From: Ignavibacteriota bacterium
Lineage (GTDB): Bacteria; Bacteroidota; Ignavibacteria; UBA10030
Assembly (NCBI GenBank): GCA_963727825.1
Contig: CAVSHO010000009.1
Span: 64,001 to 128,000 of the forward strand
DNA: 64,000 nt
Direction: 5' to 3'
Shown: positions 1 through 64,000 of the stretch, in pieces
Layout: every line of letters starts with the position of its first letter
How positions within the stretch are numbered: the first letter of the stretch is position 1
Program-made: the position numbers and the translations under genes
The notes under the pieces: generated by a model
Database searches by the model: none
The model's input: the letters and a program-made list of their open reading frames with translations, nothing else
What the model was told of the DNA's origin: nothing

Positions 1-2007
1 CTTTGTGATAGTGTCATAACAAGTAACATAATACTGTAATTTTGTACCACGTTTATTTTTCTTTTCTCTCCATAATTTTTCAAAAGCTTCAGAAGCTTTT
101 TTAAAACTATCTTCATATTGCTTTTTTGCCGGTTCATCTTTCATCATACCGGCCATTATTTTCATTGCTTGGCATCCAGCCATGAAGGTAGTTGCATCGT
201 AACTATCAACTCCGAATAGAGTTAAATTATCAAATGTATTTTTAACTTCATGCGGATTACCCTCAGGGATACCATCTCCGTCTAAGTCATGCTTTTGTAA
301 AAAGTCGAATCCGAATTTAAGAGTATCCCAGTTTTTCTTCAAGAATTCCTGATCACCCATGAATTTCACATTACGTAATACTCTTGTAACAAGCTTTGGA
401 AAAAGATCAACCCAATAATTATTATTGTACCATGCATAGTCACTGACATTGCGAAGAGGATAACCTTTAGGCATCGCACATAAATCATGCGCAACGCTTC
501 CTTTAACCTTAAAAGCATCCCTTATCTGAACTAAGGATTTGCCTTCATATTGTTCCGGGTACTCTTGAAAATGTTTTCTGGCTTCAACAAAGGATGAGTG
601 TAAATGATAAAAGCGGGGTGTGAGATCTTCTGCAAGAATCGAATCGACAAACCGCTGGCAAAGCTCCTTCTCAATATTCGGGAAAAGCACCAACAGTACC
701 ATTGAATACCAATCAACATCAGACGGATCAATATAAGCATAATCAAAGCATTCAAGGAATCTTGCTCTATCATTTCCATCTTCGTCTTCAACCCAAATCG
801 CAGCATTTGATAGCGGGAAACTGAATTCATTTAAAATTAATCTGGTCAATCGCAGGGCGCCATTTTTATCATTTTTATAAGAAGGGCTTTTCGATATATT
901 ATCAAATATTTTACCTTGGATTGTTGTTGTTTTTTTCAACCACTCACTATAATTATTGAGTGCAAACTTCGCCATATCCACTGCTCTGGTATCTTTATTT
1001 TTGAAGCTCTTTATATATTTACGATCAAAAGTTTTTCCGTCGATGTATCGTTGCTGTGGAAAATCCAAGACTGTTGCAAAAGGTATTTTGATGGCAGCTT
1101 TAGGTTTTAATGTGAAGGTAAGACTTATCGCCGCACCATAATCTTGATTTAGGATAGGCTTTCTCTTCTCATAAAAACTTCCGTCATCATTTAATAATAG
1201 ATCTTGCTTTAACCTATTTAAACAAAAAGACGGATGGGTATCTATCACAACACCATCAGTCTCCGGCACTGCAATAACCATCCTGTCCGCACATTCAGTA
1301 CTTCCCATCACAACACCTCTGATAGAAGAAGACTTGAACTCTTCATGGACATGACCTTTTATAGGGGCCGAACAGACATAAGCAGTATCTTGATCTGTCG
1401 GTTTTAATTCTTTTTCTTGGAGGTTTACTAATGATGGGGTTGGAATTACTAAAGTGATTTGCTGTTCTTTTGTCGAAGTATTTTTAACCTCATACTCTTC
1501 AACGCCAAGAGGCATCAGCGTCTGTTCGTTTCCTGATAACAGCGGAGATATGAATCTTCTTAGTACATTTACCTTTCCAAGTCGATATGACATTTCTGCT
1601 AATGGGGTTGCAAGCGAAATTGATACCCGCTTTTCTTCTATCGCCGGATGATAATAATTCTTCAATGCCGGGACATCATCGGGGCCTTCAACTTTTAACG
1701 GTTCCCTTGCTGTAAGCATATATGTTTTATCGCTCACACGGATAAACGGTGCAGAGCCAAATTGAATTGCATTTTGATTTAAGAAAATAATCCTGCCGGC
1801 GTTATTCAATCTATTATAGAGACCCTCGGGAGATATACCTATTGAACAGGTGGGGGCACCTTGAAGAGCAATGGTATGAGGGAATTGAAGAGTTTTTGAC
1901 ATTCCCTGAAAATGAACTGTCATTTTATTTTTAACATAAATATCAGAGATCTGCTTTCCTGAAATTGTATATATATCACTCGTTTTTAAACTATAAGATT
2001 TTGCCAT
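1..2007 (-). CDS. GH116-family glycoside hydrolase (beta-glucosidase/xylosidase-like), runs off the left edge
   Basis: Absent from the ORF track because it has no stop in the window. Manual translation from ATG at 2007 (MAKSYSLKTS...) stays open for 669 codons to position 1. It contains RFLECFDYAYIDPSDVDWYS, VAHDL, WVDL and DLDGDGIPEGNPHEVKNTFDN...GVDSY, matching GH116 nucleophile (Glu) and acid/base (Asp) regions. No signal peptide. Confidence 0.8.
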   Translation of the reverse strand, partial: MAKSYSLKTSDIYTISGKQISDIYVKNKMTVHFQGMSKTLQFPHTIALQGAPTCSIGISPEGLYNRLNNAGRIIFLNQNAIQFGSAPFIRVSDKTYMLTAREPLKVEGPDDVPALKNYYHPAIEEKRVSISLATPLAEMSYRLGKVNVLRRFISPLLSGNEQTLMPLGVEEYEVKNTSTKEQQITLVIPTPSLVNLQEKELKPTDQDTAYVCSAPIKGHVHEEFKSSSIRGVVMGSTECADRMVIAVPETDGVVIDTHPSFCLNRLKQDLLLNDDGSFYEKRKPILNQDYGAAISLTFTLKPKAAIKIPFATVLDFPQQRYIDGKTFDRKYIKSFKNKDTRAVDMAKFALNNYSEWLKKTTTIQGKIFDNISKSPSYKNDKNGALRLTRLILNEFSFPLSNAAIWVEDEDGNDRARFLECFDYAYIDPSDVDWYSMVLLVLFPNIEKELCQRFVDSILAEDLTPRFYHLHSSFVEARKHFQEYPEQYEGKSLVQIRDAFKVKGSVAHDLCAMPKGYPLRNVSDYAWYNNNYWVDLFPKLVTRVLRNVKFMGDQEFLKKNWDTLKFGFDFLQKHDLDGDGIPEGNPHEVKNTFDNLTLFGVDSYDATTFMAGCQAMKIMAGMMKDEPAKKQYEDSFKKASEAFEKLWREKKNKRGTKLQYYVTCYDTITK

Positions 2008-2089
2008 AATATTTTTCTTCAATTATTAATATTCTATATTTTTAGATTGATTATTTACCGAACTTATCAGAAGATTTTAATTATTAAAA

Positions 2090-2135
2090 CACTTTACAAC
2101 ACATACCTTATTGTGAAAGGCTGTGTTGTAAAGTG
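2090..2135 (-). terminator. Stem-loop between GH3 and GH116, probable intrinsic terminator or processing hairpin
   Basis: CACTTTACAACACA...TGTGTTGTAAAGTG, 14-bp perfect arms, followed by TTTT on the minus strand. Confidence 0.55.
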
Positions 2136-2156
2136 CACTCTGTGAATCAATAAAAC

Positions 2157-3986
2157 CTAGCAATAAGATAAATCAAGCGACGTTTTTTTCTTTGGTAACG
2201 GTTTCTTTACAGATGCCTCTTTCTGAACACCAAGGCTTATTGGCAGCTTGGTTTTGTTTGAAGGCTTGATTTTCCCAAACAATACTCCAACTGCGGCCTT
2301 TATTGAATCGGGTGTTGCGCTGAAATTGCAGACCACAACATCGGCTTCATTTGTGGTGCCATTTACGTACGGGTAATTTGTCACAACAACTACTTTCTTA
2401 CCCATTTCTTTGAGTTTCTTGACAAGCAACACGTTATTACCGGTTTTTACGATTCTGGCATAATAGTTTGTCATAACAACAGTGTCTACCTGTTTAGCAA
2501 GTTCAAGGCATTCCTCAAATTCATCTTCGTGCGCAGCAAAGTCTGTATCAGCAAGAATTAAATTGTGCGAATATTCCACCATGTCTTCGCAGAACATATG
2601 TTGATGCATGTAAGGATCTTTTCCGCAGAATTCATACGGGATACGCTGCTCGATAACCAGCATCTTTTCCTTGGGATTCAAAGGCAGCGTTTTTTTATCG
2701 TCGCGCATGACGATCAATGCTTTTTTAGCAACTTCCATTGAAAAATTAATAACCGGCTTGCTCATCGCATATGTCTGGGCCTTTTCAGGATCTTTCTTTC
2801 CAGCTGTTTCAAATAAACCTTGATCGTACTTCATTTTTAAAAGATGTGTTACAGCTTCTTCGAGCCTCTCTTCAGGAATTTCGCCGCTCTCAACAGCTGT
2901 CTTCACTCCAAAGAAACATTGTGATCTCGATTCATCATCAGCTTTCAAAAGTATTGTATCACATCCAACCTTTATCGCCATCGCACAGGCTCTCGGAAGC
3001 GGCCATTGTTTGAGGATTGCAGCCATACCGATTGCATCAGTAACTATAACTCCTTCAAATCCAAGTTCTTCTCTCAAGAGTCCTTTAATAATTCTTTCCG
3101 ATAACGTTGTAGGATATTTATCATCGTATGCCGGGTAAATTGAATGTCCCGTCATAATTGCTTTTACTCCTGCTGCTATCGCGGCTTTGAAAGGATATAA
3201 TTCTACTTCCTGCATCCTTTGCTTATCTGTTTTGATTACTTCCAGTACATCATGAGCGTCGGTATCTGAAGCGCCTCTTCCGGGGAAGTGTTTTCCGGTC
3301 GCCGCTATTCCACCATCCTGGAAGCCTTTTATGATAGCAACAACGTGTTTTGCGCAAGTCTCAGGATCATCGCTAAAAGATCTGATACCTATCTCAGGAT
3401 TTCTTGGATTGATATTTACATCGCAGACCGGCGAATACATTTGTGTAACACCGATATTGCTTAATTGCTTCGCAATTGTCAGACCGATTTGATATGTCGT
3501 CTTTGGATCGCCGATTGCTGCCATACCCATCGGAGACGGAAATTGTCTGATGCCGCCCGACATATAATCGTTCTTGAAATCGCCTTCGAAGTCGATTGTC
3601 ATGTGGAGAGGAATTCCAACCCGTCTGTCCATTGCAATCTGCTGAAGCTTATTCAGATCTTTCGTATAATCTCCTGGCGTGATGCTTATGCCAAAGGACT
3701 TACCGGCAAAATAATTATTTGCAATGGTAAAATAATCGGCGGGCTTTTTAAAATTTTTATCGATCTGGGAATTTCCCCAGTATAGATTCTTGCATGTCTC
3801 GACAGCGTATGGTTCAAGACAAAGACCGCCGCAATGCAATTTCGTTATCTGTTCAATTGTGCTCGGCGTTAACATTGCGCCGCGCCGCGTGAATGTCAAT
3901 AGCTGGCCGACTTTCTCTTCCAAAGTCATCTTTGCTAATAACTTTGATACAAATGCGTCTCTTTTCGCATTATCTTTCTTTGCCAT
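2157..3986 (-). CDS. GH3 glycoside hydrolase, NagZ-like two-domain type, cytoplasmic
   Basis: MTLEEKVGQL, TIDFEG, SPVCDV..NPRNPEIGIRSFS, KHFPGRG..DTDAH, LLREELGFEGVIVTDAIGM; C-terminal GH3_C domain. Confidence 0.85.
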   Translation of the reverse strand: MAKKDNAKRDAFVSKLLAKMTLEEKVGQLLTFTRRGAMLTPSTIEQITKLHCGGLCLEPYAVETCKNLYWGNSQIDKNFKKPADYFTIANNYFAGKSFGISITPGDYTKDLNKLQQIAMDRRVGIPLHMTIDFEGDFKNDYMSGGIRQFPSPMGMAAIGDPKTTYQIGLTIAKQLSNIGVTQMYSPVCDVNINPRNPEIGIRSFSDDPETCAKHVVAIIKGFQDGGIAATGKHFPGRGASDTDAHDVLEVIKTDKQRMQEVELYPFKAAIAAGVKAIMTGHSIYPAYDDKYPTTLSERIIKGLLREELGFEGVIVTDAIGMAAILKQWPLPRACAMAIKVGCDTILLKADDESRSQCFFGVKTAVESGEIPEERLEEAVTHLLKMKYDQGLFETAGKKDPEKAQTYAMSKPVINFSMEVAKKALIVMRDDKKTLPLNPKEKMLVIEQRIPYEFCGKDPYMHQHMFCEDMVEYSHNLILADTDFAAHEDEFEECLELAKQVDTVVMTNYYARIVKTGNNVLLVKKLKEMGKKVVVVTNYPYVNGTTNEADVVVCNFSATPDSIKAAVGVLFGKIKPSNKTKLPISLGVQKEASVKKPLPKKKTSLDLSYC

Positions 3987-4010
3987 TTTAATATCTCCTA
4001 TTTTTCTTGT

Positions 4011-5228
4011 TTATAATTCCCATTTACCACTATTATTAGGCCCGGCCCAAAATTCACGTTCCTTCTTCCAGCCAGCCTCACTAACTTTCATTTCTTTTGT
4101 TTTCCATCCAGCTTTGATGCGTTTTGTCAAATCGTCGAATCCTTTGTTCCAAGAAAGCCCATCGGGAACGGTAACGTTCATACTTCCTGCGGCATTCGCG
4201 TAACGGAGACAATTTTCAATTGAATTACCTTTGACAAAAGCGGAGAGGAATCCTGCAATTGCTGAATCGCCCGAACCTAACGCGCCTACAAATTTCTCTT
4301 CCTCATAAACTGGGAACCAAAGTTCTCTATTCGCCCAGTTATCAAGATTGGAACAACCTGCTTCGCCGAGCTTTGATAGGCGATCTTTACCAGCGGTTCG
4401 AACATAGAGTCCCCTGCTACCGCATTTAACCATCGCTATCGCAGTACCCATCTTTAACATATCGCTTCCCAGATCGGAGATTTCTTTTACTGTCATATGA
4501 TCGAGTACTGTTTCTTTAGGTCCAAGCTTGGCTTTTTTCTCGAGAAATTTTTCTTTATAAAGGAAATACAAAATTTCTTCTGCACTTGGCACCATGATAT
4601 CTGTCAACGGAATCCAATCCTTAAGAATTTCTTTCCAGTTAACCTGGCCTGCACGACTATTGACGTCGGGAAGCGAAAGGTCAAGCGCAGTCGTCGTTCC
4701 CAACTCCTTAGTCTTCTTAAGAATTTTTGTCAATTCTTTACCGGTGTTCTCATAAAGCTTGCTCATCCAAGGTGGATATCCAAAGAGCATTAATTTAGAA
4801 TGCTTCACAAGATCAAAATTCATGTCTTTGTACCCAAACGTATCATTCGCACCGCAATGATGCAGATAGAATCTATCTATGCCGGGTATGCAAATAGCAA
4901 TTGTATAAGAGGTTGATTCTCCCTTCACTGTTTTGATACCTTGGAAATGTCCTTCATTTTCTTCATACCAATTGAGAATTTCTTTTCCAAAATCATCATC
5001 ACCAATTTTCCCGATTAATTCAGTTTTTACACCAAGTCGTCGAATGGATACACCGGCATTTGTGACAGGGCCTCCACCTACAACGACACATTCACCCATG
5101 TTAATCATTTTACCGGGCACGAGAACATCCGTCATCTTGTCAACTTTGCCTTCAATTGTAAAAGCGGGTATTAAGTCAAGGCAAGTATGCCCCGCAGCTA
5201 CGATTTCGATATTTTTTTTATCTGCCAT
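4011..5228 (-). CDS. PfkB/ribokinase-family carbohydrate kinase
   Basis: GGGPVTNAG, GKIGDDDFG, GALGSGDSAIAGFL (PfkB signature), ANAAG. Confidence 0.85.
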   Translation of the reverse strand: MADKKNIEIVAAGHTCLDLIPAFTIEGKVDKMTDVLVPGKMINMGECVVVGGGPVTNAGVSIRRLGVKTELIGKIGDDDFGKEILNWYEENEGHFQGIKTVKGESTSYTIAICIPGIDRFYLHHCGANDTFGYKDMNFDLVKHSKLMLFGYPPWMSKLYENTGKELTKILKKTKELGTTTALDLSLPDVNSRAGQVNWKEILKDWIPLTDIMVPSAEEILYFLYKEKFLEKKAKLGPKETVLDHMTVKEISDLGSDMLKMGTAIAMVKCGSRGLYVRTAGKDRLSKLGEAGCSNLDNWANRELWFPVYEEEKFVGALGSGDSAIAGFLSAFVKGNSIENCLRYANAAGSMNVTVPDGLSWNKGFDDLTKRIKAGWKTKEMKVSEAGWKKEREFWAGPNNSGKWEL

Positions 5229-5348
5229 TTAAAGCTCCTTAATGAACAATTTTGTATAGAAATTTGCAGACTGATGTGTAATAATACTACGATCTAAAAG
5301 TTGTCTATCTGTTATTTAACAATGTTTTATTTTTGATACTTTTTTTTC

Positions 5349-5890
5349 TTAAGCCATTCTTATATTTGCAATGGCATCAAGAGCGGGTTTTGGTTCATAG
5401 TGATAGTTGAATAACAACGGGTAGTCGGTTCGTCCGATAACAGGCCAACCACTACGCCATGATTGCTTATCATTAATTCCCAAAAAAGTTACCCGTTAAA
5501 ATTTATCACGATGCTTCAGAAAAATCGACATAAATTCCGAATATTTTTTTGCCTGTTTTTTTAAACAGAACCCGGCACAGCGCTCACATAGGGATTATTT
5601 TTTTCTGTATTTCAGGACTTAAAGAAGAAAAGAGTATGGCCGATCATTTGTAATCCAAGCTTTTCGCCGTATTCAACAAAACGATCTGCCGCTTCGAAAT
5701 TATATTGACCCGGAGCCGGATGAACCTCTTCCCACTTTAAAATATTTTCCGGAGTGATACTGTTAAAATGCTTCTGTACTATGGCATCTGAGCTTGGTTC
5801 TTTACCGTAAATCTGATTTTTATTAAGGGCGACACCAATAAGGAAGTCGCCCTTAAAAATATCTTTCAAGCCCTCTTGAAACTCGCCCAC
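5349..5890 (-). pseudogene. GH10 endo-xylanase remnant with a large internal deletion
   Basis: The N-terminal piece LKDIFKGDFLIGVALN...HFNSITPENILKWEEVHP...GHTL is joined at ~5630 to the C-terminal piece NPY...IFLKHRDKF*RVTFLGINDKQSW..WPVIGRTDYPLLF. There is an in-frame stop at 5496-5498 and a frameshift in an A-run near 5560. Both catalytic Glu segments are missing. Confidence 0.85.
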
Positions 5891-5897
5891 TCACCAC

Positions 5898-7218
5898 CTA
5901 GAAAATATAGGAGTTGATAATATTTTCTAGCATCTCCTGTCGGCCGCTCGGTAGAACTGGATTCTTTTCGTTACGAACCCATTTGTCTACATCTTCCATA
6001 GTAACCTTGCCGGACATAATCTGCTGGCCGATACCGGAATTGTGGCTGCTATATCTTTCTTCGATGAATTTGCTCAATACTTTATCCTGAATCATTTGAT
6101 GTGCAACCAATAGGCCTTTTGCAAATGCATCCATCCCGCCGATATGCGCATAGAAAAGATCCGTTGGATCATTGGAACTGCGGCGTACTTTTGCATCGAA
6201 ATTTAATCCGCCGGTACCGAGGCCATTCTGATTTAAAATAACCAACATTGCCATTGTAGTACTGTAAATATCGGTCGGAAATTGATCGGTATCCCATCCA
6301 AGAAGCAGATCGCCTCTGTTTGCATCTACACTTCCTAACCTTCCTGCCGCTGAAGCGACTGCAAGTTCGTGCTCAAACGTACTGCCAGCCAAGGTGCCAT
6401 GGTTTGCTTCGATATTCAATTTGAAGTCATCGAATAAATCAAATTCTCTCAAGAAGTTTAATGTCGTCGCTGCATCTGCATCATATTGATGCTTTGTCGG
6501 CTCGCATGGCTTCGGCTCAATAAGAAATTGGCATTTGAAACCAAGCTTCTTTTTATAATCCACAGCCATATGGAAAAATCGAGCCATCTTCTCCGCTTCT
6601 TTTTTCAAATCTGTATTTATTAATGTTTCGTACCCTTCACGTCCGCCCCAGAATACATAATTTTCACCGCCAAGTTCTTTCGTTGCATCGATTGCATTCT
6701 TCACTTGTGCTATCGCAGTGGCCATCACGTGTGCATTCGGACTTGATCCGGCGCCTTGAGAATAAATTGCATTGCTGAATAAATTTGCAGTGCCCCATAA
6801 CAATTTCACGCCGGTTTCTTTTTGAAATTTCTTTGCCACCTCAACCATGGCTTCCAAATTTTTGCATGTCTCAGCAAAAGTTTCGCCTTCAGGCGCGATA
6901 TCTCTATCATGGAAACAATAATAGTCTATTCCGCATTTTTGCAGAAATTCGAAATTCGCTTCCATAGTATCTTTCGCACGTTGCATAGGATTTGAAGATT
7001 TCCGCCATTCTCTTTCAAAACTTGGACCTCCAAACATATCAGCGCCATGTGCCCATCATAGTGTGCCAAAATGCAACTGAAAAACGAAGATGTTCCGCCA
7101 TCGTTTTATTGCCAACTTTTTGGTTCTTGTTGTAATATTTAAAAGCCAAAGGATTCTTTGAATCTTTACCTTCGTAAGGTATCGGCTTTTCAACTTTTGT
7201 AAAATATTTGTTCGTCAT
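5898..7218 (-). CDS. xylA: Xylose isomerase, class II; apparent +1 frameshift near 7047
   Basis: MTNKYF...NPLAFKYY...[11 protein letters not shown] continues in another frame as [55 protein letters not shown]. Confidence 0.95.
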
Positions 7219-7294
7219 ATCTACTCCTTCACTTTGATTTATTATATAGTTAAGTTTGAAAGATACATTCTCGCATTTTATCAGTTCAAACAAT

Positions 7295-7310
7295 ATTGAA
7301 CCGTTTTAAT
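7295..7310. promoter_or_regulatory. LacI-type operator upstream of xylA
   Basis: ATTGAACCGTTTTAAT, a near-palindrome with central CG, also found at 10162, 25448 and (variant) 25647. Confidence 0.75.
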
Positions 7311-7337
7311 AGTACAATTATTTATGATATGTGTCAA
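7309..7337 (-). promoter_or_regulatory. sigma70-type promoter of xylA
   Basis: Minus strand TTGACA-N17-TACTAT, directly abutting the operator. Confidence 0.7.
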
Positions 7338-7393
7338 GTCCTATATCTATATTATACACGAAAAAGAATAAAAGTACGGTTAACATTTAACTT

Positions 7394-7437
7394 AAAAAAA
7401 GTGACCGTCACTTGCATTACAAATACGTAACGGTCAC
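7394..7437 (-). terminator. Probable intrinsic terminator after xylB
   Basis: GTGACCGT...ACGGTCAC inverted repeat followed by T7 on the minus strand; the loop is long. Confidence 0.5.
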
Positions 7438-7478
7438 CCAAGAGTTTTGCAACTACAAATTGGTAAATAGCAGAATAC

Positions 7479-8975
7479 TTAGCTCTTTATCTGAAGGATA
7501 CGGTTTAACGCAGAAGCCCAGCGTTCATAAAGTTCCGTATATTTAGCTTTATTCGTGCTTTTTGGTTCGATCACTTGCAACCGTTCGAGACCTTTAAACA
7601 TTTCTTCACGTGATTTGTAATGCTTCACACCTAATCCTGCGCCGCGCGCTGCACCCTGTGAGCCGTCTGTGTTATAAAGCTCTATGGTAACACCGGAAAC
7701 CTCCGCAAGTGTCTCGCGGAAGATTGGTCCGAGGAATAGATTTGCTTGACCTGCACGCATAACTTTGGGCTTCATGTCCATCTCGTGCATGATATTAATG
7801 CCGTAATTAAATGCAAATGCAATTCCTTCATGAACTGCACGCATGAGATGCGATTGTGTATGTATGTTATATTGCAGGTTCATCAGTTGAGCACCTGTGT
7901 CGCGATTTTCCAGCATTCTTTCAGCTCCATTACCGAACGGCAAACAGATGAGACCATCGGCTCCAATAGGTGTAATCATTGCAAGTTCATCAAGGCGTGA
8001 ATATTTTACAGATTCCTGACCTGTTATACGGCGCATCCAGCTGTTTGAAATTCCACATCCGTTGATGCAGAGAAGCACACCGATGCGGCGTGCATCAGCT
8101 TTATGATTAACGTGCGCAAAAGAATTTACCCTTGAAGGCGGATCGTATTTCAATGCATCGCTGACCCCATAAACAACACCTGAAGTGCCTGCAGTTGCAG
8201 CAATTTCACCTGGCTCCATAACGTTTAATGAGAGAGCATTATTCGGTTGGTCGCCAGCCCGATATGTAACCGGAGTTCCTTTTGCTAATCCAAATTCTTT
8301 TGCAGCGCTTTCGGTCAAACGTCCTTGCTCTCCAAATGTTGGGACGATTGGAGGAATCATATCTTTGCTAATTCCGTAATGATCAAGTAAAAATTGTGCG
8401 GGTGAATTAGCTTTAAAGTCCCAAAGTATTCCTTCGGATAGACCTGACTCAGTTGTAACTGCATCGCCCGTAAGACGCATCGCAACGTAATCGCCGGGAA
8501 GCATAAATTTATCAACTTTTTCAAAAATCTTCGGTTCATTTATTTTTACCCATCTGAGTTTGGATGCGGTGAAATTGCCTGGGGAGTTCATAAGAGATGC
8601 CAGACATTTTTTAGCGCCGATGGCTTTAAAAGCATCGCGTCCGATTTCCACGGCTCTGCTATCGCACCAAATAATTGAAGGGCGCAATACCTGCTTGTTC
8701 TTATCGACGATAACAAGTCCATGCATCTGATAGGATATACCGATAGCAACGATTTGTTCGCTTTTGATACGTGAAGCAGCTAGAACTTCCTTAGTTGCAA
8801 TCTTCAGGTTTTCCCACCACATATTCGGATCCTGCTCTGCCCAGCCGGCTTTTGCAGCCGATATAGGCATTTCGTTTTTGGGTGAGAACGCGCTGAAATC
8901 ACTCTTGCCCGTCTCAAGATTGAGAAGAGACACTTTTACTGATGAACTACCAATATCAAATCCGAGTGTATACAT
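7479..8975 (-). CDS. xylB: Xylulokinase (FGGY family)
   Basis: LGFDIGSSSVK, GISYQMHGLV, IIWCDSR, GDQPNNA, AGTSG; adjacent to xylA. Confidence 0.9.
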   Translation of the reverse strand: MYTLGFDIGSSSVKVSLLNLETGKSDFSAFSPKNEMPISAAKAGWAEQDPNMWWENLKIATKEVLAASRIKSEQIVAIGISYQMHGLVIVDKNKQVLRPSIIWCDSRAVEIGRDAFKAIGAKKCLASLMNSPGNFTASKLRWVKINEPKIFEKVDKFMLPGDYVAMRLTGDAVTTESGLSEGILWDFKANSPAQFLLDHYGISKDMIPPIVPTFGEQGRLTESAAKEFGLAKGTPVTYRAGDQPNNALSLNVMEPGEIAATAGTSGVVYGVSDALKYDPPSRVNSFAHVNHKADARRIGVLLCINGCGISNSWMRRITGQESVKYSRLDELAMITPIGADGLICLPFGNGAERMLENRDTGAQLMNLQYNIHTQSHLMRAVHEGIAFAFNYGINIMHEMDMKPKVMRAGQANLFLGPIFRETLAEVSGVTIELYNTDGSQGAARGAGLGVKHYKSREEMFKGLERLQVIEPKSTNKAKYTELYERWASALNRILQIKS

Positions 8976-9033
8976 CTGATGTTGTCCTTTTTATTTTATA
9001 GATGAAGTAATTAAACATTGTTTAAAGAAAATA

Positions 9034-10083
9034 TTACTTAGTGGAAAATTGATAAATAGTCGTTTGCTTATAAACATTGCCCGGTTTTAAAACAACAGAA
9101 GGGAACTCCGGTTTGTTCGGCGAATCAGGATAACCCTGGGCTTCCAGACAGAGCCCTGTTCTGCGTTTATAAACCACGCCGTTTTTCCCCCTGGTTTCAC
9201 CTAGAGAATTACCCGAATAGAATTGAATTCCAGGTTGATCAGTATATACTGTCATAGTTCGTCCGCTCTTAGGCTCTTGAACTTCTGCAACTTTGCGGAC
9301 TTTGCCGTTGTAGTTTTTTAGGACCCAGTTGTTATCGTAACCTCCTCCGATAAGGAGCTGTTCATATTTTTCATCGACGCGCGCGCCGATTGTCTTCATA
9401 GTTCGAAAATCCAGTGGAGTATTTGCAACATCAGCAAACTTGCCGGTTGGAATTTGTCCTTTGTCTACAAGCGTAAAAGAGTCGGCTTCAATACTGAGTT
9501 GATGATCCAGAATTGTCTGAGAGAGGTTACCTGATAAATTGAAATACGAATGCTGCGTTGGATTTAGAATGGTTGTTTTATCTGTTGTCCCTTTATAATC
9601 GACGCGGAGTTCGTTTTTATTGCTTAGTGTGTATGTAACAACAAGAGTAACTTTTCCAGGATAACCTTCTTCACCGTCGGGACTGATGAGTGTCAATTTA
9701 AGAGCCGGTTCATCTCCATCGAGAGCTTCTGCTTCCCAAAGTTTTTTATTGAATCCGACTATTCCGCCATGAAGGTGATTCTCTCCGTTGTTTGTGGCAA
9801 GTTGATAGGTCTTACCTTCCAACTGGAATCGGCCTTTGCCGATACGGTTTCCATATCGCCCAACAATTGATCCTAAAAACGTACTATCATTAATGTAACT
9901 CTGCAGCGTGTCATATCCTAGGACGACGTCTTCAAACTTGCCGTTCCGATCCGGGACGATGATTGATGTTACTATCGCTCCATAGTTTATAATTGCCACT
10001 TTACTGCCTGAAGAATTGGTTAGAGTATACTGATGGACTTCTTTGCCATCCGGGAGTTTACCAAACGATGTCTTATCAATCAC
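9034..10083 (-). CDS. galM: Aldose 1-epimerase (mutarotase)
   Basis: GRYGNRI, NHLHGG, NPTQHSYFNL, GYDNNW, QFYSGN, LCLEAQ. Confidence 0.92.
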   Translation of the reverse strand: MIDKTSFGKLPDGKEVHQYTLTNSSGSKVAIINYGAIVTSIIVPDRNGKFEDVVLGYDTLQSYINDSTFLGSIVGRYGNRIGKGRFQLEGKTYQLATNNGENHLHGGIVGFNKKLWEAEALDGDEPALKLTLISPDGEEGYPGKVTLVVTYTLSNKNELRVDYKGTTDKTTILNPTQHSYFNLSGNLSQTILDHQLSIEADSFTLVDKGQIPTGKFADVANTPLDFRTMKTIGARVDEKYEQLLIGGGYDNNWVLKNYNGKVRKVAEVQEPKSGRTMTVYTDQPGIQFYSGNSLGETRGKNGVVYKRRTGLCLEAQGYPDSPNKPEFPSVVLKPGNVYKQTTIYQFSTK

Positions 10084-10161
10084 TTGTTTTATCCTTTATA
10101 TTAAAAGTATGCTTGTTGTTTAAATATATATATAATAGAGTAACCCAAAAGTCAAAGAACA

Positions 10162-10177
10162 ATTGAACCGTTTCAAT
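10162..10177. promoter_or_regulatory. LacI-type operator upstream of galM-xylB
   Basis: ATTGAACCGTTTCAAT; the 27-bp context AAGAACAATTGAACCGTTTYAATATTA is shared with 25441-25467. Confidence 0.78.
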
Positions 10178-10365
10178 ATTACAATGTTGAATCTAAAAGG
10201 CAAATTAAAAATAAATTTATAAAAAGATATCTAAAAATCGTAAGAATCGCAAATTGTGGTTATGGGCTATTTTCATTTATGGATATTTTTATAAGCAAAA
10301 GAACCAAACAGTTATACAGGCGGCCATAATTATATGAGCGTTGGCAATGCTTCATTTAATAAACA

Positions 10366-10495
10366 TCCTCGCAGTCCCGCATAGCGGGACCAGGTATTTT
10401 GTCACTCCCGCGTACGCGGGAGTCTAATGTTCTGGATTCCTCCCGACTTTGTCGGGACGGGAATGACGACGCAAGCGTCGGGTTATTGAACCCGA
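10366..10495. repeat. GC-rich cluster of nested short palindromes (REP/RPE-like element)
   Basis: GTCCCGC-ATA-GCGGGAC, ACTCCCGCGTACGCGGGAGT, TCCCGAC-TTT-GTCGGGA, CGACGC-AA-GCGTCG and TCGGGTT..AACCCGA inside an AT-rich spacer; GTCACTCCC...GGGAATGAC frames the centre. Confidence 0.7.
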
Positions 10496-10677
10496 AGAAG
10501 AATAAATAAGTCTATGGAATTTCAGAATAGATAAGGTTATTTATATGAAATCTCTTTCATCATTTGGAATTGATAAAACATCACTTTCAACGCGTCAAAT
10601 CAAGATGCTTCTTTGCCGCCTTTTAGTAAAGTGTTTGATCGATATTTTTCTTTTTGTTTCAATAATTATTTATTTCT

Positions 10678-10707
10678 TTGACATCTGTTAAAATAATTAG
10701 GTAACCT
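10678..10707 (+). promoter_or_regulatory. Possible sigma70 promoter of the fhs operon
   Basis: TTGACA-N18-TAACCT about 120 bp upstream of fhs. Confidence 0.4.
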
Positions 10708-10827
10708 TATAATAGTTGAGTAAACTTACTGAAAGTTTTTTGAGCAATATTTTTCCTATAATAGTAATTACAAGTACCCCTTTCATAAAAAAATAGGATC
10801 CAATAATCTTTAAACGGGGATTTTATT

Positions 10828-12462
10828 ATGAAGAAAATTAAGGATATCGCTTCACAGTTGCATATCTCCGAGGATGATCTGATTCTCTATGGCAATTACA
10901 AAGCTAAAGTACCATTGAAATATATAGACAACAATAAACTAAGAAATAGCAATTTGATTCTGGTCTCAGCTATTTCTCCGACGCCCGCAGGAGAGGGAAA
11001 AACGACCATATCAATCGGTCTGACACAGGGAATGAATAGAATCGGAAAACAAACAACGGTCGTGCTGCGAGAACCTTCCCTTGGACCGGTCTTCGGAATG
11101 AAAGGTGGTGCGACAGGAAGCGGACATGCGCAGGTCGTTCCTATGGAAGACATCAATCTTCATTTCACCGGAGATTTTGCGACTATTGAGAAAGCACACA
11201 ATTTACTCGCTGCTCTGATAGACAATAACATTCAAAATAAAAAATATAATTTAGGAATTGATCCTCGAACAGTTCACTGGAAGCGAGTGATGGATATGAA
11301 CGATCGTTCGCTCAGAAAAATTATTGTTGGTCTTGGTGGAACTCTCTCGGGGATCCCGCGTGAAACTGGATTTGATATTACAGCTGCTTCGGAAGTCATG
11401 GCTATACTCTGCCTTGCGGAGAATCTTACCGACTTAAAGCGAAAATTGGGAAATATTTTCGTAGGATTTACTTTTGACAAGAACCCAATATATGCACGCG
11501 ATTTGAAAGCAAGCGGTGCAATGACCGCACTGTTAAAAGATACTATTATGCCCAATCTTGTACAAACCATTGAAGGAAATCCTGCAATTATTCACGGCGG
11601 TCCTTTTGCCAACATCGCACAAGGAACAAATAGCGTTGTTGCAACAAAGATGGGTTTATCTCTTTCAGATTATGCAGTTACAGAAGCTGGATTTGCATTT
11701 GATTTGGGAGCAGAAAAATTCTTTGATATAAAATGCGGTTATTCAGGATTATCGCCTAAAGCAGTCGTCCTTGTAGCAACGTTGAAAGCATTAAAATATC
11801 ATGGCGGTGCAGATTTAAAAACTGTTAACCAGCCGAATAAAGAAGCTTTGAAGAAAGGCCTGGGCAATCTCGAGAAACATATTGAAAACATTATTGCTTT
11901 CGGTATACGCCCGGCGGTTGCGATAAATAAATTTACCGCCGACACAGAAGAAGAGCTAAACATCGTAAAAGATAGGTGCAAAGAGCTTGGAGTGCCTGCA
12001 TCCATAGCAGATGTGTGGGGAAAGGGCGGTGAGGGTTCTATGGAGCTTGCAGAGATAGTCTGCGATATAGCAAAAAATTGCAAAAACAGATATATCCCAA
12101 CATATGATTGGAATTGGGATATTACGAAAAAAGTCGAAACCATTGCAAAAAATATTTATGGCGCAAAAGCAGTAGAGTATACAGCCAAAGCTAAAGCCGA
12201 TCTAGAAAAGATAGAGAAACTTGGTCTGGATAAACTTCCCGTGTGCATGGCAAAAACCCAGAACTCACTTTCCGATGATCCAAAACTACTTGGCAGGCCC
12301 CAAAACTTTCTGATAACAATAAGAGAAATTGAAGTTGCTGCCGGTGCTGGCTTTGTCATTCCGATCACGGGTGAAATAATGCGCATGCCGGGCCTTCCTG
12401 CTGTTCCGGCTGCCGAAAACGTCGATGTAGATGACAACGGAAAGATTACGGGATTATTCTAA
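10828..12462 (+). CDS. fhs: Formate--tetrahydrofolate ligase
   Basis: SPTPAGEGKTT, LREPSLGPVFGMKGGA, NLHFTGD, HGGPFANIAQG, TEAGF, MRMPGLP. Confidence 0.96.
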   Translation: MKKIKDIASQLHISEDDLILYGNYKAKVPLKYIDNNKLRNSNLILVSAISPTPAGEGKTTISIGLTQGMNRIGKQTTVVLREPSLGPVFGMKGGATGSGHAQVVPMEDINLHFTGDFATIEKAHNLLAALIDNNIQNKKYNLGIDPRTVHWKRVMDMNDRSLRKIIVGLGGTLSGIPRETGFDITAASEVMAILCLAENLTDLKRKLGNIFVGFTFDKNPIYARDLKASGAMTALLKDTIMPNLVQTIEGNPAIIHGGPFANIAQGTNSVVATKMGLSLSDYAVTEAGFAFDLGAEKFFDIKCGYSGLSPKAVVLVATLKALKYHGGADLKTVNQPNKEALKKGLGNLEKHIENIIAFGIRPAVAINKFTADTEEELNIVKDRCKELGVPASIADVWGKGGEGSMELAEIVCDIAKNCKNRYIPTYDWNWDITKKVETIAKNIYGAKAVEYTAKAKADLEKIEKLGLDKLPVCMAKTQNSLSDDPKLLGRPQNFLITIREIEVAAGAGFVIPITGEIMRMPGLPAVPAAENVDVDDNGKITGLF

Positions 12463-12496
12463 ATACAATTTATAAGAAAATGAAAGATCAAATTTA

Positions 12497-13369
12497 ATGA
12501 GCGTTGCAGGACTTACTATAATCGGCGAATCGATAAACGATTCGGTTCCATCTACTCACGAGCTTTTCGAAAAGAATGATATCGCCGGCATTATCGAGTT
12601 AGCAAAATCTCAAGCCGAAAGCGGTGCTGCCTATATCGACGTAAATGTCGGGCTACGTTCCCCTGGATTCATGGCGGATATTGTAAAAAAAATTCAGGAA
12701 CATATTTCTCTTCCGCTATCAATTGATACTCCAGATCCTGAAATAGCCGCTGCTGGATTGGAAGCTTACAATCCAGTGCTTGCCGGAAAGCGGAAACCGA
12801 TTCTGAACTCAATTTCCCAGGCACGGCTGCAAATGTTCGACATCTATAAGAGACAGCCATTCATTCCGATAATGCTCCTCACAGAGGGGGCAGAAAAAAG
12901 TGGCGATATTAAAATGAACAAAACTGCCGAAGAAACTTTCGCTACAGCAAAAATCATGATGCATATCGCACGCGAACGCATTAATGATGTAGAGAACAGC
13001 GAGCTGATTCTTGATCCGGGTATTATGCCAATCGGAAGTGATTCAGACGGAAATTTTAAGCGGCTGATAAATTCGATCAGGTTAATCCATGAAGATGCCG
13101 ATCTCAAGGGCGTGAATATGTCCGTCGGGCTTAGCAATTTTACTGTCATGTTGCCATCAAAACGCGCAGACGGTTCGCCGGTAAAAGGTCCGCTTGAAAG
13201 CGCTTTTTTAACAATGGCAATGCCCATGGGATTTAATACTATTATAGGTTCAGTGAAAAGGAAATATTCGATTCTTGCAGACGATCACCCAGCAATGCAG
13301 TGTTTAAAGGATGTGTTGGAATTAGAAGGTTATGATATCATTATGAGAGTTATGAGTTACTATTCTTAA
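12497..13369 (+). CDS. Pterin-binding methyltetrahydrofolate:corrinoid methyltransferase (AcsE / MT2 / MetH folate-domain-like)
   Basis: IIGESIN, YIDVN, LSIDT, ILNS, LDPG and VGLSN motifs of the DHPS-like pterin-binding barrel. Confidence 0.82.
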   Translation: MSVAGLTIIGESINDSVPSTHELFEKNDIAGIIELAKSQAESGAAYIDVNVGLRSPGFMADIVKKIQEHISLPLSIDTPDPEIAAAGLEAYNPVLAGKRKPILNSISQARLQMFDIYKRQPFIPIMLLTEGAEKSGDIKMNKTAEETFATAKIMMHIARERINDVENSELILDPGIMPIGSDSDGNFKRLINSIRLIHEDADLKGVNMSVGLSNFTVMLPSKRADGSPVKGPLESAFLTMAMPMGFNTIIGSVKRKYSILADDHPAMQCLKDVLELEGYDIIMRVMSYYS

Positions 13370-13395
13370 GATAATTTTGAAAAGAACTTAATTAA

Positions 13396-13854
13396 ATGCC
13401 GCTCGATTTTGTTACATCTGGAAAACCCCCAATATCACTCCGTGAACGGAAACTCTCCCGCTTCATGCTTTTTTTTGAGGACGTTGTAAAAGTTCCTCTA
13501 TTCGGTTGCCAGCATTGCGGTGAATGTATATTAGCTTCTACAGCTTTTATCTGCAGCCAAAGATGTCCTAAGCGGATACGCAACGGTCCATGCGGCGGTA
13601 CAGGCGAAGGAGGATCGTGTGAGGTGTTTCCGGAAAGAAAATGCGTATGGTACAGAATCTATTATCGGTCAAAATTGCTAAATCGTATCAGTTTGCTATA
13701 TCGCATAAAAAAAATACACAACTGGAATTTGGAAGGTACCTCAGCCTGGCTAAATCTATTCAAAAAGCGAATTGAGGCACCGACCTGGTTTCTCCGCAAT
13801 GATAAACAAAAGATAAAGGATATTATTTCCCGTGACACTCAAAGAAAAAATTGA
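13396..13854 (+). CDS. metV: MetV-like Cys-rich subunit of methylene-THF reductase
   Basis: CQHCGEC...IC.QRCPKRIRNGPCGG...CEV..ERKCVW; overlaps the metF start. Confidence 0.8.
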   Translation: MPLDFVTSGKPPISLRERKLSRFMLFFEDVVKVPLFGCQHCGECILASTAFICSQRCPKRIRNGPCGGTGEGGSCEVFPERKCVWYRIYYRSKLLNRISLLYRIKKIHNWNLEGTSAWLNLFKKRIEAPTWFLRNDKQKIKDIISRDTQRKN

Positions 13855-14728
13855 ATCAAATAGGTTCATTGTCTGCGGTGAGATAGGTCCACCCAAAAGC
13901 TGTGACGGCAATGTTATTCGGGAAAAGTCAAAGTACTTTAAAGGTCTTGTTGACGCAGTCAATATAACAGATAACCAAACGGCAGTTGTCAGTTTATCAA
14001 GTATTGCTTCAGCGAAGATATTGCTGGAGGAAGGCATCGAACCGATTATGCAAATGACATGCCGCGATCGGAACAGGATTGCAATCCAAAGTGATTTATT
14101 AGGTGCCGCTGCATTGGGCATCAACAATTTACTTTGTCTCACCGGCGATCATCAGAAATTCGGCGATCAACCCGAAGCTAAAGGCGTGTTCGATCTGGAT
14201 TCAATCCAACTAATTGCAACTGTTGCTAAAATGAACAGTGGTTTTTTCCTTTCCAATCAGGAAATGAAAAAAGCTCCGGATTTTCTCATCGGTGCCGCCG
14301 CAAATCCATTTGCCGAACCGTTTGAAATGCGGTTAATCCGTTTGCATAAGAAGGTAGAAGCCGGTGCGCGTTTCATACAAACTCAACCAGTGTTTCATAT
14401 GGAGGTTTTCAGGCGGTGGATGGAAAAAGTTGTCGAAATGGGACTGTATGAGAAATGCGCAATTCTTCCCGGTGTCATGCCAGTAAAATCGGAGAAAGTT
14501 TTGCTTCATATGAAAAAGGAAGTCCCTGGTGTAAAAATAAACGATGAATATATCAACCGCATGAAAGAAGCGCGCGATCCTAAAGAAGAAGGTATAAAAA
14601 TTGCAGTCGAAATGATTCAATCACTACAAAAGATAAAAGGCGTCCACGGTATCCATCTTATGCCCGTTATGTGGGAAAGCATCACTCCGATCATTATCAA
14701 AGAGGCAGGATTAGGAACGTTAAACTAA
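13832..14728 (+). CDS. metF: Methylenetetrahydrofolate reductase
   Basis: GEIGPPK, NITDNQ, QMTCRDRNRIAIQSDLLG, LCLTGD, KVEAGARFIQTQ. Confidence 0.92.
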   Translation: MTLKEKIESNRFIVCGEIGPPKSCDGNVIREKSKYFKGLVDAVNITDNQTAVVSLSSIASAKILLEEGIEPIMQMTCRDRNRIAIQSDLLGAAALGINNLLCLTGDHQKFGDQPEAKGVFDLDSIQLIATVAKMNSGFFLSNQEMKKAPDFLIGAAANPFAEPFEMRLIRLHKKVEAGARFIQTQPVFHMEVFRRWMEKVVEMGLYEKCAILPGVMPVKSEKVLLHMKKEVPGVKINDEYINRMKEARDPKEEGIKIAVEMIQSLQKIKGVHGIHLMPVMWESITPIIIKEAGLGTLN

Positions 14729-14755
14729 TCCTTTACATGGTTTATCATAAGAATA

Positions 14756-14792
14756 AACCTGTCACATTAAGTATGTTGAAATGTGACAGGTT
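14756..14792. terminator. Hairpin between convergent metF and esterase
   Basis: AACCTGTCACATT...AATGTGACAGGTT, 13-bp perfect arms. Confidence 0.6.
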
Positions 14793-14870
14793 CTATAATA
14801 TATCTCAATTGCAAAAATTTTTGTATGTTTCAATTTTTTAGGCAACGAGAAATTTTCACACTGTTATTCT

Positions 14871-16023
14871 TCACTGAACTTTTTTAGCAAAGGCTTCTCC
14901 TGCATACTGCTGCATTTGAAAACCATTAACCTTGCCTGTCTTATCTTTCTCAAAATGAATCGATAAAAACTGACCTTTGATGTAAAAATCTTTCTCAGTT
15001 TCTGCATAGAATGGTATCTTCTGGTTTCCAGGAGCAATGCCAACAAGTTGATTATCTTCTCGTACTATTTTGATATGAAATTGAGGACTGATTTCGTACT
15101 CGCCAACATATTGATCCAATATTTTGTCATCAATTTTTAAACAAGGCTTTTCAAATACATACTGTAATCCTCTGTTAAATCCTTCAGGTTTTGTTCCTGA
15201 ATGTCCGGATCCCTTTATTACCGGAGCTTCTACCTCTAGGCCTTCAATATGATAATCTCTAATAGTTGCTGCCAGTTTTTCAAAACCGGGGACATTCTCA
15301 TATTCACCCATCATCGTATACAGTTTTATTGGATGTGATAATTTTACTTTTGAGAATTTCTCTGCATACTTGTACAACGAAGCATTATCCCATGTCCAAG
15401 CTGGACTTCCAGCGACATAATGATTGAATAAATCGGGTTCAGTAAAGAGAGTATATAAAGTGAACAAACCACCTAGCGAGTGCCCAACCAATGTGCGTTC
15501 ATTTTTCTTTGTTCGATATTTTGATTCAATAAAAGGAATCGCTTCATTCTTAATGAACGAGAGAAATTTTTCGGCATTGCCAAATTGCGATGGCTGACCA
15601 CTGTTAGTTGGTGTTAAATCAAAAGCACGTCGTTTATCATAATTCGGATTTTCACCGCCCCACGTAATACCGGCAATAATAGCTGCAGGCATAAATCCGT
15701 CATAATATTGATCTCCGTAAATAGCTGTTACTAATGAAAAATCCCACTGGCTATCTACTAAATAAATAACCGGGTATGTTTTACTCGTATCTTCATAATG
15801 CTGCGGCAAGTTTATATGGAGTTCGTATTCCTGTCCGGTAATAGCAGAATGAATTTTCAAGAAGCTGTGAGCCGGCAATTTCAACCTGAGGTGGTCGAAC
15901 AGATGAAGCATCTTTTGCCTGGCCAAAACTTTGAGCAGATAAGAGTAAAGATAAAAAGATGAAAACAAAGATTTTACCAATCTTATCAAAACTATTATTA
16001 TGAATTTTGTGCAATGTGTTCAT
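14871..16023 (-). CDS. Secreted alpha/beta-hydrolase esterase (IroE/CE1-like) with a C-terminal DUF3471-like domain; apparent +1 frameshift near 15860
   Basis: Signal peptide in the 15793..16023 frame; YPVIYLVD, RAFDLTP, GHSLGG nucleophile elbow, GSGH; LDQYVGEY C-terminal domain. Confidence 0.78.
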
Positions 16024-16136
16024 AAGAATTCCCTTCTCAATGTGGATAATTTTAACGAGTAATTATCTATTATTTGACAACAAGCGAAAAATCAGAATCT
16101 CAAGGGGCTCAATTTCACAGGTTCTAACAGAATGAA

Positions 16137-17006
16137 TCAAAATCCGGTGCTTACTTCCGGAATACGCTTAAGGAGATCCCGCATCTGTTCCTGGTTCTCC
16201 TGTCCAATGGTGAATGCATCTATACAATTGAGGCTAAGGACGTACCGGAGGCATTCATCAATCTGATGGCGAAGTTGACCAGCTCCAAAAATTTTCATCC
16301 CAACAATTCCCTTTCCATCTTTATGCATTCTTCGTAAGACTTTAACCACCGTTGGGACATCGGCATCCATTACCGCCCCCGCTTGGTTAATTCTGGCAAG
16401 ATCAACCTGCACCCAATCTGAATTGGCAGCCGCTTCTAACGCCTTCAAAGAATGGCAGGAAACACCATGTGCGTGAATAATTCCCTGTTCGCGCGCTTTA
16501 GCTAAATACTCCATCGCTCCTTGCTTTTGACCGGGCCAGTCTGCATCTGTCATCATGTGCAACAGGACTATATCGATATAGTCGACTCCAATTTCCTTCC
16601 GGAATCGATCCAGATCTTCCTGCATTTCGCTGGCATCAGTTGCATGGGTCTTTGTCAATATCACAACGTTACTGCGTGGCACTCGCTTGAGTGCCTCTTT
16701 CATATGAGGATGACTTCCGTATTGATCTGCCGAATCCCAAAAGTTTATTCCCTGATCATATGCAGCACATAGAAGATCCGCGACACCCTTCATACCAAGT
16801 TCCCGTGTCTGATCCGAATGATGGTTATATCCATTCGTACCTGTGCCCATTGCTAATCGCGAAACCTTTATGCCCGTCTTGCCAAGTGTGATAATATCAT
16901 TTGCATATTTCTTATCCTCCCCCATAGCAAAAATCTTTGCCGCTGGTGAAAAAGCCAGAGCACCAGCAGTGGCCGCAGTATATTTGAAAAATTCACGTCT
17001 TCTCAT
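16137..17006 (-). CDS. Aldo/keto reductase with Tat signal
   Basis: MRRREFFK twin-arginine leader; LGKTGIKVSRLAMGT, WDSADQYG, LTK, DYIDIVLLH, GVSCH, GMKIFG. Confidence 0.85.
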   Translation of the reverse strand: MRRREFFKYTAATAGALAFSPAAKIFAMGEDKKYANDIITLGKTGIKVSRLAMGTGTNGYNHHSDQTRELGMKGVADLLCAAYDQGINFWDSADQYGSHPHMKEALKRVPRSNVVILTKTHATDASEMQEDLDRFRKEIGVDYIDIVLLHMMTDADWPGQKQGAMEYLAKAREQGIIHAHGVSCHSLKALEAAANSDWVQVDLARINQAGAVMDADVPTVVKVLRRMHKDGKGIVGMKIFGAGQLRHQIDECLRYVLSLNCIDAFTIGQENQEQMRDLLKRIPEVSTGF

Positions 17007-17089
17007 AACAGGAATTTTTATATGTTCAAATCAATTGGTGGATAGTAAATGTATCATTCGATTTAAATATGTGGGTGATTTAAAAATTA

Positions 17090-18115
17090 TTATTTTCTCA
17101 CCGCTTCGATAAATGCTTTAATGTTTTCCGTACTAACTGCGGGCGGCATCCCTCCTCCGCAAGAAAAAATTACTTTAGATTTATCAATCAAAGAATTTAC
17201 TAGATCGATTGTTGTTTCTGTAACCTTGGCGGTATCGCTGCTTGCCAAAACATCGCGCGGAGGAATATTACCTACTAATGTTACTCTATTTTGGGTCAAT
17301 TGTTTCAATTCATTCAAAGAAATATCAAAACCCATATTGAATAGATTTACTCCTATCTCCGGTAGCATAGGTGCAGACACCTTGCAGGGGGCATCATTAT
17401 GCAAAAATTTGATAGAAACACTTGCATCAAATAATTCTTTGAAATATGGCAATCCGAAAGTGCGAAATTCTTCCTCCCCCATAAAACCGATTATATCGTC
17501 CAGCAAAAGAATCCCGTCGATGGATGGGAATGTTTCCATTTGCAGATTCAGCCAATCCTTAAGAAATAACGTGATTTTTTTCATTAGTGTTTCAGCTTTT
17601 TCCGGCTGCATCATCATCGTAGTCAAAAATTCTGTAGAGCCCATTAGATAACTGGCAATATTTAGAGGACCGCGGGCTACGGCAAATCGAATTTTATGCC
17701 CGGCTGCTTCAATTTTTGGTTGGGCAAGTCTTAAACGATTGAGCATGAATGGCAAAAGACCATCTGTTTTCGGGTTCGGCTGCAGAAGCGAATCTATATC
17801 ATCAACCGATTGGATAATTTTATGCGCATGCGGAAATTCGTTCATCGGGAATACGCAGCGTGCTCCAAACGCCGATGGTTCAGTACACATACCGAATTCA
17901 GACCAGAATCCTGGCAGAAACATTACCTCTGGAAAATCCTGGAGTGCTTTCAAATTTGCCTTCAACCATAATTCATCATTTGAAAAATAGTCAAGAATAT
18001 TAATGCCATACCAATTCGGTAACCATGGACAATCAATAATGAAACCCACCGGCAAAGGATTTAAAATTTCTCCCTTTATTATTTTCTGAAGCATTTCCCA
18101 TTGTTGATCTGTCAT
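17090..18115 (-). CDS. UroD/MtaA(CmuA)-superfamily protein, candidate substrate:corrinoid methyltransferase (MT1)
   Basis: TEPSAFGA, RGPLNIASYLMG, LLLDD, FLHND, LVGNIPP, FSCGGGMPP..STENIKAF. It lacks the WxMRQAGR motif of true HemE and sits in a corrinoid cassette. Confidence 0.75.
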   Translation of the reverse strand: MTDQQWEMLQKIIKGEILNPLPVGFIIDCPWLPNWYGINILDYFSNDELWLKANLKALQDFPEVMFLPGFWSEFGMCTEPSAFGARCVFPMNEFPHAHKIIQSVDDIDSLLQPNPKTDGLLPFMLNRLRLAQPKIEAAGHKIRFAVARGPLNIASYLMGSTEFLTTMMMQPEKAETLMKKITLFLKDWLNLQMETFPSIDGILLLDDIIGFMGEEEFRTFGLPYFKELFDASVSIKFLHNDAPCKVSAPMLPEIGVNLFNMGFDISLNELKQLTQNRVTLVGNIPPRDVLASSDTAKVTETTIDLVNSLIDKSKVIFSCGGGMPPAVSTENIKAFIEAVRK

Positions 18116-18194
18116 CCTACTTTCCCTTCATTCTTTTATGCAACGACCATTTCTATTTGCATATTACTATTTCTGTTTTTTACGGACTCAAACT

Positions 18195-18950
18195 TTATGA
18201 TTTGTGAATAGCACGTTCTGCTTTGGCGACGCGAATTGCTCTATATGTACAATCCTTCATACCGCATGTATCGCAGGTATAATCGACTCTTTTAACTGCT
18301 TTTCCGACACCTATAATCCCACTAACAGATTTAATCGGCACCATTAATGAAGATTCGGTCAGAGTGATTCCACAAAAATTAGCTGGAAAGAACGAAAATA
18401 GGAGTTGTTGTTCCGACACAGACCAATCGCAATAACCTGGACTGTACCTATTGGTAATTTTTAGTCCTTGTAACCGCATTTGCTTTTCGATGTGATCATG
18501 AAGCACATCAGTTGTCTGTTCTTCTGTTACCGATGCAACAATATCGACCATGTAACCTAACGTGGCATCACCGTCGGCAAACAATTTTTTTGCCCAGGTT
18601 TCCATCGCCCGGCCTATGGTACAGACAAACAACGCTGCCTTTTCGGATTTTCTGAGCTGGCTTGTAACAATCTTTTGTAATCTGAAAAATTTATTCCCGA
18701 TAATTAATCCATCATTTCGATCTTCGGTTTTTTTAACATCGAGAAGCCGATAGCCTGCTTGTATTTCACAATATTCTGGTAATCGAAAAAGAATATCATC
18801 GATCATTTCTTCAAAATGTGGCGGAATTGTTCCCTTCGTATATCCAAGAGCAGTCACGATTTCATTTTTACTAATTGATAGATCGCTGAAGTTAATTTTA
18901 ACTTCAAAAGTATCTTTCTCTCGTTCGATTTGTGGAAATATAATTTCCAT
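18195..18950 (-). CDS. Stand-alone B12-dependent methionine synthase reactivation (SAM-binding) domain protein
   Basis: FVCTIG, TNRYSPGYCDW, GITLTESSLMVPIKSVSGIIG, C-terminal CDTCGMKDCTYR. Confidence 0.85.
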   Translation of the reverse strand: MEIIFPQIEREKDTFEVKINFSDLSISKNEIVTALGYTKGTIPPHFEEMIDDILFRLPEYCEIQAGYRLLDVKKTEDRNDGLIIGNKFFRLQKIVTSQLRKSEKAALFVCTIGRAMETWAKKLFADGDATLGYMVDIVASVTEEQTTDVLHDHIEKQMRLQGLKITNRYSPGYCDWSVSEQQLLFSFFPANFCGITLTESSLMVPIKSVSGIIGVGKAVKRVDYTCDTCGMKDCTYRAIRVAKAERAIHKS

Positions 18951-19834
18951 CAGTGAACTCTAATTGCATGGACTAAACTCTGGATATGTGACGGCGTAGT
19001 ACCACAGCAACCACCGATAATATTCGCCCCGCTATTTATCAAATCCTGAACTTTTGCAGCCATCATTTCCGGTGTTTCCGGAAAATCCGTTTTACCATCT
19101 TGATAAATAGGCTTGCCTGCGTTGGCATGGACGAGGATAGGAGTTGATGGATCAATACTTCTGATTTCCTTTACTATGTCAATCATTTGATCGAATCCGT
19201 TTCCGCAATTCGTCCCGATGACACAAGCTCCAGCATCCTTAATCGCCTGGACCATTTCCGCAGGTGCAACTCCCATCATCGTACGGTATTCACCATTGAG
19301 GGTTTTTTCAAAAGTAAAGGTACATGCAATTTCCAAACCAGTAGATTCATGCGCTGCACGAACCGCGAGACACGCTTCATCAAGAGCAGACATAGTTTCT
19401 ACACAAATGGCATCTACGCCGCCTTTTTTAAGAGCTTCTGCTTGAATACAGAATCCGTCGTATAATGTCTCTTCAGATACTTGTCCCATCATCAACATGA
19501 TGCCAGTAGGACCGATGGAGCCAAGCACAAGATGATTTCCACCTGCTGCTTCTCTTGAGATAGCAGCAGCAGCTTCATTTAACTCGGAGGTACGATCTTG
19601 CAACCCATAATGCTCCAACTTAGACGGACTGCCGCCAAAACTGTTGGTGAGAATCATATCAGCACCGGCGTCGATATAACTATTGGCAATTGCAAACACA
19701 TCGTTGCGGTGAGTAACATTCCAAAGTTCCGGACATTCCCCGGGCTGTAAACCACGTTGATATAAAAATGTTCCCCAAGCACCATCGGAGATGAGGACTT
19801 TTTTTTCTTTTAGCGCCGTTAGAAGTAAACTCAT
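18950..19834 (-). CDS. Stand-alone homocysteine S-methyltransferase domain (MetH N-terminal module)
   Basis: SDGAWGT, AGADMILTNSFG, GSIGPTG, ETMS, GTNCG, ANAGKP, IGGCCGTTP (three Zn-binding Cys). Confidence 0.88.
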   Translation of the reverse strand: MSLLLTALKEKKVLISDGAWGTFLYQRGLQPGECPELWNVTHRNDVFAIANSYIDAGADMILTNSFGGSPSKLEHYGLQDRTSELNEAAAAISREAAGGNHLVLGSIGPTGIMLMMGQVSEETLYDGFCIQAEALKKGGVDAICVETMSALDEACLAVRAAHESTGLEIACTFTFEKTLNGEYRTMMGVAPAEMVQAIKDAGACVIGTNCGNGFDQMIDIVKEIRSIDPSTPILVHANAGKPIYQDGKTDFPETPEMMAAKVQDLINSGANIIGGCCGTTPSHIQSLVHAIRVH

Positions 19835-19903
19835 TCCTGATTTTCCCGATTACTTAAAAATTATTATCCTGTTGCCAAGGTGAGTTGTTTTTCTTTTATC
19901 AGG

Positions 19904-20572
19904 TTATGCAATACTAATTTTATCTAGAAATGCCACCGCACCCTGAGGATCATGAGAATAGCTATCTGCACCCATTTTCAAGGCAGCTTCCATAGTCAAA
20001 GGCGCACCGCCAACAATAATTTTCGTGTCTGGAAATTGTGTTTTAATTTCCTGAACTGTTTTCGACATATTGATCATAGTCGTCGTTAGCAAAGTGCTTA
20101 AACCGACTATGCAACCCGGAGTATTCCTGATCGTTTCTAAAAATTTGGCCGATTTAACATCGACACCCAAGTCTATTACTTCCCAGCCATTACCTTCGAT
20201 AACCATTCTGACAAGATTTTTGCCAATGTCATGCAAGTCGCCTGCGACAGTACCAAGCACAAATTTTCCCTTTGCTTTAATACTTCCCTTTTTGAAAAAT
20301 GGTTCAAGATGAACCATTACAACCTGCATCGCTTTAGCTGCCATTAATAGTTCAGGAACAAATACTTCGTTTCTACTGAACCGTTCCCCGATCCGCTGCA
20401 TTCCATCGTTGCATGCTTTTAGAATAATATCAGGGCCCACTCCTTCTAATAATGCTTGCTTTGTCAATTCATCCGCACCTTCCTGATTTTTTAAATCGGG
20501 TGGATATGGGGCAATCTTGTTAACCTTTCCTCGTTCAATGCATAAACTAATTCTATCAACCAATTCACTCAT
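19904..20572 (-). CDS. Corrinoid (cobalamin-binding) protein, cap plus B12 domain
   Basis: GMQRIGERF..NEVFVPELLMAA, GDLHDIGKNLV (DxHxxG), DLGVDV, GLSTL, IVGGAP. Confidence 0.92.
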   Translation of the reverse strand: MSELVDRISLCIERGKVNKIAPYPPDLKNQEGADELTKQALLEGVGPDIILKACNDGMQRIGERFSRNEVFVPELLMAAKAMQVVMVHLEPFFKKGSIKAKGKFVLGTVAGDLHDIGKNLVRMVIEGNGWEVIDLGVDVKSAKFLETIRNTPGCIVGLSTLLTTTMINMSKTVQEIKTQFPDTKIIVGGAPLTMEAALKMGADSYSHDPQGAVAFLDKISIA

Positions 20573-20637
20573 GTCGAATTCCTTTTGCTATATCGATACT
20601 AGATTTTTCTTAGTTTAAAATTGTGGATCAATAATAT

Positions 20638-22347
20638 CTATTTATATACCTCGTCATTCCCTTGGTACTCAAACCAATCATAATTTGCTATGTTCTTGCT
20701 CATCTGGCCCAGTGAAGTAGCGTACATTGCGTACATAGAACCAACAAATCCACCGGCAATCCGCGTACTTAAGAATGTGGCATCAACATTGTCCTTAAGC
20801 AAATTCCATTGATTGTATATCGAGGAATAGAAAAATGCATACGTGTTTCCCCGTGCTTCAATTTTTAAGTACACTGCTTTTTCGGACATTTCTTTAGAAA
20901 GTTTTTGAGATGCCAAGAGTTCCATAGTGTTGCGTTTAGATCCGGTTCCCGATTTATACAATTGAACCACCGGCTCATTTTCATCAACCGACTCACAAAG
21001 AAAGTAAAAATGTTCTTCATTTTGGAAAACTAACAGACCGGCTTTTTCATTACTTCCCTGAGGGGAGAATTCTAAGGCGACGCTTGCAGACCCATATGCA
21101 TGCTGTTGACGTCTGCCAATAAAACTCGGGTTCTTAATTCCAGAACACATTTCTGGCCTTACCTTGATCGATAGAAATCCCTTCTTACTCTCAAGATTAT
21201 ACCAACTTTCATGTGGAGTTCTCAGGAAGACCCAATCCGGATGAAGTTTTGGCTGATCAAATTCATCTCTGAGAATGAAATTACCGCTGTACGGATGAGA
21301 ATCTTCATCGATGGATGATTGCATTGGATATGGATACGAATACTGAACCAATTCGTAGTCAGGGTTGATAACCGGCCAGCCATCCTTCCATTTTACTGGC
21401 GCTAGAAATGTCTCTCGGCCAATATTCGTATAACCCTCTTCAACAGGTGGATAGGGCCTGGAACCTAAAAAGACCGACCACCAATCTCCAGCATTTGTCT
21501 GCACAAAGTCGGCATGCCCGGTACAGGTTATGGGAAATTTCCGTTTGGGATCCAAATGCCGCTGAGTAAGAATTGGATTTTTCTGATATGGAATATATGG
21601 ACCTTCCACCTTTGTACTTCTAAAAACCACTTCTGAATGCTGATCTGCCGTTCCACCTTCCGCTGCTATAAGATAATAGAATCCATCTTTCTGAAATATG
21701 TGAGGTCCCTCGATCCAGACCGGTTTCTTTGAAATATCAACCCCACCATTTACTAGTAATATTTCTTCTCCCATCGTCTTGAGGCTGTCAAAATCGAATG
21801 CACGCATTCTGATCGTCCGATGGCCGTCATAGAGAGACCTATCATTTGGCGGTATACTATTATAGAGTATGTAGGCATTCCCGTTTTTATCGAAAAACAA
21901 TGAGGGGTCTATACCGTTGATTTGCGGCAGCCAGACGGGGTTGGACCATGGTCCTGCAGGATTTTTTGCTGTAATAACAAAATTCCCGCCTATATCTACC
22001 AATGTGCAGGTAATATAATAGAGTCCTTTATGATGCCGAATAGCTGGTGCAAAAATGCCGCGAGATACACCTTGGCCATCGAGATTCAATTGTTCCACTC
22101 GATTCATTGCATGACCAATGAGCTTCCAATGCACTAAATCCTTACTGTGGAAGACCGGGATACCGGGGAAATATGAAAATGACGAGTTCACTAAATAATA
22201 ATCCGTCCCGACCCTGCAAATACTCGGATCTGGATAGAAGCCAGCAAGAATTGGATTCGTGAATCCCTTTTTATCCTGCGCAGATGAATTGCAGCATAGA
22301 ATGAAAAAGAGTATGAAGAAGACTGTTCGCATAATTAATCGATCCAT
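20638..22347 (-). CDS. GH43 beta-xylosidase/arabinofuranosidase with C-terminal beta-sandwich, secreted
   Basis: NPILAGFYPDPSICR, IFAP, IDPSLF, WIEGPH, AEGGT, GHAD, GRETFL; signal peptide. Confidence 0.92.
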   Translation of the reverse strand: MDRLIMRTVFFILFFILCCNSSAQDKKGFTNPILAGFYPDPSICRVGTDYYLVNSSFSYFPGIPVFHSKDLVHWKLIGHAMNRVEQLNLDGQGVSRGIFAPAIRHHKGLYYITCTLVDIGGNFVITAKNPAGPWSNPVWLPQINGIDPSLFFDKNGNAYILYNSIPPNDRSLYDGHRTIRMRAFDFDSLKTMGEEILLVNGGVDISKKPVWIEGPHIFQKDGFYYLIAAEGGTADQHSEVVFRSTKVEGPYIPYQKNPILTQRHLDPKRKFPITCTGHADFVQTNAGDWWSVFLGSRPYPPVEEGYTNIGRETFLAPVKWKDGWPVINPDYELVQYSYPYPMQSSIDEDSHPYSGNFILRDEFDQPKLHPDWVFLRTPHESWYNLESKKGFLSIKVRPEMCSGIKNPSFIGRRQQHAYGSASVALEFSPQGSNEKAGLLVFQNEEHFYFLCESVDENEPVVQLYKSGTGSKRNTMELLASQKLSKEMSEKAVYLKIEARGNTYAFFYSSIYNQWNLLKDNVDATFLSTRIAGGFVGSMYAMYATSLGQMSKNIANYDWFEYQGNDEVYK

Positions 22348-22351
22348 TTTT

Positions 22352-25300
22352 TTACCTTCCTGTATTTGATCTAAGTGCTCCGTAAAAACTTTCAGGAGGA
22401 CCCAAATAGCATTGTTTCACACCGCCTGTATTCACGACAACCTTTTGAAGAACAACACCGGGGTCAACCATCCAGATCTTCAACACGTGATAACCGGGCT
22501 TAGCAATTTTATGAGTTGAATGACTGTAGCGTGCGTTGTCTGCAACCGATTTCTCCCAGTCCATGTTCCCGTGCATCGCACTGAAATTGGCCGGTACCAG
22601 TGTGACGAGTTGCGGTGCCTCTGCATCAAACGAAATTGCATATCGAAGCTCGCGACCGGGTATAAAATTTAACGTCGGGGAATTAATTGTACAAACGTCA
22701 AATGTCCCGGGCTTAAATAAATACATTTGATATTCCAGACATGGTGCATCTATTCCCGGAACAGCGCTGCTCGCATTTGCCGGAGCCACAGCCCTCATCG
22801 CAGATAAAGTATTTCCATAATCTTCAATGTTCATCCATTGCCTAGAGCCAACATCTATTTTCTTCATATAATGCTCGGCTTCTATCGAAATAAAACCTTC
22901 TCCTTCAACGAAACCCTGCAATGAATCACGAGTCATCTCTGTCGGATAAAAAACGTCTATCTTTACATTGACCTCGCTATTTGTACCGATGATTTTTAAA
23001 GAACCAGTACATTTACCTTTTGGTACACTGCTCCAATCTATGTTAACCCAAATACGTTTATCTTTTTCTATAGTGCCCTTGAATTCGCTGAGCAATATCC
23101 ATGAGTCGCTGGCAATAGCACTGAACTCAAATGGTATTTTGCCTTTATTAAATACGTCAACATAATGATGCTGTTGATTGAATACATCGAATGAAGGCAG
23201 TACAGCTTCGGTTTGCGAATTAGGCCAAGATTCTTCAGAACCATCTACGGCAACACCCATGGCCGATGTATCCGGTACAGAAATCTCTGTTAGCTTGATT
23301 GCTCGCAGACTATTTTTTGGCGGATCCTGCCAACTTGTATAACCCAAATGTGTTTGATCCATAAAGTGATTCCATTTGCCATTAGCAAACGTGCGATTGA
23401 AATAACCCATTAAACTCGTATCTGCCTGGAATAAATCACGAGTTCTACTCGCCATGTCGTTTGTGCTGACTCGACCTTGATGTGCATATAAAACATTTTT
23501 ACCAGCAGTAAAGTACAATTCGTTCACCAATGCACTGGCTTTTGTGGGAAACAACACCAATTCATAAAATGCGTCACGCTTGTTTTCAGGCAACTTGCCC
23601 GAAATTTCTTCAGCCTTTTTAGTGAGCGTATTAAAATCTGCTACAACTTTTTCCGCTTCCTGATAATTGACTAAGCTGTAAGTTGTCGGACTGAGTAATT
23701 CGGGTTTCCGTCGCCCATTGTATTTTGTGTACTTAGAAAGAATGTCTGCAATTTCTTTGGCATAGGTTGATCCAAATTCCCGCTCAGCCCAGAGCCTTGT
23801 ATATTCACCGATATTATCGTTCTTCCACCTCTCCGTGTTCCAGGCAAGATCCATAAAATATTCTAGCGGAAACTCAAGGCCCTTGAAGTGACCGACGTTC
23901 ACAATCCATATCCTATCGGCACCATATTGTTTGGCAAGTGACATCTGATCCCATATTTTGGGAATCGGATTGGTGTTGACCCATTGGTAGTTTCTGGGCC
24001 CGCCGTGATAGTCGAAGTGATAATAGATTCCTGCACCACCCTGCCGTTTGTTTTCTTCAACAGTCGGCAGACGACGAACATTACCCCAATTATCCTCAGC
24101 CCACAAGAGCGTCACATCGTCGGGAACGCGAAAGCCCTCGTTGTAGTAAGCCAGTACTTCCTTATAGGGACACCATAGTTGGGGTACCTTAGTCACATCT
24201 TTATTTATTTCCTGTTCAATTATACTCCGCTGATCATTTATGATATTTGTCAACAAGTCCATGCTTTGAGCATCTGTACCGCCCGGGATCATTTCCGTAT
24301 CATTTTCTCCCCGCAAGCCTATAGTAATGATGCTCTCATATTTTTTATTACGCCTGATACCTTCACGCCAAAAGTTTTTAAGAACATCCGGATGTTGGGC
24401 ATAATTCCATGGTCCTACCGTTTTAAAGTAGCGTCGATCCCACTCTTTCTGCGCTCTGAGCATAGGTTCTTGATGCGAATTACCCATAACAATCCCATAT
24501 TCATCTGCAAGTCGGGGATTTTCCGGATCGTCTTCATTAAAAGCATTATTCCACATGGCCGGCCAGAGATAATTTCCTTTCAGCCTGAGGATCAACTCAA
24601 ACAACTTTTCATAAAACTGATGATTGTAATTGGCAACACCCGCCGGTATTGGCGGATTTTCGCTTGGAGGAATTGTACCAAATTTTTCAGTAATCCAATT
24701 AGTAAGATCCGGATATTCATCGTTGAGAAAGATTCCTCGATATTTAACGGAAGGCGGTCCTTGTACATATTTACCAGGGATCACAAAAAGGGCATCTTTA
24801 TGTTCTATGGAAACATCCGCCCACCAATACCAGGGAGAGACACCTATCTTTTTCGAAAGGTCATATATTCCATAAATTGTTCCCCGTTTATCACTACCGG
24901 CAATGACAAGTGCTCGTTTGATATGTGGAAACGGATTTTCTACAACTTGGATAAGAAAGGATTCCCATTTTCCCGATATATCATTGACAACGAGTTTCTT
25001 TTCTTTTATCAATCTATCGATAAGCTCGTTCTTCCCTAATGTACCAATTAACACTACTTCCCTTGCTCGTGGCAAGGAGTCGAAACTAAAGGCCGGTTCC
25101 CGCGATGTAACCTTTTTGATATCACTTTGCAAATGCCTTGCAGCCAGAACTATTCCTGGAAAATCTTTCGAGCTAATTATAATGGACGCAACACTTTCAG
25201 CAGATGAGATGGAATAATTGTTGTTTTGTTTTTCAAATTTAATATATGCTGTTTGTTCTTGGGCTTGCATTTTCCCGACTATAGATAGTCCAAGAAAACT

Positions 25301-25381
25301 CATGAGATATATGAAATGCAGCGAATTCTTCAGATATGTGTTATTTTTAAAGTTATAGCCAGAAAATTTTAATGGGGGCAT
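22352..25381 (-). CDS. GH115 xylan alpha-1,2-(4-O-methyl)glucuronidase
   Basis: GSDKRGTIYG, GVSPWYWWAD, YRGIFLNDE, LRLKGNYLWPAMW, SHQEPM, DNWG, YYHFDYHGGPRNYQW, WIVNVG, MVDPGVVLQK. Confidence 0.92.
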   Translation of the reverse strand: MPPLKFSGYNFKNNTYLKNSLHFIYLMSFLGLSIVGKMQAQEQTAYIKFEKQNNNYSISSAESVASIIISSKDFPGIVLAARHLQSDIKKVTSREPAFSFDSLPRAREVVLIGTLGKNELIDRLIKEKKLVVNDISGKWESFLIQVVENPFPHIKRALVIAGSDKRGTIYGIYDLSKKIGVSPWYWWADVSIEHKDALFVIPGKYVQGPPSVKYRGIFLNDEYPDLTNWITEKFGTIPPSENPPIPAGVANYNHQFYEKLFELILRLKGNYLWPAMWNNAFNEDDPENPRLADEYGIVMGNSHQEPMLRAQKEWDRRYFKTVGPWNYAQHPDVLKNFWREGIRRNKKYESIITIGLRGENDTEMIPGGTDAQSMDLLTNIINDQRSIIEQEINKDVTKVPQLWCPYKEVLAYYNEGFRVPDDVTLLWAEDNWGNVRRLPTVEENKRQGGAGIYYHFDYHGGPRNYQWVNTNPIPKIWDQMSLAKQYGADRIWIVNVGHFKGLEFPLEYFMDLAWNTERWKNDNIGEYTRLWAEREFGSTYAKEIADILSKYTKYNGRRKPELLSPTTYSLVNYQEAEKVVADFNTLTKKAEEISGKLPENKRDAFYELVLFPTKASALVNELYFTAGKNVLYAHQGRVSTNDMASRTRDLFQADTSLMGYFNRTFANGKWNHFMDQTHLGYTSWQDPPKNSLRAIKLTEISVPDTSAMGVAVDGSEESWPNSQTEAVLPSFDVFNQQHHYVDVFNKGKIPFEFSAIASDSWILLSEFKGTIEKDKRIWVNIDWSSVPKGKCTGSLKIIGTNSEVNVKIDVFYPTEMTRDSLQGFVEGEGFISIEAEHYMKKIDVGSRQWMNIEDYGNTLSAMRAVAPANASSAVPGIDAPCLEYQMYLFKPGTFDVCTINSPTLNFIPGRELRYAISFDAEAPQLVTLVPANFSAMHGNMDWEKSVADNARYSHSTHKIAKPGYHVLKIWMVDPGVVLQKVVVNTGGVKQCYLGPPESFYGALRSNTGR

Positions 25382-25447
25382 TTCGCATCCTTTATTTCTG
25401 CAAAAACCTTTATAGAATTTCGAGAACTTTGATGTTAATTAAGAACA

Positions 25448-25463
25448 ATTGAACCGTTTTAAT
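25448..25463. promoter_or_regulatory. LacI-type operator upstream of the GH115 operon
   Basis: ATTGAACCGTTTTAAT; on the minus strand it directly follows TTACCT-N17-TAATAT. Confidence 0.78.
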
Positions 25464-25646
25464 ATTAGCCACATTATATTATTAAGGTAAGAAAAAACCT
25501 CTGAAAAAAAAGCAACAATATCCCGCTAAATAACTCCACAATAATTGCTGCTTCGTAGGTGAAAAACTATTTTAAAGTTTATTAAGTTCAATGTGAATTA
25601 AATCGATTTTATTTAATACTTTCATATTTAATTGCTTATTACTATT

Positions 25647-25662
25647 ATTATACCGGTTCAAT
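25647..25662. promoter_or_regulatory. Variant operator upstream of lacI (autoregulation)
   Basis: ATTATACCGGTTCAAT (reverse complement ATTGAACCGGTATAAT), following TATTAT, 15 bp before the ATG. Confidence 0.65.
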
Positions 25663-25677
25663 TCTAAGGAAGGTTAT

Positions 25678-26709
25678 ATGAAAAAGATTACTATCGATGA
25701 TGTTGCTAAGAGAGCAAACGTTTCCAAGGGAACTATCTCTGCAGTCATCAATGCAAAAAACACTGTTAGGCCGGTTACACGTGATCACATTTTAGAAACG
25801 ATGAAAGAACTTAACTTTCGTCCGAAGGGTGTTGCAAGGAACCTCAAAAACGGAAATCAGGATAAATGCATTGGTATTATTATTAAGGATATTAATTATC
25901 CATTCTATACATCCATCGCGTCCGGAGTGTGTGATTTTGCCAAAACGATGGGGTATTCAGTCATTATAACAAGTTCTGAAAATGATCACGCATCTGAGAA
26001 AAGATTTTCACATCTTTTTTCCGCAAAAGATATCAAAGGAGCTATTATTGCTCCTATCGTAGAAGGGACAGCGGAAATTGAACACTTGTTCAAACTGAAG
26101 ATGATCAACTATCCTTTCGTCTTACTGGAAGATGTTAAGGGCATACAGGCCAACGTGGTAGCAATCGATAATCTTAGAGCTATAAAAAAGGCGGTCAAGT
26201 ATCTTATTGAAAGCGGCCATAAAAATATCGTGCATTTTGCCGGCCCTCCAGAATCCTCGCATACTCAAGAGCGCATTGAGGGATTCCGCCATGCATTCAG
26301 TGAAAGCACTCTAGTTTTCAATGAAGATATGATTGTCTCAGTTGGATCGATATATGAAGAAAGTCATTCAAAAACGATCGAGTTTTTTAAGAATAGAAGT
26401 CGCGAGAACTTCCCAACGGCTATCGTTTGCTTCAATGACCAGCAAGCTCTTGCAGTCTTGACTGGTTTGAAGGAATTGAGCATCAAAGTGCCGGAAGAAA
26501 TTTCTGTCATTGGCAATGATGATATTTATTATGCCAAGATTTATCCAGTCCCGCTGACGACAATTCGGGCTCCCCAGCACGAGATCGGCTATCGAGCTGC
26601 AGAGATTTTAATCAGGAATATAGAATCTTCGGTACTGTTACCGAATGAAAAAGTAATTCTCGATACAGAATTTATAATACGAGAATCATCAAGGGTACTG
26701 AATAAATAA
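25678..26709 (+). CDS. LacI-family transcriptional regulator
   Basis: ITIDDVAKRANVSKGTISAVIN helix-turn-helix; PTAIVCFND, VPEEISVIGNDD, PLTTI. Confidence 0.93.
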   Translation: MKKITIDDVAKRANVSKGTISAVINAKNTVRPVTRDHILETMKELNFRPKGVARNLKNGNQDKCIGIIIKDINYPFYTSIASGVCDFAKTMGYSVIITSSENDHASEKRFSHLFSAKDIKGAIIAPIVEGTAEIEHLFKLKMINYPFVLLEDVKGIQANVVAIDNLRAIKKAVKYLIESGHKNIVHFAGPPESSHTQERIEGFRHAFSESTLVFNEDMIVSVGSIYEESHSKTIEFFKNRSRENFPTAIVCFNDQQALAVLTGLKELSIKVPEEISVIGNDDIYYAKIYPVPLTTIRAPQHEIGYRAAEILIRNIESSVLLPNEKVILDTEFIIRESSRVLNK

Positions 26710-26748
26710 GAACCTGGTTGTACTGCATTAGTATTTCCAAATATGGAA

Positions 26749-27714
26749 TTATGTTTTCAGTAATTCCTTCCATATAAGCGCTGCAGCTCCAAGAATCGCG
26801 GAATTGCCAAGCGGCAAACCCGACGGCAACAAGCGGACCTTATTTTTAAAAATATTGAGCAGGTATTCTTCCATGTATTTCTTTGTGGGATTAAAGATGA
26901 AATCCCCCGATGCCGCCAATCCTCCGCAAAGAATAATTGCTTCCGGACTTGTATAAGCAATAGAATCTGCAAGTTTCAATCCGAGATATTTTCCTGTCAT
27001 TTCAAATGCTTCCAATGCGAGTTTATCTCCATGCTGTGCCGCTTCGAAGATGCGTTTTGACGTAATACTTTCAAGACTGATTTCACGGAGCTCACTCGAA
27101 GATGATGTCGTGTGAAGAAGTTCCTCAACTGTTCTTTGAATTCCGCTCGCTGATGCGTAAGTCTCCAAGCACCCGCGCCGTCCGCAACCGCACAGACGAC
27201 CATTCGGATCAACAATAGTGTGGCCAATCTCTCCTGCAAAACCATCATGGCCGTAAATGAGTTCTCCATTTGCTACGATGCCGCTGCCAAGACCGGTCCC
27301 TAAAGTAATAACAATAAAATCTTTCATTCCTTTTGCTGCGCCGAATAACATCTCCCCAAGCGCGGCGGCATTCGCGTCATTCGTTAGTGCAATAGGGATG
27401 GAATACCAACGGCGCAGTATTGAAACAACATCAACAAATTTCCAGCTTAAATTCGGCGGCTGCTCGATGGTACCTTTATAGTAATTAGCGTTTGGAGCGC
27501 CTAAACCGATACCTATAAGTTTAAAATTTTCTTTCCCTGATTCAAAAAGAATCTCAGCTTGTTTATGAAGCCGTTCAAAAAATTCTTCTGACGGCTGATG
27601 TGCTTCTGTTGTCATTGAAGCTTCAGCGAGAAGCTTTCCTTCATGATCGACATATCCGAAAGTTGTGTTTGTGCCTCCGATATCTACACCAAGAACTACT
27701 TCTTTTTGATCCAT
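26749..27714 (-). CDS. ROK-family sugar kinase (glucokinase-like); own start MDQKEV with RBS
   Basis: GVDIGGT, NDANAAALGE, TLGTGLGSG, AGEIGH, CGCGRRGCLE; AAGGA upstream of the ATG at 27714. Confidence 0.88.
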   Translation of the reverse strand: MDQKEVVLGVDIGGTNTTFGYVDHEGKLLAEASMTTEAHQPSEEFFERLHKQAEILFESGKENFKLIGIGLGAPNANYYKGTIEQPPNLSWKFVDVVSILRRWYSIPIALTNDANAAALGEMLFGAAKGMKDFIVITLGTGLGSGIVANGELIYGHDGFAGEIGHTIVDPNGRLCGCGRRGCLETYASASGIQRTVEELLHTTSSSSELREISLESITSKRIFEAAQHGDKLALEAFEMTGKYLGLKLADSIAYTSPEAIILCGGLAASGDFIFNPTKKYMEEYLLNIFKNKVRLLPSGLPLGNSAILGAAALIWKELLKT

Positions 27715-28794
27715 TCCAATCCTTTTTATATGAGGGTGCGCTCCATTCCAGCTCACCCCGATTTTCTCAACATTAAGGCGCTGATATCGCTCCAAAACCT
27801 GACGCATTAGTTCTATAGTCTCACCTATTCCACGCAAGTCTTTCATCGCTGGAATTTGAATCGATTGTGTAAAATCTAAATTATTAAGCTTCTGCACATC
27901 ACTAACAAGTCGTGCGATAGGCCGACTGATTTGGTTTGCAAGCATCCAGCCAAGGACCAGCATTATAAACACAAAGCCTAAAACGAGAGAGGTGGTGTAT
28001 AGCAACAAATCTTCCACCGGTTTAAGTATTGTCTTTTCCGGCACAGCGATAATCAGCCACATCTGAGCGGTCTTAAATGCGCTTATCAGAACACGCCAAT
28101 TGGATTTATTTTGACATACACTCTGCAACGTGCTTACTCGTTCCTCCATACCATGTATATCGACAGGTTTAAAGGAAGATTGATTTTGTATCAGCACTGC
28201 TGATAAGCTTTTAATGCTTGCGGAATAATTTTCACCTATTGGCAGGGCGGCAAAGAGTGTATTCAATTTTTTTGCATCCCAGGTAATCGTCAGAACGAAT
28301 GGAATGTCCTGAACGTTAAACCGCGTTTGCATAATAAATAATTCTTGATGCTGTAAGGTATCATTTACCCATTGTATGTGTAATGTGGTGTCTATCTTCG
28401 AACAAACCCATGCGCTGTCCTTTATCGGCATATTGAATGCAGGGTAGGAAGTGTTCTGGCTCGTAAGTTCGTCGGGAAGTTTAGGTGATCGAATCTTGAT
28501 TTGTACGATTTCTGGATGAAGCGTCATCATAGAGCGAAGAAGGATTTCACCTTCTTTCGGACGCTCAGTTATTTGCCCAACGATGAATCTTGTTACGTCC
28601 GACCATGAAGCAATGGTGCGGTCAAGATTCTCGATAGCATAACTTTGTAATTGTTGAACGATATTCAATCGTTCCGTGATAACTGATGCCTCATACTTCG
28701 GTCGAATCACAGTCAAGACAATGAGGAGTGTGAGAGCTGTGATGCTTCCTAAAACAATAAAAAATCGATTTCGAAGAGAAAGTCGTAAGCGCAT
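27715..28794 (-). pseudogene. N-terminal half of a membrane sensor (TM-periplasmic-TM-HAMP), truncated and reading in frame into the ROK gene
   Basis: Two hydrophobic helices and a HAMP-like ISRPIARLV...DLRGIGETIELMRQVL segment; no kinase domain; the linker contains a hairpin at 27734-27758. Confidence 0.6.
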
Positions 28795-29056
28795 CGTTTC
28801 CTTTTATCGGACTATTTATACTGCACAAACACTTGAAATAATAAGTATAAATCACGTCAACCTCCATAGTTTTTAGGAAAAGAGCGGTGGTTATCTGTAA
28901 TAGAAGACATCATTTAGAGCCCAATTCCTTTTTCGAACTGTGCTTTTTCATTTTAAATTAATATAACTTTCCTATAAAAAATTCGTATAATAAATCGAAT
29001 CCAATCCAATTCTCGAATTACACTTTCACTGTACATTTAAAAAGGAGCGGCGCATC

Positions 29057-29491
29057 ATGGAAAAACATATTTCACTCGTTGGAATTCTAAACATTGTTTA
29101 TAATGCTTTGGGGATCATTGGCGCATTTGTCCTTTTCGCAATCTCAATCGGTTTTAGATATTTCTTTGAGTTGATCTCTCGGTGCAGTCACCACGGAATG
29201 GATGAAATTCCTCCTGAATTGATGGACATATTACCGTTCATCCTGTCTATTATCGGGATTTTTATCTTGACATTTTCTATTATCGGAATTATTGGTGCTG
29301 TCGGTGTGATTAAGAAAAAAGAATGGGGTCGGATTATAATGCTCGTGGTATCATTTTTCGATCTGATACGTATGCCGCTCGGTACCGTTCTTGGCGTCTA
29401 TAGTATTTGGGTGCTTCTGAATGATGAAACTATCCGGTTCTTTAATCCAGTTCTTAATGCACCGGCTGAAAAACCAACAACCCAATCTTGA
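29057..29491 (+). CDS. Hypothetical membrane protein
   Basis: AAGGAG RBS; several hydrophobic helices; PLGTVLGVYSIWVL. Confidence 0.7.
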   Translation: MEKHISLVGILNIVYNALGIIGAFVLFAISIGFRYFFELISRCSHHGMDEIPPELMDILPFILSIIGIFILTFSIIGIIGAVGVIKKKEWGRIIMLVVSFFDLIRMPLGTVLGVYSIWVLLNDETIRFFNPVLNAPAEKPTTQS

Positions 29492-29503
29492 GACAATCTT
29501 TAT

Positions 29504-29812
29504 ATGAAAATTCTCGCGCTTGAAAAAGAAGTTGCTGGAATTACAGACGAGCAATTCACGCCTCCTCTTTTGAAAGAAGAAGCGATGCGGGCATGGGCGC
29601 TGCATCAAACGGGAATTATTCGCGAGCTGTACTTCCGGCCGGATCGAAATGAAGCAGTTTTGATTCTCGAATGCAAAGATGCTGATGAAGCTCAATCTGT
29701 GCTTGCAACACTACCGTTGGTTAAGTCGGGATTGATTGCATTTGAAATCATTCCGCTTATTCCTTACGACGGTTTTGCACGACTTTTTTCGGAAGAATTT
29801 ATACGAAAATAA
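29504..29812 (+). CDS. Muconolactone delta-isomerase-like small dimeric-barrel protein
   Basis: EEAMRAWALHQTGIIRELYF, AVLILEC, LATLPLV, FEIIPL. Confidence 0.6.
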   Translation: MKILALEKEVAGITDEQFTPPLLKEEAMRAWALHQTGIIRELYFRPDRNEAVLILECKDADEAQSVLATLPLVKSGLIAFEIIPLIPYDGFARLFSEEFIRK

Positions 29813-29813
29813 T

Positions 29814-29995
29814 GTAACAGCTCAGTATGTTTTTCAATAATGACTTTCTTTGCCTTGGTGGGGTCATTATTCTTTGACCTCACCCTCCGCCAACCAGCCC
29901 GCTGCGCGTTCTGGCGGGAAAGCAGGCGGACAAGTAACCCCCTCCTATGAGGAGAGGGAATTATTTTTCTTTTTACAAATATACTGAGCAGTCAG
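29814..29995. mobile_element. MITE-like element with terminal inverted repeats and an internal REP-like core
   Basis: GTAACAGCTCAGTAT ... ATACTGAGCAGTCA ends; the core GACCTCACCC...CCCCCTCCT-ATG-AGGAGAGGG is interrupted by a TCCGCC...GGCGGA / CCCGC...GCGGG palindrome. Confidence 0.5.
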
Positions 29996-30193
29996 AGAAT
30001 ATCATAAATGAAGTTGTTTTTTATTCCTGACTCCTTTACATTAAATAAAGCGCTCTGAGTTCCTTTCTCGATCGCAATCATTTTTCTCCGGAATTTTGTA
30101 GATGCATCGAATTCTCCGCGCTTCATAAACAAGCTCTGTAATCGCATCCAATATACGCAGCTTTCTTACTAATAAGCTGAAAGGATTCGATCC

Positions 30194-31681
30194 ATGAATA
30201 TTCTTCTCGTAAATCCAAAATTCCCTGATACGTTCTGGAGCTTCAAGCATGCACTCAAGTTTATCTCCAAGCGCACCACCTTCCCTCCGCTCGGATTGCT
30301 TACGGTAGCATCAATGCTGCCTCATTCATGGAATAAGCGTTTGGTTGATATAAATGTGCAAGACTTCCGAGAAATTGAATTGAGATGGGCTGACCTCGTT
30401 TTCCTGGGCGGCATGTCGATTCAATTGAAATCAGCACGAGTTATCATTGACCAATGTAAAACGATGGGAAAAAAGATTGTCGCTGGCGGACCTTTGTTCA
30501 CATCGTTCCCTGATGAATTTAATGATGTCGATTATCTCGTATTAAACGAAGCAGAGCTGACACTGCCGCAGTTTCTCACGGACATTAAAAGTTGCAATGC
30601 TCGCCATATCTACCAGACCGATCAATGGGCTGATGTTACAACGACTCCCGTTCCGATGTGGAATCTCATCAATTCGAAGTATTACTCTTCTATGAACATT
30701 CAATACTCACGCGGCTGTCCATACGATTGCGAATTCTGCGACATTACAGTTCTTTACGGACACTTGCCGAGAACAAAAACAAAAGAGCAAATGCTTGCAG
30801 AGCTAGAAGCTTTGTACTCCATCGGCTGGAGAAGCGATGTTTTTATTGTTGATGACAACTTTATAGGCAATAAGACATTGCTGAAGAAAGAAATTCTGCC
30901 TGCAATTATTAATTGGATGGAAAGAAGAAAGCATCCATTTGGTCTCAACACTGAAGCTTCTATCAATCTCTCCGATGATGAAGAACTTATGGACTTGATG
31001 GTGAAAGCAGGGTTTAATGCTGTGTTCGTCGGTATCGAATCACCAAATGAAGAAAGTTTGATTGAGTGTAAAAAGAATCCAAATAGAAACCGCAACCTTG
31101 TTGAGTCGGTCAAGAAACTTCAGCACAAAGGATTGCAAGTACAAGGCGGATTCATCGTAGGGTTTGACAGCGATCCGAGTTCGATCTTCCAGAAAGTAGT
31201 CGAGTTCATTCAAGATAGCGGCATCGTTACTGCAATGGTCGGATTGTTAAATGCACCAACAGGTTCAAGATTATATAAGCGGATGCTTAAAGAAGGACGT
31301 TTGCTCAAAGCAATGTCAGGCGATAACACAGATTTCTCTATGAATTTTATCCCTAAAATGAATTACGACTTTCTTATCAACGGATATCGGTCGATTTTAG
31401 AAAATATTTATTCTTCAAAACAATATTATACTCGTGTCAAAGAATTTTTGCAAACTTACAATCCACCAAAGGTTAGAATATCATTTGTGAAATCAAATCA
31501 CTTAAAAGCGTTATTGAAATCCGTAATCATCCTTGGCATTATCGATAAGGAACGTTTGCATTACTGGAGATTGTTTTTCTGGTCGCTCTTCACTCGTCCG
31601 CGAATGTTTCCGCTTGCTATCACATTTACAATTTACGGATACCACTACAGAAGAATTTTGGAATATTATGTGAGGGGATGA
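30194..31681 (+). CDS. B12-binding radical SAM protein (DUF4070 type)
   Basis: PPLGLLT, AGGP, SRGCPYDCEFC (CxxxCxxC), VDDNFIGN, FVGIES, GGFIVGFD. Confidence 0.88.
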   Translation: MNILLVNPKFPDTFWSFKHALKFISKRTTFPPLGLLTVASMLPHSWNKRLVDINVQDFREIELRWADLVFLGGMSIQLKSARVIIDQCKTMGKKIVAGGPLFTSFPDEFNDVDYLVLNEAELTLPQFLTDIKSCNARHIYQTDQWADVTTTPVPMWNLINSKYYSSMNIQYSRGCPYDCEFCDITVLYGHLPRTKTKEQMLAELEALYSIGWRSDVFIVDDNFIGNKTLLKKEILPAIINWMERRKHPFGLNTEASINLSDDEELMDLMVKAGFNAVFVGIESPNEESLIECKKNPNRNRNLVESVKKLQHKGLQVQGGFIVGFDSDPSSIFQKVVEFIQDSGIVTAMVGLLNAPTGSRLYKRMLKEGRLLKAMSGDNTDFSMNFIPKMNYDFLINGYRSILENIYSSKQYYTRVKEFLQTYNPPKVRISFVKSNHLKALLKSVIILGIIDKERLHYWRLFFWSLFTRPRMFPLAITFTIYGYHYRRILEYYVRG

Positions 31682-31740
31682 AGAATAGTAATCAACAAGC
31701 AACAAACAGCAATTGTTATCCAATTCTCACTATTAATTGA

Positions 31741-32619
31741 TCAATGCACATTGCTCGCGGCTTTTAGTGTATTCTTCATAAGCATCGCGACAGTCATTAA
31801 GCCGACGCCGCCGGGGACAGGCGTAATTGCCTTCGCGACTTTTGATGCAGATTCGAAATGCACATCACCGACAATACTATATCCTTTCGGCGAAGAAGCA
31901 TCTTCTACTCGATTAATACCGACATCGATGATGACAACACCCGGCTTTAACATTGCACCGGTGATAAATTCCGGTTTACCAATGGCGGCAATAAGAATGT
32001 CTGCAGATTTGATATAGGCTGTGAGATCAGAAGCGCCCGTGTGCGCTACAGTCACGACTGCATTTGCGCCGCGCTGTTTTTGTAATAAGATATTCGCAAT
32101 TGGTTTGCCGACTATATTGCTGCGGCCGACAATAACAACGTGCTTTCCCGATGGATCATTTCCGCTTCGAATGAGAAGCTCTTGGATACCTGCTGGTGTG
32201 CAGGATTTAAATGTATCAAGTCCGATAACTAATTTTCCAATGCTCATAGGATGGAAACCATCCACATCCTTTCGCGGATCAATCGCTTCAATCACTTTCT
32301 GTTCGTTAATGTGCTTTGGAAGAGGAAGCTGAACAAGTACACCATGGATTTTTGAGCTGTGGTTGAATTCGCTAATCTTATCCAGCAATGCTTGTTCGGA
32401 AATAGTTGCAGGCATAATTTCAGTAATAGAATAAAAGCCTATTGCTTCACATGCCTTCCCTTTCGATTTTACATACGATTGCGATGCCGGATTATCCCCA
32501 ACGAGAATGACTGCAAGTCCCGGCACAATGCCATTTGTTTCTTTTAAACGCCGAGTTTCTTCTTTTATTTCACGCTTGATATCCTCGGCAATTTTCTTTC
32601 CGTCTATAATCTCAGCCAT
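31741..32619 (-). CDS. folD: Methylenetetrahydrofolate dehydrogenase/cyclohydrolase
   Basis: IIDGKKIA, LVQLPLP, KDVDGFHP, CTPAG, VGRSNIVGKP, IDVGIN, ITPVPGGVG. Confidence 0.96.
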   Translation of the reverse strand: MAEIIDGKKIAEDIKREIKEETRRLKETNGIVPGLAVILVGDNPASQSYVKSKGKACEAIGFYSITEIMPATISEQALLDKISEFNHSSKIHGVLVQLPLPKHINEQKVIEAIDPRKDVDGFHPMSIGKLVIGLDTFKSCTPAGIQELLIRSGNDPSGKHVVIVGRSNIVGKPIANILLQKQRGANAVVTVAHTGASDLTAYIKSADILIAAIGKPEFITGAMLKPGVVIIDVGINRVEDASSPKGYSIVGDVHFESASKVAKAITPVPGGVGLMTVAMLMKNTLKAASNVH

Positions 32620-32621
32620 GC

Positions 32622-33461
32622 TTAATCCTTTGCGTTTTGACAATCTATTGTGACAAATGGAACATTCATGTTAAATCCATGCCTTTGTTCAGCCAACAGA
32701 TTTAATTTGTGTTCAATTCTCTGAAAGACATCCTCCTGAGATTCAATCGGCACCAATTCTTTCCAAGCAGTCATAAATATCTTCATAAAGAAATGATTTA
32801 GCATAGCAGTGCCATCTGAGAATTTGAAATCAAACTCATCTTCATAAAGTTTAATATTATAAAAATTCGATTGTTCCAGTAAATTTACAAATTCGGATAC
32901 CGGCCTTCGCTTCTCATAGATATGAGCATCAACCTTCAGCTGCAATTCGTTAAAACCGCCCTCACGTAGAACTTCATGGAATACATCATAGAATTCGGCA
33001 AAAGTCCGGTTTGTATTAAATGTAAATACAAATTGAGAATGCGGCTTTGACACACGGCTGCATTCACTTAACGTTTTAGAAAGGTACTGAACGTTATTAA
33101 GCCCGTTATTTGAAACAATCAAATCAAAAAAACTATTTTCGAAAGGCATTCGTTCAGCCACACCTTCGACAATTTCAATATTCTGAACACCTGCGTATTT
33201 TATTTTAAATTTTGTACGTTCAATAGCCGCTTTCCACGGGTCGAGACCGAATACTCTAGAAGTGGAACCCAGACGCATAGCAAGCTCTATTAATGGAAAG
33301 CCAGGCCCAAAACCTATATCAAGGGCATGAATATTTTTTTTATACTGGACGAGATTAAGCAGTTTTATTCCAAAAGGCGCCGACCAAAACGACATATCAT
33401 CAAGTGCAGATAAATAATCTGGGTCATTGAAATCTAATTCGGTTTTTAAGTACTGAGTCAT
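32622..33461 (-). CDS. Class I SAM-dependent methyltransferase
   Basis: ALDIGFGPG motif I, GLDPW, AERMPF..FDLIVSN. Confidence 0.85.
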   Translation of the reverse strand: MTQYLKTELDFNDPDYLSALDDMSFWSAPFGIKLLNLVQYKKNIHALDIGFGPGFPLIELAMRLGSTSRVFGLDPWKAAIERTKFKIKYAGVQNIEIVEGVAERMPFENSFFDLIVSNNGLNNVQYLSKTLSECSRVSKPHSQFVFTFNTNRTFAEFYDVFHEVLREGGFNELQLKVDAHIYEKRRPVSEFVNLLEQSNFYNIKLYEDEFDFKFSDGTAMLNHFFMKIFMTAWKELVPIESQEDVFQRIEHKLNLLAEQRHGFNMNVPFVTIDCQNAKD

Positions 33462-33491
33462 TTATTATCGTGATTTATAATTAAAACAGTA

Positions 33492-34289
33492 CTATTGGAA
33501 ACTTGGAAAAATAACTTGTTCAATCTTTGTTGCCTTGCCGGTTTCTGTATCTACCTGAATATATACCGCACACATCCTTACATCATGCTCGGCAAGCTCA
33601 AACTTGTAAGGTGTCTGGAATTGAAACCGGCGGATTGCAATTTCTTTCTTCATCCCTATCACAGAATCATACGGCCCGCTCATACCGACATCCGTAATAT
33701 ACGCAGTGCCTTTCGGAAGAATCCGCGCGTCTGAAGTTGGTATGTGCGTATGTGTCCCTACAACTACGCTCACGCGCCCATCAAGATGCCAGGCAAGCGC
33801 CATTTTCTCTGCGGTAGCTTCGGCATGCATATCGATAAGGACGACTTTTGTGTCTTTCTCAATTCTACTCAATGCCCAATCTGCCGTTTTGAATGGATCG
33901 TCGATAGTTTGCATAAATGTCCGTCCCTGCAAGTTGATAACGCCAATACGTCCTTTTTCTTTTAAATCGTAAAGAACGAAACCGTTGCCGGGATTTTCCT
34001 TCGGATAGTTCAGCGGCCGCAGAATGTTGCGTTCTTTCGAGATGAGCGCTTTTGCCTGCCAGCGGTCCCATAAATGATTACCAGTAGTGATAACGTGAAC
34101 ACCTAACTCGAAAAGTGTTTTCGCGTCTGCTTCATCAATTCCTTTGCCTTCGGTAACGTTCTCACCGTTAACAACACAGAAATCGATTTCATATTTTTGG
34201 ATGTACTGCTTGAGCAACGTCGAAACGAGCGTCATTCCCGGTTTGCCATTAATATCGCCTACAAAAAAAATATTTATCGGTTTAGCCAC
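33492..34289 (-). CDS. ymdB: YmdB/TIGR00282-type metallophosphoesterase
   Basis: GDING, NGEN, TGNH, DMHAEATAEK, GTHTH, TDVGMSGP. Confidence 0.9.
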   Translation of the reverse strand: MAKPINIFFVGDINGKPGMTLVSTLLKQYIQKYEIDFCVVNGENVTEGKGIDEADAKTLFELGVHVITTGNHLWDRWQAKALISKERNILRPLNYPKENPGNGFVLYDLKEKGRIGVINLQGRTFMQTIDDPFKTADWALSRIEKDTKVVLIDMHAEATAEKMALAWHLDGRVSVVVGTHTHIPTSDARILPKGTAYITDVGMSGPYDSVIGMKKEIAIRRFQFQTPYKFELAEHDVRMCAVYIQVDTETGKATKIEQVIFPSFQ

Positions 34290-34365
34290 AAATTCCCTCT
34301 ATGTGTTATGATTTAAATGTGATGTCCAGTATAATTTTAGATATCGATGCTTAGTAAAAAGCTGG

Positions 34366-35403
34366 TCAGTTCAGACCTAGAATGTTTTTGTACACCTGCT
34401 TCGTTTTTTCTCCTACCTTTTCCCACAGAAATTCCTTTTGAATGCGTGTACTCAGTACATTATCTTTTTTATTTTTCAAGGCCGCTTCTATTCCTTTAGC
34501 AATACTCTCTGTAGATGTCGGCTCAACATAGACCGCATCATTGCCAAAATAATCTTTAGTTCCGCCAACTGGTGTGATGACAATTTTTGCTCCAGTCAAG
34601 CCCGCTTCTAATGCGGCAATTCCCGGGGTCTCAAACTGCGATGGAAGAACAAAAACATCACAAGCAGCATAAGCTGATGCCAGCAACATCGAGTCATGAG
34701 GAATCGCATCGATAATCAATAACCGAGGATTGCGGCTTGCACGTTCAAGACACGCCCTTCCGGATGGCGTATCTTCTATACGTCCTATAATTACCGCCGG
34801 ATGATCGACGCGCTCAAGCGCTTCAATGAGCCGTAAATAATTTTTACGTTCAGGCCCGATATGCCCTACAGAAAGGATAAAGTTTTTTATCCCATACTCT
34901 CGTTCGAATAATCCTGATGCCGCATGCACAAATCGTTCTTCCACGCCATTCGGAACGACGATTACTTTTTTCCTCGGAATGCCAAAAGCATCAACAAACA
35001 AATTCCCTTCTTCAGTGGTGTTTGGTGTAATGGCTTCTGCCCAGCTGCACATCTCTGCGATTAAGCCGTAATCCGTCCAGATTCCTCGCAATTTGCGGCT
35101 TATAAGTTTATCGATTTTGATAACATTCTGAACCACATTAGCGGAACGCCGCGTATAAAAAACCGGCGAGATGACGAGAGGAAGTCCATGCGTTTTTATA
35201 GCACGTGCAAAATGGTACGTTGCCATGTTTGCTGAAAAAACATGCACAAGATCAAATTCGTTCGCTTGAAAATTCCGCCAAGAATCGAATAACGTTACAT
35301 GCACACCAAGGTTTTCCAATGCTTCTTTTGTTTGAAGCACTTGTATAAGCACACCACCGCGCGTTAATGCTGTCGCCTGACTTGTTGCAAATAAAATGTG
35401 CAT
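34366..35403 (-). CDS. GT4 glycosyltransferase
   Basis: VPNGV, ERKN, FVLPSQFETPGIAALEA. Confidence 0.85.
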   Translation of the reverse strand: MHILFATSQATALTRGGVLIQVLQTKEALENLGVHVTLFDSWRNFQANEFDLVHVFSANMATYHFARAIKTHGLPLVISPVFYTRRSANVVQNVIKIDKLISRKLRGIWTDYGLIAEMCSWAEAITPNTTEEGNLFVDAFGIPRKKVIVVPNGVEERFVHAASGLFEREYGIKNFILSVGHIGPERKNYLRLIEALERVDHPAVIIGRIEDTPSGRACLERASRNPRLLIIDAIPHDSMLLASAYAACDVFVLPSQFETPGIAALEAGLTGAKIVITPVGGTKDYFGNDAVYVEPTSTESIAKGIEAALKNKKDNVLSTRIQKEFLWEKVGEKTKQVYKNILGLN

Positions 35404-35412
35404 ACGTTATCC

Positions 35413-36966
35413 TTATGCTTTTTTCCGAACAAAACTCATTGCGGCATTTACACCGCGTACAAGCGGAATGCGATAGTTAAACCGCCGAATGCGCAAATAA
35501 TCATCCGGCATCGTCCATGCAGTGGATTTCGATTCCCATTTAACGGTTTCCAGCACAATTTGTTCTGATAGAGGGATGATTGCTTCTGTTCCATTTGGTT
35601 GTACAAGGCGAACGTACAGCGATTTGTCTGATCGAACGTCATGTAAATGCACTTTTCCGTTCGCATACTGTAATTCAGGAATTGATGCTATACGCATTTT
35701 CCACCAATATACATATTCATTCATCGTTTTTGCAGGTACTTTTTCATAGCGCATTTCTTGAAAAAGCCATTCCAATACATCAAGATGCATATCTCGCGGA
35801 TGATGATAAAAAATGAGCGGCTCACGCATTGCTATTTTCCGCTCAACAACATCCGCAAAGTACCGGATCATCTGCTCACTATTATATCCATTACGTTTCA
35901 AACTGCCAATACAAATTGGATGGATCGGCACTTGTAATACGCCCTCACCACCATGAAGCTGCGGTAAACTCGGCAGGTTGTCATAATCATACGAAAACTC
36001 TGATGAATATTCAAAACCGCAATCAATAATTGCACGGCCAAGTTCATCGTTCCATGTGCCAAATGGAGCAGCAAACCCTTGCAAACGAAATTTGGGGTCG
36101 CGTAACAACGCTTGCGCCTTGCGAATATTCTGAACATTGCGCTCATAATCAGGAAACGTCTCGTGATCAAAGCAATGCACGCCAAACTCCTGCTCATGCA
36201 TCTCTGCAACGAACTTTATAGATTTTGTATGACTTTTAGCATCAATGAACCAAGTCGCAGAAAGCCCATTACGATGGACAATATGAGATAAATCTTTCAA
36301 CTGTTCATCTGTTCCATTGTCCGTATCAATTCGGAAGCAGAACAACGAGCGTGCACCATTTGGAAAGCTCCAGAGATGAACAAACGGTAATCCACGGCGG
36401 TGATGAAGAAGTTCAAGACAACGCAAGACTAATGCACGGATTTCTACTTTTGAAACCCTTGAAACAGTTTCAAATGGAAGTCGGCGTTCCGGTGAATAAA
36501 ACGATTTGATTGCTGCACGCTGATCTAATACCAATGCCGCAGGATCAAACGGTAAAGCGATAACCAAATCATCCGGTTGTGTTCCAACGTGAGCCGCAAA
36601 ACTGCCTCGGTTGGTCTTTAGGTCGTTAGCATTCCAAGCAAGCTGGCATCGAGAATAAATATCGACGATGCCAAGCGGATGGAACACCGAATTATGTCCA
36701 GGATAAATATAATCGATATATGCTAATTGAGCAGTTATTTGCCGGATACGCGCATATACTTTTACCGAACACAAAACTGCACCTCCGAGCCCAAGGTATT
36801 GTCGAAGCATTTCCGATTCACGATCATCCACCGTATCACTCGCCACCACAGCACTGAATTCATCCGGAAGCAATGAATCCGTAACAATCACATGCGGCAC
36901 ACCGATCTGCTGAAGAATGGCACGCCAACCGGAGTGTCCGCCAAGAATTCCGATTTTCAAGTTCAT
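35413..36966 (-). CDS. Polysaccharide deacetylase-like protein
   Basis: FRIDTD, ATWF, GVHCFDH, GFAAPFG, FEYSS, FYHHP; lies in a glycosyltransferase/flippase cluster. Confidence 0.6.
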   Translation of the reverse strand: MNLKIGILGGHSGWRAILQQIGVPHVIVTDSLLPDEFSAVVASDTVDDRESEMLRQYLGLGGAVLCSVKVYARIRQITAQLAYIDYIYPGHNSVFHPLGIVDIYSRCQLAWNANDLKTNRGSFAAHVGTQPDDLVIALPFDPAALVLDQRAAIKSFYSPERRLPFETVSRVSKVEIRALVLRCLELLHHRRGLPFVHLWSFPNGARSLFCFRIDTDNGTDEQLKDLSHIVHRNGLSATWFIDAKSHTKSIKFVAEMHEQEFGVHCFDHETFPDYERNVQNIRKAQALLRDPKFRLQGFAAPFGTWNDELGRAIIDCGFEYSSEFSYDYDNLPSLPQLHGGEGVLQVPIHPICIGSLKRNGYNSEQMIRYFADVVERKIAMREPLIFYHHPRDMHLDVLEWLFQEMRYEKVPAKTMNEYVYWWKMRIASIPELQYANGKVHLHDVRSDKSLYVRLVQPNGTEAIIPLSEQIVLETVKWESKSTAWTMPDDYLRIRRFNYRIPLVRGVNAAMSFVRKKA

Positions 36967-38354
36967 TAGAACCTCATTATTAATGTCTTGACATCATTCC
37001 AAACGACGGCACGCAGAAGTATTAATGTAAGGCAATAACATACAATACCACAGAGAATTCCCCACGACAATCCATACGGAAAAACAAATGCAACACAAAC
37101 TGCCATTACCGCTACAGACAGAAGCACACGTAAAAATTTTTCCGGCCGATGAATAGGAACGATTTGCTGAAGTGCATGCTTCATTAATAGAACACTTATG
37201 CCTTCAGATATAACAACACCGAAGGCAGCTCCAATCGCTCCAAATAAATACGCCCCGGCAGTGACAGTGACAAGATATACGAAAGCCGTTACGAGCATAA
37301 TTCTTCCATACGATTTATCTCCACCAACACCAATTAATCCAGCAGAATACACCGTGTGCAGCATCGTAATAAAGAAATACCAAATAAACACTTGAAACAC
37401 TGCAATCGATGAACCGTACTCGACTCCATAGATTATCGTAATAAGTTTGCTTGCGATCAATATTCCACCAACCGCAATAGGCAGACTTATGATGAGAATC
37501 CATCGTATCGCATCAGTCAGCATGAGATTGAATGTTTCCGGCGAATCTGTGTACTTGCGTGCTGATGCTGGCAAAAGAAGCAAAACGAGAATTCGATCGC
37601 CCATCAGCAAAAAATAAACTAATTTGCTTGCCGCACTGTATATGCCGACATTTGCTGTAGTTGTAAAAATACCAAGCGCAAGCGATGGGTAATTAATAAC
37701 TAAAGTTGTAAGAATAATCCCAACTGCTAGTGGAATTGACTCCTTTAAAAGACGCAGTGAAGGTTTGATGCGAATTTGAATACCGGGATGCGTTTTGCGA
37801 AATTGTGTAAACAGCAGCGTCGACGCCACACATTCACCGGCGATACTTCCAATTGCTACCCATAAAATATCGTTGACTGTTCTGACAAAAATAAGAACAA
37901 CCGCAAGATAAATAACCGCCTGCATTACTCTCGCCGCACTGACAATCCCTAATTTTTCTTTTCCTTGAAAGAACCAATCGACAAAAAATATTTGCGGCAG
38001 CACAGCGCATGAAAATAATATAATGAGCCACGCGAGAGTTGTATTCTGAACCGCAGTCAACACTACGAACGCAACCACAAGAAGAACGATAATTGTAGCG
38101 ATCATTCTGCTTCCGATTACGTTGCCCACCAATTCTGGCGGTTCACCCTGGGCTATTTTCTTTGTCCCGAGTGTAGGAAATCCGGCCCCGCTCAAGACCA
38201 TAACATATGCGAGAACTGCAAAGCCAAAATTGACCTCACCGAAACCTTCTTTCCCTAAAATGCGAGCCAGATATGCGACAGAAATAAAACCTAATAACCG
38301 ACGCGCTACGTCTGCGGAAAAAAGCGAAAGAAGATTTTTAGAAAGCCGTTTCAT
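36966..38354 (-). CDS. Wzx-type polysaccharide flippase
   Basis: YLARILG..GFG, DWFFQG, VGIYSAASKL; many transmembrane helices. Confidence 0.85.
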   Translation of the reverse strand: MKRLSKNLLSLFSADVARRLLGFISVAYLARILGKEGFGEVNFGFAVLAYVMVLSGAGFPTLGTKKIAQGEPPELVGNVIGSRMIATIIVLLVVAFVVLTAVQNTTLAWLIILFSCAVLPQIFFVDWFFQGKEKLGIVSAARVMQAVIYLAVVLIFVRTVNDILWVAIGSIAGECVASTLLFTQFRKTHPGIQIRIKPSLRLLKESIPLAVGIILTTLVINYPSLALGIFTTTANVGIYSAASKLVYFLLMGDRILVLLLLPASARKYTDSPETFNLMLTDAIRWILIISLPIAVGGILIASKLITIIYGVEYGSSIAVFQVFIWYFFITMLHTVYSAGLIGVGGDKSYGRIMLVTAFVYLVTVTAGAYLFGAIGAAFGVVISEGISVLLMKHALQQIVPIHRPEKFLRVLLSVAVMAVCVAFVFPYGLSWGILCGIVCYCLTLILLRAVVWNDVKTLIMRF

Positions 38355-39526
38355 GGATGCTTTACTGCTCTTGCGTAAACTTCATACGTTAGTCTTCCAA
38401 TATTCGACCACGAATATTTCTGCTCGGCGAATTCAATTATATGCGAGCAGGTTTGTTCACGCTGATGGAACAAGTTACTGTTGAAAAACAGTTGAATTTT
38501 CTCTGCCATATCTTTGCTATCGTCCGGCTTGCAGATGAAACCTGTTACCCCGTCGATAACGTCTTCGTGAAAACTACCAACGTCCGTTGCGATTATCGGT
38601 AAGCCAAATCGGTATGCAAGAAAAATTACACCGCTCTGAAAAATTTTTTCATAAGGCAAGACAAGGCAATCCGCAGCAGCGAAGTACGTTTCCACTTCAT
38701 CAACTGGAATAAACTGCAATCGGAATAAAACATTTTTCCCGGGTAGAATTTTTGCTGCCTGCGATTTTAATTTTTCCGCATATTTCAGCTCCCGCTTTGG
38801 TTTGCCTGCGATTATCAGCACAATTTCTGGATTTTCTCTGACAAGCAAAGATGCCGCATCAATCAACTTTTCTACACCTTTGTATTCATCAATCTGACCA
38901 AAGAAAAGAATTGCATGCGCAGTTGATTCAATACCGAGTTTTTCGCGCGCCTCTTTTTGCGATAAGCCGCGCCGCGGTATTCGATTATTGATTCCATGTG
39001 GAATGACAACAACTTTTTCCGGGGAGAGGTTAAAGAGCGAACAAAGCTCTTCCTTCATCTTTTGCGTATGAACAATAATACAATCCATAAGGTGATACAT
39101 AATCTTGAGTGAAATCCAGCGAAGAAAGGTCGCTCGTCCGTCGCGATCGTCCTTATAAATATTGTGCGCAGTATGAACTAACTTTTTATCGAACATCTTA
39201 TAATAGAGGATTAAAACAGTCCGATCAATTAGAGAAATACTGTTTTCCCATTGAATATGAAAAATTTCTGATCGTGTATGCGCAGTGTACCATATAAGTC
39301 GTAAGTAGTACTTATTAATATACCAAGCTTTTGCAAAGAGAGATTGTGGTGAAAGATTATCTCCGCGCAGATTGAAGAGTGTAGTACGCGGGAAAGCATC
39401 AACGACACCGACTGAACTATCGGAGTCAACAACTTCTATCTCCAGTGTTTGTATTGCTGAAAGTCCGGAGACGATTCCGTAAAGATAATCGGTCTGTTGA
39501 CCGGCATTAAGAATGGAGATTTTCAT
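38351..39526 (-). CDS. GT4 glycosyltransferase
   Basis: HTAHN, IPHG, FFGQIDEYKG, VLPY..QSGV, ATDVG. Confidence 0.85.
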   Translation of the reverse strand: MKISILNAGQQTDYLYGIVSGLSAIQTLEIEVVDSDSSVGVVDAFPRTTLFNLRGDNLSPQSLFAKAWYINKYYLRLIWYTAHTRSEIFHIQWENSISLIDRTVLILYYKMFDKKLVHTAHNIYKDDRDGRATFLRWISLKIMYHLMDCIIVHTQKMKEELCSLFNLSPEKVVVIPHGINNRIPRRGLSQKEAREKLGIESTAHAILFFGQIDEYKGVEKLIDAASLLVRENPEIVLIIAGKPKRELKYAEKLKSQAAKILPGKNVLFRLQFIPVDEVETYFAAADCLVLPYEKIFQSGVIFLAYRFGLPIIATDVGSFHEDVIDGVTGFICKPDDSKDMAEKIQLFFNSNLFHQREQTCSHIIEFAEQKYSWSNIGRLTYEVYARAVKHP

Positions 39527-39541
39527 AAGCGGGACGATCTA

Positions 39542-40030
39542 TTAGTCCACTTCTACCTCAAGCTTGACAATATTATATCCTTTCATCGTGTCGACCACCC
39601 CGAAGATAACGCCTATAAAGACAACGACCATACCGCAAAGGAACATAGTGAGAATTAAATAACCGAGCAGAAGCATTGGCACAAAATAGTCAGCGCCAAT
39701 CAATAACGATGTGACAACGAACAAGCCCACTGCTCCGAGGTAACAAGATACTGAATCCCGGATGAGACGCGCTCGGTCCAGAAGTCCTACTACCTGCCGA
39801 GTTATACTTTCAATGCGATGGTTCTCAGCGGGATGAAAATCCCGTTCCGCTGCATTGAAGATTATCTTCCTTTTTTCTTCAGTTAATATCCTGATGCGAT
39901 TGAGTACAGCAGTGAATTTATTGTTAATGCCAAGCAACAAAAGGCCGCATGCACTGATCATTACACCTGGAGCAAGAATCAGCTGAATGGCTTGGATGAC
40001 AGATATGTTTTCAGAAAGATTCGGATTCAT
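39542..40030 (-). CDS. DUF2721-like membrane protein
   Basis: IQLILAPGVMISACGLLLL..NRIR; three hydrophobic helices. Confidence 0.65.
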   Translation of the reverse strand: MNPNLSENISVIQAIQLILAPGVMISACGLLLLGINNKFTAVLNRIRILTEEKRKIIFNAAERDFHPAENHRIESITRQVVGLLDRARLIRDSVSCYLGAVGLFVVTSLLIGADYFVPMLLLGYLILTMFLCGMVVVFIGVIFGVVDTMKGYNIVKLEVEVD

Positions 40031-40053
40031 TCGTTTCGACCTTTACATTCTGA

Positions 40054-41064
40054 TTAATCTTTATTCACAATCTCACCCATAATAAATGATTTTTCTTTCT
40101 TCCTCTTAAGAGCTGACACAACAGCATCGACGCCTCTATGATCCACAAGCAAAATCAATCCGACACCAAGATTAAATGTGCGCCTCATATCTTCTTCAGG
40201 CACTTCGCCGACATGCTGGATAAGGTTAAAAATAGCGGGCCGCTCCCATGCATTCCAATCCACGTTGAGCGCCAATCCGTTCGGTACAATGCGCATCGTA
40301 TTGCCCTCGATGCCGCCGCCTGTGATGTGTGACAGACCATGGATATACTTTGAAACAGATGAATTCAATAGCGGGTGAATCGATTGCCGGTATGAACGAT
40401 GGATCGCCAGCAGTGCATCTCCTAAGGTCTTTCCTAATTCATCAAGATATATTTCAAGCGAAAACTTGTTGAGCAGCACACGGCGAGCAAGTGAATAACC
40501 ATTCGTATGCAACCCCGTGGAAGGTAAACCGATAAGCACATCGCCTTTCTTGACGTTCTTGCCGTTTAAAATTTTCTTCTCATCTACAATTCCAACGACA
40601 GTTCCCGCGATATCGTAATCTTCCATTCCGTACATACCTGGCATTTCTGCTGTTTCGCCGCCGATAAGCGCGCAATCGTTTTCTTTACATGCTTTCACAA
40701 AGCCGAGAATAACTCGCTCGGCAACATCCGCCGACAATTTGCCAGTAGCATAATAATCCAAGAAGAATAACGGTTTTGCACCGCATACCAGGATGTCATT
40801 CACACAATGGTTCACCAAATCCTGTCCAATGCTGTCATGACGATTCATCATGATGGCTATCTTCAATTTTGTGCCAACCCCATCCACACTGGAGACAAGC
40901 ACGGGCTTTTTAATACCCTTAAAATCCGCGCGGTAAAAGGCGCCAAACATACCGATATCCGTAAGCACGTTGCGGTTGAAAGTGGAACGAATTGGTTTTT
41001 TTATGCAATGGATAAGTTCTTCGCCGGCGTCGATATCAACACCGGATTCTTTATATGTTGCCAT
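40054..41064 (-). CDS. purM: Phosphoribosylformylglycinamidine cyclo-ligase
   Basis: YKESGVDI, DGVGTK, CVND, GGETAEMP, GLHTNGYSL, HITGGG, FNLG. Confidence 0.96.
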   Translation of the reverse strand: MATYKESGVDIDAGEELIHCIKKPIRSTFNRNVLTDIGMFGAFYRADFKGIKKPVLVSSVDGVGTKLKIAIMMNRHDSIGQDLVNHCVNDILVCGAKPLFFLDYYATGKLSADVAERVILGFVKACKENDCALIGGETAEMPGMYGMEDYDIAGTVVGIVDEKKILNGKNVKKGDVLIGLPSTGLHTNGYSLARRVLLNKFSLEIYLDELGKTLGDALLAIHRSYRQSIHPLLNSSVSKYIHGLSHITGGGIEGNTMRIVPNGLALNVDWNAWERPAIFNLIQHVGEVPEEDMRRTFNLGVGLILLVDHRGVDAVVSALKRKKEKSFIMGEIVNKD

Positions 41065-41258
41065 AGATGGAACTTCCTGATAAGAAATTTCTATTGATAT
41101 AAGATAGCGGATTTTTTTGCCTTGAACAAGGAAAGAGCGGGTATCTATTCATAAAAGCGGAGTTTCCCTTGCTCTTTTTCTTCGGCTTCTCTATATTATC
41201 AATACCAAAGTCAAACATAAAGAATGCGAATGGTACTAATAATTAGTAGGGAGAGAAT

Positions 41259-41633
41259 TTGAAAATTCATTTACTCCCTATTGCAATGGCAATGATTGTG
41301 CTTCTTTTATTCCAATGTTCATCTACAAAATCGCTATCGGACAATGAAAAAGCCAAATTAGATCCTCCTCTTCTTCATTTACTGAGTGATAACAGTGATG
41401 ATGGCAAGCGACTTGAAATCACTCATAGAGCCGATGGAACAAAAGAGTATGCAGTTATTGTTCAATCAGAGCATCCTGAAGCGATTCGAGCATTGGGAAT
41501 CAACGTAAGTAGTGTGTTTGGAGATATTATTGTGGCACATGTCACACTGGAAGAGTTAAAAAACATCGTATCATTATCTACAGTCAAATCAGTACGAACT
41601 GGATCAAAAAGAACTATACTACAGAAACAATAA
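41259..41633 (+). CDS. Putative lipoprotein homologous to the propeptide of the downstream S8 protease
   Basis: GGAG RBS, TTG start, lipobox-like LLFQC; ungapped similarity to the S8 prodomain. Confidence 0.7.
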   Translation: MKIHLLPIAMAMIVLLLFQCSSTKSLSDNEKAKLDPPLLHLLSDNSDDGKRLEITHRADGTKEYAVIVQSEHPEAIRALGINVSSVFGDIIVAHVTLEELKNIVSLSTVKSVRTGSKRTILQKQ

Positions 41634-41643
41634 AAAGGCTCCT

Positions 41644-44461
41644 ATGTCCACTCTATCTCGGTATACCAGAACATTCATCCTATTGATGATTATTGTTTAT
41701 ACATCCTTCGGTGCAAACCTCACAGAAAAGCAACGATCAAAACTGCATCCATTGTTTCAATCTGTGATAACAAATTCGTCCCAGCCATTGTCAAAGACGT
41801 CTAGCAAGTCACATCGCATCGCATCTACTGTTTCCAGTGATGGCACAATTCGTTATAGCGCCATTGTGTACACTCGCGATGTTGAAACGCTTCGCTCAAT
41901 GGGAATACAAGTAAATTCTGTGCTTCCGGAATTTGTTACTGCACAGCTCACGCCATCGGAAATGATAAGGCTTGCTGATCTTGAAAGCGTGAGGTTCATT
42001 GATCCCGGCAAAATGCATCGTCCACTGCTCGATGTCAGTGTTCCCGAAACCGGTGCAACACTTTTGCATTCAAGTTTTATCAATAACACTCCTTATAAAG
42101 GAGCTGGAGCGATTGTCTTGATCTTTGATACCGGCATTGATTGGAAGCATTTAGATTTTAGGAAAGTCGGAGATACAACCAAATCACGTATTTTATATAT
42201 TTGGGATCAAACTTTAACTCCAAATTCAAAAGAACATTCACCAACAGGATTTACTTATGGTGTTGAATACACTGAGGCACAGATTGAAGGCGAGTTGAGC
42301 GGTTCAGCAAGAGGTGTTGTGCGCGAAAAGGATACGGTCGGGCACGGAACACATGTGGCAAGTACAGCCGCCGGAAATGGCCAAGCGTTCAATAATAAGT
42401 ATATCGGTATGGCCCCTGAAGCAGATATTATTGTTGTAAAAGGCGGAGATGGGAGTTTTTCAGAAACTGGAGAGATCGATGGTCTAACATATGCACAGAA
42501 TAAAGCAACGGCATTGAAAGAACCGATCGTTGTCAATATGAGTCTTGGAGGTCCAATTGGCCCGCACGACGGAACAAATGGTGATGAAGTTGCGGTGAAC
42601 TCTTTTGTTAATAGTAATTCCGGCCGCGTGGTTTGTATTGCAGCAGGTAATGATGGTTCAAACCCAATACATACAAATGGAACTGTGGGCAATGATTCGC
42701 CGGACTCTATCTCTATCAGCGTTCCTTCTTACAAACCATATACTCCCGGGGCAGGTAACAATTATTTCGTTTTCGATGTATGGCTGCAAACCACTAAAGC
42801 ATTGAGCGCATCAGTGAAATCACCAAATAATATTGTTTTCTATAGCCAACTGAATAATGAAGTATATGGACCAAATCATTCAGACGGATCAATTGATATT
42901 TACGATGAAATTGATCCTCAAAATTCACATCGCCATTTACAAGTTTTTATTTACGATTCAACTTCTTCTGTACCTAGAACTGGTACATTGGACCATTACT
43001 CTAAGTACAACCGAAACCTCAGTTACCTACGATGCATGGATAGATAGCGATCTTAACGGGCCATCGGCAAGCTTTGTTAGAGGCGGGAATACAAATGAAA
43101 CTGTTGAAATGCCAGGAACTGCTGCTGAAGCGATTACGGTTGGCGCCTATGAGACAAAGTACAGTTGGGTTACAAGTAGTGGGAGTTATCACAGCTATGG
43201 TGACTATGGTGAAACAGATCGAACTAGCAATATTTCATCATTCAGTAGTATTGGACCGACAGCTGATAATAGACAGAAACCAGACATCGCTGCTCCAGGT
43301 CAAGGTATTGTTGCCGCATTCTCCAGCGGTGACGTAACTGAATCAGCATCGGATATTATCGTCAGCAATAAATATCTCCTCATGCAGGGCACAAGTATGG
43401 CTACGCCGCATGTGACAGGAGCTACAGCATTGCTTCTTGGTGCTAAACCATCTTTGACTACGGCTCAGATCAAAAATTATTTTACTAGCACGGCAAGAAC
43501 CGATGCCTTTACTTCCACTGTATGGAACTCATCATGGGGATATGGTAAGATGGATATCTACAAAGCCATGGCGGGCGCAGTCGGTGCATCGGGGTCAAGT
43601 CGAGCAATACTCTCCTATTACAGTGGATCAGCACCATATATTACGACAATACCAACTATTACGTCAATACCAACATCAAATCAGAAGGTCGCAATACGCT
43701 TCACTCCAGCAACAAACGGCAAACTTGTAAGTGTTGCTGTAAATATAGGAGGTGGAGCAAATGCGATCAATGGAACTGGAAGTTTGAAAGTTACCGCAAC
43801 CAATAGCATTACTGGAAGTGTCGGTTTTATCCCCGGCACACAGATTGGTAACAGCGTTCTCGTTCCACTCAGTTCATTGAATCCTGGAGTTGCTAACGTA
43901 ATCGATTTATCTTCTTCGGGAGTGTCTGTAACATCTGGAACAGATTTTCAAATAGTAATTGAAGATACCACGGCTACAGATGCTATTCAGCTAGTATTGG
44001 ACGATGGATCACTTAATATCGATCGCACTTCATCATATCGAACAGGTGCAAATGGCATATTGGGATGGTACAACAGGTCCGATCCGAATTATATTAGTTC
44101 TACTCCAGCGTATACACCTGCTCATTATAATTTATTCATCACGGCAGAGATCGCAGTACCGGTAACGGATGTTGAACGCATTTCTAATGTTTTGCCAACT
44201 TCATTTTCGCTTAAGCAGAACTATCCTAATCCATTTAATCCAACCACGAACATAGAATATAGCATTCCTATAAAAGGAGTTGTAAAACTTCAGATATTTG
44301 ATATTCTTGGCAGGTCAATAGCCACACTGGTGAATACAACTCAAGAGGCAGGAGTTTATCACACAACATGGGATGGAAAAGCAGTAGCGTCAGGTGTATA
44401 TTTCTATAAGCTGGAAAGCGGTAGTTTTTCAAAAACCGAACGGATGCTCCTCTTGAAGTAA
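41644..44461 (+). CDS. S8 subtilase (Csp-like, with central insertion) with T9SS C-terminal sorting domain; apparent +1 frameshift near 42988
   Basis: Catalytic IFDTG, GHGTH and QGTSMA motifs; AAGN; LKQNYPNPFNP...SGVYFYKL...MLLLK C-terminal domain. Confidence 0.88.
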
Positions 44462-44488
44462 AACACAGTAGTGATCATGCTAAGGCGG

Positions 44489-44633
44489 TGTCAGGAGTTC
44501 CCAGATTGTGTAAAAACAGTCATTCCGAACTTGTTTCGGAATTTGTTCCTTTGAAATCTAATAAATTTTATAGATGCTGAAACAAGTTCAGCATGACAAA
44601 CAGACTTTTTACACAGTCTCGAAAGTCCTGACA
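44489..44633. mobile_element. Three-layer nested palindromic element
   Basis: Outer TGTCAGGAGTTC...GAAAGTCCTGACA; middle inverted repeats AGATTGTGTAAAAA (44503)...TTTTTACACAGTCT (44619); inner GTCATTCCGAACTTGTTTCGGAAT...AGATGCTGAAACAAGTTCAGCATGAC. Confidence 0.7.
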
Positions 44634-44727
44634 GCACATGGAATGCGACAAGGCTTTTGCATTTTTCTCTATTTGCCATTCTTCCACCGCTTCATTATAT
44701 TGAGTTTTCCAAGGCAAGGACATCTCA

Positions 44728-45400
44728 ATGAAATCAGTCATTCTTCGCGGCACGGATAAGCTCTATACAGTGGGCAAAATCATTTGCCTCGGACAGAATT
44801 ATGTTGAACATGCCAAGGAAATGAAATTTGATATACCCACCTCCCCTGTGTTCTTCTTCAAACCTTCAAGCGCAATTATTTATGATAATGGACAAATTGT
44901 CCTTCCTGAAATATCGAACGATGTCCACCATGAAGTTGAGATGACTGTACTAATTGGCGAAGGAGGAAACAACATCCATCGATCTGCCGCCTTGAAGCAT
45001 GTTGCAGGATATGGAATTGGGCTTGATATGACGATGCGCGATGTCCAGAATGAAGCAAAGAAAAAAGGCCTTCCGTGGGCGCTTGCCAAAGGGTTTGATA
45101 CTGCCGCTCCTGTATCGGAATTTATTCCAGCCGGAACTGGTCGGCGACCTGGGTTCGCTTAATGTCCAATTGCTCATCAACGGAAAACTCCGGCAATCGT
45201 CCAGTACTAGTAAATTTGTATTCCCTGTCGATAAAGTTATATCTTATATATCTCAATTCATAACATTTGAACCGGGAGATATTATTTTCACAGGGACGCC
45301 GGAAGGTGTCTCGCGTGTTGAGCATGGCGATAAATTAGAAGCTTCATTGCTTGATGCCAATAAAAACATATTGACATCTTTGTCTGTAAGCGTACAGTAG
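44728..45400 (+). CDS. Fumarylacetoacetate hydrolase family protein; apparent +1 frameshift near 45133
   Basis: GKIICLGQNYVEH, FFKP, HHEVEM, LDMTMRD, AKGFDT; then LRQ...PGDIIFTGTPEGV. Confidence 0.88.
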
Positions 45401-45469
45401 GAATTAAACAAAAGTTGATTTATAATATAAGAAAGCAGATTGCTGATAACCGATTACTGAAAGCTTCTA

Positions 45470-46283
45470 TTGACCAAAATTATCACTATAGCGATTCCAA
45501 AAGGCGGCGTCGGGAAAACAACGACAGCAGTGAATCTTGCTGCAAGTTTCGCTGTTCTTGAAAAACGCGTTCTGCTCATCGACACGGATCCATTTGGTGC
45601 TTGTAGTATGTCGCTCGGTTTTACGCAAGAGAAAACCAAAGGCGGATTATATGAAGTCTTCAACTTCATGCACTCGATGGCTCAGGTAATTCACCGAACG
45701 GACATTGCATTCTTGGATTTCGTTCCCACGAACATTACTTCGACACAAGCAGAAGAGCGAATGATGCGTCTCGCCGAAAATCGCACATTATTGAAAAACA
45801 TCCTTCGCACTATTGCACCTCACTATGATTATATTGTTATCGACACGCCGCCGATCCTTCGCGGGTTGACAACCAACGCCCTAACTTGCGCTGATTCAGG
45901 TACTCATACCAATTAAATCCGGACATTTCTCGCTGGAAGGTATTGACAAATTATTCAAGTACTTCGACTGGATTCGCGAAGCCGCAAACAAAACTCTGCA
46001 AATTGAGGGCATACTTCAAACCATGTACGAACCGCACACGAAAGTTGCGGAAATAACCGACCGCGAATTGCAATTACGTTTCCGCAAATATATAATTAAA
46101 ACGATCATTCCAAAAAATACTCAACTGGCAGAAGCATCCTTTTATGGCAAACCAGCTGTACTTTTCAACGCCGCATCTAGAGGCGCACTGGCTTATTTAG
46201 AACTTGCACGCGAACTCATTGATCGACACGAAGCGGCAATGCAACCTGAAACAACAATTACCACGCAAATCCAATCTGTATAA
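45470..46283 (+). CDS. ParA/Soj-family ATPase; apparent +1 frameshift near 45899
   Basis: KGGVGKTT, LLIDTDP, YIVIDTPP; continues VLIPIKSGHFSLEG...IPKNTQLAEAS. Confidence 0.85.
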
Positions 46284-46405
46284 GGTTCTGTATTCTAACC
46301 CTTGTCGTTGATTTCGTTCACCTTTTTTCGTTAATTAATAAAGAAATGAAACAAACGTTCGGGTAGCAATAGACTGCCCTTTTCTATATCGAAGACAAAA
46401 TCCGA

Positions 46406-49154
46406 ATGAGCACACAGGAACTTTCAAAAACATATAATCCAAAAGACGTTGAAGACAAATGGTATTCCTGGTGGGAATCAAATCACCTCTTCCACTCTGT
46501 TGTGAATAAAGATAAAACACCGTACACAATCGTTATTCCGCCGCCAAACATCACCGGCATTTTGACGATGGGACATGTACTGAACAATACTTTACAAGAT
46601 GTATTCGTTCGATGGAAACGCATGCAGGGATTTGAAGCTTGCTGGATTCCAGGAACCGACCACGCCGGCATTGCGACACAGAACGCAGTTGAAAAATCTC
46701 TCGCCAAAGAAGGCAAGCATCGCCACGATCTCGGCCGAGAAAAATTCATAGAACTGGTATGGCAATGGCGGGAAAATTACGGAAAGACTATCATAAGACA
46801 GCTGAGAAAATTGGGCGTATCGTGCGACTGGGAACGCGAGCGCTTTACAATGGATGAAGGATTATCGAATGCGGTAAAAGAAGTTTTCATACGATTGTTC
46901 GATAAGGGACTTATCTATCGCGGTAAATACATTGTCAATTGGTGCCCACAGCATCAAACCGCGATTAGCGATGATGAAGTTAATCATACAGAAGCAAACG
47001 GTAATCTCTATTATATAAAATATCAAATTGCCGGATCTGATGAACAAGCGATCATCGCTACAACGCGCCCGGAAACAATGCTCGGCGATACTGCTCTTTG
47101 CGTTCACCCTAAAGATGAGCGCTACAAACATTTGGTTGGCAAGACAGCTATTCTGCCAATCGTTGGACGTAAACTTCCAATAATTGCTGATGATTATATC
47201 GATTTAAGCTTCGGTACCGGTATAATGAAAGTAACACCTGCGCATGACGCCAACGACTTCCTTCTTGGTCAGCGGCATGAACTTCCACAAATAAATATAT
47301 TTGATGAAACTGCACATCTCAATGCTTCTGTTCCAAAACAATACGAAGGCATGGATCGTTTTGAATGCCGTGAGCAGCTTGTAAAAGATTTAGAAGCCCA
47401 AAGTTTTCTACTGAAAATCGAACCGTACGTGCATAACATCGGCAAATGTTATCGTTGCAATACAATTACAGAGCCTTGGCTTTCCGATCAGTGGTTTGTA
47501 AAAATGAAACCTCTTGCCGAACCGGCGTTGCGTGTGGTGCATGAAGATAAAGTGCAGTTCCATCCTGACCGATGGATAAAAGTGTATGAACATTGGATGA
47601 CAAACATCCGCGACTGGTGCATCTCGCGCCAACTCTGGTGGGGACATCGTATTCCTGTTTATTATGCACCGGACGGCAACTATGTCCCGGCACGCAACGA
47701 AGAAGAAGCGCGCAAGAAACTTGGTGTTGCTGCGGACATCCCGATCCGTCAAGACGAAGATGTATTAGACACTTGGTTCTCGTCATGGCTCTGGCCATTC
47801 TCCACCCTCGGTTGGCCGGAAGATAATGCAGACCTGCATTATTTCAATCCAACCGACACACTCGTCACTGCACCCGATATTATTTTCTTCTGGGTAGCGC
47901 GGATGATTATGGCAAACATGGAATTTATGAAAGGCACGCCGGGCTGCGACGGCAAACCCCGCAAAAAAGATGATGACTTGATTCCATTCCGCGACGTTTA
48001 CTTTACCAGCATTATTCGCGATGAACAAGGGCGCAAAATGAGCAAGTCATTAGGAAATTCGCCAGACCCTCTCGACGTTATAGATCAGTACGGTGCGGAT
48101 GCTCTGCGTTTCACCATTGCCTATCTTTCTCCACTCGGCCAGGATGTACTATTCGCATCGGAGAAGTGCGACCTTGGCCGCAATTTCGCAAATAAAATCT
48201 GGAACGCCGGCCGTTTTCTTTTGATGAACAAACAGGAAATCATCGGCAATGATAACATCTCGCTTGACAAACTGCCGATAGAAAATCTTGATCTTGCCGA
48301 TCGGTGGATTCTCTCCCGGCTAAATCAAGCCACTAAATCATTCAATACTTCACTTGATCAATTCCATGTCAACGAAGCAACAAAACTGATCTATGATTTT
48401 ATCTGGCATGATTTCTGCGATTGGTATGTGGAGATGGTAAAGACGCGCTTCTATGGCGACGAACCGAAGGAAGTAAAAACCGCCGTTGTGACGCGTGCGC
48501 TTTGGATTTTCGATCAAGCACTTCGTTTGCTGCATCCGGTAATGCCATTCATTTCGGAAGAATTGTGGCAGAATCTGAGCAATCGCAAAGGACAATCGCT
48601 CATGCGTGCCGCTTTCCCGAATGTCGACGAAGCATTATATCAATCAAACGGTCGAAGATGAATTGAATTTTATAATTAAAGTCATCGAAGCAGTAAGGAA
48701 TATTCGTGGCGAGTTGAATGTTGCGCCATCAAAACAAATTGAAGTGCATTTGCATCTTCATGGCGAGTTTGGCGAGAAGTTAGCTGTCAATGCTAATTAC
48801 ATTCAAGGGCTTCTAAACTATGTCGACCGTCTTTGCCGTGCGAAAACAGTACCAACATGGGCTCGCGAATCAGAAAAATTTGAACGACCCAAAGCATCAG
48901 CCAGTGCAGTAGTTGATGGAACGGAAATATATGTTCCGCTTGTTGGTATTATTGATCTTGATGCTGAACAGAAACGACTGGAAAAAGAAATCGCGCGATT
49001 GCAGGGATTGGTCGATAGTATTGGGCGGAAATTAACAAACGCCAGTTTCATTGAGCGTGCACCGAAAGATGTGGTGGAAAAAGAACGCGAAAAACAAAAG
49101 AACATTACCTCGAATATGGAGAAGTTGAGAGCGAGCTTAGAGCAGTTGAGTTAA
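46406..49154 (+). CDS. valS: Valine--tRNA ligase; apparent +1 frameshift near 48638
   Basis: PPPNITGILTMGH, GTDHAGIATQ, DWCISRQLWWGH, KMSKS; the C-terminal coiled coil is in the second frame. Confidence 0.96.
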
Positions 49155-49194
49155 AATCACTTTTTGCTTTTTACTTTTTACTTTGGACCTTGCT

Positions 49195-49566
49195 ATGTAT
49201 ACAGTCACAATAGAAACAGAATTCTCCGCCGCGCACATTATCCGTGGATATAACGGCCCATGTTCACGTCCCCATGGACACAATTGGAAAGTCAAGGCGA
49301 AAGTTCAAACTGACGTTCTTGATAATCTCGGTATGAGTATTGATTTCTATGTGCTCCAGAAAAAGACAGAAGAAATCATTGCTAAGTTTGACCATCGCGA
49401 TCTTAACACAATTCCGCCGTTCGACAAAGCTTTGAATCCGACATCAGAAAATATCGCACGTTATATTTATGATGAATTAAAAAATGTATTACCTGCGAAT
49501 GTGAAACTTTTGTCTGTTGCTATTGGCGAAACTGGAAAATACACGGCAAAGTATTCAGAGGTTTAG
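49195..49566 (+). CDS. queD: 6-carboxytetrahydropterin synthase
   Basis: FSAAH, CSRPHGHNW, DHRDLN, PTSENIA, ET. Confidence 0.92.
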   Translation: MYTVTIETEFSAAHIIRGYNGPCSRPHGHNWKVKAKVQTDVLDNLGMSIDFYVLQKKTEEIIAKFDHRDLNTIPPFDKALNPTSENIARYIYDELKNVLPANVKLLSVAIGETGKYTAKYSEV

Positions 49567-49590
49567 CGAAGTATCAGAACTTCAACGACA

Positions 49591-50250
49591 ATGATATCGC
49601 CTTCACCAAACTCTCTCATCGTCAATGAAATTTTCTTAAGTATCCAGGGTGAATCGACGCGCATCGGACTGCCATGCATATTTGTCCGGCTGACTTCATG
49701 CGATCTCCGATGTGCCTGGTGCGATACAGCTTATGCCTTCAATGAAGGCACAGAAATGAGTATCGATATAATTTTTAAAAAGGTAGAGGAATACAAATGC
49801 AAGCTCGTTGAAATAACAGGCGGCGAACCGCTTCTTCAGACAAATGTTCACGCCTTAATGAAACGCCTATGCGATGGACGTTACGATGTAATGATAGAAA
49901 CAGGCGGACATCGGGATATAACATGCATTGATCCGCGCGTCAAACGTATTATGGATATCAAATGCCCCGGCAGTTTAATGGAAAAGCGTAATCTTTGGGA
50001 AAACATAGAAGCGCTTACAGCACAAGATGAAGTAAAGTTTGTTATCGCTGATGAAACCGATTACGAATGGGCAAAGAAAGTCATTCAAAAGTACAACTTA
50101 TCAGACCGATGCACAGTTTTAATATCGCCTGTGTTTGGCAACATAGAAAACCGTACTTTAGCGGAGTGGATTTTACGCGATCAAATTGATGTACGGTTTC
50201 AATTGCAAATACAAAAATATATTTGGGATCCGACGACAAAAGGAGTATAA
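49591..50250 (+). CDS. queE: 7-carboxy-7-deazaguanine synthase
   Basis: EIFLSIQGE, FVRLTSCDLRCAWCDT, ITGGEP, ETGG. Confidence 0.92.
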   Translation: MISPSPNSLIVNEIFLSIQGESTRIGLPCIFVRLTSCDLRCAWCDTAYAFNEGTEMSIDIIFKKVEEYKCKLVEITGGEPLLQTNVHALMKRLCDGRYDVMIETGGHRDITCIDPRVKRIMDIKCPGSLMEKRNLWENIEALTAQDEVKFVIADETDYEWAKKVIQKYNLSDRCTVLISPVFGNIENRTLAEWILRDQIDVRFQLQIQKYIWDPTTKGV

Positions 50251-50251
50251 A

Positions 50252-50620
50252 ATGAATCCAATCGACAAACTTGAAACATTCGACAACAAATATCCGGGCC
50301 GCGATTATACTGTGACGATAGTAAATCCGGAATTCACTTCCGTTTGTCCAAAAACCGGCTTACCGGATTTCGGAATAATCACTATCAACTATATTCCCAA
50401 TAAAAAATGCGTCGAACTGAAATCGTTGAAGTACTATTTTCTTGAGTTCCGTTCTATGGGAATTTTTTATGAGACCGTTACTAATAAAATTCTGGATGAC
50501 ATGGTGACAATGTTGAAACCGAAATGGATTGAAGTGATCGGATCATTCACTGCCCGAGGAGGTATTTCTACAACCGTCAAAACTGTACATTCAGAAAAAG
50601 GAAGACGTAAAATTAAATGA
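50252..50620 (+). CDS. queF: PreQ0 reductase, unimodular
   Basis: [29 protein letters not shown]; ATG at 50252. Confidence 0.92.
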
Positions 50621-51321
50621 GCAAGTCACGCGCGGTTGTACTGGTAAGCGGAGGAATGGATAGCTGCGTAACTGCTGCTATCGCTAATCTTCAACACGAA
50701 TTAGCTTTTTTGCATGTGAACTATTGTCAACGGACGGAGCGGCGTGAACTGAAAGCATTTTATGCACTAGCCAAACATTATGATGTTCAGCAGCAGCTGA
50801 TTGCTAATTTAACGCATCTTAAATCCATTGGTGGTTCCAGCCTCACCGATGCACACATGAAAGTGACGGAAGCCGATCCGGAAAAACTTTTTCATTCTAA
50901 GAAAAACGACATTCCGACTTCGTATGTTCCATTTCGGAACTCTAATATTCTATCTGTGGCGGTAAGCTGGGCGGAAGTTATAGGTGCCGAGTATATTTTC
51001 ATCGGCGCAGTGGAAGAAGATAGTTCCGGTTATCCCGATTGTCGAAAAGAATTTTACAATGCCTTCAACAAAGTAATTGACTTAGGAACGAAACCTGAAA
51101 CTAATATCTCTATATGTACTCCTGTTATCAATCTAAAAAAATCTGAAATCGTGCAGCGCGGAATAGAGTTGGATGCACCTTTTGAATTGACATGGTCGTG
51201 TTATACAGATGAAGATCGCGCATGCGGAATTTGTGACAGCTGCGCGTTACGCCTTCGAGCATTCCAGATTGCCGGAGTTGAAGATCCAATTCCTTACTCT
51301 ATCAAGCCAAATTATATATGA
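50617..51321 (+). CDS. queC: 7-cyano-7-deazaguanine synthase
   Basis: SGGMDS, YVPFRN, YPDCR, TWSCY, CGICDSC. Confidence 0.95.
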
Positions 51322-51460
51322 GAGTAAGTTCATCCTGAGCGTTGCAAATGACTGAATAGTTATGTTCCCATCAGAAATCCTTCGCAATATTCTCAAACTA
51401 TTTCAACTCCTCTCGCGAGGATTTAAATCCAGTTTCTCGCTCAATCCATCGGAGAAAAGC

Positions 51461-52090
51461 ATGAACCAACCCGGCGCGAATCGGCCGATTCCGGTCGCTC
51501 GTCGTAATATATGTCCACACTGTAAACTGGATATTCCAGATGGTGCGCGTGTGTGCCATCACTGCCATCAATTCGTGAGCGTGAGATTCAATCTGGCAAA
51601 CATTATCACTATTCTTGTCTCTGTCGCAGCTGTAGCGATGTCTGTTTACTCGCTTTATATGACTGCTACACAAGCACGAGTATCAAAAGATATTGAGAGT
51701 AGCCGTTTCCTTATAGAAACACTTCATAGTATGCAACAGGTACAGGATGAATTGCAAATGTCGCGTGAAAAATCCGGTGGTGAGGACAATTTGAGTGAGA
51801 AACAAATATTACTTCTGAATTATTATCAATTACTCTCTCGAACATTAGCACGATACATCAAACAAGAACCATCATTGTTCGTGAAGATGCGATGCACATA
51901 CGAACCATCCATCCGGATGAGGCAAAATCCCTCAACAAAATCTAAGCAACTTGGAACTTTGTACAAGGATGAAGAAGTTTTTAGACTTGGAAATTTTCGG
52001 GACAGTAAAGGTGATATGTGGTATTATGTTGCCAGCGCCGACCAACAAAAGATTGGATGGATTTATAAGTATTTGGAAATTGTTCAGTAA
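51461..52090 (+). CDS. Hypothetical protein: zinc ribbon, TM helix, coiled coil, SH3b-like C-terminus
   Basis: GGAG RBS before ATG 51461; CPHC...CHHC; IRMRQNPSTKSKQLGTL...WYYV...GWI. Confidence 0.6.
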   Translation: MNQPGANRPIPVARRNICPHCKLDIPDGARVCHHCHQFVSVRFNLANIITILVSVAAVAMSVYSLYMTATQARVSKDIESSRFLIETLHSMQQVQDELQMSREKSGGEDNLSEKQILLLNYYQLLSRTLARYIKQEPSLFVKMRCTYEPSIRMRQNPSTKSKQLGTLYKDEEVFRLGNFRDSKGDMWYYVASADQQKIGWIYKYLEIVQ

Positions 52091-52091
52091 T

Positions 52092-52126
52092 TAACCTTGT
52101 CAAAGTTTTGAACTTTGACAAGGTTA
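52092..52126. repeat. REP-like hairpin or bidirectional terminator between convergent genes
   Basis: TAACCTTGTCAAAGTT-TTG-AACTTTGACAAGGTTA, 16-bp perfect arms. Confidence 0.7.
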
Positions 52127-52131
52127 CTATT

Positions 52132-52685
52132 CTACACCACCCATTTAATTGAGCAACCAATAGACGGAAATTGTTCTTGCGTGAGCGGTTTTCCAGAAAC
52201 GAGATTCTCAATCGCTTCCTTGAGTTCTTCTTTCGTTACTTTCGATTCATCCTGCCAGTTGTCATCCACACGGCCGTGATAGACGAGCTTCTGTGATGCA
52301 TCAAACAAGTAAATATCAGGTGTGCATTGCGCTTTGAATTCGCGCGCCGTCTTTTGCGTGTTGTCAATCAGATAAGGAAACGGAATTTCCCATTCCTTTA
52401 TTTTTTTCTGCATCTCATCCGGTGAGTCATCTGGATAATCCGGATTGATATTAGGATTAATTGCCAGTGACATTCACGCCGTTTTTCTGCGCATAGAGTG
52501 CTAAGTCGAATAATGCGCGGCCACACCGCCTTCGCGTATGGACAGTGATTACAAGTGAATACTATGAGCAATCCTTTTTTCCCGAATGCATAATCGCTTA
52601 CCTGAATAACACCATTTGGATCTCTTAAAATAAATTTTGGCATCTTCGTGCCAAATGGTATGTCAAAGGATTCTAATCGTGCCAT
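52132..52685 (-). CDS. Thioredoxin-fold (AhpC/TSA-like) protein; two apparent +1 frameshifts near 52470-52500
   Basis: FTCNHCPY, AINPN, AQCTPD, YHGRVDD, SIGCSIKW. Confidence 0.85.
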
Positions 52686-52926
52686 TGCATATTCTCCTAT
52701 AAATCTGTGTATTACATCAATTTTAAAACCAGAAGAATCTAATAAAAGTTTCCATTATTTTCAGGCGCTTGCAATTCAAATGAAATTGGCAGACATTTGG
52801 ACGTTTATTATTGTATTTAAGCTGTCAATAATCCCTTTTTATGGGGTCATCCACAATCTGATTTTCCATATTCATTTTTAGGAAGACAGAGAAGAAAAAC
52901 AAACGAACCATAATATTGAGGTTTAA

Positions 52927-54636
52927 ATGAAGCGCGCACCAAAGTTGTATCAAGTTCCTCACATCGATTCCATTCAGGATATGTTAATCAAATCAGCAGG
53001 CAAGTATGGCGACAAACTCGCGCTCGAGGATTTGAAGGATACACCTGTTCCAAAAGTCAGCTACAATACACTATTAAAGTACGTGCTGAAATTCGGGACT
53101 GCACTGCGCGACCTCAAATTGCCGGAACGAAGCCACATTGCTGTCGTTTCTGAAAACCGTGTACAATGGTGCTTGACCTATCTTACATCAATGTGCTTTA
53201 ACTACGTTATCGTCCCAATTGATGCTAAACTGAGCACGAACGAAATTCTTAACATCATCCACGAATCAGATACCAATGTCATTGTTTTTTCTGAATCCTT
53301 CGATTCAATGCTGCGCGAAAAACAACATTCGTTGAAGCACATAAAATATTTTATAAGCATGGATTTATTAACGAAGAAAGACGGCTTTCTTTCGATGGTC
53401 GAGTTGACCAATGACAGCCATGGCTGTACTGTGGACACATTACCAAAGATAGACGCACGAGACATGGCGGTCATCATCTTTACTTCAGGCACGCTCGGTA
53501 GAGCAAAAGGTGTTATGCTTAGCCAACGGAATCTTGCTACTAATCTCATTGCTATGGTCAGTATGATGATGATCTATCCAGAAGACCGCTTCCTTTCTGT
53601 TCTCCCTATTCATCATACTTACGAATGCACATGTGGATTTCTCTGTCCACTGTACTCCGGTGCGTCAGTACACTATGCCCGTTCACTTAAAACGGTCGTG
53701 GACGACCTTCAACAAGTGAAGGCAACGATGCTTCTCAGTGTACCGCTTATGTTTGATAAAATGTTCAAACGCGTCTATCAGGCAATTCATGAAAAGCGCT
53801 TAACATCAATCATTGTACCGCCGTTGATCAAGATAACTGATGTCGCAGCACGTTTTGGGTGGAAGAGTTCCAAGAAACTTGTTTTCACTGAAATCCATAA
53901 ACGTTTCGGCGGACACATTCGTGCATTTATTGCCGGCGGCGCTGCTCCCGATCCGATGGTCGCAAAAGGACTTCGTGATCTCGGCTTTACATTTGTGCAA
54001 GGATATGGCTTAACAGAGACATCTCCTATTCTCACATTGAACCAGCTCGACAACTTCAAAGATGATGCTGCCGGGCTTCCACTACCCGGTGTTGAATTGA
54101 AAATTCATTCACCTAATGAAGATGGTGTCGGAGAAGTGTGGGCAAAAGGGGCTAATGTAATGGTAGGTTTTTATAAAAATGAAAGAGCGACGCGCGATGT
54201 ATTTGAAAACAGCTGGTTTATGACCGGCGATCTCGGCTTCATCGACGAGGATGGTTTCCTTCACATTTGCGGGCGGAAGAAGAATGTCATCATCTCACGC
54301 AGCGGGAAAAATGTTTTCCCTGAAGAAATTGAAGACATCCTCCAGCGGAGTCCCTACATTCTTGAGTGCCTTGTTTACGGTGAAGATGATCCGAAGTTAG
54401 ATGAAATTATTTCGGCACAAATTGTGGTGGATGCAGAAGCGTTCATAGAGTTATCCGAGGCACGCGGCATACCGATCACTCCGGAACTAATAAACGACGT
54501 AATCGCAGGCGAAGTAAAAAGGGCAAATGCCGAACTGACCAGCTTTAAACAGATTAAAAAGTTTACAATCCGTGAATTAGAATTTGAGAAAACGACTACA
54601 CAAAAAATCAAAAGATATTTAGCACTGCCTAAATAG
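52927..54636 (+). CDS. Long-chain acyl-CoA synthetase (AMP-binding)
   Basis: IIFTSGTLGRAKGV, QGYGLTET, TGDLG, GRKKN, GKNVFPEEIE. Confidence 0.9.
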   Translation: MKRAPKLYQVPHIDSIQDMLIKSAGKYGDKLALEDLKDTPVPKVSYNTLLKYVLKFGTALRDLKLPERSHIAVVSENRVQWCLTYLTSMCFNYVIVPIDAKLSTNEILNIIHESDTNVIVFSESFDSMLREKQHSLKHIKYFISMDLLTKKDGFLSMVELTNDSHGCTVDTLPKIDARDMAVIIFTSGTLGRAKGVMLSQRNLATNLIAMVSMMMIYPEDRFLSVLPIHHTYECTCGFLCPLYSGASVHYARSLKTVVDDLQQVKATMLLSVPLMFDKMFKRVYQAIHEKRLTSIIVPPLIKITDVAARFGWKSSKKLVFTEIHKRFGGHIRAFIAGGAAPDPMVAKGLRDLGFTFVQGYGLTETSPILTLNQLDNFKDDAAGLPLPGVELKIHSPNEDGVGEVWAKGANVMVGFYKNERATRDVFENSWFMTGDLGFIDEDGFLHICGRKKNVIISRSGKNVFPEEIEDILQRSPYILECLVYGEDDPKLDEIISAQIVVDAEAFIELSEARGIPITPELINDVIAGEVKRANAELTSFKQIKKFTIRELEFEKTTTQKIKRYLALPK

Positions 54637-54668
54637 AGCCGGTTAGTTGTGAATTTGATATTGAATAG

Positions 54669-55829
54669 ATGAATGCTGTTCCCAAGAAATACATTGCCCA
54701 TCTCGACCTCGATTGTTTTTTCGTCTCCGTGGAGCGAATCAAGAATCCAGAACTTATTAGAAAACCTGTTATTGTCGGTGGCAGTGCAACCGAACGAGGT
54801 GTAGTAGCATCGGCTTCATACGAAGCGCGAAAGTTTGGCATTCATTCCGCCATGCCCACGGCACGGGCGCAGCGACTTTGTCCCAACCTTATCGTAGTAC
54901 ACGGTAGCCACAGCGAATATGGGCGCATCTCGAAGAAACTCTATGAACGAATGTGCGAACTCGCGCCTGTAGTTGAGCGCGCCTCCATTGATGAAATGAA
55001 TATGGATTTCACTGGATGCGAAAATCTCTACCATAACGACCTGCCTGGTTTTATGAGGACGATTCAGAAACTTGTATTAAATGAATTCAAGCTTCCATGT
55101 ACAATAGGACTTGCCTCTAATAAAACAATCGCAAAAATTGCGGTAAACCAGGCAAAACCAGCCGGAATTGTTTTCGTCCCCCATGGAACAGAAGCTGCAT
55201 ATCTTGCACCTCTGGATATCAGCGTCATTCCCGGTGTCGGCAAGAAAACAGAAGAATATTTGCGGGAAAAGGGATTTCATAAAGTTTCTGATATCCAACA
55301 AAGAACGGAAAAGGAAATCTTGGACATTTTAGGCAAGCATGGATTATGGATATACAATGTGGCACTCGGACGCGGTTCCGATGTGATCGGCGATGAATGG
55401 GATGCAAAGAGTATCTCGCGCGAAGAGACATTCGCTAAAGACATTGCCGATAGAAAAGAACTGGAGAAAGTTATATTTGAATTAACCGAAGATATCTGTC
55501 AGCAGCTCCGCGAACACGAATGGAAAACACGTACGGTGACATTAAAACTTCGATATTCTGATTTTAAAACCATCACGCATGCAGAAAGTATCGAACCTAC
55601 AAATGACGAAACGATTGTAGCGCAAACTGCGCGTTCGCTGCTTCATTCCGCTTACACACGCAAGCTCCCGATTCGATTAATTGGAGTGCGGCTTACTAAT
55701 TTCGACGAGGAAGAGCAGATGGAATTACCTCTCTTCCCTTCTGAAAAAAAGAAGCAAAATATTCTTCGCATAGTAGATACTTTACGAAAGAAGTTTGGAG
55801 ATGATGTGATTCATGTGGGTGGAGGATAA
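54669..55829 (+). CDS. dinB: DNA polymerase IV
   Basis: HLDLDCFFVSVE, SASYEARKFG, ASIDE, AKPAG, IPGVG, LKLRY. Confidence 0.94.
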   Translation: MNAVPKKYIAHLDLDCFFVSVERIKNPELIRKPVIVGGSATERGVVASASYEARKFGIHSAMPTARAQRLCPNLIVVHGSHSEYGRISKKLYERMCELAPVVERASIDEMNMDFTGCENLYHNDLPGFMRTIQKLVLNEFKLPCTIGLASNKTIAKIAVNQAKPAGIVFVPHGTEAAYLAPLDISVIPGVGKKTEEYLREKGFHKVSDIQQRTEKEILDILGKHGLWIYNVALGRGSDVIGDEWDAKSISREETFAKDIADRKELEKVIFELTEDICQQLREHEWKTRTVTLKLRYSDFKTITHAESIEPTNDETIVAQTARSLLHSAYTRKLPIRLIGVRLTNFDEEEQMELPLFPSEKKKQNILRIVDTLRKKFGDDVIHVGGG

Positions 55830-55831
55830 AC

Positions 55832-55905
55832 TCCTACGCACCTAAGAGGTGCGTAGGATGTACAGATAATTATCTCCGATGCACTTTTGAAGTGGATCGG
55901 AGATA
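55832..55905. repeat. Two REP hairpins upstream of the RAYT
   Basis: TCCTACGCACCT-AAG-AGGTGCGTAGGA and TATCTCCGATGCACTT-TTG-AAGTGGATCGGAGATA. Confidence 0.8.
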
Positions 55906-55927
55906 GAAACGTTCGGGGAGAATTCCA

Positions 55928-56506
55928 ATGGCACAAAGATTAGTGAAGTTCGATCAGGGAGAGTACTATCACATCTACAATCGGGGATGTGGGCGAGAAA
56001 ACATCTTCCGAGAATCAGAGAATTATTCCTACCTGCTTCGACTTTTTCAAAAGAAACTGCCACAGTTCCAAGTAACGTCTATAGCATATTGTTTAATGCC
56101 TAATCACTATCATTTCATCCTTCGACAAGATAGCGAAATCTCAATTGGTAACTTCATCCAGAGCATTTTCAATAGTTACAGCAAAGCATTCAACAAGCGA
56201 TATAAAAGGAGCGGGACACTTTTTGAAGGTCCTTTTCAAGCCAAACATATCAATGAGCAAGAGTATTTGATTCATCTTTGTAGGTACATCCATCGAAATC
56301 CTGTCGATGCAGAATTTGTAAAGTCTCCTGAAGAATGGCCGTTTTCTGATTATTGCAATTGGATAGGAACGAAAAAGAGTTCATTCATAGATAAGGATTT
56401 TATTGAGAACATCTTTTATTCTGCAAAGGAATACGAAACTTTCGTTAAAGAATTTGTACCACCATCTAAAGTCAAAGATGGACTAAATTCATTTTTCCTC
56501 GACTGA
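55928..56506 (+). mobile_element. REP-associated tyrosine transposase (RAYT, Y1 HUH family)
   Basis: YYHIYNRG, AYCLMPNHYHF (HUH), FNKRY.RSGTLF, RYIHRNP, WPFS. Confidence 0.88.
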
Positions 56507-56507
56507 C

Positions 56508-56542
56508 TACCTCCGACGCACCTTAAAGGTGCGTCGGAGGTA
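56508..56542. repeat. REP hairpin downstream of the RAYT
   Basis: TACCTCCGACGCACCT-TAA-AGGTGCGTCGGAGGTA, same family as 55832. Confidence 0.82.
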
Positions 56543-56565
56543 AGAAATCAGTATCTTAGTATTAT

Positions 56566-57444
56566 ATGGCACGATTCAAACTTATAATCGAATACGAAGG
56601 CACTCGTTTCAGCGGCTGGCAGGTACAGAAAAACGCTCGCACAGTGCAGGGTGAAATCAACGATGCAATCGGCAAAGTTTTCGGTACTCATGGATTTGAG
56701 TTTTATGGTTCAGGTCGCACAGATGCCGGCGTTCACGCGTTGCAGCAAGCAGCGCATCTCGATATCAAAACAGTATTAGCACCGGAAATCATTCGGATGA
56801 AATTGAACGACGAACTTCCTGCCGATATTAATATTATCGAAGTTGAAAAAGCCAGCGATGAATTTCATGCGCGGCACGATGCAATGGCGCGAAGCTATCT
56901 GTACCAAATTTCGCGGCGGCGGACAGCATTCGGTAAAAGATTTGTCTGGTGGATTAAAGACCCGCTCGATATCGTGAAAATGCGCCAAACGGCAGAAATG
57001 TTTGTCGGGCTTAAAGATTTTCAGTCTTTCACCGCTGACGATCCTGAAGAAAAATCTACAAAAGTACATGTCAATTCGATTGATATCCAGCAAGCTGGAG
57101 ATTTAATTCTCATTCGCATTGTTGGATCGCATTTCATCTGGAAAATGGTTCGGCAGATTATCGGTGTGCTGGCAGAAGTCGGACGCGGAAAAATGCCATT
57201 GAACGACGTTAAGAAATTTATTCACACAAAATCCGATGAACCTGCAAAACTAACCGCACCACCATCTGGTTTATTCCTCGAACGTGTCTATTATAAAGGC
57301 GACATTTGGCTGAAGGACATGAAGCCGATGATGGAAATTGGTTCGAGGATTCCTGCAAAGTTTGTTAAGAAACACGAAGAATCCGGTGACAAACCGAACG
57401 AAGACAAACAAAACGACAATAGAAAGAAAACGCACGAAGGATAA
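56566..57444 (+). CDS. truA: tRNA pseudouridine(38-40) synthase
   Basis: YEGTRFSGWQ, GSGRTDAGVHA, FHARHDA, FIWKMVR, TAPPSGLFL. Confidence 0.93.
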   Translation: MARFKLIIEYEGTRFSGWQVQKNARTVQGEINDAIGKVFGTHGFEFYGSGRTDAGVHALQQAAHLDIKTVLAPEIIRMKLNDELPADINIIEVEKASDEFHARHDAMARSYLYQISRRRTAFGKRFVWWIKDPLDIVKMRQTAEMFVGLKDFQSFTADDPEEKSTKVHVNSIDIQQAGDLILIRIVGSHFIWKMVRQIIGVLAEVGRGKMPLNDVKKFIHTKSDEPAKLTAPPSGLFLERVYYKGDIWLKDMKPMMEIGSRIPAKFVKKHEESGDKPNEDKQNDNRKKTHEG

Positions 57445-57595
57445 TACTCCTCTCTTCTGTGATTTCTCCTGCCCACATGCAAAGTTCACACAGCCCGACA
57501 CCAGTGGTGCTTGCAGACGAGACCTCGCAGTCTATTGTACGTTTTATAAAAGTCACAACAACAAGAATTCCATTTGTATCGGAAGGAAGCAATGA
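57386..57595 (+). CDS. Small Cys-rich hypothetical protein
   Basis: GTG at 57386 overlapping the truA tail; FCDFSC...GACRR...YC...SIC. Confidence 0.45.
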   Translation: MTNRTKTNKTTIERKRTKDNTPLFCDFSCPHAKFTQPDTSGACRRDLAVYCTFYKSHNNKNSICIGRKQ

Positions 57596-57647
57596 AATGA
57601 CAATAGTTCCTCATTTTTGTAATCGTACTTTGCGACAGGAGCAACGT

Positions 57648-58214
57648 ATGACCAAAATCTGGATTTTGATCATTGCATTAATTCTATTATGCGGGCAAGC
57701 GGTTGCACAGCAATCCAAATCAAAACCTGATTGGTCTGCTTTTCAATTTCTTATTGGGAAATGGGCTGGCGAAGGCGGCGGCGATCCAGGGCAAGGAAAC
57801 GGTATCTTCACTTTCTCACTTGATCTTCAAGATCACATTATCATACGTCGAAACCAATCCGATTATCCTGAAACAAAGACACACACACCTTTTTCTCACA
57901 ATGATTTGATGGTGATCTACCACCAAACAATCGGGCAGTCGGCACAGGCAATATACTTTGACAATGAAGATCATACTATCCGATACAACATCAAAATTTC
58001 TGAGAATGGGAAATCAATAGCTTTTATCAGCGATTCATTACCGGGACAACCGCTATATCAATTATCGTACACTTCGCTTTCAGATGATTCGCTGCTTATT
58101 ACATTCGAGATTGCTCCTCCTGGCAAACCAAATGATTTCTCCAAATATCTCGAGGGGAAAGCGCATAAAATAAAATCGAATCCGGCACTTCATTTGGAAA
58201 AGGAAATAAAATGA
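57648..58214 (+). CDS. Secreted hypothetical protein, probably beta-barrel
   Basis: AGGAG RBS, signal peptide MTKIWILIIALILLCGQAVA; FLIGKWAGEG, YFDNE. Confidence 0.7.
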   Translation: MTKIWILIIALILLCGQAVAQQSKSKPDWSAFQFLIGKWAGEGGGDPGQGNGIFTFSLDLQDHIIIRRNQSDYPETKTHTPFSHNDLMVIYHQTIGQSAQAIYFDNEDHTIRYNIKISENGKSIAFISDSLPGQPLYQLSYTSLSDDSLLITFEIAPPGKPNDFSKYLEGKAHKIKSNPALHLEKEIK

Positions 58215-59455
58215 CCTCCCTGGAACTGGCAACTGCTCTCAATGATATTGCCGAGCCATATGTAAAGCTCGTTCTCGCCGTCGGACAGCATGATCCGGAC
58301 TATGTAGATGCATACTATGGTCCGCCGGAATGGCAGGCAGAAGCAAAAGCTGAGAAGCAATCGTTGGATACAATCCTGAAAATTGCGATTCCATTTAAAA
58401 CCAAATTAGATAAACTCCAAAGCAAACGTGCAGAAGATATTCTTCAACTTCGTCATCAATATCTCCGAAAGCAGCTCTCGTCGCTCATTGCTCGTGTTGA
58501 GGTGTTAGGCGGGAAGAAATTATCTTTCGATGAAGAAGCTAAAGCATACTATGATGTCGAACCACCGATATTCGAGGAAGAATATTTTAAAAAACTCGTC
58601 TCTGAATTGGAAACTATTGTACCGGGCAAAGGACCGATTCCAGAACGCCTTGAAAATTATCGCAGACAATTCACTATTACTCCAGACAAGTTAGATAAAG
58701 TATTTAGCGCCGCAATTTTTGAATGCCGCCAACGAACAAAGAAATATATCATTCTACCGGAGAACGAAAAATTCCGATTGGAATATGTGCACAATAAAGC
58801 GTGGAGCGGTTATAATTGGTATAAAGGGAATAACGAAAGTCTGATTCAGATTAACACAGATTTGCCGATTTTTATGGAACGCGCCGTTGATCTTGCTGCG
58901 CACGAGGGATATCCTGGGCATCATGTATACAATTGCCTATTAGAGACGGCATTTGCGCGCAAATTTGGCTGGATAGAATTCACTGTGTATCCTCTTTTTA
59001 GTTCGCAGTCGTTGATAGCAGAAGGAACCGCCAATTTTGGTATTGAAGTTGCTTTTCCGGGAAAAGAACGAATGGAATTTGAACGCGATATCCTTTTCTC
59101 TCTTGCTGGATTAGATAAAAGTCAGGCGGAAAGGTATTCCAAGGTACAGGAGCTTGCCGCAAAACTCAGTTATGCCGGTAATGAAGCCGCGCGTCACTAT
59201 CTCAATGGCGAAATCTCGCGCGACGATGCTGCTCAATGGCTCGTTCAATATGCGCTTATGTCACCGGAACGCGCTCAGCAGCGCACACGATTTTTTGACC
59301 AGTACCGCAGTTATGTCATCAATTATAATCTCGGTTTGGATTTGGTGCGGCAATACATCGTACGACGCGGCGGCACAGAAAAGAATCCTGCAAAGCGGTG
59401 GGAAGAATTTACACGGCTCCTTGCATCACCACGTTTGCCTTCGGGATTACTCTAA
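58211..59455 (+). CDS. DUF885-like putative metallopeptidase
   Basis: AAHEGYPGHH, AEGTA, YVINY motifs. Confidence 0.65.
   Translation: MTSLELATALNDIAEPYVKLVLAVGQHDPDYVDAYYGPPEWQAEAKAEKQSLDTILKIAIPFKTKLDKLQSKRAEDILQLRHQYLRKQLSSLIARVEVLGGKKLSFDEEAKAYYDVEPPIFEEEYFKKLVSELETIVPGKGPIPERLENYRRQFTITPDKLDKVFSAAIFECRQRTKKYIILPENEKFRLEYVHNKAWSGYNWYKGNNESLIQINTDLPIFMERAVDLAAHEGYPGHHVYNCLLETAFARKFGWIEFTVYPLFSSQSLIAEGTANFGIEVAFPGKERMEFERDILFSLAGLDKSQAERYSKVQELAAKLSYAGNEAARHYLNGEISRDDAAQWLVQYALMSPERAQQRTRFFDQYRSYVINYNLGLDLVRQYIVRRGGTEKNPAKRWEEFTRLLASPRLPSGLL
59371..59446 (+). repeat. 76-bp direct repeat, copy 1 (3' end of the DUF885-like gene)
   Basis: Identical to 60356-60431. Confidence 0.92.
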
Positions 59456-59572
59456 ATTTCGACTATCTACAATTCTCGCGGTTCTTACAAATTACTAAGA
59501 AGATCAAATAATTCATCTCTTTCACATTGTATTTAAGTAATAACTAATTATTAATGTATTACTATTATTCGC

Positions 59573-59601
59573 TTGACTTACAAATTAAATTGTGTTATAT
59601 T
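59573..59601 (+). promoter_or_regulatory. sigma70 promoter of the toxin-antitoxin operon
   Basis: TTGACT-N17-TATATT. Confidence 0.6.
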
Positions 59602-59652
59602 ATGTTCAGATAGTGTGGATAATATTTATATGTCCAACAGTTAGGAGAAGGT

Positions 59653-59883
59653 ATGGAAACATCAATAGTAACAACAAAAGGACAAGTCGTAATTCCTTCA
59701 AAACTAAGGAATAGGTATAAGATAAAAAATGGAACACGCATTCACTTCCTTGATAGAGGTGGTGAAATTGTTTTGGTACCATTAACCCCAGAACTGATTG
59801 ATTCAAACATCGGTTTTCTCGGAACTAAGGGTAAGCTTAAAAGAACGTTGATTGAAGAAAAAAATAGGGAGCGTGAATTATGA
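59653..59883 (+). CDS. AbrB/MazE-type antitoxin (VapB-like)
   Basis: VTTKGQVVIPSKLR; 4-bp overlap with the PIN gene. Confidence 0.85.
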   Translation: METSIVTTKGQVVIPSKLRNRYKIKNGTRIHFLDRGGEIVLVPLTPELIDSNIGFLGTKGKLKRTLIEEKNREREL

Positions 59884-60278
59884 AACGATATGTATTCGAC
59901 AGTTACGCTCTCTTAGCATACGCTGAAGGCGAAGAAGGCAGCAAGGCCGTTGCCGACATTTTTAAGAAAGCACTTGCTGATCAAGCAGAGGTCTTTCTTT
60001 GCTGGGTAAATTGGGGAGAAATGTATTACATAGCTCTTAGAGAAGGAGGCATAGAACGTGCTGAGCTTTATTCAAATACATTTTCACGCTATCCACTCGA
60101 ATTAATCGAAGCAAACAAGGAACTAACTTTACAGGCTGCTCAATTGAAAGCATTTAAGAAAATTTCATACGCTGATGCATTTGCCGCAGCAACCGCAATT
60201 CAAAAAAAAGCAGAACTTGTTACAGGTGATAAAGAATTCAAACAACTTGAAGCTCAGGTTAAGATATTTTGGATTTAA
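59880..60278 (+). CDS. vapC: PIN-domain toxin (VapC-like)
   Basis: YVFDSYALL, NWGEM, SYADAF, LVTGDKEF acidic tetrad. Confidence 0.88.
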   Translation: MKRYVFDSYALLAYAEGEEGSKAVADIFKKALADQAEVFLCWVNWGEMYYIALREGGIERAELYSNTFSRYPLELIEANKELTLQAAQLKAFKKISYADAFAAATAIQKKAELVTGDKEFKQLEAQVKIFWI

Positions 60279-60355
60279 AGACATATGAGAAAAAAATCAC
60301 GGATTGAATTGAATAATCTGGAAATTGTAACAATTGTTTTATTTTAAGCTGATAA

Positions 60356-60431
60356 CGGCACAGAAAAGAATCCTGCAAAGCGGTGGGAAGAATTTACACG
60401 GCTCCTTGCATCACCACGTTTGCCTTCGGGA
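60356..60431 (+). repeat. 76-bp direct repeat, copy 2
   Basis: Identical to 59371-59446; followed by CTAATATAA and then the methyltransferase ATG. Confidence 0.92.
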
Positions 60432-60440
60432 CTAATATAA

Positions 60441-61679
60441 ATGTCACCGGTAAAGTCAAAAATACCAAAAGGAGATCGTCCTTACCTTGAAAGGTTATTG
60501 GATGAAGTCCGTTATCGACTCACGACGGTAGAAGATATCGATGTTGCCGGACAATCCTTCCCGCGCTTCATTGGTGAGTTCTGGACATCCCAGCAACGGC
60601 AAGCATTGTCATTGCACGAGGTTTCATATCGTGCTTGTTTTAAACCGCAGCTTCCACGATTCTTCATCGAATACTTGACGAATGAAGGCGACACCGTGTA
60701 CGATCCATTTAGCGGACGCGGAACAACGTCATTAGAAGCAGGATTACTACGCAGAAAAGTTATTGCGAACGATGCAAATCCTCTAAGCGCACTTCTGTGC
60801 AAACCACGCTTCTTCCCTCCCTTGCTTGAAGAATTGATAAAACGCTTAGACAGCATTCCTATCAAAGAAGCAGCAGAAGCTGATATCGACCTTTCGATGT
60901 TCTATCATCCAAAGACAGAAACGGAAATTGTTTCTTTGAAAGAATATTTAGATGATCGTCATGAGAGCGGAAAAGAAGATAACATTGACAGATGGATTCG
61001 CATGGTCGCCACCAATCGGTTGACCGGACATTCGAAAGGATTCTTTTCTGTATATACTCTGCCTCCGAATCAAGCAGTAAGCGCAGATAGCCAACGGAGA
61101 ATCAATATAAAAATGCAGCAGGAACCGGAACACCGCGACACGCGCGTTATCATTTTCAAGAAATCAAAAACACTACTTAAAGACGTTACAATGTTTGACC
61201 GGCAAAACCTTCAGTGCGCCGGCGAAACCGCCCGCTTCCTCACATCCGATGCGAGAGAGACAAAATCAATAGCGCCCAATTCCATTCAGCTTACCGTCAC
61301 TTCACCCCCATTTCTTGACATTGTTGACTATGTGCAGGACAACTGGCTGCGATGCTGGTTCAACAGCCTTGATGCAGCAGATGCCGCCAAGACAATAACA
61401 ATGTCGCGGTCATTAGAAGAATGGTCGGCAGTCATGTTTGGGACTTTTCGTGAACTGTATCGTGTCACCAAACCGCGCGGATTCGTGGCGTTTGAAGTGG
61501 GTGAAGTACGAAATAATAAAGTACAATTAGATGAACATGTGGTACCGCTTGGCATCAAAGCGGGGTTTACATGTGTAGGCATCATTAAAAATGAAAATTT
61601 TAGCATATTTACCACTACAAAACAAAAAGCAGAAAACTTAGATTTGGCAAAAGACATTATTGTGATTTTTAGAAAATAG
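60441..61679 (+). CDS. Amino (N4/N6) DNA methyltransferase-like protein, no restriction gene seen alongside
   Basis: VYDPFSGRGTT (motif I) precedes VTSPPF (motif IV); ELYRVTKP. Confidence 0.8.
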   Translation: MSPVKSKIPKGDRPYLERLLDEVRYRLTTVEDIDVAGQSFPRFIGEFWTSQQRQALSLHEVSYRACFKPQLPRFFIEYLTNEGDTVYDPFSGRGTTSLEAGLLRRKVIANDANPLSALLCKPRFFPPLLEELIKRLDSIPIKEAAEADIDLSMFYHPKTETEIVSLKEYLDDRHESGKEDNIDRWIRMVATNRLTGHSKGFFSVYTLPPNQAVSADSQRRINIKMQQEPEHRDTRVIIFKKSKTLLKDVTMFDRQNLQCAGETARFLTSDARETKSIAPNSIQLTVTSPPFLDIVDYVQDNWLRCWFNSLDAADAAKTITMSRSLEEWSAVMFGTFRELYRVTKPRGFVAFEVGEVRNNKVQLDEHVVPLGIKAGFTCVGIIKNENFSIFTTTKQKAENLDLAKDIIVIFRK

Positions 61680-61742
61680 CACTGTACAAATTCAATTCCT
61701 TTTAGTATATTTCTTTTAAGTAATTTGAAAGGTTGAGGCAAT

Positions 61743-62487
61743 ATGGGATCTGCACGAATAGTAGCAGGTATAGCACTTCCCAAGAAGTTTTCTCCTACTG
61801 GTAAGTTTTCTTCTTTTACAATAAAAATCGGTAACAGAGAGATTCCAAAATATGAAGAAGAGTTTTGGACATCCAAGCAAAGACAATCTTCATCGTTGCA
61901 TGAAGTCTCATATCGCGCATGTTTTAAAGCCGAGGTCCCTCATTTCTTTATTCAATGGTTAACTGAATTTGACGATACTGTTTACGATCCTTTCAACGGA
62001 AGAGGAGACCTAATCAGACAGTCATTCAATAAAGGTGATAACTTTGAAATAAAATCTACCGCCTTTAAGCCACAAAATTATAATTTCATATTGACTGAAT
62101 TATCAACACTTGATTACGAATTTGCATCAGTATGTTTTCATAAAAAATTATTAGAAGGCGAAGGATTTTCATATCCAAAGAGTTTTTATAAATACGCATA
62201 TAGATTCTTGCTAGAAAATTTAGTCGAGTCAGGTACTAACAGCCGATCTCTTTTTTGACCAATATTCTAATACGAATTCCACATTTAGTAACGAGTTTAT
62301 AACTTATATAAAGAAAAATCAACCCATTATTAAGTCAGACCAAATTCAAATGGTAGATAGCAGACAATATCCAGGAATTCAATTATCAGATTTAATTTCT
62401 GGGGTAATCAGAGTCGAATTGGAAGGTTCGGAGAAATTGCTTCATTTAATCGACGACAAAAAGATCGATATTATTCACTACCCTTAA
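61743..62487 (+). pseudogene. Chimeric remnant: diverged copy of the MTase N-terminus fused to a DUF3800-like C-terminal part (+1 frameshift near 62232)
   Basis: EFWTSKQRQSSSLHEVSYRACFK...VYDPFNGRG, then FEIKS...SFYKY...FFDQ...MVDSRQYPGIQLSDLISG. Confidence 0.65.
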
Positions 62488-62510
62488 TATCCCTGTTGAA
62501 CATCTATAGC

Positions 62511-62678
62511 GTAAGATTAGATGAACATGTTGTGCCGCTCGGTGTTAAGGCGGGGTTTACATGCGTAGGCATAATTATCAACGAACAGTATTTCACAAAG
62601 ACATCTAACATTTGGGGTGTTGATAACAACGAAAAAGGCACAAACTCCAACCGTATTGTGATATTTCGAAAGAACTAA
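62511..62678 (+). pseudogene. Second copy of the MTase C-terminus
   Basis: LDEHVVPLGVKAGFTCVGII...IVIFRKN; differs from 61521-61595 mainly at synonymous positions. Confidence 0.8.
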
Positions 62679-62736
62679 GACAAAGCAAGTTCCACGGAAA
62701 CCTCTCACTTCTCCCAATCATTTTGTATATTTCAGT

Positions 62737-63582
62737 ATGAATAAGAACGAATTGAAAAGCCTTCACGTGATAATTCATCGTGCGCTCGAAGAAGATTTAG
62801 GTGACGGTGATATCACGACACTGAGCACAGTGCCGAGACATGCTATACTCAAAGGGACATTTATCGCAAAAGAATCCGGAATCATTGCCGGACTCGAAGT
62901 TGTGCACGAGACCTTGAAATATCTTGATCCACGAATAAAATTCACTGCGCATATATCGGACGGCGATCATGTTGAAAAAGGAACTATTCTTGCCACTGTA
63001 CGTGGCAACGGGCGCGCATTATTAATAGCGGAACGAACAGCGCTCAATTTCATCCAGAGGATGTCCGGCATTGCAACAGCAACCCGTCTTTATGTAGATG
63101 CTGTTAAGAGTACGAGAGCCATCATTGTTGACACACGTAAGACAGCGCCCGGCTTACGATTATTAGATAAGTGGGCAGTGCGAATCGGCGGCGGACAGAA
63201 TCACAGGTTCGGCCTATACGACATGGTACTTATTAAAGAGAATCACATTGCAGCGGCGGGAGGAATTACTCAGGCAGTTGCCCGCGTACGTGCGACGGAC
63301 AAAAAGAAACGTCCTATCGAAGTCGAAGTACGCGATCTAGACGAATTACATGAAGCACTTAAACTTAATGTGGATAGAATTCTGTTAGATAATATGACCC
63401 TAGATAAGTTGCACGAATCAGTACGTATCACGAATGGAAGAACGATGCTTGAAGCATCCGGCAACGTTTCACTGGAAAGTGTCCTTGCCATTGCTACGAC
63501 CGGTGTAAATATTATTTCCGTGGGCAAGCTGACGCACTCTGTGCGAGCGTTAGATATTAGTTTTTTAATAAAAGAAAAATAG
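62737..63582 (+). CDS. nadC: Quinolinate phosphoribosyltransferase
   Basis: [44 protein letters not shown]. Confidence 0.96.
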
Positions 63583-63601
63583 ATTTTTAGATTCTATATT
63601 T

Positions 63602-64000
63602 ATGACACAAGACGAAATTTATCAAGACTTGAGAACAAAGCTGCACGATGTAGTGCCGGATGTTGAATTGCGCTTGAAATCAGAGCTTGCGTTTGAAATC
63701 AACAAGTTGAAGAAAGAACGCAATGCCGTTATTCTCGGGCACAACTATATGGAGCCGGCGCTTTTTCATTCCATACCGGATTATGTCGGAGATTCACTGG
63801 AACTCAGCCGCATAGCCAGCAAAACAGAAAAAGATATTATCGTTTTTTGCGGCGTGCGTTTTATGGCAGAGACAGCAAAAATATTATCGCCTCAGAAAAC
63901 GGTTTTAATCCCGGCAAAGAAAGCCGGATGTTCACTTGCGGATGGAATTACTGCAGAGGATGTCCGTCAATTAAAATCTAAATTTCCAGGTGTTCCGGTT
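63602..64000 (+). CDS. nadA: Quinolinate synthase, runs off the right edge
   Basis: Manual translation: [40 protein letters not shown]. Confidence 0.93.

Follow-up and report, generated by a model that had tools for sequence, protein, structure and literature searches.

In the window analysed here, which is the whole stretch of 64 kb taken from an Ignavibacteria-type MAG (3.12 Mb, 96.8% complete, 6.55% contamination), positions 10828-14728 on the + strand hold fhs, a pterin methyltransferase gene, metV and metF as a single tight operon, with spacings of 34 nt and 26 nt followed by a 23-nt overlap. Upstream, on the minus strand, lie galM-xylB-xylA, while downstream the operon is convergent, across 142 nt, with an eight-gene minus-strand string that has a corrinoid cassette inside it. 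The relevant genes are as follows:

10828..12462, + strand: fhs, formate-tetrahydrofolate ligase (PF01268, 831.8 bits; NF010030, 835 bits, cut-off 652)
12497..13369, + strand: pterin-binding methyl-THF:corrinoid protein methyltransferase (MT II/MtgD-like, AcsE-like fold; PF00809, 55.4 bits, cut-off 25.5)
13396..13854, + strand: metV, small Cys-rich subunit of a MetVF-type methylene-THF reductase (PF12225, 90 bits)
13832..14728, + strand: metF, catalytic subunit of methylene-THF reductase (PF02219, 142.9 bits)
14871..15989, - strand: esterase, last gene of the string (PF00756 and DUF3471; GHSLGG nucleophile elbow)
16137..17006, - strand: aldo/keto-reductase-like protein whose N-terminus is of the twin-arginine type (MRRREFF...)
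17090..18115, - strand: UroD-fold methyltransferase (PF01208, 120.8 bits)
18195..18950, - strand: MetH activation-domain-like protein (PF02965, 44.7 bits)
18950..19834, - strand: homocysteine S-methyltransferase, MtgE/BHMT-like (PF02574, 226.3 bits; top NCBIfam match NF005718, 262 bits)
19904..20572, - strand: corrinoid (B12-binding) protein with motifs DxHxxG, SxL and GG (PF02310 and PF02607; GDLHDIGKN)
20638..22347, - strand: GH43 beta-xylosidase/arabinofuranosidase (profile match)
22352..25381, - strand: GH115 alpha-(4-O-methyl)glucuronidase, first gene of the string (PF15979, 500.4 bits)
25678..26709, + strand: LacI-family regulator of the xylan locus (profile match)
31741..32643, - strand: folD, single copy in the genome, 17 kb from the fhs operon

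An earlier sequence-only reading had described four linked folate genes (fhs, acsE-like, metV and metF) between the xylose genes and a corrinoid cassette on which they converge, with folD at 31741, and the ORF coordinates and profiles bear out placement, identities and the folD position alike.

The pterin methyltransferase has as its top NCBIfam match the methyl-THF:corrinoid/Fe-S protein methyltransferase, at 108 bits and thus below the cut-off of 259, and its closest PDB matches are MeTr 2yci (7e-11), 4o0q (1e-10) and T. maritima MetH 1q7m. Its motifs IGExIN, IDVN, SIDT, NS, DP and GLSN align with 2yci and 4o0q, and residues D48, N50, D77, S105, D173, S213 and N214 are invariant across 14 homologues. 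MetV contains 8 Cys residues. In the cassette, the corrinoid protein is the only stand-alone one of the genome, and the homocysteine S-methyltransferase retains an intact Cys...Cys-Cys zinc motif (TNCG, GGCCG). Each of the four MetH modules is encoded as a protein of its own. The activation-domain-like protein is a candidate reductive reactivation module; no RACo-type activase was found in the genome. The UroD-fold protein, a candidate substrate-specific MT I with 588 relatives confirmed in genome_contigs, gave an AlphaFold2 model (pLDDT 83) resembling both UroD 4wsh (Foldseek TM 0.76) and MtaA 4ay7 (0.75), and it is equidistant from the MtaA/CmuA and HemE models, at about 62 bits each.

When the corrinoid protein and the pterin methyltransferase were modelled as a complex, the ipSAE was 0.58, against 0.00 for the best of three controls, with partner pLDDT of at least 91 and contacts that agree between runs in at least 66%. 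The ipSAE mark was reached by 58/80 solved complexes and 2/110 mismatched pairs, and both of these pairs, together with 7 of the 80 solved complexes, did so at values of 0.60 or lower. The prediction lends weak support to the pairing, with a score that may mirror likeness to solved MeTr/MetH complexes.

An 18-nt LacI-type operator pattern, common to xylA, galM, GH115 and lacI, matches four times in the window, with 0.17 matches expected from shuffles:

7294-7311, unstranded: operator before xylA
10084..10827, unstranded: galM/fhs divergent intergenic region, with an operator near galM and GC-rich hairpins
10161-10178, unstranded: operator near galM
25447..25464, unstranded: operator upstream of GH115, inside a 27-nt element that differs from the galM site at one position
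25646-25663, unstranded: operator before lacI

The same scan of the window found no xylan-regulon operator close to the fhs start. The nearest one is about 650 nt away, beyond GC-rich hairpins at about 10374-10495 that lie between the galM operator and fhs, and the fhs promoter is presumed to be downstream of these hairpins.

Gene content was compared in 61 relatives, in a phylum-wide sample of 201 genomes and at 80 UroD-fold loci from many phyla. The trio of pterin methyltransferase, metV and metF is accessory, being present in 13 of the 61 relatives, and the UroD-fold orthologue occurs in 20. All 11 relatives with an intact pterin methyltransferase orthologue also carry the UroD-fold orthologue, as do the genomes behind the 3/3 intact matches of the phylum sample. 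Two relatives without the UroD-fold gene (G001 and G010) have intact metV-metF, with the pterin methyltransferase reduced to fragments with stop codons. The trio is absent from 9 of the 20 relatives with a UroD-fold orthologue, which suggests that the cassette works without the folate branch, presumably via homocysteine. Fhs, found in 12/61 relatives and 53/201 genomes of the phylum sample, is not tied to the cassette phylum-wide, as 51 of these 53 lack the UroD-fold gene and 2 have it, and 6 of the 8 UroD-fold genomes in the sample lack Fhs. In two further relatives (G044 and G060), Fhs and the cassette occur together, and no pterin methyltransferase was found at E <= 1e-20.

The convergent arrangement of fhs operon and glycan locus occurs only in this genome and three close relatives (G005, G009 and G013). 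Seven other genomes carry the trio apart from the glycan genes; in the two of these that were annotated (G004 and G015) it adjoins asd-lysC-dapB-dapA, a context that fits amino-acid biosynthesis. Other clusterings were also found: UroD-pterinMT-metV-metF-corrinoid paralogue in locus L077; a MetV::MetF fusion with the pterin methyltransferase in L132 (Lentimicrobiaceae), followed further on by activation domain-corrinoid-HcyMT, with a divergent UroD-fold gene adjoining and uxaC nearby; and, in G039 and G018, a 33%-identical paralogous system (UroD-corrinoid-HcyMT-MetF::MetV-pterinMT) adjoining GH115-GH43 or GH10/xylB/uxuA. The trio has thus joined the UroD-fold cassette independently in at least three arrangements besides the convergent one. 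Judging from the phyletic pattern, the decay after cassette loss and this recurrent clustering, the pterin methyltransferase appears functionally tied to the corrinoid cassette. In G039 the genes form a ten-gene co-directional string (GH115-GH43-...-PurU-UroD-corrinoid-HcyMT-MetFV-pterinMT) whose PurU scores 400.7 bits with TIGR00655 (cut-off 286), and in L064 PurU precedes a UroD orthologue of 79% identity by 17 nt.

The fhs operon has been relocated next to the GH115 operon. Relatives have the order ABC-2 permease/trio/MFS-LolA-like/fhs/Nramp, and at the corresponding positions our genome has gaps of 36 nt and 110 nt, its sole copies being those beside the cassette; G009 keeps both copies, the one at the old position decaying.

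As for the methyl donor, the UroD-fold gene is present in 21/22 relatives with GH115 vs 4/39 without it, and 29 of the 80 UroD-fold loci contain GH115, GH67, uxuA or uxaC (GH115 in 19). In other phyla it accompanies GH67, uxuA and an MFS transporter, as in an acidobacterial locus with MFS-UroD-UxuA-SDR plus GH67; tblastn found no uxuA in the genome studied here. From these associations, the donor is probably 4-O-methyl-glucuronate; we found no precedent in the literature for a corrinoid system cleaving an alkyl rather than an aryl methyl ether.

Whole-genome searches of the 96.8%-complete assembly found no AcsB, Prismane/CooS or pyruvate formate-lyase (PFL), and no formate dehydrogenase (FDH), with molybdopterin matches only in NuoG of complex I, which is encoded. 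The absence of CODH/ACS and FDH that the sequence-only reading had reported for the window therefore extends to the genome, and its check for a full acetogenic pathway (acsB/cooS/fdh) returned nothing. That reading had also named sole, constitutively expressed copies of fhs and metF, and a lack of glycan linkage in relatives, as evidence against itself. The fhs gene is indeed the only copy in the assembly, while operon metF is a second, accessory MTHFR, 37% identical to its paralogue on contig C7, a fused HcyMT-MTHFR of 611 aa, and the glycan linkage exists in the four genomes with the convergent arrangement and fails in the seven others. Its central idea, that the operon disposes of methyl groups, is partly supported because the trio is accessory and cassette-linked and the UroD-fold gene tracks GH115, with PurU in variant clusters pointing the same way; the single-copy Fhs, not tied to the cassette and with no near operator, does not fit it.

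We give about an even chance to the fhs operon being an accessory THF one-carbon module that serves the opposite-strand B12 cassette and disposes of methyl groups as formate. The UroD-fold methyltransferase would move the methyl group of a xylan-derived methoxy compound, most likely 4-O-methyl-glucuronate freed by GH115, to the corrinoid protein, from which the operon's pterin-binding methyltransferase would pass it to THF. MetVF would oxidise methyl-THF to methylene-THF, FolD would convert this to formyl-THF, and Fhs would release formate with gain of ATP, while re-reduction of the cofactor would fall to the MetH-type activation domain. FolD is required by this route, yet has no specific linkage to the fhs operon. 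The Fhs and pterin methyltransferase reactions are reversible. PurU makes formate only, irreversibly, so its presence in the variant clusters favours the oxidative direction, and without CODH/ACS or FDH the end product would be formate, not acetate or CO2. What was observed are the gene identities, the conserved motifs, the genomic and phyletic coupling and the failure to find CODH/ACS, FDH and PFL; the reactions themselves, the way the flux runs, the methyl donor and MetVF's electron acceptor are inferred. The cassette homocysteine methyltransferase would offer a second outlet, to methionine, which the earlier reading had not considered.

A fairly unlikely alternative is that the operon runs reductively, from formate or methylene-THF to methyl-THF, and forms a split B12 methionine synthase with the cassette proteins, the UroD-fold protein being only an extra methyl source and no net methyl oxidation taking place. 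The four separate MetH modules, the intact zinc motif, top NCBIfam matches that are MtgC-like and BHMT/MtgE-like, the asd-lysC-dapB-dapA context and the survival of metV-metF after cassette loss all agree with it, and split methionine synthases are described (PMC12478193). Nevertheless, anabolic needs seem to be met elsewhere, by a full-length, MetH-like 1177-aa frame (contig C8; frames of MetH length are present in almost every relative) and the fused HcyMT-MTHFR, and no PFL or FDH was seen in the genome to supply formate for the reverse route. The restriction of the trio to 13/61 relatives, the decay of the pterin methyltransferase where the UroD-fold gene is absent, PurU in variant clusters and the move beside the GH115 operon also argue against it. 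Unlikely, too, is the same folate branch with a different donor: an aromatic methoxy compound (ferulate or vanillate, from feruloylated xylan or lignin after esterase action), methanol or uronate methyl esters. The characterised UroD-superfamily O-demethylase MT I described in the sources cited (MtvB, OdmB, VdmB and MtoB) all use methoxylated aromatics (PMC13222342, PMC10418091), the PF00756 esterase ends the string, CE8 pectinesterase adjoins the UroD-fold gene in L132, and on chemical grounds a sugar alkoxide would leave less readily than a phenolate or a carboxylate. The UroD-fold protein is, however, as remote from MtaA/CmuA as from HemE, no MtaB-type methanol methyltransferase was seen among the loci, and the association with GH115, GH67, uxuA and MFS exceeds that with esterases (homologues in 9/80 loci).

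That housekeeping folate genes lie beside the xylan locus by chance and are functionally unconnected to the cassette is very improbable. Single-copy Fhs and FolD, the scarcity of the UroD-fold gene among Fhs genomes of the phylum and the missing proximal operator would be expected of such a coincidence; a pterin methyltransferase would have no housekeeping role unless it had a corrinoid partner, and the sole stand-alone one is that of the cassette. Its 11/11 nesting in UroD-fold genomes, its decay after cassette loss, the other independent clusterings and the presence of Fhs in only 12/61 relatives weigh in the same direction. The methyl branch of the acetogenic Wood-Ljungdahl pathway uses Fhs, FolD, MetVF and an AcsE-like methyltransferase, so the genes might belong to, or remain from, such a pathway. 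This is hardly credible in a genome in which AcsB, CooS/Prismane and FDH were not found and which encodes complex I, with a methyltransferase reaching 70 bits with NF040758, far under the CODH/ACS methyltransferase cut-off of 370.

Methylotrophic acetogens reverse the methyl branch of this pathway, with Fhs, FolD and a MetVF-type MTHFR oxidising methyl-THF and Fhs yielding ATP; unlike them, our genome has no CODH/ACS or FDH that we could find. The chloromethane (cmu) pathway of Methylobacterium comprises cmuA, cmuB, metF2, folD and purU. The likeness lies in transfer from a UroD-related MT I via corrinoid to THF, followed by oxidation through a second metF reserved for the route, then folD, and finally an enzyme that releases formate, and the PurU-bearing variant clusters (G039, L064) follow cmu logic. 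In contrast, the cmu host is aerobic and uses chloromethane as donor, its CmuA is a fusion protein, and the window has the ATP-conserving Fhs instead of PurU. CmuA is described as combining MT I with the corrinoid protein, and CmuB as MT II (PMC13222342).

The corrinoid O-demethylases of anaerobes and their related systems of three or four components (MtvABC, OdmABCD, VdmB, MtoABCD and CdmBCA), as described in PMC13222342 and PMC10418091, share with this locus a UroD-superfamily MT I, a corrinoid protein, a reactivation component and a pterin-binding MT II yielding methyl-THF. The donors known for them are haloalkanes or ethers of the aryl methyl type, their hosts pass methyl-THF to the Wood-Ljungdahl pathway or respiration, and their activase is an ATP-dependent RACo/RamA (same sources), whereas here CODH/ACS was not found, the activation domain is of the MetH type, an HcyMT is added and the genes lie within a GH115 operon. 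Marine bacterial cytochrome P450 sugar O-demethylases, which act on 6-O-methyl-galactose (PMC6292453), also strip a methyl ether from sugars of polysaccharide origin for catabolism and are also encoded in glycan-utilisation loci, but they are oxygen-dependent mono-oxygenases with another fold and cofactor, which release formaldehyde instead of conserving the methyl group on folate.

The MtgBCDE-MetF2 system of Ruegeria pomeroyi, in which MtgB, MtgC, a bidirectional, pterin-binding MtgD, the adjacent MetF2 and the homocysteine-binding MtgE are reported to link demethylation, THF one-carbon oxidation and methionine synthesis, and the split methionine synthase of Phaeobacter inhibens (Mausz et al. 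2025, PMC12478193) resemble the present locus in having a separate corrinoid protein, a pterin methyltransferase and a PF02574 HcyMT. Further likenesses to MtgBCDE, as that report presents it, are the second metF beside the pterin methyltransferase, with methyl-THF oxidation proposed, and a single corrinoid hub for substrate demethylation and methionine synthesis. The differences are that the substrate methyltransferase has a UroD fold here and belongs to PF06253 (MttB family) there, that a methoxy compound of sugar or plant origin takes the place of glycine betaine as presumed donor, that reactivation would use a MetH-type activation domain rather than RamA/DUF1638, and that here a MetVF-type MTHFR and Fhs share an operon in an Ignavibacteria-type polysaccharide degrader.

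The fhs operon consists of four intact, tightly packed open reading frames on the plus strand, separated by 34 nt, by 26 nt and then by a 23-nt overlap, and it converges with a gap of 142 nt on a minus-strand string of eight genes that holds the corrinoid cassette.

10828-12462, plus strand: fhs (PF01268, 831.8 bits; NF010030, cut-off 652, 835.2 bits over residues 1-544)
12497-13369, plus strand: pterin-binding methyltransferase (PF00809, 55.4 bits, over the cut-off)
13396-13854, plus strand: metV (PF12225, 90 bits)
13832-14728, plus strand: metF (PF02219, 142.9 bits)
Minus-strand string, in order: GH115, GH43, corrinoid protein, homocysteine S-methyltransferase (HcyMT), MetH-activation-domain-like protein, UroD-fold methyltransferase, aldo/keto-reductase-like protein, PF00756 esterase
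31741-32643: folD

Upstream of the operon, the minus strand carries galM, xylB, xylA, a PfkB kinase, GH3 and GH116. The sequence-only reading had described four linked folate one-carbon genes here, and their reading frames, their order and their convergence on the corrinoid cassette were all confirmed.

The Fhs is a full-length match above the curated equivalog cut-off of NF010030 and can be named formate-tetrahydrofolate ligase, and the reductase is of the MetVF type, with a PF02219 MetF adjoining a small Cys-rich PF12225 MetV (8 Cys). Among solved structures, the pterin-binding methyltransferase is closest to 2yci, the methyl-THF:corrinoid/Fe-S protein methyltransferase of Carboxydothermus (7e-11), followed by 4o0q (1e-10), which we take to be the pterin-binding methyl-THF:corrinoid methyltransferase (MT II) of a Desulfitobacterium O-demethylase, and then by the folate module of Thermotoga MetH. 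It aligns to 2yci and 4o0q through IGExIN, IDVN, SIDT ((S/C)(I/L)D(T/S)), NS, DP and GLSN, and these motif residues are invariant across 14 homologues, 25-30%-identical paralogues among them; the invariant Asp and Asn positions presumably contact the pterin. A pterin-binding TIM barrel with conserved Asp/Asn places the protein in the family of methyl-THF:corrinoid methyltransferases (MeTr/AcsE, O-demethylase MT II, MtgD and the MetH folate module). Two structures that belong with 4o0q, 4O1E and 4O1F, serve as MT II templates in PMC13222342. The protein does not qualify as AcsE proper: its NF040758 score is 70.2 bits, where the cut-off is 370, and the genome searches for AcsB and CooS found neither.

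On the cassette side, the corrinoid protein has the DxHxxG, SxL and GG motifs and HcyMT has the zinc motif Cys...Cys-Cys. The UroD-fold protein (17090-18115) does not score as HemE, with 62.2 bits against the TIGR01464 cut-off of 303 and a patchy distribution linked to glycan loci, and it also scores far under the MtaA and CmuA cut-offs; its model (pLDDT 83) reaches a TM of 0.76 to UroD and 0.75 to MtaA, values that do not separate the two folds. Of the candidate residues for an MtaA-like His/Cys/Cys zinc site, H239 is invariant and C244 and C319 are found in at least 85% of 19 aligned close homologues, neither Cys being invariant when the 33%-identical paralogues join the alignment. Published substrate methyltransferases (MT I) include enzymes with and without zinc according to PMC13222342, and the same paper and PMC10418091 assign to the UroD superfamily both the MT I of aryl O-demethylases (MtvB, OdmB, VdmB, MtoB) and those of haloalkane systems (CdmB, CmuA). 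The locus has a candidate MT I, the DxHxxG corrinoid protein and the pterin MT II of a putative corrinoid methyltransferase system, split over two converging operons.

Several other genes of the window deserve a description of their own. The xylA gene (5898-7293, minus strand) is divided between two reading frames, with residues 1-65 of a relative's XylA in frame -2 (about 7048-7266) and residues 46-446 in frame -3. This places a frameshift, genuine or due to an assembly indel, near 7050-7100. On the plus strand, the valyl-tRNA synthetase (46406-48661 and 48606-49154) and an S8 peptidase (41644-43047 and 42857-44461) are each found as two overlapping frames in different phases, and as valS is essential, assembly indel errors are suggested. 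Between the PfkB kinase and xylA, a 92-aa frame (5612-5890, minus strand) whose match to GH10 (PF00331) is confined to positions 1-82 is the remnant of a truncated xylanase. The aldo/keto-reductase-like protein (16137-17006, minus strand) has a signal of the twin-arginine type, MRRREFFKYTAATAGALAFSPAA, which makes its export probable, and its gene accompanies that of the PF00756 esterase next to the UroD-fold gene in three of the loci fetched (L054, L060 and L064). A B12-binding radical SAM protein with DUF4070 (30194-31681, plus strand) lies between the xylan locus and folD, and a 65%-identical homologue is located at most 10 kb from the UroD-fold gene in a further locus, L089.

The MAG that contains the window, as C9:64001-128000 (3.12 Mb, 14 contigs, 96.8% complete, 6.55% contamination), has a single Fhs, a single FolD, one stand-alone corrinoid protein, which is that of the cassette, and one real UroD-family gene; homologues of the window proteins carry the labels of Ignavibacteria, Ignavibacteriales or Bacteroidota MAGs. 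Two methylene-THF reductases (MTHFR) were found, the window metF and a 611-aa fused HcyMT-MTHFR on contig C7, together with three pterin-binding proteins: the one of the operon, a MetH-like 1177-aa frame on contig C8, and a 302-aa frame whose strong PF00809 match makes it probably FolP. To judge from these matches, methionine synthesis and a housekeeping MTHFR are encoded outside the fhs operon, elsewhere in the genome. Searches of this 96.8%-complete assembly returned no match for AcsB, Prismane/CooS or PFL, and molybdopterin matches were confined to NuoG of complex I, with no formate dehydrogenase among them, so we can assume that the organism is not an acetogen; neither the CODH/ACS nor the formate dehydrogenase expected of a Wood-Ljungdahl genome was found, and the PFL and formate dehydrogenase searches gave no internal source of formate. 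The sequence-only reading had seen no formate dehydrogenase or CODH/ACS in the window, and the genome-wide searches gave the same result; of the second housekeeping copies that the same reading had considered, the one for metF exists on C7 and fhs is single-copy. A RACo activase was not detected in the MAG, either as PF14574 or with the RACo of G039 as tblastn query, the PF02965 activation-domain protein being present instead of an ATP-dependent RACo/RamA activase. Neither a PurU orthologue nor, by tblastn, uxuA was found there. The only uxaC belongs to a pectin locus (L138, C10:102000-121990) with KduI, SDR, CE8-like and GH28 genes, a GDSL esterase and a GH88-family gene.

The connection between the two operons was studied in 61 genomes, the MAG and 60 relatives of its order. 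A UroD-fold orthologue is present in 20 of them and a 33%-identical paralogue in 5 more, and the corrinoid orthologue shares the genome set of the UroD-fold orthologue with one exception (G059). Intact orthologues of the pterin-binding methyltransferase occur in 11 genomes, all 11 with the UroD-fold orthologue. Two genomes without a UroD-fold gene, G001 and G010, have this methyltransferase reduced to stop-containing fragments next to an intact metV-metF, and metV orthologues are found in precisely these 13 genomes. This phyletic pattern identifies the trio (pterin-binding methyltransferase, metV and metF) as an accessory unit whose methyltransferase is retained only by genomes with the cassette. 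A profile search of a phylum-wide sample of 201 genomes gave 3 intact methyltransferases, all in UroD-fold genomes, plus the decayed copy of G010. As 9 of the 20 carriers of the UroD-fold orthologue have no trio, the core unit must be UroD-corrinoid-HcyMT-activation domain, with its methyl group presumably going to homocysteine.

The convergent arrangement of fhs-trio and cassette is found in the MAG, G005, G009 and G013, the four closest by UroD identity; among 16 UroD loci fetched from relatives, 2 contain fhs-trio, 10 GH115 and 12 the corrinoid gene. Seven other genomes have the trio away from glycan genes, and in the two annotated, G004 and G015, it follows asd-lysC-dapB-dapA and an ABC-2 transporter and precedes an MFS and then a LolA-like gene; in G004 a binding-protein-like gene, fhs and an Nramp gene come next (G015 has no Fhs). 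At this position the MAG has only 36 nt from the ABC-2 permease to the MFS gene and 110 nt from the LolA-like gene to Nramp, so its only trio and fhs copies are those beside the cassette. G009 has two copies of the trio, the one at the old position with a broken methyltransferase. Linkage in relatives, by which the sequence-only reading was to be judged, is thus seen in G005, G009 and G013 and fails in the seven genomes with a distant trio. Independent joinings also occur, with fused MetF::MetV and MetV::MetF forms in these variant clusters. Another Ignavibacteriota MAG (L077) has UroD-pterin-binding methyltransferase-metV-metF-corrinoid paralogue, and a Lentimicrobiaceae locus (L132) has a MetV::MetF fusion and the pterin-binding methyltransferase, then activation domain-corrinoid-HcyMT, divergent from UroD-GDSL esterase-CE8-uxaC. 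A paralogous system in G039 and G018 combines UroD-corrinoid-HcyMT-MetF::MetV-pterin-binding methyltransferase in one string, adjoining GH115-GH43 or galM-GH10 and xylB-uxuA. RACo is present in these paralogous clusters, and the proteins adjoining it, of 424, 287 and 418 aa (L054, G039:C64, 4113-6225; L055, 13317-14573), have no Pfam or NCBIfam family, the 424-aa one being weakly similar, at 21% over 198 aa, to the activation-domain protein of the window.

A predicted complex of the corrinoid protein and the pterin-binding methyltransferase had an ipSAE of 0.58, compared with 0.00 for the best of 3 controls, with a partner pLDDT of at least 91 and with at least 66% of contacts agreeing between runs. 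Of 80 solved complexes, 58 attain the ipSAE mark in use, as do 2 of 110 mismatched pairs; only 7 of the 80, together with both of the passing mismatched pairs, attain it at 0.60 or under. The prediction is rated as weak support. As similar complexes have already been solved, the score may reflect likeness to them only. Overall, we consider the coupling of the fhs operon to the B12 cassette well supported and hold it with high confidence.

Regulation lends this link no support. A 27-nt element with the palindrome TTGAACCGTTTCAA is repeated with one mismatch before galM (10155-10181) and before GH115 (25441-25467), and related operator-type sites precede xylA and lacI (4 occurrences of the pattern against 0.17 expected), the nearest such site lying about 650 nt upstream of fhs, past a GC-rich hairpin run. 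This run (10374-10495) consists of five tandem, perfect or near-perfect GC-rich hairpins, such as GTCCCGCATAGCGGGAC and CTCCCGCGTACGCGGGAG, within an AT-rich intergenic region, and resembles an array of REP-like elements or a stack of terminators. All Rfam families at the gathering threshold gave 0 matches in the whole window, with no THF, SAM or cobalamin riboswitch upstream of the operon. Between 10000 and 26000, neither promoter-like sites (52, against 46.0 ± 6.3 in shuffles) nor terminator-like sites (16, against 13.7 ± 3.7) were in excess, and none of the terminator-like sites listed fell within the 142 nt that separate the converging operons. The sequencing runs listed for the window comprised 11 DNA runs, the best with 0.40 of words, and no RNA run.

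Fhs follows a distribution of its own. It is patchy in the order, with 12 of the 61 genomes, and as a marker of the system it would be favoured there, 11 of these 12 having a UroD-fold gene; the phylum sample rejects it, as only 2 of 53 Fhs genomes among the 201 have that gene and Fhs is missing from 6 of 8 UroD-fold genomes. In G044 and G060, which carry both Fhs and the cassette, the window query found no pterin-binding methyltransferase, and tblastn with the cassette and trio genes found none of them beside Fhs in G044, G060, G039 or G012. The Fhs of G044:C8 and G060:C28 (L140 and L143), from another family of the order, are 91-92% identical to that of the window, above several same-genus Fhs (88-91%), a relation of identities which suggests that fhs has been transferred horizontally inside the order.

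The window alone does not fix the direction of methyl flux, but two comparative facts favour oxidation. G039 has ten genes on one strand with short gaps, GH115-GH43-IlvD-like dehydratase-FAH-like-PurU-UroD-corrinoid-HcyMT-MetF::MetV-pterin-binding methyltransferase, in which PurU is clearly identified as a formyl-THF deformylase (400.7 bits for TIGR00655, whose cut-off is 286), and in L064 a PurU 80% identical to it stops 17 nt short of a UroD orthologue of 79% identity. The hydrolysis of formyl-THF by PurU yields formate and is irreversible, so in both clusters the one-carbon unit exits as formate. By analogy, Fhs in the window would occupy the equivalent place and would conserve one ATP. The dedicated methyltransferase would bring the methyl group into the folate pool, on THF, the second MTHFR (MetVF) would oxidise it there and Fhs would release it as formate, with a side branch to methionine. 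The methylene-THF could alternatively be assimilated via serine, and an anabolic role would make the locus another split methionine synthase, of modest interest. With the PurU clusters, a MetH located elsewhere and no PFL or formate dehydrogenase found, net methyl oxidation is the better reading, and we infer oxidation to formate with ATP gain as plausible and somewhat favoured.

The donor was approached through the context of the UroD-fold gene. The gene or its paralogue is found in 21 of 22 genomes with GH115, compared with 4 of 39 without it (61 genomes). A pattern scan with one genome per species confirmed 588 UroD-fold relatives, the best 80 of them (55-91% identical) coming from Ignavibacteriota, Bacteroidales, Chitinispirillaceae, Opitutaceae and other Verrucomicrobia, Spirochaetes, Planctomycetes, Acidobacteria, KSB1, Calditrichaceae, Marinimicrobia, Hydrogenedentes and Alphaproteobacteria.

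Table. Genes beside the UroD-fold gene in the best 80 loci.
Corrinoid protein: 32
HcyMT: 29
Activation domain: 27
GH115: 19
GH43: 17
Conserved MFS transporter: 11
uxuA: 10
GH67: 4
Trio genes: 3-4
PurU: 2
fhs: 2

GH115, GH67, uxuA or uxaC is present in 29 of these 80 loci, and none of these genes in 13 of the 53 UroD-fold loci of at least 15 kb; in an Acidobacteriota locus the order is MFS-UroD-UxuA-SDR and GH67 adjoins it. The cultured Anaerophaga thermohalophila (L115) carries the UroD-fold, corrinoid and activation-domain genes. Since 4-O-methyl-glucuronate is the product of GH115 and GH67, it is the most economical donor and our leading guess, at marginally better than even odds, with aromatic methoxy compounds or methyl esters as possible donors in its place. 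For coupling, oxidation to formate with ATP, and 4-O-methyl-glucuronate as donor taken together, we see the chances as balanced. That the locus encodes every step of an oxygen-free pathway for the 4-O-methyl ether of glucuronoxylan, with a UroD-fold B12 enzyme cleaving an alkyl (sugar) ether and the methyl group on THF leaving as formate with one ATP via Fhs, is a tentative proposal that we rather doubt. In the literature searched, we found no description of a corrinoid enzyme that cleaves an alkyl (sugar) methyl ether, or of the fate of the methyl ether of 4-O-methyl-glucuronate in anaerobes; the sugar demethylases found were oxygen-dependent P450s (PMC6292453).

If the cassette is the demethylase of 4-O-methyl-glucuronate, the window shows the later fate of the methyl group, through the folate pool to formate and ATP. 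In hardwood xylan, about one xylose residue in ten bears 4-O-methyl-glucuronic acid. In that case the methyl groups of hemicellulose would serve fermenters as an energy source and supply anoxic environments with formate, both roles so far unrecognised; hemicellulose decay would be tied to the formate supply of methanogens and acetogens, and the locus would provide a new donor class for corrinoid methyltransferases and a testable enzyme set for biomass conversion.

With regard to known systems, the mlp gene clusters were set aside, as they have several SCMT-like Mlps and Ram without a THF or homocysteine methyltransferase (PMC10418091). The best functional model is MtgBCDE of Ruegeria pomeroyi, in which, according to PMC12478193, one corrinoid protein takes the methyl group from the substrate methyltransferase, the bidirectional pterin-binding MtgD passes methyl to THF, the adjoining MetF2 is proposed to oxidise it and a PF02574 protein makes methionine. 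Like MtgBCDE, the locus assigns the pterin, cobalamin and PF02574 homocysteine functions (modules 1, 2 and 3) to separate proteins. It is not a member of that system, its substrate methyltransferase being of PF01208 (UroD-fold) and not PF06253, and it differs further in the MetVF-type reductase, the Fhs in the operon and the MetH-type activation domain. Further relatives of the locus are the aryl O-demethylases and the cmu chloromethane pathway.

Follow-up and report, generated by a model that had tools for sequence, protein, structure and literature searches.

A minus-strand gene run encoding a GH115 alpha-glucuronidase, a corrinoid protein and a UroD-fold protein as a candidate system for O-demethylation of 4-O-methyl-D-glucuronate

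The MtgBCDE system of Ruegeria pomeroyi, an experimentally tested split methionine synthase and glycine betaine demethylase, is a precedent for the design of the gene run described here (Mausz et al. 2025, PMC12478193). As far as the available text of that report goes, the two share a corrinoid protein (PF02310), a pterin methyltransferase (PF00809) and a homocysteine module (PF02574) on separate polypeptides, an extra substrate-specific methyltransferase (MT1) that supplies, or in the run would supply, that corrinoid protein with methyl groups from catabolism, a MetF paralogue beside the pterin protein for oxidation of methyl-THF, and hosts that are neither acetogens nor methanogens. The MT1 of MtgBCDE belongs to the MttB superfamily (PF06253) and acts on a quaternary amine, whereas the candidate MT1 of the run has a UroD fold (PF01208) and is encoded in a glycoside-hydrolase operon. 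The run also differs from the system in that text by putative reactivation through a stand-alone PF02965 protein, and its genome keeps a canonical MetH, so that its module is accessory.

The MtvABC, OdmABCD, Vdm, Mto and Cdm systems likewise combine a UroD-superfamily MT1 with a small corrinoid protein and a pterin-type MT2 that passes the methyl group to tetrahydrofolate (PMC13222342), and their MT1-MT2-MetVF-corrinoid protein clustering was matched by one locus related to the run (L031). In the available part of that source, the hosts are mostly Bacillota acetogens, the substrates are methoxylated aromatics or haloalkanes with no carbohydrate methyl ether among them, methoxylated alcohols are not demethylated by Cdm, and the zinc-free UroD-superfamily MT1s on record are CdmB and MtvB. 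These systems are described there with an ATP-dependent activating enzyme, whereas a search of the genome studied here found no RACo-type activase. The MtaA/MtbA proteins and Mlp clusters share the UroD fold and a corrinoid partner in non-methanogens with the run, which lies in a context of glycan degradation and not of sulfur or selenium metabolism as in the available text (Kountz and Balskus, PMC10418091). The homocysteine, cap/cobalamin and AdoMet-activation modules of MetH were recognisable in the run, each with its motif, but were split into single-module proteins with all NCBIfam MetH scores far below the cut-off, and the UroD-fold gene replaced the pterin module. In marine bacteria, 6-O-methyl-D-galactose is demethylated by a cytochrome P450 that is O2-dependent and releases formaldehyde; this enzyme also sits in a polysaccharide-degradation locus and unblocks a methylated sugar, but its fold and cofactor are unrelated to the UroD-fold and corrinoid proteins of the run. 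To our knowledge, every characterised UroD-fold O-demethylase acts on aryl methyl ethers, from which phenolate departs readily as a leaving group, and the alkyl methyl ether of a sugar is harder to cleave. A literature search found no anaerobic B12-dependent demethylase of methylglucuronate of such design.

The window, that is, the whole 64-kb stretch of DNA analysed, which comes from an uncultured Ignavibacteria-type bacterium, contained a minus-strand run of six genes encoding, from 5' to 3', the GH115 and GH43 enzymes, the corrinoid protein, the homocysteine S-methyltransferase, the MetH-type reactivation protein and the UroD-fold protein (P0001), with intergenic gaps of 4, 65, 69, -1 and 79 bp (Table 1). 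Open reading frames and Pfam matches agreed with the run as described in the earlier note, including its limit of about 80 bp on the gaps and its lack of an evident terminator; a simple scan placed no minus-strand terminator in any gap, and the five minus-strand sites found were all intragenic. The GH115 protein, the sole GH115 match of the genome, carried a hydrophobic signal-like segment at its N-terminus. The aldo/keto reductase and esterase genes followed the UroD-fold gene on the same strand after gaps of 83 and 147 bp, respectively; these two genes and the pterin/MetVF/formate-THF ligase cluster are additions to the six genes first noted.

Table 1. Features of the run and its surroundings, with positions in the window.
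Feature	Position	Strand	Basis or remark
Sister operator-like sites	7296-7305, 10163-10172, 25652-25661 (minus strand)		extended context common to them
Formate-tetrahydrofolate ligase	10828..12462	+	Pfam FTHFS E 2.7e-250
Stand-alone pterin-binding methyltransferase (MeTr/AcsE-like)	12497..13369	+	Pfam Pterin_bind
MetV-like	13396..13854	+	Pfam DUF5981 (MTHFR C-terminal); NCBIfam
MetF methylene-THF reductase	13832..14728	+	Pfam MTHFR; NCBIfam
PF00756 esterase + DUF3471, final gene of run	14871..15989	-	Pfam
Aldo/keto reductase	16137..17006	-	Pfam Aldo_ket_red; RRREFF Tat-like N-terminus
UroD-fold protein P0001	17090..18115	-	Pfam URO-D (PF01208) E 8.3e-35
MetH-type reactivation (AdoMet-binding) protein	18195..18950	-	Pfam Met_synt_B12 (PF02965) E 1.5e-11
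Homocysteine S-methyltransferase module (MetH module-3 / MtgE-like)	18950..19834	-	Pfam S-methyl_trans E 9.4e-67
Stand-alone corrinoid protein (cap + Rossmann B12 domain)	19904..20572	-	Pfam B12-binding_2 + B12-binding
GH43, beta-xylosidase/arabinofuranosidase type	20638..22347	-	Pfam Glyco_hydro_43 + GH43_C2; signal-like N-terminus
GH115 alpha-glucuronidase	22352..25381	-	Pfam Glyco_hydro_115 E 3.9e-150 + GH115_C
Operator-like word TTGAACCGTT	25449..25458	+	upstream of GH115; 4 matches vs 0.62 expected
LacI-family regulator	25678..26709	+	Pfam LacI + Peripla_BP_3/1; divergent from GH115 operon
FolD methylene-THF dehydrogenase/cyclohydrolase	31741..32643	-	Pfam THF_DHG_CYH + _C; in window, not adjacent

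The motif TTGAACCGNT occurred four times in the window, a number reached in 1 of 100 shuffles. All four sites were intergenic, located upstream of xylA, the mutarotase gene, GH115 and the divergent LacI-family gene, and were embedded in a longer common AATTGAACCGTTTTAATA-like word. The run had been said to start at a promoter carrying this operator; the operator-like motif stood, but the promoter was not pinpointed because a sigma-70 scan of the window (38 sites against 32.5 expected from shuffles) performed no better than shuffles. Every NCBIfam match of the LacI-family regulator was below the cut-off, and 16 of the 80 best related loci had a LacI-like gene in the vicinity of their UroD-like gene. 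A LacI-type repressor, common to the xylose genes, appears to control the whole set.

The corrinoid protein contained GDLHDIG (DxHxxG), the homocysteine S-methyltransferase a Cys...Cys-Cys pattern of the zinc type, and the reactivation protein RYSPGY together with a C-terminal CxxCx4C (CDTCGMKDC); DxHxxG, Cys...Cys-Cys and RYSPGY are taken here to be the functional motifs of the three proteins. The NCBIfam matches of the first (MtgC/pyl_corrinoid) and second (BHMT/MetH) were below their cut-offs, and the second is proposed as the methyl-acceptor side. This B12 module is distinct from the housekeeping methionine synthase, since the genome has a separate MetH-type frame of 1177 aa (contig C8); a further S-methyl_trans match lay in a 656-aa frame (contig C7). 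The genes for formate-THF ligase, the MeTr-like pterin protein and MetV/MetF were convergent to the run, 1.5-4 kb away, and a pterin gene adjoined the UroD-like gene in two related loci (L031 and L009). The pterin protein, which scored 108 bits against the NCBIfam methyl-THF:corrinoid methyltransferase model (cut-off 259), is a putative methyl-corrinoid:THF MT2. This convergent one-carbon cluster completes, with the run, a demethylase-like gene set and is probably a second, larger methyl sink.

The run is proposed to carry out corrinoid-dependent O-demethylation of 4-O-methyl-D-glucuronate (MeGlcA), with P0001 as the MT1 of a split MetH-type system that passes the methyl group to homocysteine or tetrahydrofolate, a reading given an even chance. 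The proposal is based on gene content, order, motifs, comparative linkage, fold and a predicted protein-protein interface, from which we infer the substrate-side role of P0001, MeGlcA as the substrate and homocysteine as a methyl end point. The signal-bearing GH115 and GH43 enzymes would act outside the cytoplasm, where they would trim oligomers of glucuronoxylan and set MeGlcA free for uptake. Cytoplasmic P0001 would bind MeGlcA, or a close downstream uronate, and expose its methyl ether to the Co(I) centre of the stand-alone corrinoid protein. The products would be methyl-Co(III) and glucuronate, the latter free to enter the UxaC route; counting against this reading, UxuA (PF03786) was not found in this 96.8%-complete genome. 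The methyl group could leave through the PF02574 protein to homocysteine and methionine, or through the MeTr-like pterin protein to tetrahydrofolate and then through MetVF, FolD and formate-THF ligase to formate and ATP; by stoichiometry, methionine alone would be unable to take up one methyl group per MeGlcA. Oxidised Co(II) would be returned to use by the AdoMet-dependent activation protein of MetH type and not by an ATP-dependent RACo. If true, the run may represent a way to demethylate, without oxygen, a sugar acid that is very abundant in plants, and it is a candidate for this role because relatives of P0001 travel with glucuronic-acid-releasing enzymes in many bacteria.

The neighbourhoods of the best 80 of at least 598 UroD-like matches, from several phyla, were surveyed with 10-kb flanks, which were complete in 39 loci, many contigs being short. 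A same-strand GH115 (16) or GH67 (4) gene lay no more than 10 kb away in 20 of the 80 loci, and within 450 bp of the UroD-like gene in 8 of these. Some xylan gene was within 10 kb in 38 loci and none in the other 42, many of them on short contigs; the 39 loci whose flanks were complete included 14 with GH115 or GH67, 24 with some xylan gene and 15 with none. Four loci had a GH2 within 10 kb: L060, L068 and L073, where it was the immediate neighbour of the UroD-like gene, and L082. The L073 copy, the only one compared further, was closest to solved enzymes of the beta-glucuronidase/galacturonidase type (E 2.8e-192). UxaC or UxuA was nearby in 9 of the 80 loci. A gene for a corrinoid protein, homocysteine methyltransferase or activation protein (CP, HcyMT, Act) was adjacent in 29, most commonly, among the corrinoid-linked loci, in the order CP-HcyMT-Act-UroD. 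Immediate neighbours that carried no label and had 150 aa or more numbered 55 and were heterogeneous; one neighbouring ORF was a RACo.

In a sample of 151 genomes of the class, GH115 was present in 13 of the 15 carriers of the UroD-like gene and in 2 of the 136 non-carriers (15 GH115 genomes in total), and the two genes were at most 50 kb apart on one contig in 11 of the 13 double carriers. Three further carriers (G367, G273 and G339) also had GH115. The linkage of P0001 to GH115/GH67 and its corrinoid partnership, both expected from the earlier note, thus held among the best loci and, for GH115, among the genomes; its reading of MeGlcA demethylation was supported by both and weakened by the 42 loci with no xylan gene, by carrier G057, in which neither GH115 nor GH67/GH67M was found, and by three GH115 genomes lacking the UroD-like gene (G050, G051 and G296). 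Act-like genes were found in 12 of the 15 carriers (all but G017, G028 and G070) and in 10 of the 136 non-carriers. The latter would suit a folate-independent split methionine synthase, made of MetH modules but with another protein standing in for the pterin module in the operon. P0001 would then use a small non-sugar donor (methanol from esters, methylated sulfur compounds or S-methylmethionine), and the position in a xylan locus would reflect methionine economy while the cell lives on plant material. Mlp-type UroD homologues have been proposed for methyl-sulfur or methyl-selenium compounds in the available part of PMC10418091, but the MtaA-type thiol-activating Cys positions are absent from P0001. 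This explanation is considered unlikely, since the genome already has the 1177-aa and 656-aa frames, 12 loci pair the UroD-like gene with GH115 or GH67 without any MetH-like module, and a general methionine route would not predict the distribution of GH115 among carriers.

P0001, the only PF01208 match over the cut-off in the genome, was predicted by AlphaFold2 with a pLDDT of 96. In Foldseek comparison it matched HemE and MtaA (4ay7) with TM values of 0.79 and 0.78, respectively, and a profile search of solved structures gave HemE (E 1e-19), MtaA (3e-13) and, remotely, CdmB (E 1e-8). A methyltransferase cannot be separated from a decarboxylase by such fold and profile searches. P0001 differed from the MtaA/MtbA proteins and Mlp clusters in its NCBIfam scores of 37-63 bits, with cut-offs of 235-600, and had an invariant HND where the MtaA-type site has Cys; the Cys positions of the MtaA-type zinc site were not conserved. 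P0001 is proposed as a candidate substrate:corrinoid methyltransferase, a role on the substrate side that agrees with the presence of two modules for the acceptor side. The predicted complex of P0001 with the corrinoid protein scored 0.72, against 0.13 for the best of three controls; in the benchmark, 58 of the 80 solved complexes and 2 of the 110 mismatched pairs attained this mark, rates that apply only roughly here because our own alignments were used. The runs agreed in at least 75% of contacts, with a partner pLDDT of at least 91. In the predicted interface, the cap helix and DxHxxG loop of the corrinoid protein were placed against the barrel mouth of P0001. Conservation at the interface residues did not exceed that of the remaining protein (0.67 vs 0.69).

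This predicted complex argues against P0001 being a cofactor-free (methyl)glucuronate enzyme, such as a decarboxylase or an enzyme that eliminates methanol, with the B12 module beside some copies unrelated in function. P0001 is equally near MtaA and true uroporphyrinogen decarboxylases in fold and sequence, and in our reading of the alignment its acidic E73 lies near the presumed catalytic Asp region of HemE, but its NCBIfam HemE score of 62 bits was far below the cut-off of 303. The corrinoid module was not nearby in 12 of the 20 alpha-glucuronidase loci, although all five tested genomes with GH115-UroD adjacency and no module nearby had a stand-alone corrinoid protein elsewhere; no Act-like match was found in two of these five (G001 and G005), nor in the three class carriers given above. 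GH88/GH105-like genes were near the UroD-like gene in 5 of the 80 loci. With the order CP-HcyMT-Act-UroD kept in loci labelled Ignavibacteriota, Chitinispirillaceae, Spirochaetota and Bacteroidales, and the UroD-like gene of L031 inside a UroD-Pterin-MetV-MetF-CP cluster, a cofactor-free role is improbable.

For demethylation of MeGlcA, the remaining competitor is a set of xylan-associated methoxylated aromatics (ferulate released by the operon esterase, or lignin-derived vanillate and syringate), demethylated by a system merely co-regulated with the xylan genes. The characterised O-demethylase MT1s MtvB, OdmB, VdmB and MtoB all use methoxylated aromatics in the available text of PMC13222342 and PMC10418091. 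The gene for the PF00756 esterase ends the run, and in 8 of the 80 best loci such a gene comes after the UroD-like one; the esterase is weakly similar to feruloyl esterases (E 2.6e-6) but far nearer to IroE/BES-type enzymes (E 1e-23). Aryl ether chemistry is generally the easier, but an aromatic substrate is doubtful here, as the UroD-like gene tracks alpha-glucuronidases (20 of 80 loci, 8 directly adjacent) and uronate genes rather than the esterase, no phenolic-acid genes were recognised among its neighbours, and the profile search of solved structures brought up no aromatic O-demethylase MT1, only the remote CdmB of the chloromethane system. The gene order UroD-fold protein, aldo/keto reductase and esterase recurred in two related loci (L011 and L016).

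The source genome, an assembly of 14 contigs with a length of 3.12 Mb, was 96.8% complete. The run was composed of six ORFs on the minus strand from 25381 to 17090, and their Pfam content (see the table) was the gene list that the earlier note had read from the DNA. The intergenic gaps along the six genes were 4, 65, 69, −1, and 79 bp, and a simple terminator scan of the run placed no terminator-like site within any intergenic gap; the description of gaps of at most ~80 bp with no evident terminator thus held. Two more genes extended the run past the sixth: an aldo/keto reductase gene 83 bp on and, across another gap of 147 bp, a PF00756 esterase gene. The order UroD-like gene, aldo/keto reductase, and esterase was also observed in two related loci, L011 and L016.

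Features of the run and of other genes in the window (window positions)
Feature	Position	Strand	Assignment or remark
GH115	22352-25381	−	first ORF of run; Pfam E 3.9e-150
GH43 + GH43_C2		−	second ORF of run; Pfam
Corrinoid protein (CP)	19904-20572	−	third ORF of run; B12-binding_2 (PF02607) + B12-binding (PF02310)
S-methyl_trans protein (HcyMT)	18950-19834	−	fourth ORF of run; PF02574 E 9.4e-67
Met_synt_B12 protein (Act)	18195-18950	−	fifth ORF of run; PF02965 E 1.5e-11
CxxCx4C cluster of Act	18195-18300	−	CDTCGMKDC
URO-D protein (P0001)	17090-18115	−	sixth ORF of run; PF01208 E 8.3e-35
Antisense open frame	17121-17651	+	opposite P0001 gene
Aldo/keto reductase	16137-17006	−	Tat-like N-terminus
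Esterase	14871-15989	−	PF00756
MetV-like/MetF pair	13396-14728		convergent with run
Pterin-binding protein, stand-alone	12497-13369		PF00809, MeTr-like; opposite strand to run, outside operon
Formate-THF ligase	10828-12462		Pfam; convergent with run
Xylose isomerase	5898-7305	−	split by frameshift
ROK-family protein	26749-28794	−	681 aa
B12-binding radical SAM protein	30194-31681	+	with DUF4070
FolD	31741-32643		

The CP contained a cap domain and a Rossmann domain and carried the sequence GDLHDIG, which we take to be the DxHxxG motif of corrinoid proteins. The cysteine in GTNCG and the Cys-Cys pair in GGCCG of HcyMT presumably form the zinc-binding site of the MetH homocysteine module, and the RYSPGY sequence of the reactivation protein Act presumably represents the RxxxGY motif of the MetH AdoMet reactivation domain. 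The CxxCx4C cluster, located at the C-terminus of the stand-alone Act, may be a metal or iron-sulfur cluster site for electron input. GH115 and GH43 had hydrophobic, signal-like N-terminal segments, and no such segment was observed in the four methyl-transfer proteins. The aldo/keto reductase was probably exported, because its N-terminus was Tat-like (RRREFF).

P0001, the UroD-fold protein proposed as the substrate:corrinoid methyltransferase (MT1), was modelled by AlphaFold2 with a pLDDT of 96. Foldseek ranked HemE and MtaA (4ay7) alike, with TM values of 0.79 and 0.78, respectively, and the fold was rejected as a discriminator between a methyltransferase and a decarboxylase; because both were equally near, it left the chemistry of P0001 undecided. 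A profile search of solved structures matched HemE (1e-19), MtaA (3e-13), and CdmB (1e-8). Every NCBIfam match of P0001 was far below its cut-off, and the protein was rejected both as a HemE equivalog (TIGR01464, 62 bits vs a cut-off of 303) and as an MtaA/MtbA methylcobamide:CoM methyltransferase (37–63 bits vs cut-offs of 235–600). The zinc site of MtaA/MtbA is presumably His-x-Cys ... Cys. Residues H239-N240-D241, D28, D207, and three Trp were invariant in 12 full-length relatives of P0001 (31–56% identity), among which there was no conserved Cys, either at H239-N240-D241 or elsewhere; a zinc site of the MtaA/MtbA type was therefore rejected. The operon was also rejected as a MetH unit with its own methyl donor module, since its NCBIfam metH matches scored 43–154 bits vs a cut-off of 1011 and it held a UroD-fold gene in place of a pterin (methyl-THF) module. 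Mlp clusters were set aside as an identity, as they belong to a different clade, contain SCMT-like proteins of the zinc type, and occur in a sulfur/selenium context.

Of the 8000 candidates for P0001 scored in a word-based search, 7999 had E ≤ 0.001, with identities of 79–100% in the top 120, and a representative library gave 1416 matches at E ≤ 0.001 and 115 at E ≤ 1e-30. The nearest relatives were labelled Bacteroidota or Ignavibacteria MAGs. The open frame antisense to the UroD-like gene, also present at L079:9992-11032 (−), reached 346 aa in relatives and had no Pfam match; a shadow ORF is its most likely explanation.

The complex of CP and the UroD-like protein was predicted from our own alignments of 20 and 50 rows, respectively. 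The score was 0.72, compared with 0.13 for the best control. In a reference set, 58 of 80 solved complexes and 2 of 110 mismatched pairs attained that mark, counts that hold only roughly for alignments of this kind. Contacts agreed between runs to at least 75%, with a partner pLDDT of at least 91. In the model, CP faced the barrel mouth of the UroD-like protein with its cap helix and DxHxxG loop. MT1 would pair physically with CP, by prediction only. Conservation of the predicted interface did not exceed that of the protein overall (0.67 vs 0.69); it was 0.78 vs 0.73 in module-adjacent copies and 0.60 vs 0.67 in the others. It seems less likely that the predictor reproduced a memorised complex, because the equivalent Cdm complex was modelled, not solved, in PMC13222342.

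The earlier note had proposed a survey of gene neighbourhoods for linkage to α-glucuronidases. A scan with one genome per species gave at least 598 matching stretches, and the best 80 loci (58–90% identity) were analysed; they were labelled Ignavibacteriota, Bacteroidota, Chitinispirillaceae, Verrucomicrobia/Opitutaceae, Spirochaetales, KSB1, Neomarinimicrobiota, Calditrichota, and others. Neighbours were called as the longest non-overlapping ORFs, a crude procedure that missed the UroD-like gene in 9 of the 80 loci and took the antisense shadow ORF ("unk346") instead in 6, and were labelled by blastp to the window proteins and 20 Pfam-named cluster representatives, so that divergent family members may escape the counts. 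Within 10 kb, these best 80 loci contained GH115 in 16 and GH67 in 4, as well as GH10 in 21, GH43 in 12, GH8 in 8, GH30 in 7, UxaC or UxuA in 9, an esterase in 8, and any xylan gene in 38; CP, HcyMT, or Act was found in 29. Among the 39 loci with full flanks, GH115 or GH67 was present in 14 and some xylan gene in 24. In the best 80 loci, the α-glucuronidase genes always shared the strand of the UroD-like gene, and 8 of them lay within 450 bp of it. The corrinoid module was absent nearby in 12 of the α-glucuronidase loci; the five genomes of such loci that were searched all held a stand-alone CP (41–55% identical) elsewhere, and three held an Act-like match. A GH2 gene was located within 10 kb in L060, L068, L073, and L082 and immediately adjoined the UroD-like gene in all of these but L082; the closest solved structures to the L073 GH2, the single copy examined, were β-glucuronidase/galacturonidase-type enzymes.

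The remaining immediate neighbours were heterogeneous: a Pfam scan of 55 unlabelled ones of at least 150 aa gave no dominant family, the top families occurring twice each. A second setting of the P0001 family was observed in four Bacteroidales loci (L064, L065, L078, and L079), with a pentapeptide-repeat protein, one further gene, the UroD-like gene, DUF6807, and then a GFO/IDH/MocA oxidoreductase, and no glycoside hydrolase beside the UroD-like gene. The identity of 58–90% across records labelled as very different phyla (L009–L088; Ignavibacteriota, Verrucomicrobia, Spirochaetales, Chitinispirillaceae, KSB1, and Calditrichota) suggests horizontal spread or very strong constraint.

The linkage was also compared at the genome level, as counts rather than as a statistical test because related genomes are not independent. 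Among 151 genomes of the window's class, the UroD-like gene (E ≤ 1e-40) was found in 15, GH115 in 15, and both in 13; in 11 of these genomes the two genes shared a contig and were no more than 50 kb apart. The carriers, which cover 6 family labels, included two genomes with no GH115 (G057 and G087), and two genomes had GH115 alone (G050 and G051). Act-like genes were present in 22 of the 151 genomes: 12 among the 15 carriers and 10 among the 136 non-carriers. Of five further genomes, G367, G273, and G339 had both genes, G296 had GH115 alone, and G303 had neither. GH67M was found in G050, G051, and G087, and was looked for and not found in G057 and G296. The UroD-like gene of G087 (C1:2709001-2710021) was broken into two pieces with 2 TGA codons inside, in a genome with GH67 and no GH115 match. 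A phylum sample of 301 genomes gave 10 UroD-like matches and added no independent lineages, since all were in the window's own class.

The most economical account of these genes is that the run encodes a corrinoid demethylase with the UroD-fold protein as MT1. The substrate would be a (4-O-methyl)glucuronate, the product that GH115, GH67, and GH2 uronidases share. Homocysteine would accept part of the methyl groups, and tetrahydrofolate, leading on to formate, would probably take the bulk. The linkage data weaken three alternatives, namely that the substrate is an aryl methyl ether, that a non-sugar methyl donor feeds methionine synthesis, and that the UroD-fold protein is a uronate enzyme other than a methyltransferase. 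The main chemical doubt about a corrinoid demethylase is the cleavage by Co(I) of an alkyl methyl ether that has no strong activating group; speculatively, the invariant His/Asn/Asp residues and a neighbouring carboxylate might hold a metal or acid that activates the ether. Candidate residues for activating the ether oxygen are the invariant H239-N240-D241, D206-D207, E73, and three Arg. The closest MT1 relatives by kind were the aromatic O-demethylases and CdmB (PMC13222342), and the closest tested design was MtgBCDE of Ruegeria pomeroyi (PMC12478193).

Candidate genes for a methyl sink, absent from the earlier note, were located near the run. The best NCBIfam match of the pterin-binding protein was a methyl-THF:corrinoid methyltransferase (108 bits, below the cut-off), and a pterin methyltransferase adjoined the UroD-like gene in only 3 of the best 80 of at least 598 loci. 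Taken together, the window parts would give MT1, CP, an MT2 (the methyl-acceptor-side methyltransferase) to folate, an MT2 to homocysteine, a reactivation protein, and a folate C1 oxidation branch. In L031 (10001-14124), the UroD-like gene was directly followed by a pterin methyltransferase, MetV, MetF, and a corrinoid protein, a folate-linked version with no homocysteine module. Elsewhere in the genome were a MetH-type frame of 1177 aa and another S-methyl_trans match, in a frame of 656 aa. P0001 was the only PF01208 match of the genome over the cut-off, and the 96.8%-complete genome gave no match to the ATP-dependent activase RACo (PF14574), the MetH-type PF02965 protein being present instead. 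The MetH-type frame elsewhere, the single PF01208 match, and the lack of a RACo match argue that the methyl-transfer module of the operon is accessory and not the housekeeping methionine synthase. L048 and L085 also had genes similar to the B12-binding radical SAM gene in the neighbourhood of the UroD-like gene. Pfam was silent on the first ~360 residues of the ROK-family protein.

The acidic side groups of hardwood xylan, and of many other xylans, are mainly 4-O-methylglucuronate, which thus ranks with the most abundant methylated sugars of terrestrial habitats. Judging from the known isomerase pathway, in which a later aldol cleavage requires the 4-OH to be free, the methyl ether would block the usual uronate route. 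Searches of open-access papers and bioRxiv gave no account of O2-free bacterial removal of the 4-O-methyl group from glucuronate, and no paper that linked GH115, methylglucuronate, or sugar methyl ethers to corrinoid proteins. If the proposed corrinoid O-demethylation by this run holds, it would be the first corrinoid-dependent carbohydrate demethylase, would bring alkyl as well as aryl methyl ethers within the chemistry of UroD-fold MT1s, and would provide an enzyme for making unmethylated glucuronate from xylan. It would also connect the breakdown of plant polymers in peat and sediment communities with a demand for B12 and with the output of methionine and formate, since related records were labelled peat, fen, soil, and sediment MAGs. 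More broadly, we tentatively consider it a real possibility, if not the favoured one, that the P0001 family is a general O2-independent carbohydrate methyl-ether demethylase of anaerobic or microaerobic glycan degraders, with 4-O-methyl glucuronate from xylan (via GH115/GH67) and possibly from gums (via GH2 uronidases) as the donor and with transfer via a B12 protein to methionine and the folate C1 pool. For polysaccharide degraders in peat, sediments, and guts, the methyl group would then be a hidden supply of methionine, reducing power, and formate, and B12 would be needed for their use of hardwood xylan.

The word TTGAACCGNT occurred four times in the window, compared with 0.62 expected by chance. 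All four sites were intergenic, located before xylA, a mutarotase gene, GH115, and a divergent LacI-family gene, and had a longer AATTGAACCGTTTTAATA-like word in common, which supports a putative shared operator for the xylose and xylan genes. The claim that the run starts at a promoter with the xylan-regulon operator therefore stood in part: an operator-like word preceded GH115, whereas the promoter was not located because a sigma-70 scan of the window was at background level. A search for sequencing runs listed 12 entries of DNA type and no RNA entry. The xylose isomerase gene was split by a frameshift near 7039-7055, with the first ~55 residues in the frame of 7039-7305 and the remainder in 5898-7055, and its NCBIfam match covered profile positions 56–435 only; the split may be an assembly error or mark a pseudogene.
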